Below are positions 1-64,000 of a DNA stretch of 64,000 nucleotides, in pieces; position 1 is the first letter of the stretch, and each line of letters begins with the position of its first letter. The stretch is from Eledone cirrhosa (lineage: Eukaryota). A program made the position numbers and the translations under genes. The stretch is taken from the NCBI GenBank assembly GCA_964016885.1, contig OZ024740.1, forward strand, positions 367,970,001-368,034,000, in the 5' to 3' direction. The notes below the pieces were generated by a model, which was not told the origin of the DNA, searched no databases, and saw nothing but the letters and a program-made list of their open reading frames with translations.

Positions 1-240
1 TATATGTTAACAACATCCGAAGAAACTATATAGGCGTTTAGGTTTATCATAATTGGTAGATTGCCGGGTACTTCAAGATCGTCTGTTATGAATCACCAAA
101 TGTGTTTCAGGAAAGGATTTATTAAGATATCTATGAAGTTACCTGGTAGATATGTCTCGCCAATTGGCCCCAATATAATGGATTTAGTTTTACGTCGAAG
201 AGTGAGGGTATATTCACACAATTCCTTTACGCATTTTCAG
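1..240 (-). pseudogene. Penelope-like element reverse transcriptase fragment (motif A region), degenerate
   Basis: Minus-strand translation gives ..LGPIGETYLPGNFIDILINPFLKHIW*FITDDLE.. and NLPIMINLNAYIVSSDVVNI, resembling the PLE RT pattern FIDILLKPF..SFIRD..LVSFDVVNLY. Contains stops and frameshifts. Confidence 0.7.
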
Positions 241-540
241 GTGTCTCATTGATTAGGTTATATTTATATTATTTGGTAGTCAATTGAGATTACTTTCTTC
301 ACATGTGGAACTGATGTGATTGTTTAATTCCTTAACAGTTAAATGATTCCTGTATAGGTGTAGTAAATCAGTGAGTTGTTTAGATTTGTATTTATTTGGC
401 TTATTTATAATATGTATTTTCCACTATAAAATATTTAAATAGTATTTTATATCCATAATGGCAATTATGCCACCTTTATCGGATTCATTCATAACAATAT
501 TTCTGTTCGGTTTATTTCTGTTTTAATTACCCAGACTCAA

Positions 541-917
541 TGATGCCCTCTCATTCATCAAGCTTAGATATCCCCATCCACCTTGACCAAACCTACGTCC
601 ATCCACGCCCGTGAAATTGACCTCTGTCTGGTCCGCTCACCTAGAGACCACCGTCCCTACATCAACTTTCCGTTCACCTTCATCTACCGAAACCTTGGTT
701 CCGATAACGACACCTCGTTTCTTTTCAAACCCAACCATCGCAGCTTTCTTGTACTCTCCTAGTTCTTCCCTTCTTATGATTCCATCCCTCTTCTCACTCT
801 CGTTGTAAAACCTTTCCCTTCATAAGCAATCTCATCAACATCTCAGGAGAACCATTCAAATCATATCCGTCAAAATGTCACATGTTCATCTACCAACGTT
901 GTCAATACCCTCTGGGC
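541..917 (+). pseudogene. Penelope-like element linker / GIY-YIG N-terminal fragment, degenerate
   Basis: Plus-strand pieces RCKTFPFISNLINISG and TCSSTNVVNTLW resemble the CxxC..TCxSxNVVY motif that precedes PLE GIY-YIG domains. Confidence 0.55.
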
Positions 918-2440
918 GTTATTTAAACGAGTATCCCATTAGTTTTACCTTAATTGCGCCTATTGAATGACAAAGCTATAACGAATGACAAATGTTATAA
1001 CGTATTATGTTTCATCATATATTATATATTATATCATATATATTATATTATTTATAGTATATATTATATTATATTGTATTATACTATATTACATTATATT
1101 ATATTACATTACATACAATGTTATTATATCATATCACTAGAAATGGAAATGATATTTTGTTTCAATTGGCTATATTTATATCTTAATAATTTCAAATTTA
1201 CAAAAATAGAATTACAGTAAATTAAATGAAATATGTTGGAATTATTTTAGGATTAAATTTAAAAAATAACAATTTTATTGTAATTATATATTATAATGCA
1301 CTGGAATATTAATTAGGCATACTTAATTATCATTGCTAACGTAGATTTATTTGACTAAAATAATTACTTTTTAATTTAATTCACACAATTTATTCATGAA
1401 TGTGATTGATTTATGTAAAATCCCATCTCAAATTTCCTTAATGAAATTTTAATATATTTCACTGTAATGTGTATACATTGTGAATCAAATTAATACGTTA
1501 TTATACATTTTATTGAAATGTTATTAAGTAAATGTCATATGTGAGTCGTTGTACGTCAATAAGTAATCTCTAATTAAAAAAATGTGAACTAAATTAAAAT
1601 TAATAGAAATATAATATGCAAAAGACATAAAGAGGTGTATGCTAACTATATCAGTAGTTGATAATATATTAATAGTAGTTACAGGTAATTATTAAGAGCA
1701 TATTATAAATCGCGAAATTAGCTAAACTGCTCAATGATGAGATGTGTATTTGAAAGATGTCTCCCAAAGAACTCTAATTTATGATTGAAACGGGGAAAAT
1801 GGCAAGTTTTTATAAATACTTAAAACCTATGGAAATTGTTTAATCATCATACTTGAAAGTCTACTTTAAACATTAGCAAGCTGTAATGCATTAGCATACA
1901 TATCTAAAAACAGGATTATTAATTGAAATGTCTATATTATGGTTAACCAAGACAGGATTATTGCGAAACTCTATAGCTGCTATAGAAACTGATTGTTATA
2001 CATTCGATAGGGTGATGTTGCTAATAGAAAAACACACAAGTATGGCTATAAATATGGAGTGAAAGCGTTTATTTGTGCATGTATTGATGTATGAATACAT
2101 ATACACGACTGTATGTGTGAGATAGAAAGAGATACATGTTGTTTGTTTGTTTGTGTCCTTGTGCTAAATTTCTTTCGTGTTTTACTGGTTATTTTATCAA
2201 AAGAAATAGCAACGGATTTGGTTAGAATGGCACTCAGTGGAATATAACAATACAATCTCAGTAAAAACGAAAAAATATTTCAAAGCTCAATCAATATTTA
2301 TGAAAGGGATGATAACGCAGATAATAGAAACAAAAAGTATCTACTTCAATGTTATCTTATGATTTATTTCCAATATTATATATACAAATATGCACATTCT
2401 TATTCACACAACAAGGAGATATATGTGTATATGTATGCAT

Positions 2441-2492
<52 letters not shown>

Positions 2493-2516
2493 ATACATAC
2501 ACATATATATATATGT

Positions 2517-2552
<36 letters not shown>

Positions 2553-2596
2553 GTGCATGTGTTTGTATGCGTGCGTATGAGTGTATGAGTATGTTT

Positions 2597-2630
<34 letters not shown>

Positions 2631-2751
2631 ACATATGCATGTATGAATCAATGTATATGATTGCATCGTATTTGTGGTTTAGAGCGAAAGTGAAGTGTTA
2701 GACATAAAGATAACTTGGCGATACATTTAAAATGACGCTATTAATAATTGT

Positions 2752-2930
2752 TTCTAGATTTGGCACAAGGCCAGAAATTACCCAGTGCGTTACTGTTGCT
2801 TTAATTTATCGATCCCGTAAAGATGAAAGGTAAAGTTAACCTCGGTGTGATTTGTACTCAGAATTTAAAGGTTCATAACTCTATGCTGCAAAGCTTCGTG
2901 TCTGTTTCTTTACCGATACTGCCAACGCTG
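2752..2930 (-). mobile_element. tRNA-related SINE copy
   Basis: Shares ggcacaaggcca..tttatcga.ccc..gatgaaagg.aaagt..acctcgg..gatttg.actcagaa with copies near 4.1, 5.0, 14.4, 21.4, 25.2 and 27.9 kb. B-box-like gagttcaaatcc on the sense strand of the family. Confidence 0.7.
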
Positions 2931-3350
2931 TAAATAATATCGCTATACTATAGGTTGGTATGTAATATAGTATGTACATATTTCAAAAACAATTGACGGA
3001 ATGAAAAGTACTATAACAATCGCTACTATATATAATAGATGATAAAATCAGATAAATTACACCTGGAATAGGTAAAAGTAAATTTAGACACCCTCGAGAA
3101 ACAAACCCCGCATCTCACGAATCACGGTTGAGTTTGTTAAACAATACTCTATGTGGTTTCTAGACATTATTTGCTGACTTTTAAAAATATTTAATGTACT
3201 CGTCCTAACGTTAATGTCAACAATCGTCAATATAAAAAATCAGGTAAATTACTACTGGAAATAACTATATATAAACTAAATATACTAAATATACAATTAC
3301 TACTAAATATATAATTAGTAAGCTGTATCAGTGAATACTTCTACTGTTCG

Positions 3351-3454
<104 letters not shown>

Positions 3455-4011
3455 CCCTAAGCATTATTATGCACATCATACCATATAGTATCTGCCGAAC
3501 ATTGATCTTCATATATTCTCCACAATCTATCAAATATGAAGTCATTTACTTCAATGTCATATCCTATTTTTCTGATCACACATTTCTGTATCGTTTACAA
3601 TTAGGAAAATATACAGAAACAACCAACAATATTCCATCAATCAATCAAACAATATATATATATATGTTTGTGTGCGTTTATATGTATATAAATCCCATGG
3701 TTGTTAATGACTAGATTTTAGTTGTAAATTTGTTCGTATGCCTCAATTTCACAGATGATTGTATTATCTGACTAAATTCTGAACATTTATTTTTAAATAT
3801 GTTTATATTTTCGTTGCTGCTTATGTATATATACACTTTATATCCATTTTCGATTTCTCATTACCATATATTATATAGTGATATTTTATTCATGAAATAT
3901 TGTTATATGTCCCAGGTAAACGGTGTCGTAGACAGCAGTTGTATTTCTAAACTGATACATCGAACTTATTTCCTGCAGTTATTATTTGACACACATGTAA
4001 GTCTGTTGATT

Positions 4012-4212
4012 GGCAACGTCGATAGTGCGTTGAAAAACATACTTTGTGGCATGTAGTTACCGCCATTTACGTTATGAGTTCAAATCCCACCGTGATTAAT
4101 TTTGCCTTACGGTTTCGATGAAATAATGTACCATTAACGCAATGGGTCGATTTAATCCCATTTCTCCATCCCTACAAATTGCTGACCTTGCGTCAAAAGT
4201 AGAAACTATAAT
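4012..4212 (+). mobile_element. tRNA-related SINE copy
   Basis: gagttcaaatccc B-box followed by ttgcctt..cggtttcgat..aataa.gtacca; reverse complement of the 2752 copy. Confidence 0.65.
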
Positions 4213-4962
4213 TTGACATATACGTTAGTAAATACAAGGTGCTTGGCCAAATGTGAGGGTGTCTGAGGCTACTGGAATGTGTAGTCGTTTGTGTGTTAGG
4301 CCTTACATATCATGAATATATTAATTCTGGAGTTTCAAACATCATATTTCATCTCTTCATATGTGCCACCTTTTATGAAGATTCATATGTCGCGTCATGC
4401 AAAAGGGCTTGCGGAATTTTTTCATTAACTTCTGCTGTCAAACCGCGTTAACTCTGTTCTTTCGTATTATACGAACCAAGTCCTACTTTTTATATTATTG
4501 ATTTCCTAGCTTCTCACATTGCTGCACATCAGCCTAAATCAGTGCACACTATTATAATAAACACACGCGTGTTGAATATGAAATTAGTAAGGTACTCATT
4601 CTCCAAACCCGTGTGGCTGCTGTCGAATTAAATCATATAATATTGAATTCATAACTAAAACATCTTACTAATATAAAAATATGACTTTCATATAATCATC
4701 CATATATGAGATGTCATATACTGAATATATGTCATATGATATCATGTTTAACATATACTAAGTGTTTAGAGAAATTTTATTTCTCCACTGTAATTAAGTC
4801 TCTATGTTCTTATTCTATGAATATTTTAAGGATTTCTAAGTTAGGCAAAAGGCTTACAAAGAATAGTAGGAAGAACTGGAATGAAAGTTTATGAATCTAT
4901 TTTATATCTATATGAATTATTTCATTTTTTGAATTACATTCCTATAGGATGCTAGAACAATT

Positions 4963-5106
4963 GTTTCTACATTTGGCACAGGGTGATCAATTTGAAGGGA
5001 AGGGAAAAGTTGATTGAACCGTCTCCGGTATGTAGCTGGTGCTTTAATTTATCAACGCTGTAATGATGAAAGGCAAAGCTAACCTCGGCTGGATTTGAAC
5101 TCAGAA
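4963..5106 (-). mobile_element. tRNA-related SINE copy
   Basis: ttggcaca..tttatcaac..gatgaaaggcaaagctaacctcggctggatttgaactcagaa. Confidence 0.7.
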
Positions 5107-5558
5107 TCGACCTTCCGTAAAAAGAGTCATATTAATTTGATACTAAGAATAAAATATTAAATACATAGAAAGTAAATATAAATGTTATTGTGGCTTTCAT
5201 GTGTAGTTCTGGACTGATAAATATAAGCTTTCATTTTCGTCAACTTTTCTTTTATGGGTGGTATTACATAAGCCAGCTAAAAATATAATATATCACCCAA
5301 TTACAAGCTTTCATCAAAATGAAGTAAAACAGAGAACAACATTTGTTTTATATTCTAATTCCAATGTATCGGATGAGATTCTTTATTGCCATTGGCAAAT
5401 TTGAGTTTCATTAAAACATACTCTGACACAATTGAGTTGTATTTCAATTGATAAGGATTTTCATGTCATTCATGGGTATAATGATATACTCACATATATA
5501 CGAACATATATGTATCTACATTTATATATGCGTGCATGTATGTATTTGCAAATGTATA

Positions 5559-5622
<64 letters not shown>

Positions 5623-5649
5623 TCTCTCTCTCTCTCATATATATATATA

Positions 5650-5820
5650 CCAGCTGAGGTACCCAGCTTCGCCAAGGTTAACAAATGATAAGAGAAGACC
5701 GGCAGCAGAGAAGACGTCTGTATTGAATGCATTGTCTTGTTCACAGTGTGTGTGTATTGTGTGCGTGTGTGTGTATGTTTCTGTGTGTTTGTGTGTATAT
5801 AAATATGTGTGTGAGTGTTC

Positions 5821-5862
<42 letters not shown>

Positions 5863-7471
5863 GTGTGTGTGTCTTTGTGAGTGTTCGTGTGTGTGTGTGC
5901 GTGTGTATGTGTAAACCACCATTGGAATCGGAGAAATAGGCCGCGAAACACGATCATCACTGACAACGTACTAGCAGAGAGAATCCCTTATGGTTGATTC
6001 CAAGCCTGCTAGAAATAGCAGTCAGGTTGGTTAGCATACGTGGTATGTCTGTCTTCTTCTTTGGTGTTGTAAAATTAGTATCCATAAACTTTCCTGGATA
6101 TACTCTTATCCCTATCCTGTACATTCTTTCCGATTCTTACTTTTCGTTTTTTACGTGTGATACGCGAAGGAACCAACCAACAAACATCTCTCTTTCATAT
6201 CTCTTTTATTTGTTCAGTCAAAATATATTTCAGCTAATTCTGTCGTACAATATACATCAGCAATCGTTATCTAATGTTTAAAACATATGAATAGCTGCGA
6301 TATCTGCACCATATTTATCAAAAACGATATGAGAATCGAATACAATACTAAAGCGCCAGTAAGCTTGCTAAGAACCTGCAGATAGAAATATTAGTATATA
6401 CAACATTTGACTTGGGTAAACTTTAAGATGTTCTTTCATTGTAGGTTTCTTTTCTCCCTCTCTCCTTCCTCTCCTCTTCCTTCTTTATCTTCCCCCATCT
6501 CTCTCTATATATATACGGCTAGGTTTACCGGCATTTTATCTTTTCAGGAATTCCCCCTCCACTCCAGTGCAAATATACCGCACGCCCTCTCAGGTCAACG
6601 ATGCAGTACGTTAAAGAAAATTTATAGTTACAACAATACAGGTTCAACAGAGAACACATTTTTGAATAAACTTTACAATAATGTGTACAACCATAATGGA
6701 AATTCTAAGTAACAGAAAATATATAAATTACATTGTTAGATCCTCAGTGTATACAATATTTTTTGTTCGGCCCTCGGGAGCAAAGATGAAGAGATTGTTT
6801 GGCGAGCTCACCCTAGAGCATCCTACATACAATTGACCATGGTTTTCCCAGATGAAGGCCAGCCACTTTTAAGGTTTGACCCTGAGCTTTGTTGATGGTA
6901 ATCGCGAAGCTTAGTCTCTCTGTTGCTCTAGTAATATTTTTTTTTTGAAAATCTGATCTTGCCGCCAGGCTAGGACTTTTTGGGTGGCATATCGGCACTA
7001 ACAATGACGATAAACCGTCTGTACATTCGTGAAATAAATACGTTTGTTTATATTTTGTTTTTGTGTATGCAAAAATATCTGTACACGAATATATATATAT
7101 ATTAAAATAACAGATTAAAGTTTCAGCAAAGACTCGCTGCTTTCACCCTTAACGGGATCTTCTGAAACTAAAAATGAAATTTGTGAACGCAGAAGTAAAT
7201 ATTGCAACCGAAAGAAAACAGGAAAATGATACTTTAGTTCATGAAGACGTTAGGAATGTCGTATAACCGGAAGTGTTGACATTTGAACATTTTAAAGAAG
7301 TTAAAATTTAAATAATATCTTTAATCTTTTAACAAAATTCAGTAGACGAAAATACCCTCACTATTTTACTTGGAAAAAGTTACATATATGGTGCAAATTT
7401 GGTGCTGTTTGGTCCAGTCGTTTGGCAGAGAGTTTGTTACCTACATACGGCCGTCAGATTTATAGTATAGA
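5650..7471 (-). mobile_element. Non-autonomous Helitron with PIF1-helicase remnant
   Basis: Minus-strand 5' end A|TCTATACTATA at 7471. Degenerate 3' hairpin plus CTGG|T (for CTAG) at 5650. Internal helicase fragment. Confidence 0.65.
6728..6920 (-). pseudogene. Helitron RepHel PIF1-like helicase C-terminal fragment
   Basis: RLSFAITINKAQGQTLKVAGLHLGKP, frameshift, then HGQLYVGCSRVSSPNNLFIFAPEGRTKNIVYTEDLTM*: PIF1 motifs V and VI. Confidence 0.9.
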
Positions 7472-7473
7472 TG

Positions 7474-7530
<57 letters not shown>

Positions 7531-7600
7531 AAAAAGGGATGAAATCGAAAATGCAACTGAAGTCTTATTTTTTTTTTAAATATATATATTTATTTGGTTC

Positions 7601-7637
7601 CGTTACCGGTTTCGCAGTTCTTCTGCTTTTCAAAAGG
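7601..7637 (-). ncRNA. Minimal type I hammerhead ribozyme, U3:A8 variant (candidate)
   Basis: Minus strand reads cctt TTGAAAA gcag-aagaa-ctgc GAAA ccgg TA acgg, in the same sense as and downstream of the GIY-YIG ORF. Confidence 0.6.
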
Positions 7638-7948
7638 TGAGTTGAGATGGAGGGTCTGTGGTTTTTCTCACATGAGAAATATATACAAATATACACATAC
7701 ATACATATACACATATAAATATACATACACGCACACATATATATATATACACACACACACATACATACATACACACATCCATACATATATATACACACAC
7801 CCACATACATATATACCCACACGTACATACATCCATACATATCTACACATATATATGTGTGTGTCTCACCGTTCACTCAGATATTCATGTGTACACATAA
7901 GAAGAGGGGGGGGGGTAGTGAAATGGAATTTTACCTTCGAGTGTTAAT

Positions 7949-8356
7949 TCATTGTTTCGTGTTCAGTAGTGGTTCAAATTTTTCAATGAAGAATTCTTTA
8001 TATTTGCGGAAATGTTCGTTTTCCGACCATATCTTGAAGAAAGGGATGATTGTGAATTTTCCCTTCCCGCATGATGTAAAGTGTGCGCTACATGTGATAT
8101 TTCTGACTGTGGGGTCTTTAATTTGTTGTTTATGTACCCGGACTCTATCATGTAGTCCCATTCCGGTTTCCTCAATGTAATACTCTTTACACTGTGGAGA
8201 TGTTGCGCAATATATTAGGTTTTTTGTGTTGCAGTTAATGTTTGCATTGATCTTGAAATTATCATGTTTTTTTAAGGACAACTGTTTGCCCTCTTCGATG
8301 AGTTCACAGGTTCCACATCTAGGGTCCCCGCATTTCGTCAGTTGCATTGATTCCAT
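7949..8356 (-). pseudogene. GIY-YIG endonuclease domain of a Penelope-like element
   Basis: NLIYC..YIEETG (GIY-YIG variant), conserved R..H and a preceding CxxxxCxxC motif. Confidence 0.85.
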
Positions 8357-8681
8357 GTTGGTCGTAAATTTTGCCTTGGTAATTAGTTTTTAAAGGTTGG
8401 GTGCTTGGCGTCTGCTATAAATTATCTGTGTGTTTTTTAAGAGTGCATTCATTTTGGTAGATTGCTGTAGAATCGGAAGTTACTGCTTAGCAGTTTTCAC
8501 AATGTTGACGTTGTGAGTGATGACAAAAGAGATAGCAGGGTTTTCTTTTTTATGTTGTGGGTTTGGTTTTCTCAGTGTTGTTATTGGGATGTTCTTAGCC
8601 TTGGAGATGGCTGCGTTGATGAGTTTCATCGGGTATTCTTGTTTTTTAAGGAATTTTTTCAGGTCACATAATCTTTTTTCT

Positions 8682-9167
8682 TGTGTATATATATATGTGT
8701 GTGTGTGTATGTATATATATATGTGTGTGTGTGTGTATGTATATATGTTCGTGTGTATATATATATATATATGTGTGTGTGTATGTATATATATATGTGT
8801 ATATGTATGTATGTGTATATTTGTATATATATATATGTATATATATATATAGATATATAGATATATGTTTATATGTGTGTGTATGTATATGTATGTATCT
8901 ATATGTGTGTGTGTGTATGTATGTGCATATATGTATATGTGTCTTTATGTGTTTGTGTGGACATATATATACATGTATGTATATGTTTGTGTGTATATGT
9001 ATATATATATATATATATGTATGTATATGTATGTGTATATATGTATGTGTGTATGTATGTGTTTGTATGTGTATGTGTATGTGTATGTATATATATATAT
9101 ATATATATATATAAATATATATATATGTGTATATATGTGTATATGTGTGTATGTGTCTGTATGTGTT

Positions 9168-9220
<53 letters not shown>

Positions 9221-9590
9221 ATGCATGTATGTGTGAACGGATGTATATATACGGACATATGTATATGTGTGTGTGTGTGTGTCTGTGTGTGTACACGTGT
9301 GTGTGTGTGTGTATGTGTGTGTGTATGTGTATATATGTATATTTAGTCATGTATCTTTATGTGTGTATATATATGTATATGTATGTATATATATATATAT
9401 ACCCCTGTGGAGGTATGAGTAAATATCCGTGTGTGTACGTATGTGTATATGTGTTTTTATATGTGTCTTTATATGTTTGTGTGTATGTATGTGGATGTAT
9501 ATGTACATGGGTGTGTGATTGATGATGTGTGCCTATATATTCCTAGATATGCCTGTGTGTGTATGTACGTATATACGCATATATGTGTGT
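8682..9590. repeat. Compound (TA)/(TG)/(TATG) microsatellite
   Basis: About 900 bp of mixed dinucleotide repeats; source of many spurious ORFs. Confidence 0.95.
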
Positions 9591-10172
9591 GTTGATCAAA
9601 GGACTAATTTTGGGATGGACGTAGAAAAAGTCTCCAGAAAAAATTAATTGTTTACAAGCTTGGCAGGTGGGGTTTGCCTATGACCATTTTCGATACAAAG
9701 GAATACTAAAAGCTTTTTTCCCCTGAATAAAGGAATTTTTCGAGAATGACCGTGGCAGGCCGCGCTTGCTACATTACTCATTACTGCTATTAACATTTTT
9801 TCAACACACCTACACCCCTACACTTATTATAAGGGGGAGAAACCCCCCCCCACCACACCACAAACATGTTAAATGCCTATATATAGAATAACACACCACA
9901 TACACATCAGTTTGACAAGCGCACCTCAGCGTGAAAGGTGTTTCTAAAAACGAAACACTACCTCCTACATTAACCAAGAACTCGTAAGACCTCACCAACA
10001 ACCAACGACTTAATTTATAAAATAAAAAAAAAATAAAAATAAAAAAAAATAAAAAAAAAAAAATATTTCTAATGCGGACAAAAAATATTTTTGGATTTTG
10101 TGAAGAAAATAAATTTGTTGTAAGCACAAGTGAAGCCATGTTTTTCTTCCCTCCTGTCTTAATATATATATA

Positions 10173-10309
<137 letters not shown>

Positions 10310-10365
10310 TTAGCGTTTTTTTTTTACAAATCGAAAAATAACCGAGGTGTCCTACACGAGTGAAA

Positions 10366-10652
10366 GTATAAAGAAAAAGAGATGAAATCGAAAATGCCAC
10401 TGGAGTCTCATTTAAAAAAAATATATATATATATATTTATTTCGCAGTTCTTCTGCTTTTCAAAAGTAGAGTTGAGATGGAGGGTCTGTGGCTTTTCTCA
10501 CAGATGTGAGAAAAACCACAGACCCTCCATCTCAACTCTACTTTTGAAAAGCAGAAGAACTGCGAAACCGGTAAAGGAACCAAATAAATATACATATTTT
10601 TATTAAAACATAAGACTCCAGTTGCATTTTCGATTTTATCTCTTTTTCTTTA
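10366..10652. repeat. Fold-back (inverted) pair of PLE pLTR ends
   Basis: Arms are reverse complements around ctcacagatgtgag (about 10497-10510). Same family as 7527-7676. (TA)n on both sides. Confidence 0.85.
10541..10576 (+). ncRNA. Minimal type I hammerhead ribozyme, U3:A8 variant (candidate)
   Basis: ctt TTGAAAA gcag-aagaa-ctgc GAAA ccgg TA aag. Confidence 0.65.
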
Positions 10653-11006
10653 TATATATATATATTACAAAAACTGGGGAAGTTTAGATTTTTATTTTAT
10701 ATCAATTTGTTACGTCGGTTTATTTTATATCAATTTGTTACGCGGGTTTATTTTATATCAATTTGCTCACCCATAGGATTTATGGTGATGTTGTCACATC
10801 GTCAGTCTGTATGGCCGATCGATAATGGAGTCGGGTCCATATCTCCTTGGCTGACCTTGAGCCAATTACCTGCGAAACACGCGTAATAGGTCGATAAACA
10901 ATACAAAACGTATACATGTAAACGAAACTCCCTCGTTTTTTCTAATATATACGCCCAGTCTGTGCACAGAGGGCTTCTTTTGGTACTACCACCACTAATC
11001 TCTCCC

Positions 11007-11074
<68 letters not shown>

Positions 11075-12431
11075 AAATTAATATATGATAAACACTTACT
11101 TGTTTTTGTTGTAATTGACAATAAAATAGCTAGATTGAAATATCTTAATTCAAATACATATAGTCTGCCTGTGTCGATCTAAAAAATAATAAATCAATAC
11201 TCACAAACACATATCGGCAAAAGGCCTTGGTACCTAGACACGTTTCAATTTCAAAATACAAACTTTTTCCGCAGATCAGTCCGAACTTCAAAATTAAACA
11301 TGTTTCACAAAGGATGGTATAATTGTGAAATAATTAATCAATTAGTAGTGAGATAATTAATTTTCTGTGTTTATCAATAGGTACCCAGATAAATTAAGTA
11401 ACTTCACCTCAGAAAAATATCTAAGGTCTGGTTAACGTAGCGAAAATACACGAGGTTTTGCACACGAATTATTCCAGTCCTCTAGCCTCCCATACTCATA
11501 GTGCTAGAAATAACAGCCGTTTATATGGGATTACAAATTCAGCTCAACTGAGGGACCAGTAATATAATATAATTGAGAGTTTACACTCAATGGGACTGAT
11601 CTGCGGAAAAAGTTTGTATTTTGAAATTGAAACGTGTCTAGGTACCAAGGCCTTTTGCCGATATGTGTTTGTGAGTATTGATTTATTATTTTTTAGATCG
11701 ACACAGGCAGACTATATGTATTTGAATTAAGATATTTCATTCTAGCTATTTTATTGTCAATTACAACAAAAACACGTAAGTGTTTATCATATATTAATTT
11801 ATACTGCTCAGAAATGATTCTTAGAGCTAAAATAATTGTAAATGACCCCATTGAGTGTAAACTCTAAATCATATTATATTACTGCTCCCTCAGTTGAGCT
11901 GAATTTGTAATCCCATATAAACAGCTGTTATTTCTAGCACTATGAGTATAGGAGGCTAGAGGACTGGAATAATTCGTGTGCAAAACCTCGTGTATTTTCG
12001 CTACGGTAACCAGACCTTAGAAATTTTTCCGAGGTGAAGTTACTTAATTTATCTGGGTACCTATTGATAAACACAGAAAATTAATTATCTCACTACTAAT
12101 TGATTAATTATTTCACAATTATACCATCCTTTGTGAAACATGTTTAATTTTGAAGTTCGGACTGATCTGCGGAAAAAGTTTGTATTTTGAAATTTAAACG
12201 TCTCTAGGTACCAAGGCCTTTTGCCGATATGTGTTTGTGAGTATTGATTTATTATTTTTTAGATCGACACAGGCAGACTATATGTATTTGAATTAAGATA
12301 TTTCATTCTAGCTATTTTATTGTCAATTACAACAAAAACACATAAGTGTTTATCATATATTAATTTATACTGCTCAGAAATGATTCTTAGAGCTAAAATA
12401 ATTGTAAATGACCCCATTGAGTGTAAACTCT

Positions 12432-12440
<9 letters not shown>
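11075..12440. mobile_element. Non-coding PLE-type element: inverted plus partial-tandem pLTR units (about 570 bp)
   Basis: 11075-11593 is the reverse complement of about 11848-12366. 11593-11870 is directly repeated at about 12159-12436. (TA)n at both flanks. Confidence 0.8.
11229..11385 (-). ncRNA. Type I hammerhead ribozyme, U3:A8 variant with long stem-II region (candidate)
   Basis: GGTACCTA TTGATAA [about 125 nt] GAAA cgtg TC TAGGTACC with a perfect 8-bp stem I. The base of stem II is unclear. A plus-strand copy at 12056-12212 has GAAA mutated to TAAA. Confidence 0.55.
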
Positions 12441-12475
<35 letters not shown>

Positions 12476-12476
<1 letters not shown>

Positions 12477-12673
12477 CGAAGAAAGTGTGGTAAGGAACCA
12501 GGTGGACTATCACGCACCAGAGTACTCGATAATTTGGGTAGTAGAGTGGGTAATAGCAAATTAGTCAGGACCCCGACGGCAGAGCTCAAATAGCTTCGAC
12601 GACTATTTCTGGACTCGAAATAGCCGTCGTTACGGCTTGAGCTCTGCCTTCGGGGTCCTGACTCTTTTCCTAT
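12476..12673. repeat. Short fold-back element (ccgacggc/gagctc family)
   Basis: Terminal palindrome gacccCGACGGCAGAGCTCAA..TTGAGCTCTGCCTTCGGGGTC; homologous copies at 30.6, 33.0, 36.7, 36.9 and 41.9 kb; (TA)n flanks. Confidence 0.8.
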
Positions 12674-13379
12674 ATATATATACATATGCATGAAACTCAT
12701 GAGACCCTGTGATTTTGCAATTCTGTGTTTGCCTTGTGTGTCTGTGTTTGTGTATATATACATTTAAAATGTGAAAGAAGGAGGGAAATAAAAGGACAAG
12801 AATGACTGATTGTTACCTTAATAATGCATTGATCTAAATATACCGGCACGAGCTTTTATATATATATGTGCTTACTTATATATTTACAATTCACGATATA
12901 TTTTGTGTTATTATGCTATATTTAGTTTAAAGATGTTTCCACTCTCTGTTTACTCTTGTGATTATATATTATAATATTGCTTCAATCTTGTTAAATTTAT
13001 TTTTTCATGAAGCTCAACACAATAATCGTTTTTGCTGTAATTATGTAGTATTAAACCTATTTATAAGGCAACAAATATTTTCTATTTAGATTTAAATCCT
13101 ATTAGTCGAACCATGATTGTAAATTGTTTTACAAACAAGTTAAAAGTAAATTATTCTCTTGGTGATATTATATCTGTATCCTTAGTTTATATCAAGGGTG
13201 TGCAATATTTATTAAGCACTATTCCAAAGATTCAACACAACGTCTTTCCATAACATGGAACTGGGAAATTATAACACACATATCCCTATTAGTGAAGCCC
13301 TTTAGTATAGGTCAACTAACAGAAAATTGTATTATGTTTAGGAAAAGAATTCTAAATAAGTGTACAAGGTAAAAATTAA

Positions 13380-13437
13380 AAACGGTCATCGTGGGCCGGA
13401 TTGTGGACCGCGTGCCGCCTGTTGGACGCCGCTGGTT
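13380..13437. mobile_element. Possible hAT-type DNA transposon terminus
   Basis: GC-rich gggccggatt..ggaccgcgtgccgcctgttggacgccgctg resembles hAT subterminal and TIR sequence; partner end not found. Confidence 0.35.
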
Positions 13438-14364
13438 TATATAAATTATTTATTTATTTACGTATTTCTATGTGTGGGGAGTATGAAATCCTAGTGAATA
13501 TGAAGTTTATCTATATGTTTCACTATTTTCTAAATCTTAAATCAATGTATGTTTTGTAGGGTGTTTATGTTTGCTTATGTTTAACAGTAAATTCTGTATA
13601 ATTTATAGATTATTTTGCTTTTATTGGTATCATTGTATTAAGCTTGTTGTGTGGAGATAAGGGAAGATTTATTCAGATTCGGTTAATGGGGAATGTAGAT
13701 AAGTAAAAGCAATGATTATATTTAAAGAATGTTTTTAACATTTTATGTTTGCAATTGAAGATGATCCGGTCGTTCCAGAAGTTTAATAGGCCCGTTCGAG
13801 TTAGGATCTCTAGTACTTCGTGTGAGCAAAGCTCCCATTCATTATCACCGTTTGACCATAAAAATATACAATCAATCTTATCTTCCTTTAATTCCCAGAT
13901 TGTACACATTTCTTTGGAGACGTTTTAGGTACATAATTATACGTAACTGTGTTCAAGTCAATTTCACATAGATATATAATATTCTTTATATAGGTATTAT
14001 CCTATGAAGGGGCATTTATCATGTTTGCTACAGTTGTCATTTTTCCACGTGTGCTTTTCACAATTTCGACCTGTACGAGGATTTGGAGTGGCTGTGGATT
14101 TGGTACTGGGTTGAATGAAATTGTTTCGTTTAATTTTTGAATTTACTGTTTGGATATGTGAGATGTTTTTTTGTTGTTGGGTGCGGCGGGGGGAGGGTAT
14201 GTTGAGTGGATGGTAGCCATATCTTTGTGATATCGATTCATGCGTTGGTGAATTGTTTTTATTATAAGTATAGTCGACAGGTAGTGGATTAGCAATAACC
14301 TTAGAGCCTCGGGAAACATGCTTCCCAGCATAGCGTAACAGTGACTTACGTTTTGAGTTATAGA

Positions 14365-14500
14365 GCAGCACAGGTTATATTTGCCTTTCATCCTTACGGG
14401 GTCGAAAAGATAAACTTCCAGTCAAGCACTGGGATCGATTTAATTACATTAACACTCGACACAAATTTGTTGGCCTTGTGCCTGAATCAGGAACAATTAT
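14365..14500 (+). mobile_element. tRNA-related SINE copy
   Basis: ttgcctttcatccttacggggtcgaaaagataaacttccagtcaagcactggg..ggccttgtgcct. Confidence 0.7.
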
Positions 14501-15180
14501 AAGTCTAGACTTTTAAACTTTAAATCACCCTTAGACTGAATCTACTATGTAGTTCTCCATTTTAACTTTACTATTAAACCAGGTAATTCGAATCACCGTA
14601 ACACATCACGATTTAATAGTTATAACGTGTATAACATAATGTATAACATAATTTCAAGAAGATTTCTTGTAATTATCTGAAAACGGTGAGTTGACTTACA
14701 TTTTACGCAAATTACATTTTCTTGAAAAATATTCAAATCAACTGTAGTTTCTTTTACCTCCATATCAGTCGATCAATCAACTGAAGGTGAAAGCGTGATT
14801 CTTCTAACTGTTTCACAAATACTGTTTATCTAAAACTACATTATCCAATGGCTTCGTCCGATAAGAGAGTATGGTGTGGTTTGAAGGACTAAGAGGGTCA
14901 TGATTGCGCCGATACATATCAATTCATTTATGTGGATGTCGGTGCGTGATTCTATAAGAATGGGTTTTATTCTATGCTTGTGGTTTTTAGTATAAATGTG
15001 CATTTATGTATATGCCTCGCCCTCAATTGGAAGTATTGCAAAATAGTAAATCCATTTGACATTAATTTAATTTACCACTTAAATATACAGATGCATACGA
15101 ATTACAGTTCCTGCTTCAGCAAATGTATTCAACACAGATAATGTATAAGCTATTGACTTTCCATTATATAAAGATATTAT

Positions 15181-15331
15181 ATGTACACGTACATACATAT
15201 ATGTATACAGACGTAAAGTAGCATGTATATATATATACATACATGCATACATATATATACATAATATACATATACATTATATATAAATACTACTGTACGT
15301 CTGTATACATATATGTATGTACGTGTACATA
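15181..15331. repeat. Short inverted repeat around a TA/CA-rich spacer
   Basis: atgtacacgtacatacatatatgtatacagacgta versus tacgtctgtatacatatatgtatgtacgtgtacat. Confidence 0.75.
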
Positions 15332-15940
15332 CTTATATTTAAGTAACAGCCGTACTAAGAGTGGGAAATGAAATTTCGTTTCATTTTTTCCGTTTAAAGA
15401 TATTATATAAAGTTACAAAGTGAAATTCTTGACTATGATGAGTACATTTGCTTTAAGATATATTTTCAATAAATTCTTCAGAAACCTATGTAACTGATAG
15501 CATTGGCCTTTTGATATCTATAAGGAAATGATTTGAATTCTGATAATGAAATCTTATGAGACAAAAATTCTATATATTGATAAGTGGTAAGTTTAGAGAT
15601 AATAATAATCTTCAACTGAACCAGATCAATAATCATTTGATCCAGAAACATTATATGGAGTAGCGAAACAATTGTAAACGGACATTATTAGTATTATTAT
15701 TATTCTTCTTTACATTCCTTACATTAAACTAAAACTGTTGACAATCTTTTAATAATGTTTTCCTTGTGAAATTTGTGGTCTTATTTTGCTTAACTAATGA
15801 ATGTATATATATATGTGTGTGTGTGTGTGCGTGTGTGTGTGTGTGTAATGAGTTATATGGTTTGTTGATTATGCAACAAAGTTAATTTTACAATAGATTA
15901 GATGCACTCAACGGCTTTATCTGGAGTATCATTAATATCA

Positions 15941-16262
15941 ATAATATTAATAAATGGAAAATATCTTTATGAAATCATATTTAATTTATCGCACGTATTT
16001 CAAGTGTACTAATATTTAAGTACGCTTTCGTCAGATAAAATATAATAATTGGTGTAAAGATAGTGACATATCTTCATGTGAACTTCATGTTAAAAGTTCA
16101 CTGAATTTATAACATGAAGTTCACATGAAGATATGTCACTATCTTTACACCACTTAGTATATTTTATCTGACGAAACCGTACTTAAATATTAGTACACTT
16201 GAAATACGTTTAAATTAAATAAATATGGTTTTATAAAGATATTTTCCATTTATTAATATTAT
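15941..16262. repeat. Fold-back element with a hammerhead motif in each arm
   Basis: Two arms of about 150 bp are reverse complements around 16092-16109. Confidence 0.85.
16162..16219 (+). ncRNA. Minimal type I hammerhead ribozyme (candidate, partly decayed)
   Basis: ttttat CTGACGA aaccgtact..agtacactt GAAA tacgtt TA. Mirror copy on the minus strand at about 15995-16040. Confidence 0.6.
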
Positions 16263-16276
16263 ATTTATATTCATAT

Positions 16277-16647
16277 ATAAATTAATAACAACAATGAAAT
16301 AAAAGCAAAGAACAAGTTCCTTATATTTAAAAAATCATCATTTTACGATCGTTTCTGGGATGTATATGTGTGTTGGTATGTATATCACATAGATTTATGT
16401 AAAAATATTACAAATTATCAGAGGAAATATACATACCTTCACATATACATGCCGTCCTCATTTCTGAGGATGGCATGTATATGTGAAGGTATGTATATTT
16501 CCTCTGATAATTTGTAAGATTTTTACATAAATCTATATGATATACATACCAACACACATATACATCCCAGAAACGATCGTAAAATGATGATTTTTTAAAT
16601 ATAAGAACTTGTGCTTTGTTTTTATTTCATTGTTTTTATTAATTTAT
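16277..16647. repeat. Near-perfect 370-bp palindrome
   Basis: Arms fold at cctca-tttc-tgagg (about 16456-16469). Confidence 0.9.
16459..16586 (+). ncRNA. Type I hammerhead ribozyme with extended stem II
   Basis: cattt CTGAGGA tggcatgtatatgtg..cacatatacatccca GAAA cgatcg TA aaatg: intact core, 5-bp stem I, palindromic stem III. Confidence 0.75.
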
Positions 16648-17036
16648 CTTGACTCTATTTTCCTATAATTTTTATCGAACATTTTGAATGCATCTTCTCT
16701 TTTCATGAAATTTGGATTACATTGAGTTCTTCATACTGATTGGACACTAACGTATATTTTGGTAGATTTATCTACATATATATATATATATATCATAAAT
16801 CATGTCTTTAGAATTATTAGATAAAATATATACCGTTTCTTCTTCCAATTAGCATAATTAACCATATACAAAATCAATTAGACCAAGCTATAAGAAGAAA
16901 GGCTCTTATGAAGAAATCTTCGACAAATAACCGAAAGTGGCCTCTTGCAACATATGACGGTTGCAACATATATATCTATAACTTTATGTATATGTAAAAC
17001 TTTATATATATATATATAACTTTATGTATATGTAAA

Positions 17037-18396
<1,360 letters not shown>

Positions 18397-18780
18397 TGAG
18401 TGAGAGAGAGATGATATTAGTAATAAACAGAAGATACAACACTATAACATCATTATTTATTTCATTATATATATTTCAGGGATGCTAAATTATAGCCCTG
18501 CTAGACGTGGGTGTGTCGATCTTACAATTGTAGAGTAAATTACTGGATAGGCATTTCCCGTAATTCGGCTAAATTAGATGCAGTGATGCTATGTACGAAG
18601 TTTGGAGTTGTTGAGTAAGTCATACACATAGGTTTTAGAATAACGCTGTACTCACACAAATATTATTTTGTACTTAGAGGGCCGTACTTCCATATCATTT
18701 CCTATATATATATACATATATACATATATACATATGTAAAATAGGCTACCTTTTTCTCAATTGATATATCCTCGTAAATC

Positions 18781-18896
<116 letters not shown>

Positions 18897-19012
18897 TTAC
18901 CATCTCATAATATAATATTATGAAATGAAATCAATTTGTTTAGAACTACAAGTGAAGTCATTCTTTTCCTTTCTTCAAATATACTTAACTGTACCAAGGA
19001 TCTCACACATTT

Positions 19013-19078
<66 letters not shown>

Positions 19079-19081
19079 TTA

Positions 19082-19245
<164 letters not shown>

Positions 19246-19303
19246 CACATACATATATGTATACATATTTATATACATACATAAATACTTTTAAATACAT
19301 TAT

Positions 19304-19372
19304 TTTACAACCTTTCCACCAGGAAGGTGGCCGGTGAAAAAAATATACTCGAAATTAAGAGAAAGAGATAAC
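19304..19372 (+). mobile_element. 3' end fragment of the RLE retrotransposon family at 60013-60856
   Basis: Reverse-complement match to 60013-60082, followed by catac. Confidence 0.8.
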
Positions 19373-19393
19373 ATACAATATATGGGTGTTTGC

Positions 19394-19445
<52 letters not shown>

Positions 19446-19802
19446 CGTGCTGTCGTTGATTATTTAGTGACTGATGATTAACCAGTTGGAACATTCAATA
19501 CTAATATATAAGCCAGACTACCGATGTGAGATTCTGCGTTTGGTACCTTAATATTATCGGTATATGTAAGGATAAGAATGTTAATAATAAGAAGCAGGGG
19601 TAAAATATCATATAGAATACATGTGTTCATTCACACGTGATGCGATCCATCAGTTCAAGACACAATAGGTATTGATTGGATGCGACTCTGGAAACAATCG
19701 CTCAGAACACTTGTGGATTCTTGAAACCATAATTCTGATCTTCGTAAATTGAGTTGATTCATCGTGAACACGTCAGAATGCATATATTGATGTTATATTG
19801 AA

Positions 19803-19803
<1 letters not shown>

Positions 19804-19833
<30 letters not shown>

Positions 19834-19908
19834 CTTCTTCTTCTTCTTCTTCTTCTTCTTCTTCTTCTTCTTCTTCTTCTTCTTCTTCTTCTTCTTCTTC
19901 TTCTTCTT
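19804..19908. repeat. (CTT)n microsatellite
   Basis: About 35 perfect units. Confidence 0.98.
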
Positions 19909-19939
19909 TAACATTTTATTGGTAGTATTTAATGATACA

Positions 19940-19997
<58 letters not shown>

Positions 19998-20099
19998 ACG
20001 CAGCTAATTACTTGACCTGGCATCATGACCTGACCACTTCTCAGGAAGTATATATTACGGATTACATATCAAACACACATGTATTATAAAATATATTAC

Positions 20100-20294
20100 C
20101 TGAAATCTACAAGTTCAATACTCTCAGTGCATGATGTCTCATCTCCTAATGAGTGCAGTCGAAGATAAATTCGCTGACCAGATGGAGAATCAACTTGCCA
20201 AATGCTCGTCGCTGCACTTAAGTCAGATATCATAGACGTGGAATCACCATCAGACGTAATTGTACCTAGTTGGGAAAGAAAGGTTCTATTAGTA
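20100..20294 (-). CDS. Candidate host exon encoding part of a CUB-like domain
   Basis: ttttattag acceptor and ag|gtaata donor; open 195 nt reading TNRTFLSQLGTITS..SIWQVDSPSGQRIYLRLHSL..SCTESIELVDF, which fits the CUB pattern G.ITS..W.I..P.G.RI.L..C. Confidence 0.6.
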
Positions 20295-21409
20295 CTAATA
20301 AAAGACATAGACAATATTTTATGAATATTATATTGTAAAAATACATATTTCTAATACATTCATATTTTTTAAAAATTATTAGCAATAATAATATAATAGA
20401 CTCTCAGTCTTTGGAACGTGCGAGTCTATGCCTATACTTGTTCGATTAGCTATTGTGCCGCTACAACAACATTAAAAAGTGTTATAACTATGCATCACAC
20501 AAGTTATAATGTAACCACTTTTCAGCTATCTGTGCTCTCTGATAGGAAGACCCAGTCAAACAATCCTATTATAAGGAAAATATATATACTGTGAAATTTG
20601 TCTAAGCTACTTTTATCGAACACATCGTTGGGAGCAGAAAGTGAAATTTATTTTTCAAGAATGTTGAAATTGATATATTAGGATGGAGGTAATAAATATT
20701 GTGTGCAGTATGTGATTTTGTGGGCAGTCTGATTTTATTGGGTGATAATTATATAGAGCATGTGCGCAGTAAGGAATGTATTATTCGTAAATTCAAAGTA
20801 ACTTGTGGGGAATGTGAGCTAGACCTATTTAGGCTATTTTGTGTAATTCTACACACAATAATTTCTATACTATAATAAAACATAACGTAATAGATGTATT
20901 ACACGCAAGAATCAAACACGACAATAAGTATATCACACACATCTCAAACTGAAACCCCATTCCTTTCAATTGCTACATAATAATATGATGCAGTCCACAC
21001 TTCTACTCTTCATATTGACGATACGGAAACATTCAAAGAGCAATCACTTCCAAGTAGGATAAAGGCACGAGATTATTTCTGCCATTTGTATATCCTACAT
21101 AACAAGAAGAAATATCAACAAAATGACAGCAGATAGTATAACTTCAAACCAATAATAAAACAGAACAGACGTAACATACACACACTATTATACTCTCAAA
21201 TATGACAAAGCTGCACACGACACACGTTGGTGATCGCCATGGAGGAATGTTCTTGGACATTTCGAAAATATGAAGATAATATAAATCTTGATCATAAAGG
21301 TCCCTGTCGGTGGCTTTCGGTTTGGGGTAAGTCGGAGATTTAAAAACCAAAAAAATGAAAAGGTAACTAGAAAATGTGGAGGTACAAATATAGCTAAATG
21401 TAAAATAAT

Positions 21410-21495
21410 TGTTTCTACTTTAGGCACAAGGCCAGCAATTACCCAGTGCATTACTGGTACTTTATTTTATCGACCCCGTAAGGAAAATGTAAAAT
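21410..21495 (-). mobile_element. tRNA-related SINE fragment
   Basis: taggcacaaggccagcaatt..actggtactttattttatcgacccc. Confidence 0.7.
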
Positions 21496-22121
21496 AATAG
21501 GGTTAAGAATAAAAAGAAAAACTCTAATACTTGTATAACATAATTTAATTGTAAAAGCATAAAAAACACCAATAACAGGAATATACCCCAACATAGGTAA
21601 ACGCAAACATATAGTTTTAGCATACTCCAATAATAACGTCACCCACTTTCGTTATCTATGTTGGGTCCAAGGTCCTATTAAGTCATAGTTAGGGTACAAA
21701 ACATCTGCTGGAGAAATTCATTTGCCTATAGTGCATGTTTTACTTGGCTGGGATTCATGACAGACGTATATATGAAGACGTGGTTAGAGCTTAGCAAGTT
21801 CATAGTGAGATGTATATGTTTAATGTACCTAAATGTATATGTCTTCATGCACACCTCTATTATGACCTACACTATGTGATGTGCTTGGTAATAATTAACA
21901 GTAGCACTAACACTAGCTCAATTCATAATAGTCGCGTGATCATAGCGTGATTCATAGCGAGACTTGCATATATTTGTGATATATAAATATGTATGCATAT
22001 TCTCCGAAACGAGAAACTACACCGTAATGATGGTGAATTAAATATCCTGAACGGCTAGTGGCTTTATTTCTCATGCGGTTACTGAGATAGCTGACATTAT
22101 CTCAGCTTATAAAAGTGACAA

Positions 22122-22193
<72 letters not shown>

Positions 22194-23032
22194 GCAATGT
22201 CAGCGTGATCGAATTTCGGCAGTGGTCGAAAAAAGAGCGAAACGCAATTTCCTAGTTATGCGGCAAGCGCCCCATGGACCAAAAAAGACGAGAGCAATAC
22301 ACATAGGTTATAGAAGCCAAGCAATCTGAGAATGGCGGTTAAGAAGCTATCAGCCACCTAAGCCAAAAAACGAAGCAATCTAAACAGGTCAAACAAAATG
22401 CATACACATATCGTATATACCTTTGTATACAACAATATTTCGAATAATACTATCTAGTGCTACTACTAGTATGTATAGACATCTAAAATATATGACTAAC
22501 GACTTGAATAAGAAACGTAAAATAAGGATGTGTCATCAAGTATACATCAGCGCTACAGTTAAAAGTAATTAGTTTAAAAAAAATTTAATTTGTATCATTA
22601 TTTGCACAAATAAATTATAATTTCGATTTTCAGCCTTCCCCATTACATATCCGTAAATATTTTTTTTACAAAATTATGTTTTTTAATTTTATTTTATTTT
22701 TAGACAGTCTTTATTTTGATTGCATTCTTGGATTGAAAATATGGAATTTCTAACTAGTAGATAAATGCATTGGATTTTTTAATTTGGAAATAAACATTAT
22801 CAATTTCGATTTTTTCTGTTTTATTTCTCTTTTGTTTTGAACACCGATTTTTTATTTCCGTTACATAACTCCTGCATCATTTATTTTTAATTCCTGTTTA
22901 AACGACAATCCTTCTCCTAGACATTGCTGACACAGCTAATTATTAGATTATAGAGAAAATGAAACAATACAAATGATAAAATTATATTGTTCTAGATTAC
23001 ATTGAAGTTTTACTTTTTTTGAAAATAGATAC

Positions 23033-23082
23033 TCATAAAATATACATGAATTGCCATAATGAGCGAAGCCTGATGGAGGGAC
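23033..23082 (-). CDS. Weak candidate micro-exon (VPPSGFAHYGNSCIFY)
   Basis: tttcag acceptor; donor ambiguous (23032 or 23013). Phase-compatible with neighbouring candidates. Confidence 0.25.
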
Positions 23083-23401
23083 CTGAAATTGAGCATTTGG
23101 AATCAAATGTACAAATGTGAAAGAAGAGATTGCCATTTCAATCAGGCATTTCACCACACATTCTCAAAACTAATAAAAGTGAGTGGTTTAATATTTCTGA
23201 GAAATGTGGATACTATAAAAGGAAATTACAATAGCAAAAGTCATCGTATCATGAAATAGCATAATCCTGTAATTCAATCCGAAGAGTCATTAGAAGTAGC
23301 CGAAGCAAGCTTTTGATCCGAATGCTACCTCATATGAGAAAAGAGTTTGATTTCACTTTCTATTTCACTGTAAAACTGTTACATGCAGAGCCATCATTTA
23401 C

Positions 23402-23484
23402 CTTACAATGCAACGATGCACACATCATATAAGCAGAGAGGAATATATCTACTATCACAAACTTTTCACATGATGAGGCATTAT
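23402..23484 (-). CDS. Weak candidate exon (NASSCEKFVIVDIFLSAYMMCASLHCK)
   Basis: ccctag acceptor and aag|gtaaat donor; open, phase 1 to phase 0. Confidence 0.25.
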
Positions 23485-23694
23485 CTAGGGTTGTGAATAA
23501 AAATATATCAATAATTATTGGTCAAAATAATAGAAAGTGTGTGTGCATTTATTGACTGTTGTGTCGACAAAGAGGATACACAGTAATATACTTCTCTAAC
23601 ACAGGCATAAAAGAAGTATGGTCCACAACGACTAGACATGTCCTCAGAACGCACAGACGAAATGAATACTGAAATGCATATCTAACACTCCAAA

Positions 23695-23821
<127 letters not shown>

Positions 23822-23898
23822 AAACATGTATTGAGTTAGAAACTCAAAATAGTCTCTTTACAGTAAATTAGCTCTAGCAAAAAGATTTTTCCGAGCCG

Positions 23899-24248
23899 TA
23901 TATAACTGAACAAAAAGGAAAAACGAACACTGACATATATATATGTGTGTTCAAATTGTAATGGACCAAAATCGCTAAGGTGAAAAAAATACTAACTACA
24001 TACAATAGGGTTTGCTAGTCTCAATTTAAGAATAAATTAAGAAAAATAAATACAAACCAGTATTGTGGTAACTACCATCACCCAGACGGTCTTTGATAGA
24101 ACCGTTTCGCAATATTATTTGTGAAGAGATTCACCAAATTCCAGGCTCATCAGTGGATGATGAAATTATATGTTTTGGTCCATTACGATTTGAACACATA
24201 TCTATGTCGGTGTTCGTTTTTCCCTTTTCCTTTTTGTTCAGTTATATA
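23899..24248. repeat. pLTR-like element with about 75-bp inverted ends
   Basis: 23899-23972 is inverted at 24174-24248; related to 41446-41829. Confidence 0.7.
24095..24158 (-). ncRNA. Type I hammerhead ribozyme (candidate, decayed stems)
   Basis: CTGATGA gc..gc GAAA cggttc TA on the minus strand; stem I is poor. Confidence 0.45.
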
Positions 24249-24406
24249 TATATATACATATATATATATACATAAAATATGGAAAACGAAGAATCAGTGA
24301 TGCCTCGGTACACAAATTTATTACAAGCAAGATAGAGTGCTCAGCCGACATACCGCCTAAGGACGCATCCAAGCACCTTACTACAAATATATATATCTAT
24401 ATATAT

Positions 24407-24452
<46 letters not shown>

Positions 24453-25139
24453 GTAAGACCAAAGAATCATTAGATAAAATATATACAGCATTTCCTCTCC
24501 CAATCAGTATAAATTAACCACATAAAAATCATTTAAACGAGGCTATAAGTTTAAAATGTACTTATGAAGAAATAATAGACAAATGATACAGATTATTTTC
24601 TGCGATGTACAGCCATATGACACTTATCTAATTATTTCCTCTACCCTGTAGAAATTGACCAGACAAATAGGTAACTACAGGAAATTAGGTACAAAATAGA
24701 AGTTTGAAGAAAAAATTCACATACATTTTACCAGATATATGTATGTGTGTGTATTGATATAGTTTATTCAATAATTTCAGTATCCTTGCAAGATATAGTT
24801 TATTCAATAATTTCAGTATCCTTGCAAGATACTGAAGGTGGTACCAATATTGACAATCAATGCTAAGTTAGAGTGTATATATCGAGTGTAACAAGGCTAA
24901 ATTTTACTTAAATGTTTTAATTGATTATCAACCAGCTACGTACGTTTGACAGATAATTGGCTCAGCGTCCATATTTGTATTATAGACCCGAATCCAGTAA
25001 CACTCTACTCCTCAGACGTGTTGATCAAACTAAATGTAATTTAATACAGTGATGGCCAGTCGCTACTGATTAGTTGCCCACAAATTTAGTTATGCAAGGA
25101 TGGGAAATTAACTAGCAATACGCAGAGTGGATAGACAGT

Positions 25140-25280
25140 ATCTTCAGATGGTCGGACGCTATGCTATGCGGCAAAGAGTTGCGGCATTGTACGGCCTGAG
25201 TCAAAAGCCGCCGAGGTTAACTTTGCCTTTCATCCTTACGGGGTCCTTAAAATAAAGCACCAGTAATGCACCGGGGTAAT
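25140..25280 (+). mobile_element. tRNA-related SINE copy
   Basis: ccgccgaggttaactttgcctttcatccttacgggg..aaaataaagcaccagtaatgcac. Confidence 0.7.
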
Positions 25281-27877
25281 TGCATTTGAAAATGTTCTGA
25301 TTATTGAATAAATAGATGTCTATAAAATAATGTTACTATGTTGAACATTATTATGGTTACGATATCAAGGTAATATTTCTGTAGTTAAATAGAGAATCTG
25401 TCAAACAATTTCATATTTTATCATTTATAATTAGCGATGGTATTTTTAAGTTGTTCATAAATATTACCAAGATCACGATAGATGAATGTTATCCAACACA
25501 CAAGCATATAATCAATTCAAGCTTTTAAATTACGCCACTCAACATATATATATAACGTAACGTTCCATACTGTCGGGACCGAAAATGTTTAACATTCTTG
25601 GTGGTGTAAGACAGTCTTTCAGGCCTAAAGGAATTTCTCCTAAAATATTATATCAAAGGGTTCAATAGCTGAAATAATATTTATCCAACGCAAACGGCAA
25701 ACAAAGAATTTGAAACAATTAATAGCAATGGGAACAATTTGATTTAACCCATAACAATGGCATTTTTAGAATATCTAAGTGCAATGTCAATCGTTGAGAT
25801 AAATGGTAATGTGTACATGTTGGTCCTTATATCAATACAAACCACGGAAATAAAATATTCGTGGTTGCAAATATCTCTGTAAAAGTAGAAATTTGTTTTA
25901 GTGTATAATATGCCTGAATGACGGTCAAACGAGTGACTCATTATCAGAGGGAATGCGAGAAAACTGTCAACAGATTAGCGACCTATCAGAGAGATTCCAC
26001 TACGAAGTCGTTTGTATAGTAACTGCAGAACTAAAATACTAATATTTCCCTTTTATAAACTTTCATATATATTCTTTCATATACGCTTCTATCATGAATT
26101 ACGCGACGTTAATGCTATTGCTTATTATTACAAACTATTCAATCTCACACTATATAAAAATAAACACATCTAATAAACAAAATATATCTGATCTTTTCAC
26201 ACGGCTACTGAGGTAGCTCTGACAATTTCAAAACTAAAGTACCAATTGACCCCGATGCTTTTATTTATGGCAATTTGCGTTATTGAACACTAATAATAAT
26301 TTCACCACTATTCTTCGAAACCCTATTATAATTGATGTCTCGTATTCACAGTTTCGGACAATTCAATTAAAAGTTGGAAATATTTAACTATAAAAGATAT
26401 ATTATATTTCATGTAATTTCGAAATATAAGAACATTTTCCAAAATATATTAACTAATTATATTCGTGGTGGTGTGATGAAACTAAATCTCAATAATCAAT
26501 TCTAAACAAAAATGCAGACGTTCTGGAAATCACAATTACTTAATTAAATGCGGTCGACGAAATACGGAGTCACATCTCCCTAGTAAAGAGTCTAATCTAA
26601 AAAAATTATAGTTCTCATTATATTAAATTTAAGTTAAATTGTCACATATACTCAGTTTTCTGCATACATATTTATTTCGTAAATCCTGGTATGTTTATTT
26701 CTTAGTACAGCTCATCAGCAATATAGAGATTTAACCAAACTGCGAGACAAAAATGACTAGTGGTTTGTTTTGTAAAGAAACACTACGTGTCGTATATACC
26801 GAAGATATATACTCCACAACATTTTGCTTTTTAAATTGTTCGCATAAGTAACTCACGCGTAAACACACATACATGCACATCTGTACATACACACACATGC
26901 GCTTATATGCACAGGGTGCCTGTGTATAGGCGTGTGAGTGTGTGTGTATAAAAAACATTTTATTTAAACTTTCGCATTGCTTGCTGTGATCAGCTTTTCT
27001 AAAAGTAATGAATAAGTTTTAATACAGAACGAATTCACCATGACTTCGTAAAATAAACTCCATGATAACGGAAGCCATATACATATTTTCATTAGTAATT
27101 TCTAAAATATTGATTTTTTTCATTATTAATCGAAACCATAGAAATGTTATTATGAAGTCAGCATTCTCTACCTGCAATGCCTATCGCTGGGATTATATCT
27201 TTGCCAATATAATCCTTTCCGATTAGAGGTAGGATGGTGAAGAAGCAACACTCAATAGAAAATAAACGAAGCACATTTAAACAGATATTAAGCTGGCATA
27301 CATTTAGACTCTCATTCACTCAGACACATACATGCTCTGTCGCACGAGCATTTATTCTGCACGAGTATATATAAACACACAGTTATGATATTTACAATAC
27401 AGCATAGAACTAGGAATCGGTAGATCTAAGTGCTCGTTTATGCTGCTAGAAATAGAACCGAAATATCTCTCAGATCATACTGTACTCTTTTACGAAAAAA
27501 AAACAAAAAACGGCTCAACACATTCACTACATTCTATTTAACAACATGAAACAACATGATTTTCAAGGTCGGAAATCTTTTATACGATCTCTTGATAATA
27601 GCTTAACTGGAGCTTTGCAGTTGCTGTTGCTGTTGTTGTGACAACAACAGCAACAACTACCATAAATACTATTACTACTACAGCCACATGTTAACGCGAG
27701 ATCTCAGATATGGTCACCTAATCTGATGGACATATCAGCACAGTGATTCTAAGTTCCACATCTCTCTTTAGATAAAAACATAATTTATTGAAAGTATGGG
27801 TAGTGAAAGGGAAAAATGCTGTCAGAATTGTCATAACTGAAAACAAAACTGACACAAATGAACTTATAAATAATTAT

Positions 27878-27995
27878 TTCTACTTTAGGCACAAGGCCAG
27901 AAATTACCACATTGCATTACTGGTGCTTTATTTTATCGACACCGTAAGGGTGAAAGGCATAACTAACCTCGGTGGGATTTGAACTCAGAACGTAA
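27878..27995 (-). mobile_element. tRNA-related SINE copy
   Basis: taggcacaaggccagaaatt..ttttatcgacaccgtaagggtgaaaggc..acctcggtgggatttgaactcagaacg. Confidence 0.75.
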
Positions 27996-30108
27996 GAAAA
28001 AAAAGGACTGCAGTGACAACAACAACAACGATCCAGCCAGCTAACCAGAGATATGTAAGATGTGCTTCGAATCGTTTTTTCCAAAATGTCATGTATATTG
28101 AGGTAGATGCACAAGGTGCTAGAGGTCGGCTGGAAATACCCGGCCATATTGTCAGCTGGAAATACCCGGCCATATTGTCAGCATCAACAACCCTGTTGAC
28201 ATCATACAATATATGTCTCGACGCACTGTGACATATGTATCATTGGTTTAAAAACAAGAAATGTGGAGAGACCCACAAAAACTAATATACAAATGTTCTA
28301 GGTTATGAATACTATCACAAACTTACGTAAAAAGATGTATGTATTTTGGCACGGTGAATATGACACTTGCAGCGGAAGAGGAAGAAAAATCTCACTCAGT
28401 GACCCGAGCAAAGTGAAGAGATCCTGCTGGTCCCTTACTACTGTGGACAGAGACTGGTAAGGATCCGCGAACAGAACGTGCCACCTGAAGTAACCATTCC
28501 TTGACAAATTCCTACCGTCACAGTAGACATCGATCGTTGAGGTCTACCTGAGGTCTAACTGACTAAAAATGAGAAATGTTCGGGGATACGGTGTTGAAAT
28601 CCTCATCCAAACCAGTCAAAGGGAAGTAGATGCTATACCAGAACAGATATACGTTGCAAGTGCCATCATACTATCCATTACACACACATATATATGTGTG
28701 TGTATTTGTATGTATTTTCTGATAATAAATATTTCCTCTACGGATTTATATATATTTTGAATATATATAATCCTTAACGAGCCCTCTTCGGATTTTAGAC
28801 ATCACATTTATTATTAGTATATATATATATATATATATATATATGAGTATATTAAATAAGAAGAAGCGCATTGCGACAATATATATATATATATGCATGT
28901 GTGTACGTGTGTGTGTGTGTGTGCATATTGACTATACGTATTTCTAAATTGTCCGTGGAATGGCAAGGACTCAAGTGTCACAGAAGAATGAGAAGGGGGA
29001 AGTGGGATGATGATTGAGCCCTGGGTCTAGGGTGTGGCTGTAGAGGGCCTTCACCATGCAGGCAAGACCGCAAGAGCATTCCCGCGGACAATGGCCTGCG
29101 ACACCCACTGCAACAGCTACCCCACCTCGAGGGGATCCTGCCTTAGACGTGCTGGCAACGTTCCGATCTTACGAAATTATACGGGAGATAAATTTGAGGG
29201 ATATTTGATTGCTATTTCTAGCAATGGCACACAATAATTGACCTTTAGTATCTGCTTCAATGACGACTCCTCTTAGTAGAACATATATGTTTTGCTTTTG
29301 TAAGAAATCAATGTAATGATGTTCCAATATTGATCATGTCATACACGCAAAACGTAATTAAAATTTAATTTTAACTTCGTTTTTTTCTTTTCAATTTTGT
29401 TTTCATCTTGATATCTCTGAAGTTAACCTTCATTTGATGTACCATTCTCCTTACATTTCTTCTGAATTCATTTTTTTCTAATATTCCGGTATATATTCAA
29501 TAGAGGGTTAAAAGACAAATTTTCTTATCGAATTGCTTACTCAGATATTTCTCTTAGCGGCTACAACGAAAAGTATATTCGATCGTTCAATATTTCTTTT
29601 GCTAACTCAATTTCCCTTGTGAACAAACTTTTTAGAACTAGTAATTAGGAGATAATGAGAACTTTACTGCAGCAAAATAATCAATTAAAATTTGGGAAAT
29701 TATTAATTTAATTAAATCTTAGTTAGATTCATATCTTTCGACTGGTTTGCGTATGAAATTCTGAGGTTTTAATTAACTGTCTCCAAAAAGTATTGGAGTG
29801 TTGATGCAGAGTGGATTTTCTCTCTAAAGATATAATTCAACGACAAATACTGCATTGGATTGTTTCCTATAATAGAGTATTGTGAGGAGGTTTGAAAACA
29901 TAGTTCATAGAAAAACGTTCATTAAAAGACATGGGCATGTTAGACAGTTCATGATTTCCAGTAAATAAAATATATTGCTCTTACCCTTACTAACACCTTT
30001 ATTAAAGCACATATTCTCATGTCAATTTTTATTTCAAGGATAACCAAGACAACATAAATATAACACACACACACACTGGTCCACACACACACACACACAT
30101 ACACACAT

Positions 30109-30155
<47 letters not shown>

Positions 30156-30825
30156 CCCACACACACGCACACACACATATAATTATATATACATATATAT
30201 ATATATATGAGATTAAAAACCTTTTTTGTATTGCAAACCATGTCAATCTTCTTTCCTGATTTATATATATATATATGCATATATTTAAAGGTTAAATAAG
30301 TTTCAATGAATAAATCAAAGAATGAGTTTTACAATAGATTGGAAGCACTCAACCATGGTTTTCCGGAGTTATTAATATTAACACAAAATATTAACAAAAT
30401 AGATATTCTTGTGATCGTTGAAGTTAACTCAGTACCTCTGAAAAATGTATAATAAAATAATACTTGATCACAAGAATATCTATTTTGTTAATATTTTGAA
30501 TTAATATATATATGCATATATATATATATATGTATATATATACATATACATGTGCATGTATGTGTGTGCGTGTGTGTGTATGTATAAATATATATATGCC
30601 GTTGAAACGGCTTGAATTCTGCCGTCGGGGTTAAACTTCCTATTACCCACTCTACTAAGCTAAGTATTGAGTACTCTGGTGGGTAATGGTCCATCTGGTT
30701 CCTTACCACACTTCGTTCCTTATATATATATAGGTAGCGAGTTTGCGTGAATTCTCATGCAGGTTATTCTTGAAATAATAGTCTATGGCTCCGTTAATCT
30801 TTCTTGATATATATATATATATTTA

Positions 30826-31100
30826 TAATATAAGATCAAAAGATGGTTAAAGGAGTTCCATGTATTTTATTATGCGCATTTCAAAAACAAACATCATCAT
30901 GCAATAATATTTGTGTTTTCATCAGATTAAAGATGTTGATTTAAAACTGCACTATCCACAAGTGTTTTTTAGCCTTCATATCATGTTCTCCTGTTTTATC
31001 TGATGAAAACACAAATATTATTGCATGATGATGTTTGTTTTTGAAATGCGCATATTAAAATACATGGAACTCCTTTAACCATCTTTTGATCTTATATTAT
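30826..31100. repeat. Fold-back element with a hammerhead in each arm
   Basis: 30826-30927 is inverted at 30998-31100. Confidence 0.85.
30994..31060 (+). ncRNA. Minimal type I hammerhead ribozyme
   Basis: ttttat CTGATGA aaacacaaatatt..gatgtttgttttt GAAA tgcgca TA ttaaaa. Mirror copy on the minus strand at about 30865-30930. Confidence 0.75.
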
Positions 31101-31266
31101 GCATACTCCAGTCTTCAAACTGTAGAGTGCTTCTTATCCGATATCTGCATTGCTTTATTGTACTACAATAAAACCACCCTCCTACATTATATATATTTAT
31201 ATATACGTTATTCCGGGTTGAATCGGAGGTAACCACAGTAAGTAAGGTACTCAATACATTTCAGAG

Positions 31267-31753
<487 letters not shown>

Positions 31754-31777
31754 CTTATATATATGTATACATATATT

Positions 31778-31808
<31 letters not shown>

Positions 31809-32583
31809 GTAAATATTTTAAGTCGTTTGGAAGCCTCGACAATGAAAATGGATAAATCTCCGGGTAACAAGATCCGGTGGTGGAGGGAGAGATGTAAGTG
31901 GGTGTACGTTGAGATGCGTGGTGTTGAGATGCGTACGTTGAGATGCGTTGAGATGTGTAGAAGAATGAAGGAAAGAGTATAAAGGATAAAATAAAAATAA
32001 CAACACGAGAGAGTTACCTTGGGAGAGATTTAATAGTCCCTATATATTTTGGATTCACATCCATCAACTGGGGTTTTTCCGGGGTGGGGGGAAAGGTTGT
32101 CTGTCGGACAGGTGCGAAACGCGTCCTCCGCTGTTTGTTGTTATGAATATCTGAGGTAATCGGCAGAGCGCGCGTGCGCGTGAAATGGGGTCGGTCGGGC
32201 AGAGGTCAGCGGCCGAATGAGGGAGTGGGGTGGCGCTAGCTGTCAGTCCATTCTCTGCCTGTTTGTTAAATGTTACTGTGTGTGTGTGCGTGTGTTATTG
32301 TCTCGCTCGAGTGTGTGTGTGCGTGTGTTGTTACCTTGTTCCTCTGTATTGTGAATCCGAAATATAAAGGGACTATTAAATCTCTCCCAAGGTAACTCTC
32401 TCTCGTGTTGTTATGTTAATTTTATCCTTTATACTCTTTCCTTCATTCTTCTACACATCTCATACACACCACGCATCTCAACGTACACCCACTTACATCT
32501 CTCTCTCCACCACCGGATCTTGTTACCCGGAGATTTACCCATTTGCATTGTCGAGGCTTCCAAACGACTTAAAGATATTTACT
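31809..32583. repeat. Fold-back element, arms of about 240 bp with GC-richer spacer
   Basis: 31809-32060 is inverted at about 32348-32583; microsatellite flanks. Confidence 0.85.
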
Positions 32584-32613
32584 TATTATTCCACAATGCT
32601 TCAAGCAAACTTC

Positions 32614-32751
<138 letters not shown>

Positions 32752-32854
32752 ATAATAATAAATTTGAAGACTAAAATCCAAAGAGGGCTCGATAAGGATA
32801 ATTATATATCAAATATATAAGAACCGTAGAGCAAATATGTATATATAAATATGT

Positions 32855-33219
<365 letters not shown>

Positions 33220-33281
33220 TAGAAAGTGAGGTTTATTTTTAAAAATGAAAAATAACCGAGGTGTCCTACGCGAGTGAAAGT

Positions 33282-36662
<3,381 letters not shown>

Positions 36663-36844
36663 TATATATATATATATTTAAATATATTGGAAAAGAGTAT
36701 AGACCCCGACGGCTGAGCTCCGGTCGTTTCGATAGCTACATCTAGCTATCGAAACCATCTGAGCTTACCCTTCCGCTTTACTAACCTAAGTATCGAGTAC
36801 TCTGTGCGTTATGGTCCACCTGGTTCCTTACCAAACTTCCTTCG

Positions 36845-36886
<42 letters not shown>

Positions 36887-36980
36887 ATATCTATCTATCT
36901 ATCTATCTATATATATATATATTTAGTCCAGAATTAGCCGTCGAAACGGCTTGAGCTCAGCTGTCGGGGTCTTACTGGTT

Positions 36981-37035
<55 letters not shown>

Positions 37036-38597
37036 GATGCCGTGTTAAGAGAACATGTATGGACGTATACATATATGGGTGTATGAATATATATATATAT
37101 ATTATATATATATATAAAATTGTAAGTTTGAAGAACAGAAGATAAAGTATACCCAATTGTCTTGTCCCTAGTCCGTAGAAATTAACTAGATAAATAAACA
37201 TTTAAACAGAGCTAAGTTTAAAATATAACTTCGAAGGAATAACAGATACATGACACAGACAATCCCCCCGCGAGGAACAGTCAGATAAAGTTTACCTAGT
37301 GATTCTTCTTAGCCCGTAGAAATTAACTAGACAAATAATCAATTAAACGGAGCTAATTCGAAAATGTAAGTTTGAAGAACAAATGTATATAAACTTTACC
37401 AAAATTCTTCTGGTCCCGTATATCGATAGTTTCGCTCGTACTTTGTAGATATGTCCAATCCTGGTAATATCCATGACGTTTGGAGCTTCTCAAATACTTA
37501 CACACATATATGCATACATAACTATTATACGTCCATGTATGTAAATGTTCTCTGAACACGCCTAAATATGTAACGAAAATAAGTTTTTATATACTAATGA
37601 AGCCTATATGACATACGTCTGAACTAGAGAATCGAAATTGCTGAAATAAAATTCATCACAGATGTACTGGTCCTAAACCACAAAAACAGAAACATGCTAT
37701 CAGATGTATGGAATCAGCAATCTGTGAACGCTTGATTCGCAAATTAGTATATTTTAAAGTGTATAGATTTAATTGCGAAATCATTTTGGCAAAATATAAA
37801 CAAACTCTCACAACAACATATTTATCAGTGAAGCTACTAAGTTTGCATTCGATAAGGATAAAGCAAATAATCTTCAAATAATTTGTTTTTCAGAATACGA
37901 TCATAACATACGATTAGTATCAAACCATATGATTTTTTAATCATTATCTCCATAGAAAAAATAATTATAAAATAATTGTTAACAGTGATTAAACCCTAAT
38001 CATATTTTCTCACAAAATATGTTTTTTAAAAACGCTTCACCAATGCGTATTCAGTTCTGGAAGAATTTAGATATCTAGCAAACCATATATTTTTACACAT
38101 CTTTAAATCGAAATAATGAGCAAATAGATAATAATTGTTACAATTTATCATTGTATAATCAGATTTGCTTTTAAATGTTTATTATATGATGTCTGCACAC
38201 AAAGCGTATATAGAAGTAAATGATTAAAATTCCAGCAAACCATACGATGCTAACGAAACCATACATTTTCCCAAATCTTTATTTTCACATGATAAGCAAC
38301 CTCATCATAACTGTGTTGAACGTTAAGTCAATAAGCAAATTTATTATCTACAATGTCATACAGGATTTTTGTTTCTAATGTCGAAAACAAAATGTGAACA
38401 AGATTCAATTAGTTTATATCAATTATCTACAATTTAAGTATTTGCTAAATAGTAGTAAATATACAACTAAGTTAGGAATTTAACTGGTTTCTCCTTGTTA
38501 ATATTTATTATGATTTATATCCGTCCAAGGGAAACAACCACACACGCAATGAACACAATGGATTTTATTCTTCATATTTATTATTATTACTATATAC

Positions 38598-38681
<84 letters not shown>

Positions 38682-38712
38682 ATAATAATAAATATGAAGA
38701 ATAAAATCCATT

Positions 38713-40264
38713 GTGTTCGTTGCGTACCCTACGAAGTCCGATTTAGGCAGACTTAGTAAAACGATTCTTGATAGAATTATACCTGAAATTAGAAGTTTGG
38801 CCCCTATCGCACTGTCGAACAATTCTTTCGCGGTGATTGATTGGTTCAACGGCATACGTAACAAGGAACATTGCCGTTTTATCCAATTCGACATCAACAA
38901 TTACTACTCCTCCATCACTTTACCACTTCTCCTTAGAGCTATCAATTTCGCTAAAACACTCACAGTGGTTAAGGATTTCGAAGTTGATGTCATCCTTAAT
39001 GCCCGAAAGTCGGTGATTAATTTCGACGACTCTATTTGGATTAAAAAATCCAATAGTACTCCATTCGACGTGAGTATGGGCGCCAGTGACTCTGCGGAGG
39101 TTACTGATCTTATTGGCCTTTCCTTCTTTTCTCTATCAAGGACGAATTCCCCAACGCGGGCGGTGGTTTGTACCGTGACGATGGTCTTTTGACCATGAGT
39201 AAGTGCGGACCTCGTGCTTGCGACAGGTTCAGAAAAGAACTCACAGCCTTCTTTAAAGGCTTCAACCTCTCTATACAGGTTGAGGCCAATCTCTCGGTCG
39301 TTAATTACCTCAACGTTACCCTCAATTTATTGAATGGGTTGTATTACCCGTATAGAAAGCCGAATGATACGCTTAATTACATAAGTAAGCATTCCAACCA
39401 TCCTGCCAGCATAACCAAGAACCTGGTAAGTAACGTTTCGTTGAGGCTTTCCCGTCTTTCCACCAACGAGCGCATTTTCAACGACCATTCCACTTATTAC
39501 AATGAAGCTCTTGCTCGAAGTGGATTTGTCGATAAGGTAGCATATACAGAGTACGAAAATAGACCTAGAAGAAATAGATCCCGTGGCATTTGTTGGTTTA
39601 ACCCACCATATAATATGGAGGTGCCACACCATTAGTTAAGATCTTCCTTTCCCTTATTACGAAGCATTTTCCCCCTACACATAAATATAGTAACATTTTT
39701 AATAGAAATACTATTAAAATTTCTTACTCTACGACTCCTAACCTTGCACATAACATCACAGCTTCAAATTTAGCTAAACTACCTAGCCGTAGGAACACGT
39801 GCAACCCTGTAGTTATTACTAACTGTAATTGTAGGAATCGGGCTGATTGCCCCCTATCCGGGAAATGCCTCTCTAGTAACATTGTCTACAAATGTAAGGT
39901 TGTAACACCCACGTCCCGTAGGGCTTACATAGGGTTAACCGCCAATAGTTTCAAGCAGCGTCTTTACATGCATACCCATTCTTTTCGTTACCCTCTAAGA
40001 AGGAATATGACGTCACTTTCAGCTTATATCTGGAGTCTAAAAGACAACCACACCCAATATAAGTTACACTGGGAGATCCTAGCTAAGGCTAGATCGTATA
40101 ACGGAAATAAAAGACCATGTGACCTCTGCGCCGCTGAGGCCCTGGAAATACTCTACGCCACAGACCACATCTTAAACAAAAAATCTGAGGCAATTTCGGC
40201 TTGTAAACATAAATTGCACAAAACTTTCCTGCATTACAGCCCAACGTTATACCGTAACGGATAG
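38713..40264 (+). pseudogene. Penelope-like element pol (RT + GIY-YIG), 5'-truncated and frameshifted
   Basis: FIQFDINNYYSSI, FDVSMGA.DSAEV.DLIG, YRDDGL, YRKPND..YI..SNHP, WFNPPY, CNCR..CPL.GKC..NIVY..YIG, C.LC..E, spread across several frames. Confidence 0.95.
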
Positions 40265-40851
40265 TACGATCTATACGTGGATATTTTTCGTCTTGATGTG
40301 GGAGCTAAGTATATGTTTTGTTCATTACTTTACTTATTTGCATAGGTAAGTATATATTACCCGTATGTTTTGTGAAGGTATGTATACCTTCTCGTACGTA
40401 TATTTGACTGTTAGGGCATATAATTTATATATTTTCTGGTATTTAGGGTTTGGCTATGTGTATACGGGAGTTTTGCGTCTGCGTGAGTATGCAGGTTCGT
40501 ACGTATGGTGGGTGTGTGTATATGTGTACTTCTTGTTTTAGTTGACTTACGTCTCCGAACATTCGTGTATTTATATGTAGGTATGTGTGTGCGCTTGTTA
40601 TATACGTTTTTATTTACTTATATACGTTTTATTATAATTATTTATTTATTTGTACACAAGCATACACACACACACACACATATTTATATGTGCGTGGTTT
40701 TGTATACCTATGGTAAGGTTTTGCGTATGCTTGTGTATGTACGTGTTTGTTTGCGTGTACGTATTTATTAATTTCTATTACTTCTGTATTGTATTTATTT
40801 ACTTTGTTGTTAACTCTGAAGCGGAGATTCATTTGGTCTCCTAGTTAGAAT

Positions 40852-41262
40852 TTTAGTCTACGACTTCTACTATACCATTTACGTGGTTTTGTTTTTGGTT
40901 TTGCGTGCTATTGTTCTCCACGCTCCACATATGACTTATTATCTTGGTTTTTTTTCGTTCATTGCCAGAGAACGTCTCTATGCACCACCTAAGAGAACAT
41001 TAGTCTACGACCTCTTTTATACCATAAACTTTGCGCGTAATTGTTTTTCACCGCTCCTATTAATGACGTATTATTCGTTTTTTCCCGTTCTTTGCCAGCG
41101 AACGTTTCCACGAACCAAAGTATCGTCTTCCTGTCCTCCTCCGGTTGCAACGTTTTTTGAAATATCCACTTCTGCGTTTACAGATTGACTTTGTTAGTTT
41201 CAGAAGATCCCGTTAAGGGTCAAAGCAGCGATTATTTGCTTAAACTTTAATCTGTTATTTAA
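40852..41262 (+). mobile_element. Fragment related to the interior of the Helitron at 5650-7471, with a diverged tandem duplication
   Basis: 41100-41262 is the reverse complement of about 7100-7250; ttagtctacgac unit repeated at 40853 and 41000. Confidence 0.6.
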
Positions 41263-41274
41263 TAAATATATATA

Positions 41275-41371
<97 letters not shown>

Positions 41372-41837
41372 CGTTAAACACTCACAACCGTCCCTTATGA
41401 TTAAAATAGCTTAAGGAAAAAAATTTTCCGAGGTTTATAATAGTCAGGAGAGACGAACACATATATATAACTATGTGTTCAAATCACAAAGGATTGAAAC
41501 CGCTAAGGTGCAGAAAATACATAACCATGTGTTCTCGCTCTCTTAACACATGTGTGTTATTTAGTCTCCTGTTAATCATTGTAGTGATGTGAATATTGCT
41601 GTGGATACCCGTTGAACGGCTCTTCTGCAATAATTCTCTTCACTGAATTTTGCGAAATAGATCTACCCATAAACTGTCCGGTGCTAGCTATCATGGTATG
41701 TTTGTATATCTCAATTTATCCTTTTCAATGGTTGAATATTTCAGTCAGCATTTTCTTCACCATGGTGGCGGTTTCTGTTCCTTGGGATTTGAACATATAT
41801 AATTATATATTTGTGTTCGCCTCTCCTTACAATATAT

Positions 41838-42039
41838 GTAGGAAAATGTTTGACCCCGACGGCAGAGCTCAAGCCGTTTCGACGGCTATTTCTGGACTAA
41901 TTTAGTCCAGAAATAGCCGCGAAACGGCTTGACTTCTGCCGTCGGGGTCAAACATTTTCCTATTACCCACTCTACTACGCTAAGTATTGAGTACTCTGGT
42001 GCGTTATAGTCCATCTGGTTTCTTACCACACCTCCTTCG

Positions 42040-42043
<4 letters not shown>
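41838..42043. repeat. Short fold-back element (ccgacggc/gagctc family)
   Basis: Palindrome 41839-41962 centred on ctggactaatttagtccag. Confidence 0.85.
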
Positions 42044-42101
<58 letters not shown>

Positions 42102-42104
<3 letters not shown>

Positions 42105-42411
42105 GTTAAACCACTGGGAGTGAAGGACCCCTAGCATTTGTCAGGACATTTGTCTAGGAGAATGTAACTTAGGAAACTGGGATAACAGCAATATAAAACC
42201 TACGTCTCAGTAGTTTCTGATGTTGTTGATCTTTTCTTCTGTTCGTGTCATAGCTACTGTCGCTCAAAGAATGGGATTGGCTCATTGCACAGTCTTTCCT
42301 CAATTTAAAAACATCTTCACGTACAGGCATTGCATAATAGAATTAATTAATAATTATTAATAATGTTATATTGTGCAATGACCATACTCGATAACGAGGG
42401 CGCAGCCATCA
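42102..42411. repeat. Interspersed repeat shared with 61644-61952 (possibly LINE 5'-UTR-derived)
   Basis: gcggttaaaccactgggagtgaaggac..gataacgaggg.gcagccatca is present at both loci; a related piece lies at about 60970-61070. Confidence 0.7.
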
Positions 42412-42509
42412 TATATATATCTATATATCTATATATATCTATTATATACATATATATGCATATTATATACTTATACATATATGTAAGGTATATGAATAAA
42501 GAGTGTAAG

Positions 42510-42860
42510 GTACAACGGATACACTAATTAGTTGGACAATGGTGAAACTCATACAGGCTCTCCGGTTTATAGTAAATAATTCCTACGTTATATTCGAAGG
42601 TAAAGTTTTCAGGCATGTCAGAGGCAAACCAATGGACGGGAACTGTAGCTCGCTCCTGGTCGATTTATATTTATCGTTCCGTGGGTTTGACTATCTAGTC
42701 TTTAAAGAAGCTTAAAAATATACCTTATTAGGCATTTGGATGGATATTGTGGGTATATCGATGATATAATCGTCCCTAATTATAGGCATCTTAAAGATTT
42801 GCTGCACAAGATATATCTAAAGAGTTTAGAGGTGATTAGGAATGGACGTGTCATCAACAA
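42510..42860 (+). pseudogene. Penelope-like RT fragment (motifs B-C), degenerate
   Basis: LRFIVNNSYVIFEGKVFRHVRGKPMDGNCSSLLVDLYL..GYIDDIIVPNY..KIY. Confidence 0.8.
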
Positions 42861-44877
42861 GTTAAATATTTTAATTTCACTATCGAAATAGGCGGTAAAA
42901 CTATAGTTACATAGGACTTTAGGTTTCAGGTGGTTTGGTTGCCCTTTGCAACTATATCTGAAGGACACAATTTGCTTTTTAGACAAGTTATATATTATGT
43001 TAGGATAAGTAGCCAGGTGAGTGTTTTTACTGAGGTAGTGAATACATTTTTAAAACATGTGGTAGGACAGAAATACCATGAGAAATTTCTGATGCGCCGT
43101 TTTCCTGGGTGGCTTGGCGCCAATTAGGAGATTTTGGTAAAATTTTGGATTATTTTAAATTTGCAGATTCCAGGAATAGAACTTTGAAATTATTTTATTT
43201 ACATTAAGGTAGGAGAAGCATAGCTTATTTAAGAGAGGGGTTTGGTTTTAATTAGATTAGGAAAGCTTATGGCCTGAATTAAATTTGATTTAATATTTAT
43301 AATTTTATCTATTTAATTGTGATCTAAGTATAAGTGATATATTTTCTATGGCTTAGTAATATTTGTAGAACATCAAAGGGTGTGTGAGTTTACATTGAAA
43401 CTGTAGAAATTTATATTGTTCGCACGGACTATATGACACAACCTACTTTAGTATTTACCTGTGTAGAGTTAATAGAATACTAAAAAAAACTTTATTTGTG
43501 TTTTGGTTTGAGTGAAACTTTACCGGAGGGCATCATATTGTGGGGCCTTAGTGCTTATTTCCTCAGTTTCTCTGCGTTCGCCTTGAAGAATAGTCGAATT
43601 TTCAGAACGCCCCGAATAGGTAAGATCTGATTTCGTTAAATTTAGTTGATAATGCGTGGTTGATTTTTTATCCTGGTATGTTTGTTTATATATCATTTAA
43701 TCTTAATTATGTTTTACATACGTGTGTATATATTATATTTATTTTGTGTTAATAATGACGCTGGGATTTATTAAAGTTGCATCGCCTTTTGTTATCGGAT
43801 GTTCTGATATCATATTTGTATTTTTCATCTTGGTCTCATTTCGCTTATTTCTTAAATATATTGGAATGTCTCGTTATTTGTATTTTGTATTTTAGGTTGT
43901 GGAGTAGGGACTAGGTTTAGTGTGATTTCATATTTTATTAATTTCAATTATTTCTTTCGTAGATTGTAATTTTCTTGATTAGTAGTTTGGTTTTCGTGTT
44001 ATGTTGTGAGGGCTTGACTTCCCGATGTGCGTCATTATGTCATATAAGTGGATAGTTTGAGTTTATAAGGTCGAGGGTTTACGGGAGAGGGTGGAAAAGG
44101 TTTTACTACGTCATGGGGTTGTAGTCGCTGCAGATAATAATAGATTTGGTTTTATTATATAGAAATTACATGTACGACAGCTGCAGCCTGATAACGTCTG
44201 TCTTCCCTGATTGGTAGTTATTAAGATCTGATTGTGCAAGCAATGTCTGGAAGAATGGGTGATGATAAGCGTATAATTTGTCAAATTAGGATGTTGTGTA
44301 GACTATTTGGAGCAATATCAGTCATATTTGCGTATATATAATAGACACAAACACACACACATATAAATATATACATATATATATGTATATATATGTATAC
44401 TATATTATATTATATATACATATATATCTATATATATATATGTATGTGTGTGTGCCTTTCTGTGTGTGGTGTGTGTATGTATGTGTTTGTGCGTGTGGTG
44501 TGTGTGTGTGGAAAAGAGGGTGTGCACATGTAAAAGACAGGGAAAAATATACGAGAAACTGACTGGAAATCAATACAGTTTTGATAAATGAAGGTTGATA
44601 CAAGCATTAAAACACTAAATATGTTATTTCTTTCGGTGAATTACACGAAATGAGCTACGAAGCAAAGTGCGTTGATAGAAAAAGAAGGGGACAATTAAGG
44701 AAACAGTGTGCAAAAACACAGCAAAATGCGAACATCTATAGAAAGAAGACAAAAAGTAAAATGACACTGAGACGTAGAAAAATGGAAAGGGGCGAATAGA
44801 GAAAAACAGATCATACAGTTTAATTCATTTCAGCAGGGATCATGTATAGAGAAAAATAATACAATCCGATAACTTAC

Positions 44878-45016
44878 TTCTTGAATACTTGCTAGGAGAC
44901 GTATCCGTCGTCTTTAATGATTCTACCATTTTATGTACAGGTGTCTTCATTGATGTTTCATATAAACTTGTTTCATCTCCTAATTGATCCATAAGTTCTT
45001 GGATTTCTTTGTTTTT
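44878..45016 (-). CDS. Candidate host exon, product unknown
   Basis: ttttctgtttttag acceptor and gaa|gtaagt donor; open 139 nt reading KNKEIQELMDQLGDETSLYETSMKTPVHKMVESLKTTDTSPSKYSR. Confidence 0.6.
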
Positions 45017-45469
45017 CTAAAAACAGAAAATTATTGAAGAAGTTATACCCATTGAATAGAACAAAATTAAACAATATTTTTTAGGGAAGCCTTCACTATG
45101 TATGTATATGTGAAGCAAAACAGAGAAGTGGGGACAATATATATATATATATGGGAAAATATTTCATCATCAGTCAATATTCACCCTTAATGTTTACAGA
45201 ATGCTAATTTGACAGATAAATGTCTTCACGTTATAAAAAGGGTTTTCCCTATATTTTCGGACAATTTCGTACTAAAGGTTTCTGGATTTGAACTCACTTG
45301 CTAGAATAGTTTCAAAGAACCACTGACTTATATTCGAGTAAAAGAAAACATTGCTGAGTAAGATTTGTTGCTAGATGAAAGGTAGACACCTACAACCACA
45401 CCTAACAGTATCACAAAAGCTGAAACTACTTGGTTCCACGGTCGGGATTTTGCATCCCCCCTCTCGTTC

Positions 45470-45524
<55 letters not shown>

Positions 45525-45934
45525 GGTGTTGGATGCTTAAAGCGACCGTATGCGGTAGGCCTTATGAGCACTCGATGCTCTCATAGAGCGAAGTATGATA
45601 TCACAGAAAAAAAGAGAATCAGTGTTGCCAAGAATGGAATTTAGTGGACATATTACAATCGTTTCCCTGGCGACCAGCCCGAGGCACGATCGATGTGACG
45701 ATCGAACCTGACTCTGAAAATCGCAATTATTGTAATTCTATGAGTGCTCAAGAATTGAACACGTCATCGGTATTTCTAGTCACTCATGGTTGTCCACTAT
45801 TTGGTTCTTTTCATTCTCCATATGCCAATAAAATGTGTTTCTTACGTCGGAATTACTACTGTAGTAGGTAAGGGGTTGTATGCTTGAACTGCTGGCGGCA
45901 CTTCGACGTCTTCACTGTCTTCATTATTGATGCA

Positions 45935-46372
45935 CGGACCTGCCGTGTTGGAGAGGAGTGCCCTCTACAGGGAATGTGCCTCATTAAGGGCGTTGTCTAC
46001 AGAGGTGTGGTTACTACGCACAACGATAGGCACACATACATCGGAGCTACATCCACGACTTTTAAATCGAGGATGTACAACCACAAAAACTCGTTCAAGG
46101 ACAAGAACAAGAGACACTCTACCAGACTGGTGGACTTGGTATGGGGACTCAAAGATAGTGGAATAAAGTTTCACCTCAGCTGGAGTATTGTACAGCCAGC
46201 GAATGCGTACTCGGCCGGGAAGAGGAAGTACAAGTTATGCCTGTCCGAGGCTATGGACATAGTAACACTTAAGGGACACGCAGTCAACCTCAAATCTGAA
46301 ATCATCATGGCCTGCAGACACCGACGTAAATGCACGCTCTCCGCTTTAGTGATACCGGATGCGTCTACCTAA
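45935..46372 (+). pseudogene. GIY-YIG endonuclease domain of a Penelope-like element
   Basis: CR..CPLQGMCLIKGVVY..TYIGAT..FKSR..NH..SF..LCLSE..N.KSE...CRH; homologous to 39820-40264. Confidence 0.9.
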
Positions 46373-48187
46373 GGCACTACCGCTATCAAAATACCAGGTG
46401 GGGCGCATGCAGCGGACCAATATTTATAACACAACATACCTATGAATGCATGTCGGAACAAGCTGATATCAACGACAGATCCAGCAATGCCTACCTCCTA
46501 ACGTACCCTGGATAGCCCACCACAACAATTTGCGGATTCCGACTAAAAATAATTCTGATTTGGTCTATAACCCTATGTGTGGTTTTAAATTCCCAACATT
46601 TTTAAATTTCCAATCTTGGATTTTCGATCTTAGATTCGTGGTGTTTAATTTGCTGCTTAGATGCCGGACCTAATGCTGGTCTTAAGATTAATGTCGCACT
46701 TCAGTTTAACTTTGCCTGCCGTTGATATATACACGCCTACAACACAAGCCACTGGCACATTCGAATCATGCATACATTCCACACACATTTCATATATACT
46801 GTTATAAAACACACACCCGATTTATTCCATGTATACATCCACTCCATCTACATCTCATATATACCATGAAATGGATGTTATACACATCCACAATATATAT
46901 AATTTGTTTGTGTAAGGTCCCCATGTGTCCACCAGCCATGAGACCTGCATCATGTGAAAACTCTTACCCAGTACCTTAGATCGCCATTCTCCATGTATAC
47001 TATATAACCATATGCCCCACAGCCCTCAAGTATTTTATGCAACTTTACGCACACCCCAATAATGTCCGGTCCCTCTCTGCATCCTTGTCATGTATACGCT
47101 CCATTTTCCAGCATTTTATTTTATTTTATTTCATATTATATTATTTTATATTATTTTATTTCATGTACGAACATGCATTTATATATATATATATATATAT
47201 ATGTGCCACCCAAGTTATATGTGATTAGCGCAAGGATACTACGCAGCTATAACATTTATGCATATTGTGCATGCACTTTCGGGCTTATATCCCCACATGA
47301 TCGGGCTGGGTCCAAGCCTCAAGAACGCTGTCCCATATATAACTATGTGTACCATGTGCACAGCTGCGCGTGTGTGTACGGATGTGAGCGTATTCACCAA
47401 GTATGCGCCCTCGATATGAGCGTGCGCGGGCGTATGTATATATGTGCATCCTCGCAGATATGCATGCGCACGATTATGAACATGTCTGAGTGGATGTAAT
47501 TGTATGAACATGTCTGTGTGATGGTATGAATGCCTGCGTGTAGATCTTTCTTTTTTACATCTGTGTATATAGTTGCAGCGTCTCAAATGTACACGCTTCC
47601 CTGAGTACAGTGTGTGAGTGTAGATATGTGTATATTTATAAAAAATGCCTTCGAAATAAATATTTCTGAAAGGCCGTTCCAAGCATTCATTTAAAAATGT
47701 ACCTTATACATAGTTTTTTTTTCTTTTTCCTTTTGAAACATGTATGTTTTAAAGTATTCTGAAGCTGTGTTCTTGAAACATTATGCTAAATATTTTTCTA
47801 ATATTTTTCTAATATTTTTCTAATTTGATTTAAAAATTCCCTCCAAACATTATTTACGGTGATCGTCGCATACAATACGGTTGAGGGTGTTTACGCCATC
47901 GGTGTAGAAGTGGGCGCCTAAAGACAGTGAAGAAGTGTAAGTGCCGCCAGCATTTCAAACATACAACCCCTTATCTACTACAGTAGTAATTCCGACCTAA
48001 GAAACAAATTTGATTGACAGGTGGAGAAGGAAATGAACCAAATAGTGGACAACCATGAGTGGCTAGAAATACTGATGACGTGTACAATTCTTGACCACTC
48101 ATAGAATGACAACAACAGGATCTAAGCCGATAAGCGAAGTATATCGATGTAAAAGGACTTAGGAAAATCTGCCTCGTAGAATCAATA

Positions 48188-48279
48188 CGTATCTGAGGAC
48201 CTTCCGATTTTCAGAGTCAGGTTCGATCATCACATATATCGTACCAGGAGCTGGTCGCCAGAGAAACGATTGTAATATG
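48188..48279 (+). ncRNA. Type I hammerhead ribozyme in PLE 3' pLTR (candidate)
   Basis: cgtat CTGAGGA [stem II region] GAAA cgattg TA atatg; same sense as the GIY-YIG ORF. Confidence 0.6.
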
Positions 48280-48924
48280 TCCAATAAATTCCATTCGTCG
48301 CAACACTGATTCTCTTTTTTCTGTGATATATATATATGTATATATATATAGAGAGAGAGAGAATAAGAAAAAGCGAAATAGTTTCAGATGTTAAAGTCCT
48401 TTAATGATAATTTCTGTGATACATATTTCAATGACGAGAGTGGCCACATGGTTCGGTGAACCCAGTGCCGTGACATCATCAGAGAGCTCCTTACATAATA
48501 AGGTTATGTTTCCGAGTGGAGGTGTTGCATAGGAGATTTATTGCTCAATCCTGGTTACAAATGTTTCTCAAGCAGCTGGCTCGTGATCTGGGTGGGTTGC
48601 CACTCGAGACCAGACTCCAAGTCTGCCTGATCCTCAGACCAGTGTTAACGGAACAAAAATCACATCAAATCTGAAGACGTTCCTGATAGGCACAAATATA
48701 TATATAGAGAGATTATAGAAATATCTTCTACATGGCTAGAGTTGAGCTATTCATAAGAAATCATGAAGATATTCAGAAAATGTTTGTCAGCTTCAGTAGT
48801 TATAATTTCCTTATTTTCCGTGTAAACAATGTTGGGAGGGGTGATGAAATAGGACAAATAGGCTGATACTAGTGTGACGGATAGAGAGAGAAGGCTGGGA
48901 TTTAGTAGGTGAAGATTGTTATTC

Positions 48925-49170
48925 TGCACGGAAGTCCTTTATTTAACATGGAAGATCACATCTGCCGAATAATAAGTCTGACACCCCCTTCGATGTTAGA
49001 AGTGGGGCGAGTGTCACATCCGAGATTAACCACCTCATGGGGCTAAATGTACTAAACGAACTAATGACCGATTTCACAGAAATTAGCGGGAACATATATG
49101 TTGATGATGGGGTTTTCTCTCTAAACAAATCAACCCCAGAACCACGCGACCAACATTACAGAACCCCTCA
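48925..49170 (+). pseudogene. Penelope-like RT fragment, degenerate
   Basis: KSDTPFDVRSGASVTSEINHLMGL..GNIYVDDGVF aligns by eye with KSNSTPFDVSMGASDSAEVTDLIGL..YRDDGL at 39.0-39.2 kb. Confidence 0.75.
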
Positions 49171-49500
49171 GAAGAAATATACGTCTTAGAATTTTGGGAC
49201 GCTCAGTGAACAAGAACAATTGTAATATGACCGCACCATTGGAACGAGGTGCCGAGTAGAATGGCGTCCCTAAATCTCAAATGTTGGACAGAGGTGGTAA
49301 TGGCGAACATCGCGTCGGCCATCTGCTACAAGCTGGCCCCCATGTTTGGTCCTAAGCCCTGTTTGACTGCTTATATTTCGCTTTTTACGGAAGTGGTGAG
49401 TTACGATTTGTCAGGTCGTCCATCTTCTGTCAACTCCTGCTGTGTGTATATATGCATATATATATATATATAAACATATATGCATATATATATATATATG

Positions 49501-49602
<102 letters not shown>

Positions 49603-51680
49603 TCGGAGAGTTAAAGATGTGTGTATCTGTATCTGAAGGTCTACTTGCATGTATAGTCTTGATCGTTATCGGATCGATATGTAGAACGGAAAAGCTTGTG
49701 ACATGTGCATTAATTTCTGGTTATAACCCTTAACGCTCAGATTGGACTTGAAATACTCCTTAATAGATCCTTAATTCATGTTCTGTTCTGTTCTGATGAT
49801 GATCATTATAATTCTTCTATTATGTACATCATGTATTGTTTCGTGAAGCATTCATAAATCTATTACCACACAATAACAATACTTGTCAAAATTGGCTGAA
49901 GGTGCATTAATATATTAGTTTTTTCCGGATAGAATCTGTTTCTCGATTTACAGGTAGAATTTCTTCATCGCATATATATATATTCGGCAAGTTCCATCAG
50001 TTAAGGAAACATGACCGATATGCGAAACATCAAGAGAATCAATATTAGGTTCCTTAATTATAGCTCCTTCATATCACCTCGTGCGGTCCTCATTATCAAT
50101 TGTGAGCTGACTAAAATTATTTCAGAACGAATAAAATTGCAAGTCAATATGACGGAAGTAGCATTATTCTGTACAATAATAATATATATTATAATGGGAA
50201 ATTATAATATATCAAAACCTAGAAGAGATGGTAACAGTTCTTCCTTAATTCAATGAATCTAAATATAATTAAATGAAATGTTTAACGTATATCTCTGGAT
50301 AAACCCCCTATCTTCGATCAGATAGATATAGGAACAGGTGTATCGATCTTTGGCTAAATTTAATAATTTTCAAATATTATTGTTATATTTTTTTATGGGA
50401 ATAACGAAAGAAAAAGATAAAGGTGTGTACAATACCATCAATATGAAACAGGTGTCTTAACAATTTCCTATTTTATATAACGATGAGACAATATATAAAA
50501 TCTACAACGAGTAAGACATTAGGCTACCTTTGTCTAACAACAGCTTATTTTTCAGTAAAATGCATCTGATAACTGAATGCGTGATAGAATTGATTATAAC
50601 TGGCAGGTCTCTGCAAAAGTTTTTTTTCCAAAATGTAGCACTGCGGTCCATAAATATTACAATAGTGTAGTTCTTGGATGTCAGAGGTCAAAATCAACGG
50701 TAGAGGCAACACATGTTCGACAAAAAAAAAAATTACAATATAGAATTAACTTTTTATCGAGAGTAATTGAAGCAAATCAACGAATCCGTTTTATCCGTTT
50801 TAGATGATAGCAACTAAAATATGAAACACACATCCTTCTGTTATGCTGTTATTAAAATGTGTGTGAATACATTACAGGGCTTCCTATTCTCCATGAAGAA
50901 CACATTATATAGAGTTTATGACAACTGTAAATTAAATGTAAACTGCAACCATGAATATATCTAGATATAAGGAAATACATGAATATCCGTTTTGAAGGGT
51001 TTAAATTGTTATTAATATGAATTTCAAAAAGAGAAATATGGAACAAATGCAAGCAATTTCTGAAGATGTGGTTAACTTGAAATTGAATGGTATTCCTCCA
51101 ACTTTCAAGAAGTAGACAAATACTATATCAATGAAATTTATGTAATAAACCATACATGTTGCATCTCCTTTCGATTATTGATGAAAATCCTTCCTTTAAA
51201 AGAAATTATTGTATTGATTCACAAATATTGTGAATGTACGTAAAATATAAAATAGCAGGATGTGAAACTGTCAAATATCTGAATAGCAGGTAATTTACAA
51301 AACCTATGAGGCTGAAACACAACATCTCCTATGATGTAAATTTACTGATGCAAGAGTTTACATTTGGAAGATTCTGTGGAAACAACAATGATTTGAAGAA
51401 CATTACAAACTTGATGTAAATGAATGTTTGATTAATGTATCTCTATATATACACAAATGATGTTTTTAAACACACACAGACCCACACTGAGACACATACA
51501 CACACAAACATATAAACACATATGTGTAGTTGGTAGCCATAACATGCAGACTGTAAATACCATGTGTCAGACTCGATCGTCACTTGTCATAACTTGAAGT
51601 GTTCAATTGCGTAAAATAATTATGCGACATTAAAATATTGATAATTTGTTAACGTTCGCTTATATATGTATGTATGTATG

Positions 51681-53073
51681 TTCTTCTGGTTTTATAATTT
51701 CACAAAGTTTTACGAATAGAGAGAGAGTTAGTTTCTAACATAGACACAAGACTCTCTCATTGGAATTTACACAACATCAACTAGGTAGATATATATGTAT
51801 GCATGCATGTGTAGATATGGATGTTATTGTATGTGTGGATGTGTATGTTTTGAGTTGTATGTGTGCATGTGTATATGCTTTGTATTTGTACATGTGTATA
51901 TGCAGTTATTAGATACAACATTTCTGGAATGTTTTACATATTTTACTGTTCCAAGAATGGATTGTACTTGTAATTTCCTAACTAGTTGTGTTCTTTCTGT
52001 TCCTGTGAAGCCTAGCTTCTCAAGATTTGTATTGAGGCAGTTACTAACATATCCCAGTGCCCCAATAATCACAGGCATAAATCTGAAGGTGTAATCAGGG
52101 TCGAATATCTGCAGATTTCTCATCAGTTCTGCATAAATATTCTCCTTTTCACTAATCTTTGATATTATATTGGCATCTGCTGGGCAGCTAATTTCCACTA
52201 CTGCGCATGTTTTCTTCTCCCTGTCCCATATCATAATATCTGGTCTGTTATGCCTGCATTTTATTGGGGTTTTTACTGGAACATTCCACCAGTACTCTTT
52301 CATATTATGTACATGGATGTCTTCCATGTTGCTGTAGCTTTTAATGTGTTTATTGTCGATGCTATCTTTTTTACGAACTTCATTGTACAGTGCTTTGGCC
52401 ACTACATCATGCATCATAGGTAGATAGTACCGCGATGACATATTTGGACAGTTGCTGATGAGATGGGTGATATCCCCGATGTTAGTTCTGCAGAGTCTGC
52501 ACTTGTTATCACATCTAGGTGTTTTGCCTGCATCCCTATCTCTTTTTTGAATCAGGTATTTCGTGTTAATCTCCTGTTCTTGGATTGCAAAAGCGTATCC
52601 TTCAAAATGGGAGCCAATATAGCGGTTGTTGGTCCAAGATAGATTACTTTGCTTATCTATATTACTCTCACTCTGGAGCTTCCTGGCAACATATCTATGC
52701 ATCACTTTTTGCTGATAGGCATGCAGTTTTTCATCCATGGCTTCACTGCGATATTTGCTGAGCGACCTCCTTGGGTATAAGTTTTTGATTATCACACAGG
52801 GAATATCTCTCGAGGAGTTCCTTCCCAACTCTCATGATCTTATCTGTTTCATGCAGATAGACTTGCTCGAGAAACGGGCTCCTACGCTTCAAGGTTCGTA
52901 GATGTTGCCGGAGAGATATGCGACATTTAAATGTTGTCTGGACTGATGTTAGGCCCCTCTGCCTCCCTGCTTACGTTTCAAGTAAAGGCGGTCTATGTCA
53001 CTGTTGATGTGAAAGTTTCCGGTATTGTTTAGTATTTTTCGAGTTCCAACACCAACTGCTCGGATTTCGTCTA
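51681..53073 (-). mobile_element. 5'-truncated RLE non-LTR retrotransposon (R4/Dong-like), copy 1
   Basis: ORF 51824-52828 has a CRLC..H...C zinc knuckle, RYY..HD and HNRPDI..VEISCP endonuclease. TATG repeats at both ends. Confidence 0.9.
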
Positions 53074-54192
53074 TGTATGTATGTATTTTTTGTGTATGTC
53101 TGTATGCGTGTATGTATGTATGAACGTGTTTCTGTGTGTTTATGTATGTATATGTTTATGTATGTTCTTCTGGTTTTATTTCTTCACAATTTCTTTCCAC
53201 TAGACAGAGAGTTGCTTTCTAACATAGATACAATACTCTCTTATTGGAATTTATACAACATCAACTAGGTAGATATGTCTGCATGTCTGCATGTATGCAT
53301 GTGTGTTCAGGTATGGATGTTATTGCATGTGTTGATGTGTATGTTTTGAGTTGTATGTGTGCATATACATATGCTTTCTATCTGTACAAAAGTGTATATG
53401 CAGTTGTTAGATGCAGAATGTTTGGAATAATTTACATATTTTTACTGTTCCATTAATGGATTATTATACTCGTAATTTACTAACCAATCGTGTTCTTTCT
53501 GTTTTTGTGAAGCTCAGCTTCTCAAGAGTTGTATTGAGGCAGTTACTAACATATCCTAGTGCCCCAATAATCACAGGCATAAATCTGAAGGTCATTAGTT
53601 CTGCATAGGTATTCTCCTTTTCACTAATCTTTAATATGGTATTGCCTTCTGATGAGCAGCTTACTTCCACTTCCTTTTCCCATATCATTATATCTGACCT
53701 GCATATTATTGGGGTTTTACTGGAACATTCCACCAGTACTCTTTCATATTATGAATATGTATGTCTTCCACATTGCTGTAGCTTCTACTGTGTTTATTAT
53801 CGGGGGCTATATTTTATATAGATTGCATTGTACAGTGCGTTGGCCACTACATCATGCCTCATAGGTAGCTAGTACTGAGATAACATCTTTGGACAGCTGC
53901 TTAAGATATGGTTGACATCTCCGATGTTAATTCTGCAGAATCTGCACTTGTTGTCATATCTAAGTGTTTTGCCTGCATGCCTATATCTTTTGTGAATCAG
54001 GCATTTTGTATTGATTCCCTGTTCTTGGATTACAAAAGCGTATCCTTCAAAATGGGATCCAATATAGTGGTTGTTGGTCCAAGATAGACTACTTTACTTA
54101 TCTATATTACTCTCAATCTCGTCGTAAATACTCAACCCCTATTTCGTCAGTAGCCCGTAAGATTTCATTATTTGGTTTTATTTTATTTAGTA

Positions 54193-55143
54193 CTAGCAGT
54201 AAAGCCCGGCGTTGCTCGGGGTCGCTCAGTAGCTGTGTTAAAGTTACAATGTTAAGTTTCTTTCTTGGCTTAAAAACTGTAGTGTCTACTGTGCAGACTT
54301 GCATGTGGTGCTTTTGATTAATATTCCCTCAACCAACAATATGCCTTATGAAGTTAAGAAACATAACGATAACCCGAATGTTATAACAAAAGAGGATGCT
54401 GGGGATAGAAACTGCACTGGTTATTTATTAACAAAGATCGAAAATGTAAACACTGCAACGCAGAGAAAAACATTAGCGTAACCAAATTATCAGTTATGTC
54501 TGTCTGCACGCCGATATCACCTCTCTGCACGACTATCTGTCTGCACGCCTATATCACCTCTCTGCACGACTGTCTGTCTGCACGCCTATATCACCTCTCT
54601 GCACGACTATCTGTCTGCACGCGTATATCACCTCTCTACACGACTATCTGTCTGCACGCGTATATCACCTCTCTGCACGACTGTCTGTCTGCACGACTGT
54701 CTGTCTGCACGCCTAACGACGAAATATTTGCTTGTTTTACGTAGTCTTTAAATAGACTTGTTTTCAAGTAAAAATATTGTTTTAAAATGCTTTTAAATGG
54801 AAATGAAGCAAAACGGAAGCTTAGTGTTCGAACTGATGAATTTTGCAGGTCAATTTTTTGCTGGCTCGACAACTGTTAAAGCCAGCGTAATTTTTTACGT
54901 AAGACGCTCAATGTAAACAGAACAAAGGGAAATAACTGATCACTTACGCTCAAAAATCGATACATTATATTCGATTTCGTCACATAGGGTGGGTCAATTT
55001 GAAATTTTTTTTTTTCCGATGTCTTCGCTAGGGCTCACTGTACAAGTATAGCAATTTCGGTGCAATTCCGTGAGAGATTCTAAGAGGAGATGTGTGCCAA
55101 AAATCGATAGACAGACAGACAACCACAGTTTTATATATATAGA
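54193..55143 (-). mobile_element. Non-autonomous Helitron
   Basis: Minus strand reads A|TCTATATATATAAAAC ... hairpin cccgagcaacgccggg .. CTAG|T, with no target-site duplication. Confidence 0.85.
54497..54713. repeat. Minisatellite of about 37 bp inside the Helitron
   Basis: About 5-6 copies of tgtctgtctgcacgcctatatcacctctctgcacgac. Confidence 0.9.
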
Positions 55144-56028
55144 TTGTTGTTTTATTAGAGTTCAGCAAGAGAAATGTTCATAGATGAATTAATTTCTCTC
55201 TGGAAGATTTAGTTGACAACAACTTTCAATTGTTTATACATTTGATTATTTTTATTGATAGTGTTTACGACAACAGTCGTGGCAGACTCAGTTGCTACAC
55301 GTTGTCTCAAATTTCTTACTGACAGAGTTGTTTCAAGGCAATGTTCGGCCTGACTGTTAGGAAGTCTAGTAGCATGGCGACATGTAGAACGTGTTGTTGA
55401 TTCCATGTTTGTTATGGTGAACTTACAATTTAAGATATTTATCTTATTTTTACGTTCAACACACGTCGCTTGTTGGCGTAATTGTTTGGCTGTTAAAGTG
55501 ATTTATCTATGGATGTATTTTGTCCCAGTGTAGCTTCATTCTGTTCATATAGCCAACGAATGGATTTTGCCAATTTATAACACTTAAATAAATCATCATT
55601 AATTTCGCCGATCCGAGAGGAATACGATTTGTAGTTTCAGTTTCTTCTGTAGCTACAAAAGAATAAATTTTGTTTAAGTTTCTCTTTGATTTTCTCACTG
55701 GTGTTCTTTGGTAAATTGTTTTCTTTCCTAGTGTTCAGTAAATTGTTGATGTTGTGTTCACCCATGCTGGTTGTAGTATATCCTTGTCAAATGAATTATA
55801 TAGTTATTTGGATAGCTCTACGAATTCGAATAAGGGGTTTCTTCAGTGGATATAGTTAGAAAAATATCAAATTATTCAATACGACTGGTAGTTGTTGCAT
55901 TACTGTTGGAGATAGTATTCATCTGAAATTTAATAAATAGTTTCCCACGCCAAAATATGCGACTGATCGCGTTGACTGACTGTCTATGTATGTATGTATG
56001 TATATATGTGTGTGTGTATGTATGTATG

Positions 56029-59000
56029 TTCTGGTTTTATAATTTCACAAAGCTTTACCAATAGAGAGAGAGTCGGTTTCTAACATAGACACAAGACTCT
56101 CACGTTGGAATTTACACAACATCAACTAGGTAGATATGTATGTATGCATGCATGTGTAGATATGGATGTTATTGTATGTGTGGATGTGTATGTTTTAAGT
56201 TGTATGTGTGCATGTGTATATGCTTTTTTATCTGTACATATGTATATTCAGTTATTAGATCCAAAATGTTTGGAATGTTTTACATATTTTTACTGTTCTA
56301 TTAATGGATTGTACTTGTACTTTCCTAACTAGTTGTGTTCTTTCTGTTCCTGTGAAGCCTAGCTTCTCAAGATTTGTATTGAGACAGTTACTAACATATC
56401 CGAGTGCCCCAATAATCACAGGCATAAATCTGAAGGTGTAATCAGGGTCGAGTATCTGCAGATTTCTCATCAGTTCTGCATAAATATTCTCCTTTTCACT
56501 AATCTTTGATATTATATTGGCATCTGCTGGGCAGCTAATTTCCACTACTGTGCATGTTTTCTTCTCCCTGTCCCATATCATAATATTCGGTCTGTTATGC
56601 CTGCATTTTTGGGGGGCTTTTATTGGAACATTCCACCAGTACTCTTTCATATTATGTACGTGGATGTCTTCCACATTGTTGTAGCTCTTAATGTGTTTAT
56701 ATCGGGGCTATCTTTTTTACGAACTGCATTGTACAGTGTTTTGGCCACTACATCATGCCTCATAGGTAGATAGTACCGCGATGACATCTTTGGACAGCTG
56801 CTGATGACTTGGGTGATATCCTCGATCTTAGTTCTGCAGAGTCTGAACTTGTTATCACTTCTAGGCGTTTTGCCTGCATCCCTATCTCTTTTTTGAATCA
56901 GGTATTTCGAGTTAATCTCCTGTTCGTGGATTGCAAAAGCGTATCCTTCAAAGTGGGAGCCAACATAACGGTTTTGGTCCCAGATAGACTACTTTCCTTA
57001 TCTATATTACTCTCACTCTGGAGCTTCCTGGCAACATATCCATGCATCATTTTTTGCTGATAAGCGTGCAGTTTTTCATCCATGGCTTCACTGCGATACT
57101 GATGAGCGACCTCCTTGGGTATAAGTTTTTGATTATCACACAGGGAATATCTCTCGAGGAGTTCCTTCCCAACTCTCATGATCTTATTTGTTTCATGCAG
57201 ATAGACTTGCTCGAGAAACAGGCTCCTACGCTTCGAGGTTCGTAGATGTTGTCGGAGAGATATGCGACATTTAAATGTTGTCTGGACTGATGTTAGGCTC
57301 CTCTGCCTCCCTGCTTACGTTTCAAGTAAAGGCGGTCTATGTTGATGTTGAAGTTTCCGGTGTTGTTCTGTATTTTTCGAGTTCCAACATCAACTGCTCG
57401 GATTTCGTCTATCGTCCAATTGAGTATTCCAAACGTTGGTGTTAGGAAAGGCACAGCAAACATATTGTGAGCCACTGTTTTGTTTTGCGCAGAGAGTTCC
57501 GATGACCAGATCTTTCTTAATCGGGTGTATTATTCCCTGGTTACGCGTTCTTTATTACAGATACCATTATAGGATATGTTCTCATCTATCCCCAGGTATC
57601 TGTAGCAGTCCTCATCAGATATCGATGAAACAGTTAGACCATTGATGACAATGTTGCTAGATTGGGTTGTTGTTTTTCCCCGCTTTACAGTCATGTATGA
57701 GCATTTATCTTGGCCAAACTCCATTCCTATATCCTTTGAGAACGTTGTAACCAGGTCAAGATTTTTCTTCATCCCATCCATGTTCTTGGCATAGTTTCAG
57801 ATCGTTCACAAAGAAGTTATGTGTTAGGTTCGTATTTCCGTCCTTCTGTGAGCTAATGATGTATCTCTCACATTTCTTGAGCAGAAAGGAGAAGGGGTTT
57901 AATGACAAGATGAACAATATCACAGACAGACTGTCTCCCTGAAATATACCCCTGCAATATTTTATTTTACCAGTGAAAATAGAGTCCTCCCTCTCTGTCC
58001 TTAACCTTAGGATAGTAGCCCAAGAAGAAGACAGCCTATCTATGGCTCTGACAATAATGTCTGGGACTTTACTATGTCGGAGGGCCTATATCATCCAAGA
58101 GTGGGGAACATAATCGAAAGCTTTCACGTAGTCCAGCCAGACTGTAATCATATTCCTCCTAAGTTGTCGCACCTCCGAAATCGCAGTTTTGTTGATTAGG
58201 AGTTGTTCAGCACATCCCCAAACCCCTTTCTTTCCAGCTGCTTGTTCATCTGTGATGATGTAATTATTTTCACAGTGATCTTGGAGGAATAGGTTCAGGC
58301 AGGCTGTATACATCTTATACATCAGGTTCTGGCATACAATGGGTCGGTAGTTTTTTTGCCAAGTGGGTGTCTTTGTTCTTGGGGACCAGTAACGTTTGTG
58401 CTAATGTCAATCATTCTGGTATAAGTGTATCTCCCTTAAGAATTTGTTGGTAGAGGTCAGTAAGATACCTCCGATAGAATATTAGTTTTTGTGTACCAGT
58501 AGCCGACAATCATGTCTATTCCTGGTGTTTTCTTATCTTGGAATTTTCCTATTACAGTCTCAAGGGTACCCTCACTTATTTCGTATGTTTTGTTGTAGTG
58601 TAGGAGCAATAGTTCTTTCGGATTTCTCTAGCCACACTGCATCTTGGTTGAAATTCTTCTTTTCACCCCATATTTTAATCCAAAAGGAATCTATGTCTTT
58701 CTTGGATGGGGCCTCAGTGACAATTATTATTTTGCCCTTCATATCTCTATAGACTGATGTTTGGTTTCGTCTGAATCTTTTATTAAGCATTTTTCTCTCA
58801 TCTACCTTCTTCAGGTATCGGCGTTTTTCGCTAACAGCTCTCAATTCTTGCTTGAGGGTGATCAGCTTATATTGGAGAGTTCTGGTTCTACTGTTACTAA
58901 ACATTGTCTCTATTTTATTTTACACTCTTTGTTGGTGAGGAGTGAAGTTTTTTTGTGTTTGTTTGCATGTAAGGAGCATTGTCACATGTCCTATGTTTTT

Positions 59001-59994
59001 CGTAGGTCAGCACTCTTTTTTTCTATTTTAGTTATATATGATGGTTTTTTTGGTGGTGCTTTGTTCTTGTTAATATCTCTGCTATCACCAATATAATGCT
59101 TCACTGTCATTGCTAAGGCATATAAACAGGCGTTGATTTTCCAAAATGTTGGGTTTTTTATCCGTCGTAAATAAACATCCCCTATTTCGTCAATAACTCG
59201 TAGCATTTCATTATTTGGTTTTTTGTTCAACATTGTCGTTTTAACACGTTCAGCAAGAGAGATATTTATACATGAGTTAATTTCTCTCTGGAAGATTTCG
59301 TTGAGGGAAATTTTCAATTGTTTATACTTTCGATTATCATTATCGATAGTATTTTCCACAACAGTCGAGGTGGACTCGGATGGTATACGTGGTGTCACAT
59401 TTCTTCGATTATTATTATTATTTCTTCGATTATTATTATTATCGATAGTGTTTTCCCCACCATTCGAGGTAGACCTAGATGGTACAGGTGGTGTTAAGTT
59501 TCTTACAGGCATAGTTGTTTCAAGGTGATGTTCGATCTGGCTGCTAGGAAGTCTAGTAGCATGGCGATCTGTAGCACGTGTTGTTGATTCCATGTTTGTT
59601 GTGGGGGACTTACAATTATGAATATTTATCTTATTTTTACGTTCAACAAACGTCGCTTGTTGGCGTAATTGTTTCGCTGTGAAATAATTTAACTCTGGCT
59701 GTATTTCGTCCCAGTGTAGCTCCATTTTATTCATATAGCCAATGGAGGGATTTTTTTTTGTCATTTTATAACAATTAAATAAATCATTATTAAGTTCGCA
59801 ACTCCAAGAGAAATGCGATTTATAATTTCGGTTTCTTCTGTAGCTACAACTGAATAAGGTTTGATTACCTTCTTTGTTATTTGTCTTCGATACTTCCTTA
59901 ATTTTTTTGTTGATGTTTTGTTCAGCCATGCTGTTTGCTGCAAATCCTTGTAAAATGAATGATGTATTTAGTCGGATATTTCTACGAATTCGAA
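56029..59994 (-). mobile_element. Near full-length RLE non-LTR retrotransposon (R4/Dong-like), copy 3, frameshifted
   Basis: Single ORF from ATG 59929 to stop 56255, broken into pieces: WLDYVKAFDYVPHSW, GIFQGDSLS, THNFFVNDLKL, YRYLGI, R..GGRG, HNRPNI..VEISCP. Confidence 0.92.
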
Positions 59995-60012
59995 TGTATG
60001 TATGTATGTATG

Positions 60013-60856
60013 GTTTCTCTTTCTCTTAATTTTGAGTATATTTTTTTGACCGGCCACCTTCCTGGTGGCAAGGTTGTAAAAGAAAAGAAATTGTCATCCC
60101 TTGAATCGCAAGAATGTTTTGCAAATTTTGAAGGTGCCAGCCATCGCAGCCATTTGTAGACTATGAATTAGGGAGCTGCGCTTTTTGTCCGCAAATCCAA
60201 GTTCAGTCATACTTTGGTCCAAGCGGGTTGGTATATAACCCGTAGCACCAATAATGATGGGTATGAAGCTAAAGGTGTATCTTGGATACTGGATTTGTAA
60301 ACTCCTCATCAATGGTCCGTAGATGTCCTCCTTCTCCTGTATTTTTCTGACAACGTTTACATCAAGTGGGCAGCTGATCTCCACAACAGAACACGTTTTC
60401 AATGTGTGGTCCCAAACTACAATATCAGGCCGGTTGTGCTTTAATCTGGTGGCAGTTTTTATTTTCAGGTTCCACCAGTATTCCTTAGTGCCATCTGTCT
60501 CAATATATTCTTCCTCGTTTGTTGTTAATTTTGTTTTCCGAAGTGCGTTCCAGATGGTTCTAGCTATCCCATCGTGTCTCATGGGGAGGTAGTAGCGAGA
60601 TGACATTCTTTCGCAGCCGGCAACAATGTGGCTTACATCCTCGATCTTTGTTTTACATAGCCTACATTTATTGTCAGCTGCTGGCCCTCCTCTTTTGTGC
60701 AGCAGATATTTGGTAGGGAGTTCTTGTTCCTGTATTGCATAGAGATATCCCTCAAGGTGTGATGTCATAAACTTGTCGGAAATCCATGCCAGGCTTTTTG
60801 AGTGGTTTACCCCCTCTATGGTCTGTGTTTTACGCCTCAAGTATCCATGCACAACT
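60013..60856 (-). mobile_element. 5'-truncated RLE retrotransposon of a second, related family (copy 4)
   Basis: ORF 60094-60852 has CRLC..H...C, RHD and HNRPDIVVWD..VEISCP; different 3' UTR; (TATG)n on both sides. Confidence 0.9.
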
Positions 60857-60930
60857 ATGTATGTATGTATGTATGTATGTATGTATGTATGTATGTATGT
60901 ATGTATGTATGTATGTATGTATGTATGTAT
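60857..60930. repeat. (TATG)n microsatellite
   Basis: About 18 perfect units; another run lies at 61368-61423. Confidence 0.97.
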
Positions 60931-62592
60931 TAAGAGTCAATAGCCATCCAAAATCACCTGGAGAGATGACCCCTTAGCCTTTGTCAAGGCAGAATTCTAG
61001 GAGAAGGAAAACTCTGATATAACACCTGCAACCCTGATGGTATCCAATGATGTTGAATTGATCTTCTTTTTGGTAAATATCATCTTGGTTAAGAGAGTGG
61101 GACTGGCTTTGTGCAGTGCCTTTGCTCACTATAAAAGCTTCACAGCACAGGCATTGCTTTATATCTGGAGATCTCTCTGCACCTGTCGTCACATGGTACC
61201 ATGGGCCCAGCACTATGTGTCAATAATTGTCACAAGTGTAGTGTTTGTACCAGAGTTTTCAAGTCGCTGGCTGGACTAAAAAGTCACACTCGTTCAGCGC
61301 ATTGGTAGGGGTTCTCCTACATGGATATAAAGTAGTGGCCGTACTCGAAAACGAGTTGTCAGCCACCATGTATGTATGTATGTATGTATGTATGTATGTA
61401 TGTATGTATGTATGTATGTATGTCGGTCACTCTTGAGTGCTACTGGTAACATGTAACCCCGTACAACCTGTTGGATGGTCGGGTCGTTGCTGACTAAACT
61501 GGCAACCCACCAAGTTTACTTGGTGAGGAGGGTGATTTGGGACACCCTGCAGGACAAAAAACAAACCTGACAAAGGGCGGAAGAACTCATAAGAGTCAAC
61601 GGCCATCCATGAGTGTGTAAATAAGTATATACACATGTACCGCGCGGTTAAACCACTGGGAGTGAAGGACACATAGCCTTTGTCAGGGCATTCTTCTAAG
61701 CAACTCAGAAAACTGGGATAACTCCGATATAAAACCTGCGGCTCAGTAGTTACCGATGATGTTGATCTTTTCTTCTCTTAGGGTTATAGCTACTGTCGCT
61801 CAGAGAGTAGGATTGGCTTAGTGCACAGTCTTTCCTCACTTTAAAATTTATTTTCACGCACAGGCATTGCACGATAGAATTAATTAATTAATAATTATTG
61901 ATAATGGTATATCGTGAAAATGGCCATACTTGATAACGAGGGGGCAGCCATCAGTTTGGTGAGGAAGGTGATATTTGGATACCCTGTGGGATGAAATGCA
62001 TGACCCGGCAAAGGGCGGACGACCTCAGCAGAGTCAACGGCCATCCAAATAGTATTTTCTTTTTCTTTTTTCTTTTTTTTTCACCTGGTGAGTGAAAACC
62101 CCCAATTGTTGTCACAACACCTTTCTTCATAAAAATACGTTTTTAATCCTTTTCCTCATATATATGAGGAAAAGGTTAAACAATGTGTTTTAAAAGCGCA
62201 CCTGCTATATATATAAAGAATCTTCAAAACACGTACAGAAATAGGTGTTTAAAATTGATGTTAGCAAAGTCTGCTTTTCCGTATTGAATCACATGCAGGC
62301 GAGAATCAGGATACAGGAGATATAAAGAAAAGGCAATTTAATCTTATCACAAATTTTTGTTACACCAAAACAGAAAAGCAAGCGTTGCTAATATAAAATG
62401 TTAACATCAACTTTTGTACATGTTATAAACATCTTATATATATATCTACCTGTAGCACTTTTCAAACTCTTATTTCCTCATTTTCCTTATATAACGTGAT
62501 CTGTAAGGAACGCTTTCTAACGTCCTAATTTTTTTTTACTATATTTAATATAACAGTGTAAATTCACCTCCCATTTTGTTTGTTCCATCCAT

Positions 62593-62681
<89 letters not shown>

Positions 62682-64000
62682 GTGTGTGTGTGTGTGTGTA
62701 TGAGTGTGTGTGTGTGTGTGTGTGTGTAATTTTACAGTTTTGGGAGGTGTTTGCACACACACACACACATATATATGTATATTTAATCAGCATTTCATGA
62801 GAAGTAAATTTATGTTCCTATATTTAATGAAAACATTAAAGATTCAAATGCATATACTGATAATATATGTGCATATTGATTTCAAGAGAATATTTAAGAA
62901 AAAAATGAGAAAGTGACAAAGTGATTTAAGAAGTTATAAAACACTTCTCATGAAAAACCGATTCCAGCTATATAGATTTCTGTAGAACAAAGAATTAAAA
63001 AGCATACCTTCAGATGCTTTTCTTATTGCATTGGATTTTTGTTGCTCATTACTTCCCTTTGATCATTAGAAATACATAGGAAATATGTAGACAATCAAAA
63101 TAAGTTATTTAATATTATTGCAAAGAATATATTCATCTATTTCTGCGGGATACGGTTGCAAATATATTCACAACATTTAAGCTGATATAAAATCATTTCT
63201 CTATCCACGTATACACTATTCCTTTCAAAGCAGTAGATATCTATAATACCTTTCTAGTAATAATACTTTTATGGGTGAAAGTGACTTGAAACATTTCTAG
63301 CGCTACGAGTAATATATATATATATGTTCAATATTCGCACGGTTATAGAGTTACTTAAAACTGAAATTGCTATTACTCCTGCGACACACACATAGACACA
63401 CTCAGACAGAGACACACGCATACATATCACAAATACTCACACACACACACATACATAGAGAAAGATAGAGACAGAAGGAGGGGTAGCGAGAGCACATAGA
63501 GAGAGAGAGAGAGAGAGAGAGAGTATCATCTTAGCTTAAATGTAAATACATCTACAAAGGACCAAAGCTAAACACGATCACAGACAAGAGTGTTTTATAC
63601 AGCTACATGGGACCCCACTCGCCAGCCATATTACCCAAGAAAAGGTAAAGATCTAATACGTCCTTTAGAACTATGTCCCAAACAAGCTGCATAAAATATT
63701 TTTATGAGGGTAAAGATAGACAACACACAGCAGATGATATACATACATATGTATACATACAGGCATGCACACACATGCGGACGCACACTCACACACACAC
63801 ATACACGGACAGACTGACACACAGACACACACATATATACTATTCCTTAATATGGTTTATGCACGTAATATGTTACGTGTACGAAACATTAATACAGCAC
63901 TTTCATAATTTCTGATATTCTCAACAAGTATTGAAATCTCTTTAATGTTTTCACGGGGGAAAATAGAGAAAACTATAATTCTTTTTTTAAGGAAAATATT

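What the first reader, a model, noticed from the sequence alone, without database searches (positions are those of the whole stretch)
10541..10576. Non-canonical UUGAAAA hammerhead core (U3:A8) fixed in a PLE family
Seen: ctt-TTGAAAA-gcag/ctgc-GAAA-ccgg-TA-aag, with TTGAAAA retained in all five copies (7627-7633 minus, about 10457 minus, 10544, about 33381 minus, 36556). One copy lies downstream of a GIY-YIG ORF in the same sense. Established: C3 and G8 form a tertiary Watson-Crick pair in the hammerhead core, and U3:A8 is the compensatory swap. Inference: a functional variant of only about 36 nt that CUGANGA-based searches would miss, probably acting as a dimer through the CCGG palindrome.
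Basis: partly seen in the sequence, partly recalled or inferred. Interest (0 to 1): 0.75.

Follow-up and report, generated by a model that had tools for sequence, protein, structure and literature searches.

The report
Swapped-core hammerhead in Penelope retrotransposon
This is a real hammerhead-type RNA motif, predicted to cut itself, at the end of a young jumping-gene family with about 11,000 copies in this genome; its U-A core swap is already in print, and a small excess of copies that begin exactly at the predicted cut site suggests it likely cuts now and then in the host.

Summary
The motif is real: a minimal type I hammerhead with U3:A8, a palindromic helix III and a GUA site at 10541-10576. 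It lies in the pLTR of a young Neptune/Nematis-type Penelope-like element. About 10,950 of 11,008 genomic matches carry U3:A8 and none C3:G8, so these are not decayed outliers. The variant is not new: U3-A8 was reported in natural hammerheads (2011) and in PLE hammerheads (2014), and this scan has noted it on other DNA of this genome. Corrections: only 1 of the 5 window copies is intact, and it is buried in a 61-bp hairpin with its inverted partner. Fixation reflects recent amplification, so within-family covariation says nothing. Folding supports a dimer through ACCGGU, with a weak stem I. Extra: among 22 sampled junction sites, 7 are clean 5' ends exactly at the predicted cut and none lie 3-10 nt upstream (2-9 times control rates), a modest hint of cleavage in vivo. 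Cleavage is untested.

The parts
10541..10576 (+). Intact minimal type I hammerhead motif, U3:A8 core, stem I 3 bp, stem II 4 bp, palindromic helix III
10544..10550 (+). Core box U3-U4-G5-A6-A7-A8-A9 (U3 = 10544, A8 = 10549)
   Evidence: family state
10567..10572 (+). ACCGGT palindrome, predicted intermolecular helix III of the dimer
   Evidence: cofold P = 0.86-1.00
10573..10574 (+). Predicted cleavage site, after A17 of GUA
   Evidence: hammerhead numbering (PMC4209133, PMC3088659); junction excess
10501..10652 (+). 5'-truncated pLTR copy that holds the motif; starts near -73 and ends at +78 from the cut site, followed by (TA)n
10305..10503 (-). Inverted partner arm with the longer 3' end (tail); its hammerhead (TTGAAAA 10457-10463) lacks helix III and the cut site; pairs with the plus arm as a 61-bp hairpin (10440-10567)
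7501..7673 (-). Solo truncated pLTR copy (TTGAAAA 7627-7633, stem I broken), inserted in the microsatellite-like 3' region of another PLE family
33281..34892 (-). Left arm of a large inverted insertion of the family's 3' region; hammerhead at 33381-33387 with damaged stem II
35387..36675 (+). Right arm of that insertion; hammerhead at 36556 with broken palindrome
7961..8233 (-). Broken GIY-YIG frame of a different PLE family (bystander, not the motif's own ORF)

Best explanation
The motif is the U3:A8 minimal hammerhead in the terminal repeat (pLTR) of a young Penelope-like retrotransposon family, and it likely cuts its RNA after GUA only rarely, as a predicted dimer joined through the ACCGGU palindrome. 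Shown: the anatomy, the family-wide U3:A8 state, one motif on each side of an intact RT plus GIY-YIG element 4.7 kb apart, and PLE-type insertion ends in (TA)n. From established knowledge: positions 3 and 8 form a Watson-Crick pair and the U-A swap is tolerated. Inferred: two motifs of one tandem transcript (or two RNAs) pair through helix III, each core cutting the partner's site, perhaps helped by the element's protein; most RNA is copied uncut, which is why most genomic copies keep the whole motif, while 1-2% start at the cut. A U3-A17 pair that extends stem I would damp activity, like the known C3-G17 trap. The copy at 10541 is a truncated passenger and is probably silent, because its inverted partner would sequester it.
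For: U3:A8 in about 10,952 of 11,008 matches, reversed-pattern control 0. Motif within 1.5 kb downstream of the family endonuclease in 26 of 30 loci. L192 holds motif - ORF1 (409 codons) - ORF2 (775 aa; RVT_1 E 1.3e-6, GIY-YIG E 2.1e-6) - motif, all in one sense; 2 of 5 long loci fetched have this tandem form. 3' ends at +78 (49 of 143) and +147 (70 of 143) from the cut site, also seen as loose ends into (TA)n in public contigs. Monomer hammerhead fold +2.4 kcal/mol against MFE -6.6; the dimer MFE holds both stems II and the 6-bp intermolecular helix. Other minimal hammerhead families in the genome use C3:G8 or U3:A8 as matched pairs: 83 C:G, 11 U:A, 4 U:G, 2 C:A among the first 100 of 18,599 matches (counted by hand). 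Junctions: of 22 sites, 7 clean 5' ends exactly at N1.1, 5 sites (4 events) compatible, 2 duplication junctions there, none at -3 to -10; 5.4 times the AT-microhomology control class (p 1.4e-4) and 3.1 times the busiest control class (p 0.004). Papers: PMC4209133 (parts 1-2 of 4 read), PMC3088659, PMC3884650, PMC11167929 (passages).
Against: No cleavage assay. Stem I is only 3 bp (74 of 144 motif hits in held loci) or 4 bp (63 of 144; loci overlap), and the full dimer hammerhead fold has probability 2e-7 to 4e-5 in the secondary-structure ensemble. In the 4-bp subfamily U3 pairs with A17 at P 0.59. Counting only clean N1.1 junctions, the excess over the busiest control class is 2.0-fold and not significant (p 0.098), and 5 of the 22 sites lie 1-2 or more nt downstream, so the area may be a general template-switch hot spot. 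Close neighbours are mostly inverted (23 of 26 pairs within 6 kb among 100 listed), which cannot dimerise in cis. Published PLE minimal hammerheads cut poorly even as dimers (PMC4209133), and for an Anolis PLE no reads ended at the site and cleavage was not needed for insertion in vitro (PMC11167929).
Confidence: 0.68

Rival explanations
1. The motif is a catalytically dead or nearly dead relic carried along by a recent burst; U3:A8 looks fixed only because one master element was copied.
For: Changes at positions 3 and 8 are scattered singletons of every base type (C 34, G 14, A 12 at position 3; G 22, C 14, T 9 at position 8), as neutral decay gives. Stem I is marginal and U3-A17 competes. 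Naiad PLEs spread without a canonical hammerhead (PMC8557442, passages).
Against: All 13 core positions, stem II and the palindrome fit the hammerhead model in the master, with the 3:8 change compensated; a second, unrelated family does the same. 5' junctions are enriched at the exact cut site.
Confidence: 0.2
2. The fold matters as a structure (protein binding, promoter or splice context), and the junction excess comes from reverse transcriptase stalling at helix III or from microhomology with the TA target and the inverted arm, not from cleavage.
For: Sequence just downstream of the site is AT-rich and partly self-complementary; 5 of 22 sites are at +1/+2 or beyond and 5 are ambiguous through TA overlap. 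Catalytic mutants did not reduce insertion in vitro for an Anolis PLE (PMC11167929, passages).
Against: A stall at the 3' edge of helix III would leave A17 on the copy, but 7 junctions lack it and begin exactly at N1.1; the AT-microhomology control class is 5.4 times rarer.
Confidence: 0.12

Closest known systems
U3-A8 minimal hammerheads of Cercyon PLEs in Schistosoma mansoni (Cervera and De la Pena 2014, PMC4209133; parts 1-2 of 4 read, figures and supplements not seen)
   Same: Type I minimal hammerhead in the pLTR of a PLE, same core swap, missed by a C3-G8 descriptor, palindromic 15.2-16.2 region, G10.1-C11.1 pair, predicted dimer, mostly dispersed single truncated copies.
   Different: Here stem II is 4 bp with no extra base after A9 (there 7-8 bp with an unpaired base), stem I is 3-4 bp, helix III carries a CCGG insert, the copy number is about 11,000 against about 1,300, and the host element has a CX4CxxC linker and an upstream ORF1.
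Natural U3-A8 core variants (Perreault et al. 2011, PMC3088659; passages)
   Same: C3-G8 covaries to U3-A8 in several natural hammerheads; the paper cites earlier in vitro proof of activity of such swaps (Przybilski and Hammann 2007, not held, not read).
   Different: That paper ascribes tolerance of core variants to tertiary contacts; none is apparent here, and activity of this motif is untested.
Neptune/Nematis-type EN+ Penelope-like elements (Craig et al. 2021, PMC8557442; passages)
   Same: [quoted passage not shown]
   Different: Tail is 69 nt here against 30-40 bp described; clade not fixed by a tree; two overlapping ORFs.
Poseidon PLE hammerhead of Anolis (PMC11167929; passages)
   Same: pLTR hammerhead whose 3:8 pair was shown to matter; two RT start sites give the tail, as the two 3' ends here suggest.
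   Different: Canonical C3:G8; no RNA ends found at its cut site, whereas here a small class of genomic copies starts at the site.

Membership tests
Type I minimal hammerhead (PLE type) | Core U4 G5 A6 N7 / A9 / G12 A13 A14 / A15.1-U16.1 / H17 | tested here: met
   Read directly at 10544-10573
Type I minimal hammerhead (PLE type) | Watson-Crick pair between positions 3 and 8 | tested here: met
   U3:A8 in about 10,952 of 11,008; matched C:G or U:A across families, 94 of 100. The tertiary pair itself is not observable here
Type I minimal hammerhead (PLE type) | Stem II with G10.1-C11.1 | tested here: met
   4 bp, P 0.62-0.94 in cofold
Type I minimal hammerhead (PLE type) | Stem I closing the open end | tested here: inconclusive
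   3 bp (P 0.06) in this copy, 4 bp (P 0.78) in the other subfamily
Type I minimal hammerhead (PLE type) | Palindromic helix III allowing a dimer | tested here: met
   ACCGGU, intermolecular P 0.86-1.00
Type I minimal hammerhead (PLE type) | Self-cleavage after H17 | not testable with these tools
   Only an indirect junction excess
Rfam hammerhead families | Match to a curated covariance model | tested here: not met
   0 of 6 hits at E<=10 on 10505-10660 is a hammerhead family; none among the 150 of 237 rows shown for the window
EN+ Penelope-like element | RT followed by C-terminal GIY-YIG | tested here: met
   L192 ORF2: RVT_1 28.7 bits (just under the 29.6 cut-off), GIY-YIG 28.4 bits (above 22.6)
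EN+ Penelope-like element | pLTRs with hammerhead, tandem or inverted, and a tail on one end | tested here: met
   Same-sense motif upstream in 6 of 30, inverted in 8 of 30; tandem in L192, L193; two 3' ends
Neptune/Nematis clades | CX2-5CxxC linker and CCHH in the endonuclease | tested here: met
   Seen in the ORF2 translation; definition from PMC8557442 passages
Neptune/Nematis clades | Placement in an RT phylogeny | not tested
   No reference RTs held; no tree built

The most novel reading that the evidence does not exclude
A 36-nt U3:A8 hammerhead with only a 3-4 bp stem I cuts PLE RNA in the living germ line, and the genome records it: about 120-180 copies start exactly at the cut. The U3-A17 pair acts as a built-in brake that keeps most RNA uncut for copying. 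This would be indirect in vivo evidence for PLE hammerhead activity, which the papers read here describe as lacking or unclear.
Probability: 0.35. Interest if true: 0.55.

Novelty: new member of a known kind. Interest (0 to 1): 0.3.

Why it matters
The core swap itself is known, so the finding as written mainly matters for annotation: about 11,000 copies that Rfam and CUGANGA patterns miss. The more useful part is that the family is young, has intact tandem members, and leaves countable 5' junctions. If the excess at the cut site holds genome-wide, it gives a DNA-only readout of whether PLE hammerheads cut in vivo, which PMC4209133 and PMC8557442 leave open and PMC11167929 could not see in RNA data.

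Tried and rejected
Within-family covariation at 3:8: no C3:G8 copy found, but only 0.07 is expected by chance, so the test cannot show selection. A canonical-core sister family with a CCGG-type helix III: 19 matches against 151 for the reversed control, rejected. The window's GIY-YIG frames as parent: 8233-7961 rejected; 38698-40264 and 45872-46372 lie downstream of all copies and have no tblastn match to the family endonuclease. Stability of the monomer as evidence: z -0.44 and -1.09, nothing. RNA evidence: no RNA holder listed; contigs of four runs of unknown kind gave no GT-AG joint and skipped the motif region as a repeat, so a possible pLTR intron and RNA ends remain open. Relatives in metagenome contigs: 122 pattern hits, none confirmed. 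Not held and not read: Lunse et al. on PLE hammerhead dimers, and Przybilski and Hammann 2007; both are known here only through PMC6765202 and PMC3088659 passages and may hold further U3-A8 data. Supplements of PMC4209133 were not opened and may list more U3-A8 motifs. Searches for a prior report of genomic 5' ends at PLE hammerhead sites (listings only beyond the papers named) showed none, which is a thin check.

Full report
Observation. The motif is at the stated place and reads as a type I hammerhead: stem I CTT/AAG, core TTGAAAA, stem II GCAG/CTGC with a 5-nt loop, GAAA, the palindrome ACCGGT and a GUA site with the predicted cut between 10573 and 10574. The core 12-mer occurs 5 times in the window against 0.29 expected. 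Only the 10544 copy is whole. The 10463 copy has lost helix III and the cut site, 36556 has a broken palindrome, 7633 a broken stem I, 33387 a damaged stem II. Four of the five are arms of two inverted insertions. A read-through transcript of the 10541 locus is predicted to fold into a 61-bp hairpin (-113.8 kcal/mol) that buries the core up to A15.1, so this copy is probably silent.

Family state. A pattern free at positions 3, 7 and 8 matches 11,008 places in the 3.0-Gb genome, with 0 for the reversed control; the 100 listed all have U3 and A8. Non-A bases at position 8 occur 45 times (G 22, C 14, T 9), always with U3. Non-U bases at position 3 occur 60 times (C 34, G 14, A 12), always with A8. 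So about 10,952 of 11,008 are U3:A8 and none C3:G8. But only 0.07 doubles are expected and the singles look like neutral decay, so fixation shows a recent burst from a U3:A8 master, not selection on copies. A looser search for a canonical-core sister with this kind of helix III gave 19 matches against 151 in the control.

Across families. Minimal hammerheads ending in CGAAACGTH number 18,599 against 693 in the control. Among the first 100, counted by hand, 83 are C3:G8, 11 U3:A8, 4 U3:G8 and 2 C3:A8. The association is strong but the rows come from a few families, so the p-value overstates it. Ten of the 11 U3:A8 rows belong to a second family; 6 of the 10 loci fetched for it have, upstream in the same sense, an endonuclease like the window's 39614-40264 frame. 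The swap is therefore used by at least two unrelated PLE families here.

Host element. Following the upstream sequence led to a GIY-YIG frame about 1 kb before the motif. L192 is an intact member: motif, ORF1 of 409 codons, ORF2 of 775 aa with RT and GIY-YIG matches, and a second motif 4.7 kb after the first. ORF2 has a CX4CxxC linker and CCHH residues, the marks of Neptune/Nematis-type elements in PMC8557442 (passages); no tree was built. Copies end at +78 or +147 from the cut site (49 and 70 of 143, a biased sample) and many short ones start at -73 to -69 (22 of 143). Public contigs show the same ends running into (TA)n. Of 26 neighbour pairs within 6 kb among 100 listed matches, 23 are divergent inverted pairs. 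All this is the usual PLE insertion pattern.

Mechanism. As a monomer the hammerhead fold is unfavourable (+2.4 against -6.6 kcal/mol). As a dimer the best fold holds the 6-bp ACCGGU helix and both stems II, with helix III at P 0.86-1.00. Stem I is the weak point: 3 bp in this copy, 4 bp in the other main subfamily. In the latter U3 pairs with A17 at P 0.59. By analogy with the C3-G17 trap proposed for minimal hammerheads (PMC3884650, passages), this would damp cleavage; that step is my inference. These are secondary-structure models and ignore tertiary contacts and proteins. The Anolis PLE hammerhead cut only in the presence of the element's protein (PMC11167929, passages).

A footprint of cleavage. 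If RNA is sometimes cut before copying, some insertions should start at N1.1. A pattern for the 3' part preceded by AT-only sequence listed 22 distinct sites in the first 178.9 Mb of the largest contig, all of which I fetched. Seven are clean 5' ends exactly at N1.1. Five sites (4 events) fit it but are ambiguous through TA or A overlap. Two are duplication junctions at N1.1, five lie at +1/+2 or a little beyond, and three are not 5' ends. None lies at -3 to -10. The same design 40 nt upstream listed 60 distinct sites in about 1,062 Mb over 13 positions, classed by hand and not fetched. The cut-site class is 5.4 times the AT-microhomology control class (p 1.4e-4) and 3.1 times the busiest class (p 0.004). 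With clean junctions only the ratios are 3.5 (p 0.013) and 2.0 (p 0.098), and 9 against the mean position. Scaled up, about 120-180 copies, or 1-2%, start at the site. The sample is small and the area may favour template switches, so this is a hint.

Comparison with print. PMC3088659 (passages) reports U3-A8 covariation in several natural hammerheads and cites in vitro activity. PMC4209133 (parts 1-2 of 4) reports U3-A8 in Schistosoma Cercyon PLEs, says it escaped the standard descriptor, found about 1,300 hits, and describes small palindromic helices III and low dimer activity. PMC6765202 (passages) restates the dimer model. This scan has also noted U3-A8 cores on other DNA of this genome.

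Verdict. Real and correctly read, host now identified, known kind. New here are this family, its size, the predicted U3-A17 brake and the modest junction excess. Interest 0.30. The boldest reading (in vivo cleavage recorded in the genome) has probability 0.35 and would merit 0.55.

Noticed in passing
L192:880-4316 (G000:C2:151609000 onward); heptamer at L192:2013-2019: The host element has two ORFs: ORF1 (ATG at 880, stop at 2080) overlaps the RT-endonuclease frame (from 1992) in the -1 frame, with T TTT TTA in the ORF1 frame inside the overlap, kept in 29 of 30 copies. Candidate -1 ribosomal frameshift; the downstream fold is unremarkable (z 0.49 and -0.54). The scan noted this layout before (e1-9572857, e1-10353765), and the Fig. 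1 legend of PMC8557442 says ORF1 can be separated by a frameshift.
   Followed up: partly
L178:291-453; window 10506-10652: Possible intron across the pLTR: GT donors just after the common 5' start and at the GUA site itself, and a pyrimidine tract ending in AG in the tail. No RNA data to test it.
   Followed up: partly
L178:290-292; window about 10501: Many short copies share a 5' start about 70 nt before the cut site. This may be the pLTR transcription start, with cDNAs running off the RNA end.
   Followed up: partly
L182-L191: Second U3:A8 hammerhead family, also with A17, linked to an endonuclease like window 39614-40264.
   Followed up: partly
   Followed up: no
window 38698-40264 (+), 45872-46372 (+), 18488-18623 (-), 13703-13924 (-): Frameshifted RT plus GIY-YIG PLE of another type and fragments of relatives.
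   Followed up: no
window 12436-12687, 30598-30732, 32902-33202, 36700-37029, 41832-42073: Short, strongly palindromic repeat family inserted at (TA)n, giving spurious miRNA-like Rfam hits. Earlier notes describe rearranged hammerheads in such repeats of this genome; not tested on these copies.
   Followed up: no
window 51661-60936 (minus): Several related copies of a non-LTR retrotransposon 3' end (zf-RVT match at 60097-60936).
   Followed up: no
window 10853-10890: Isolated hammerhead-like 3' half (CTGCGAAA followed by an ACGCGT palindrome and TA) without a clear 5' core.
   Followed up: no
window 11075-12446, 15931-16647, 30825-31641: Further long inverted or palindromic repeats with a PLE-like arrangement.
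   Followed up: no
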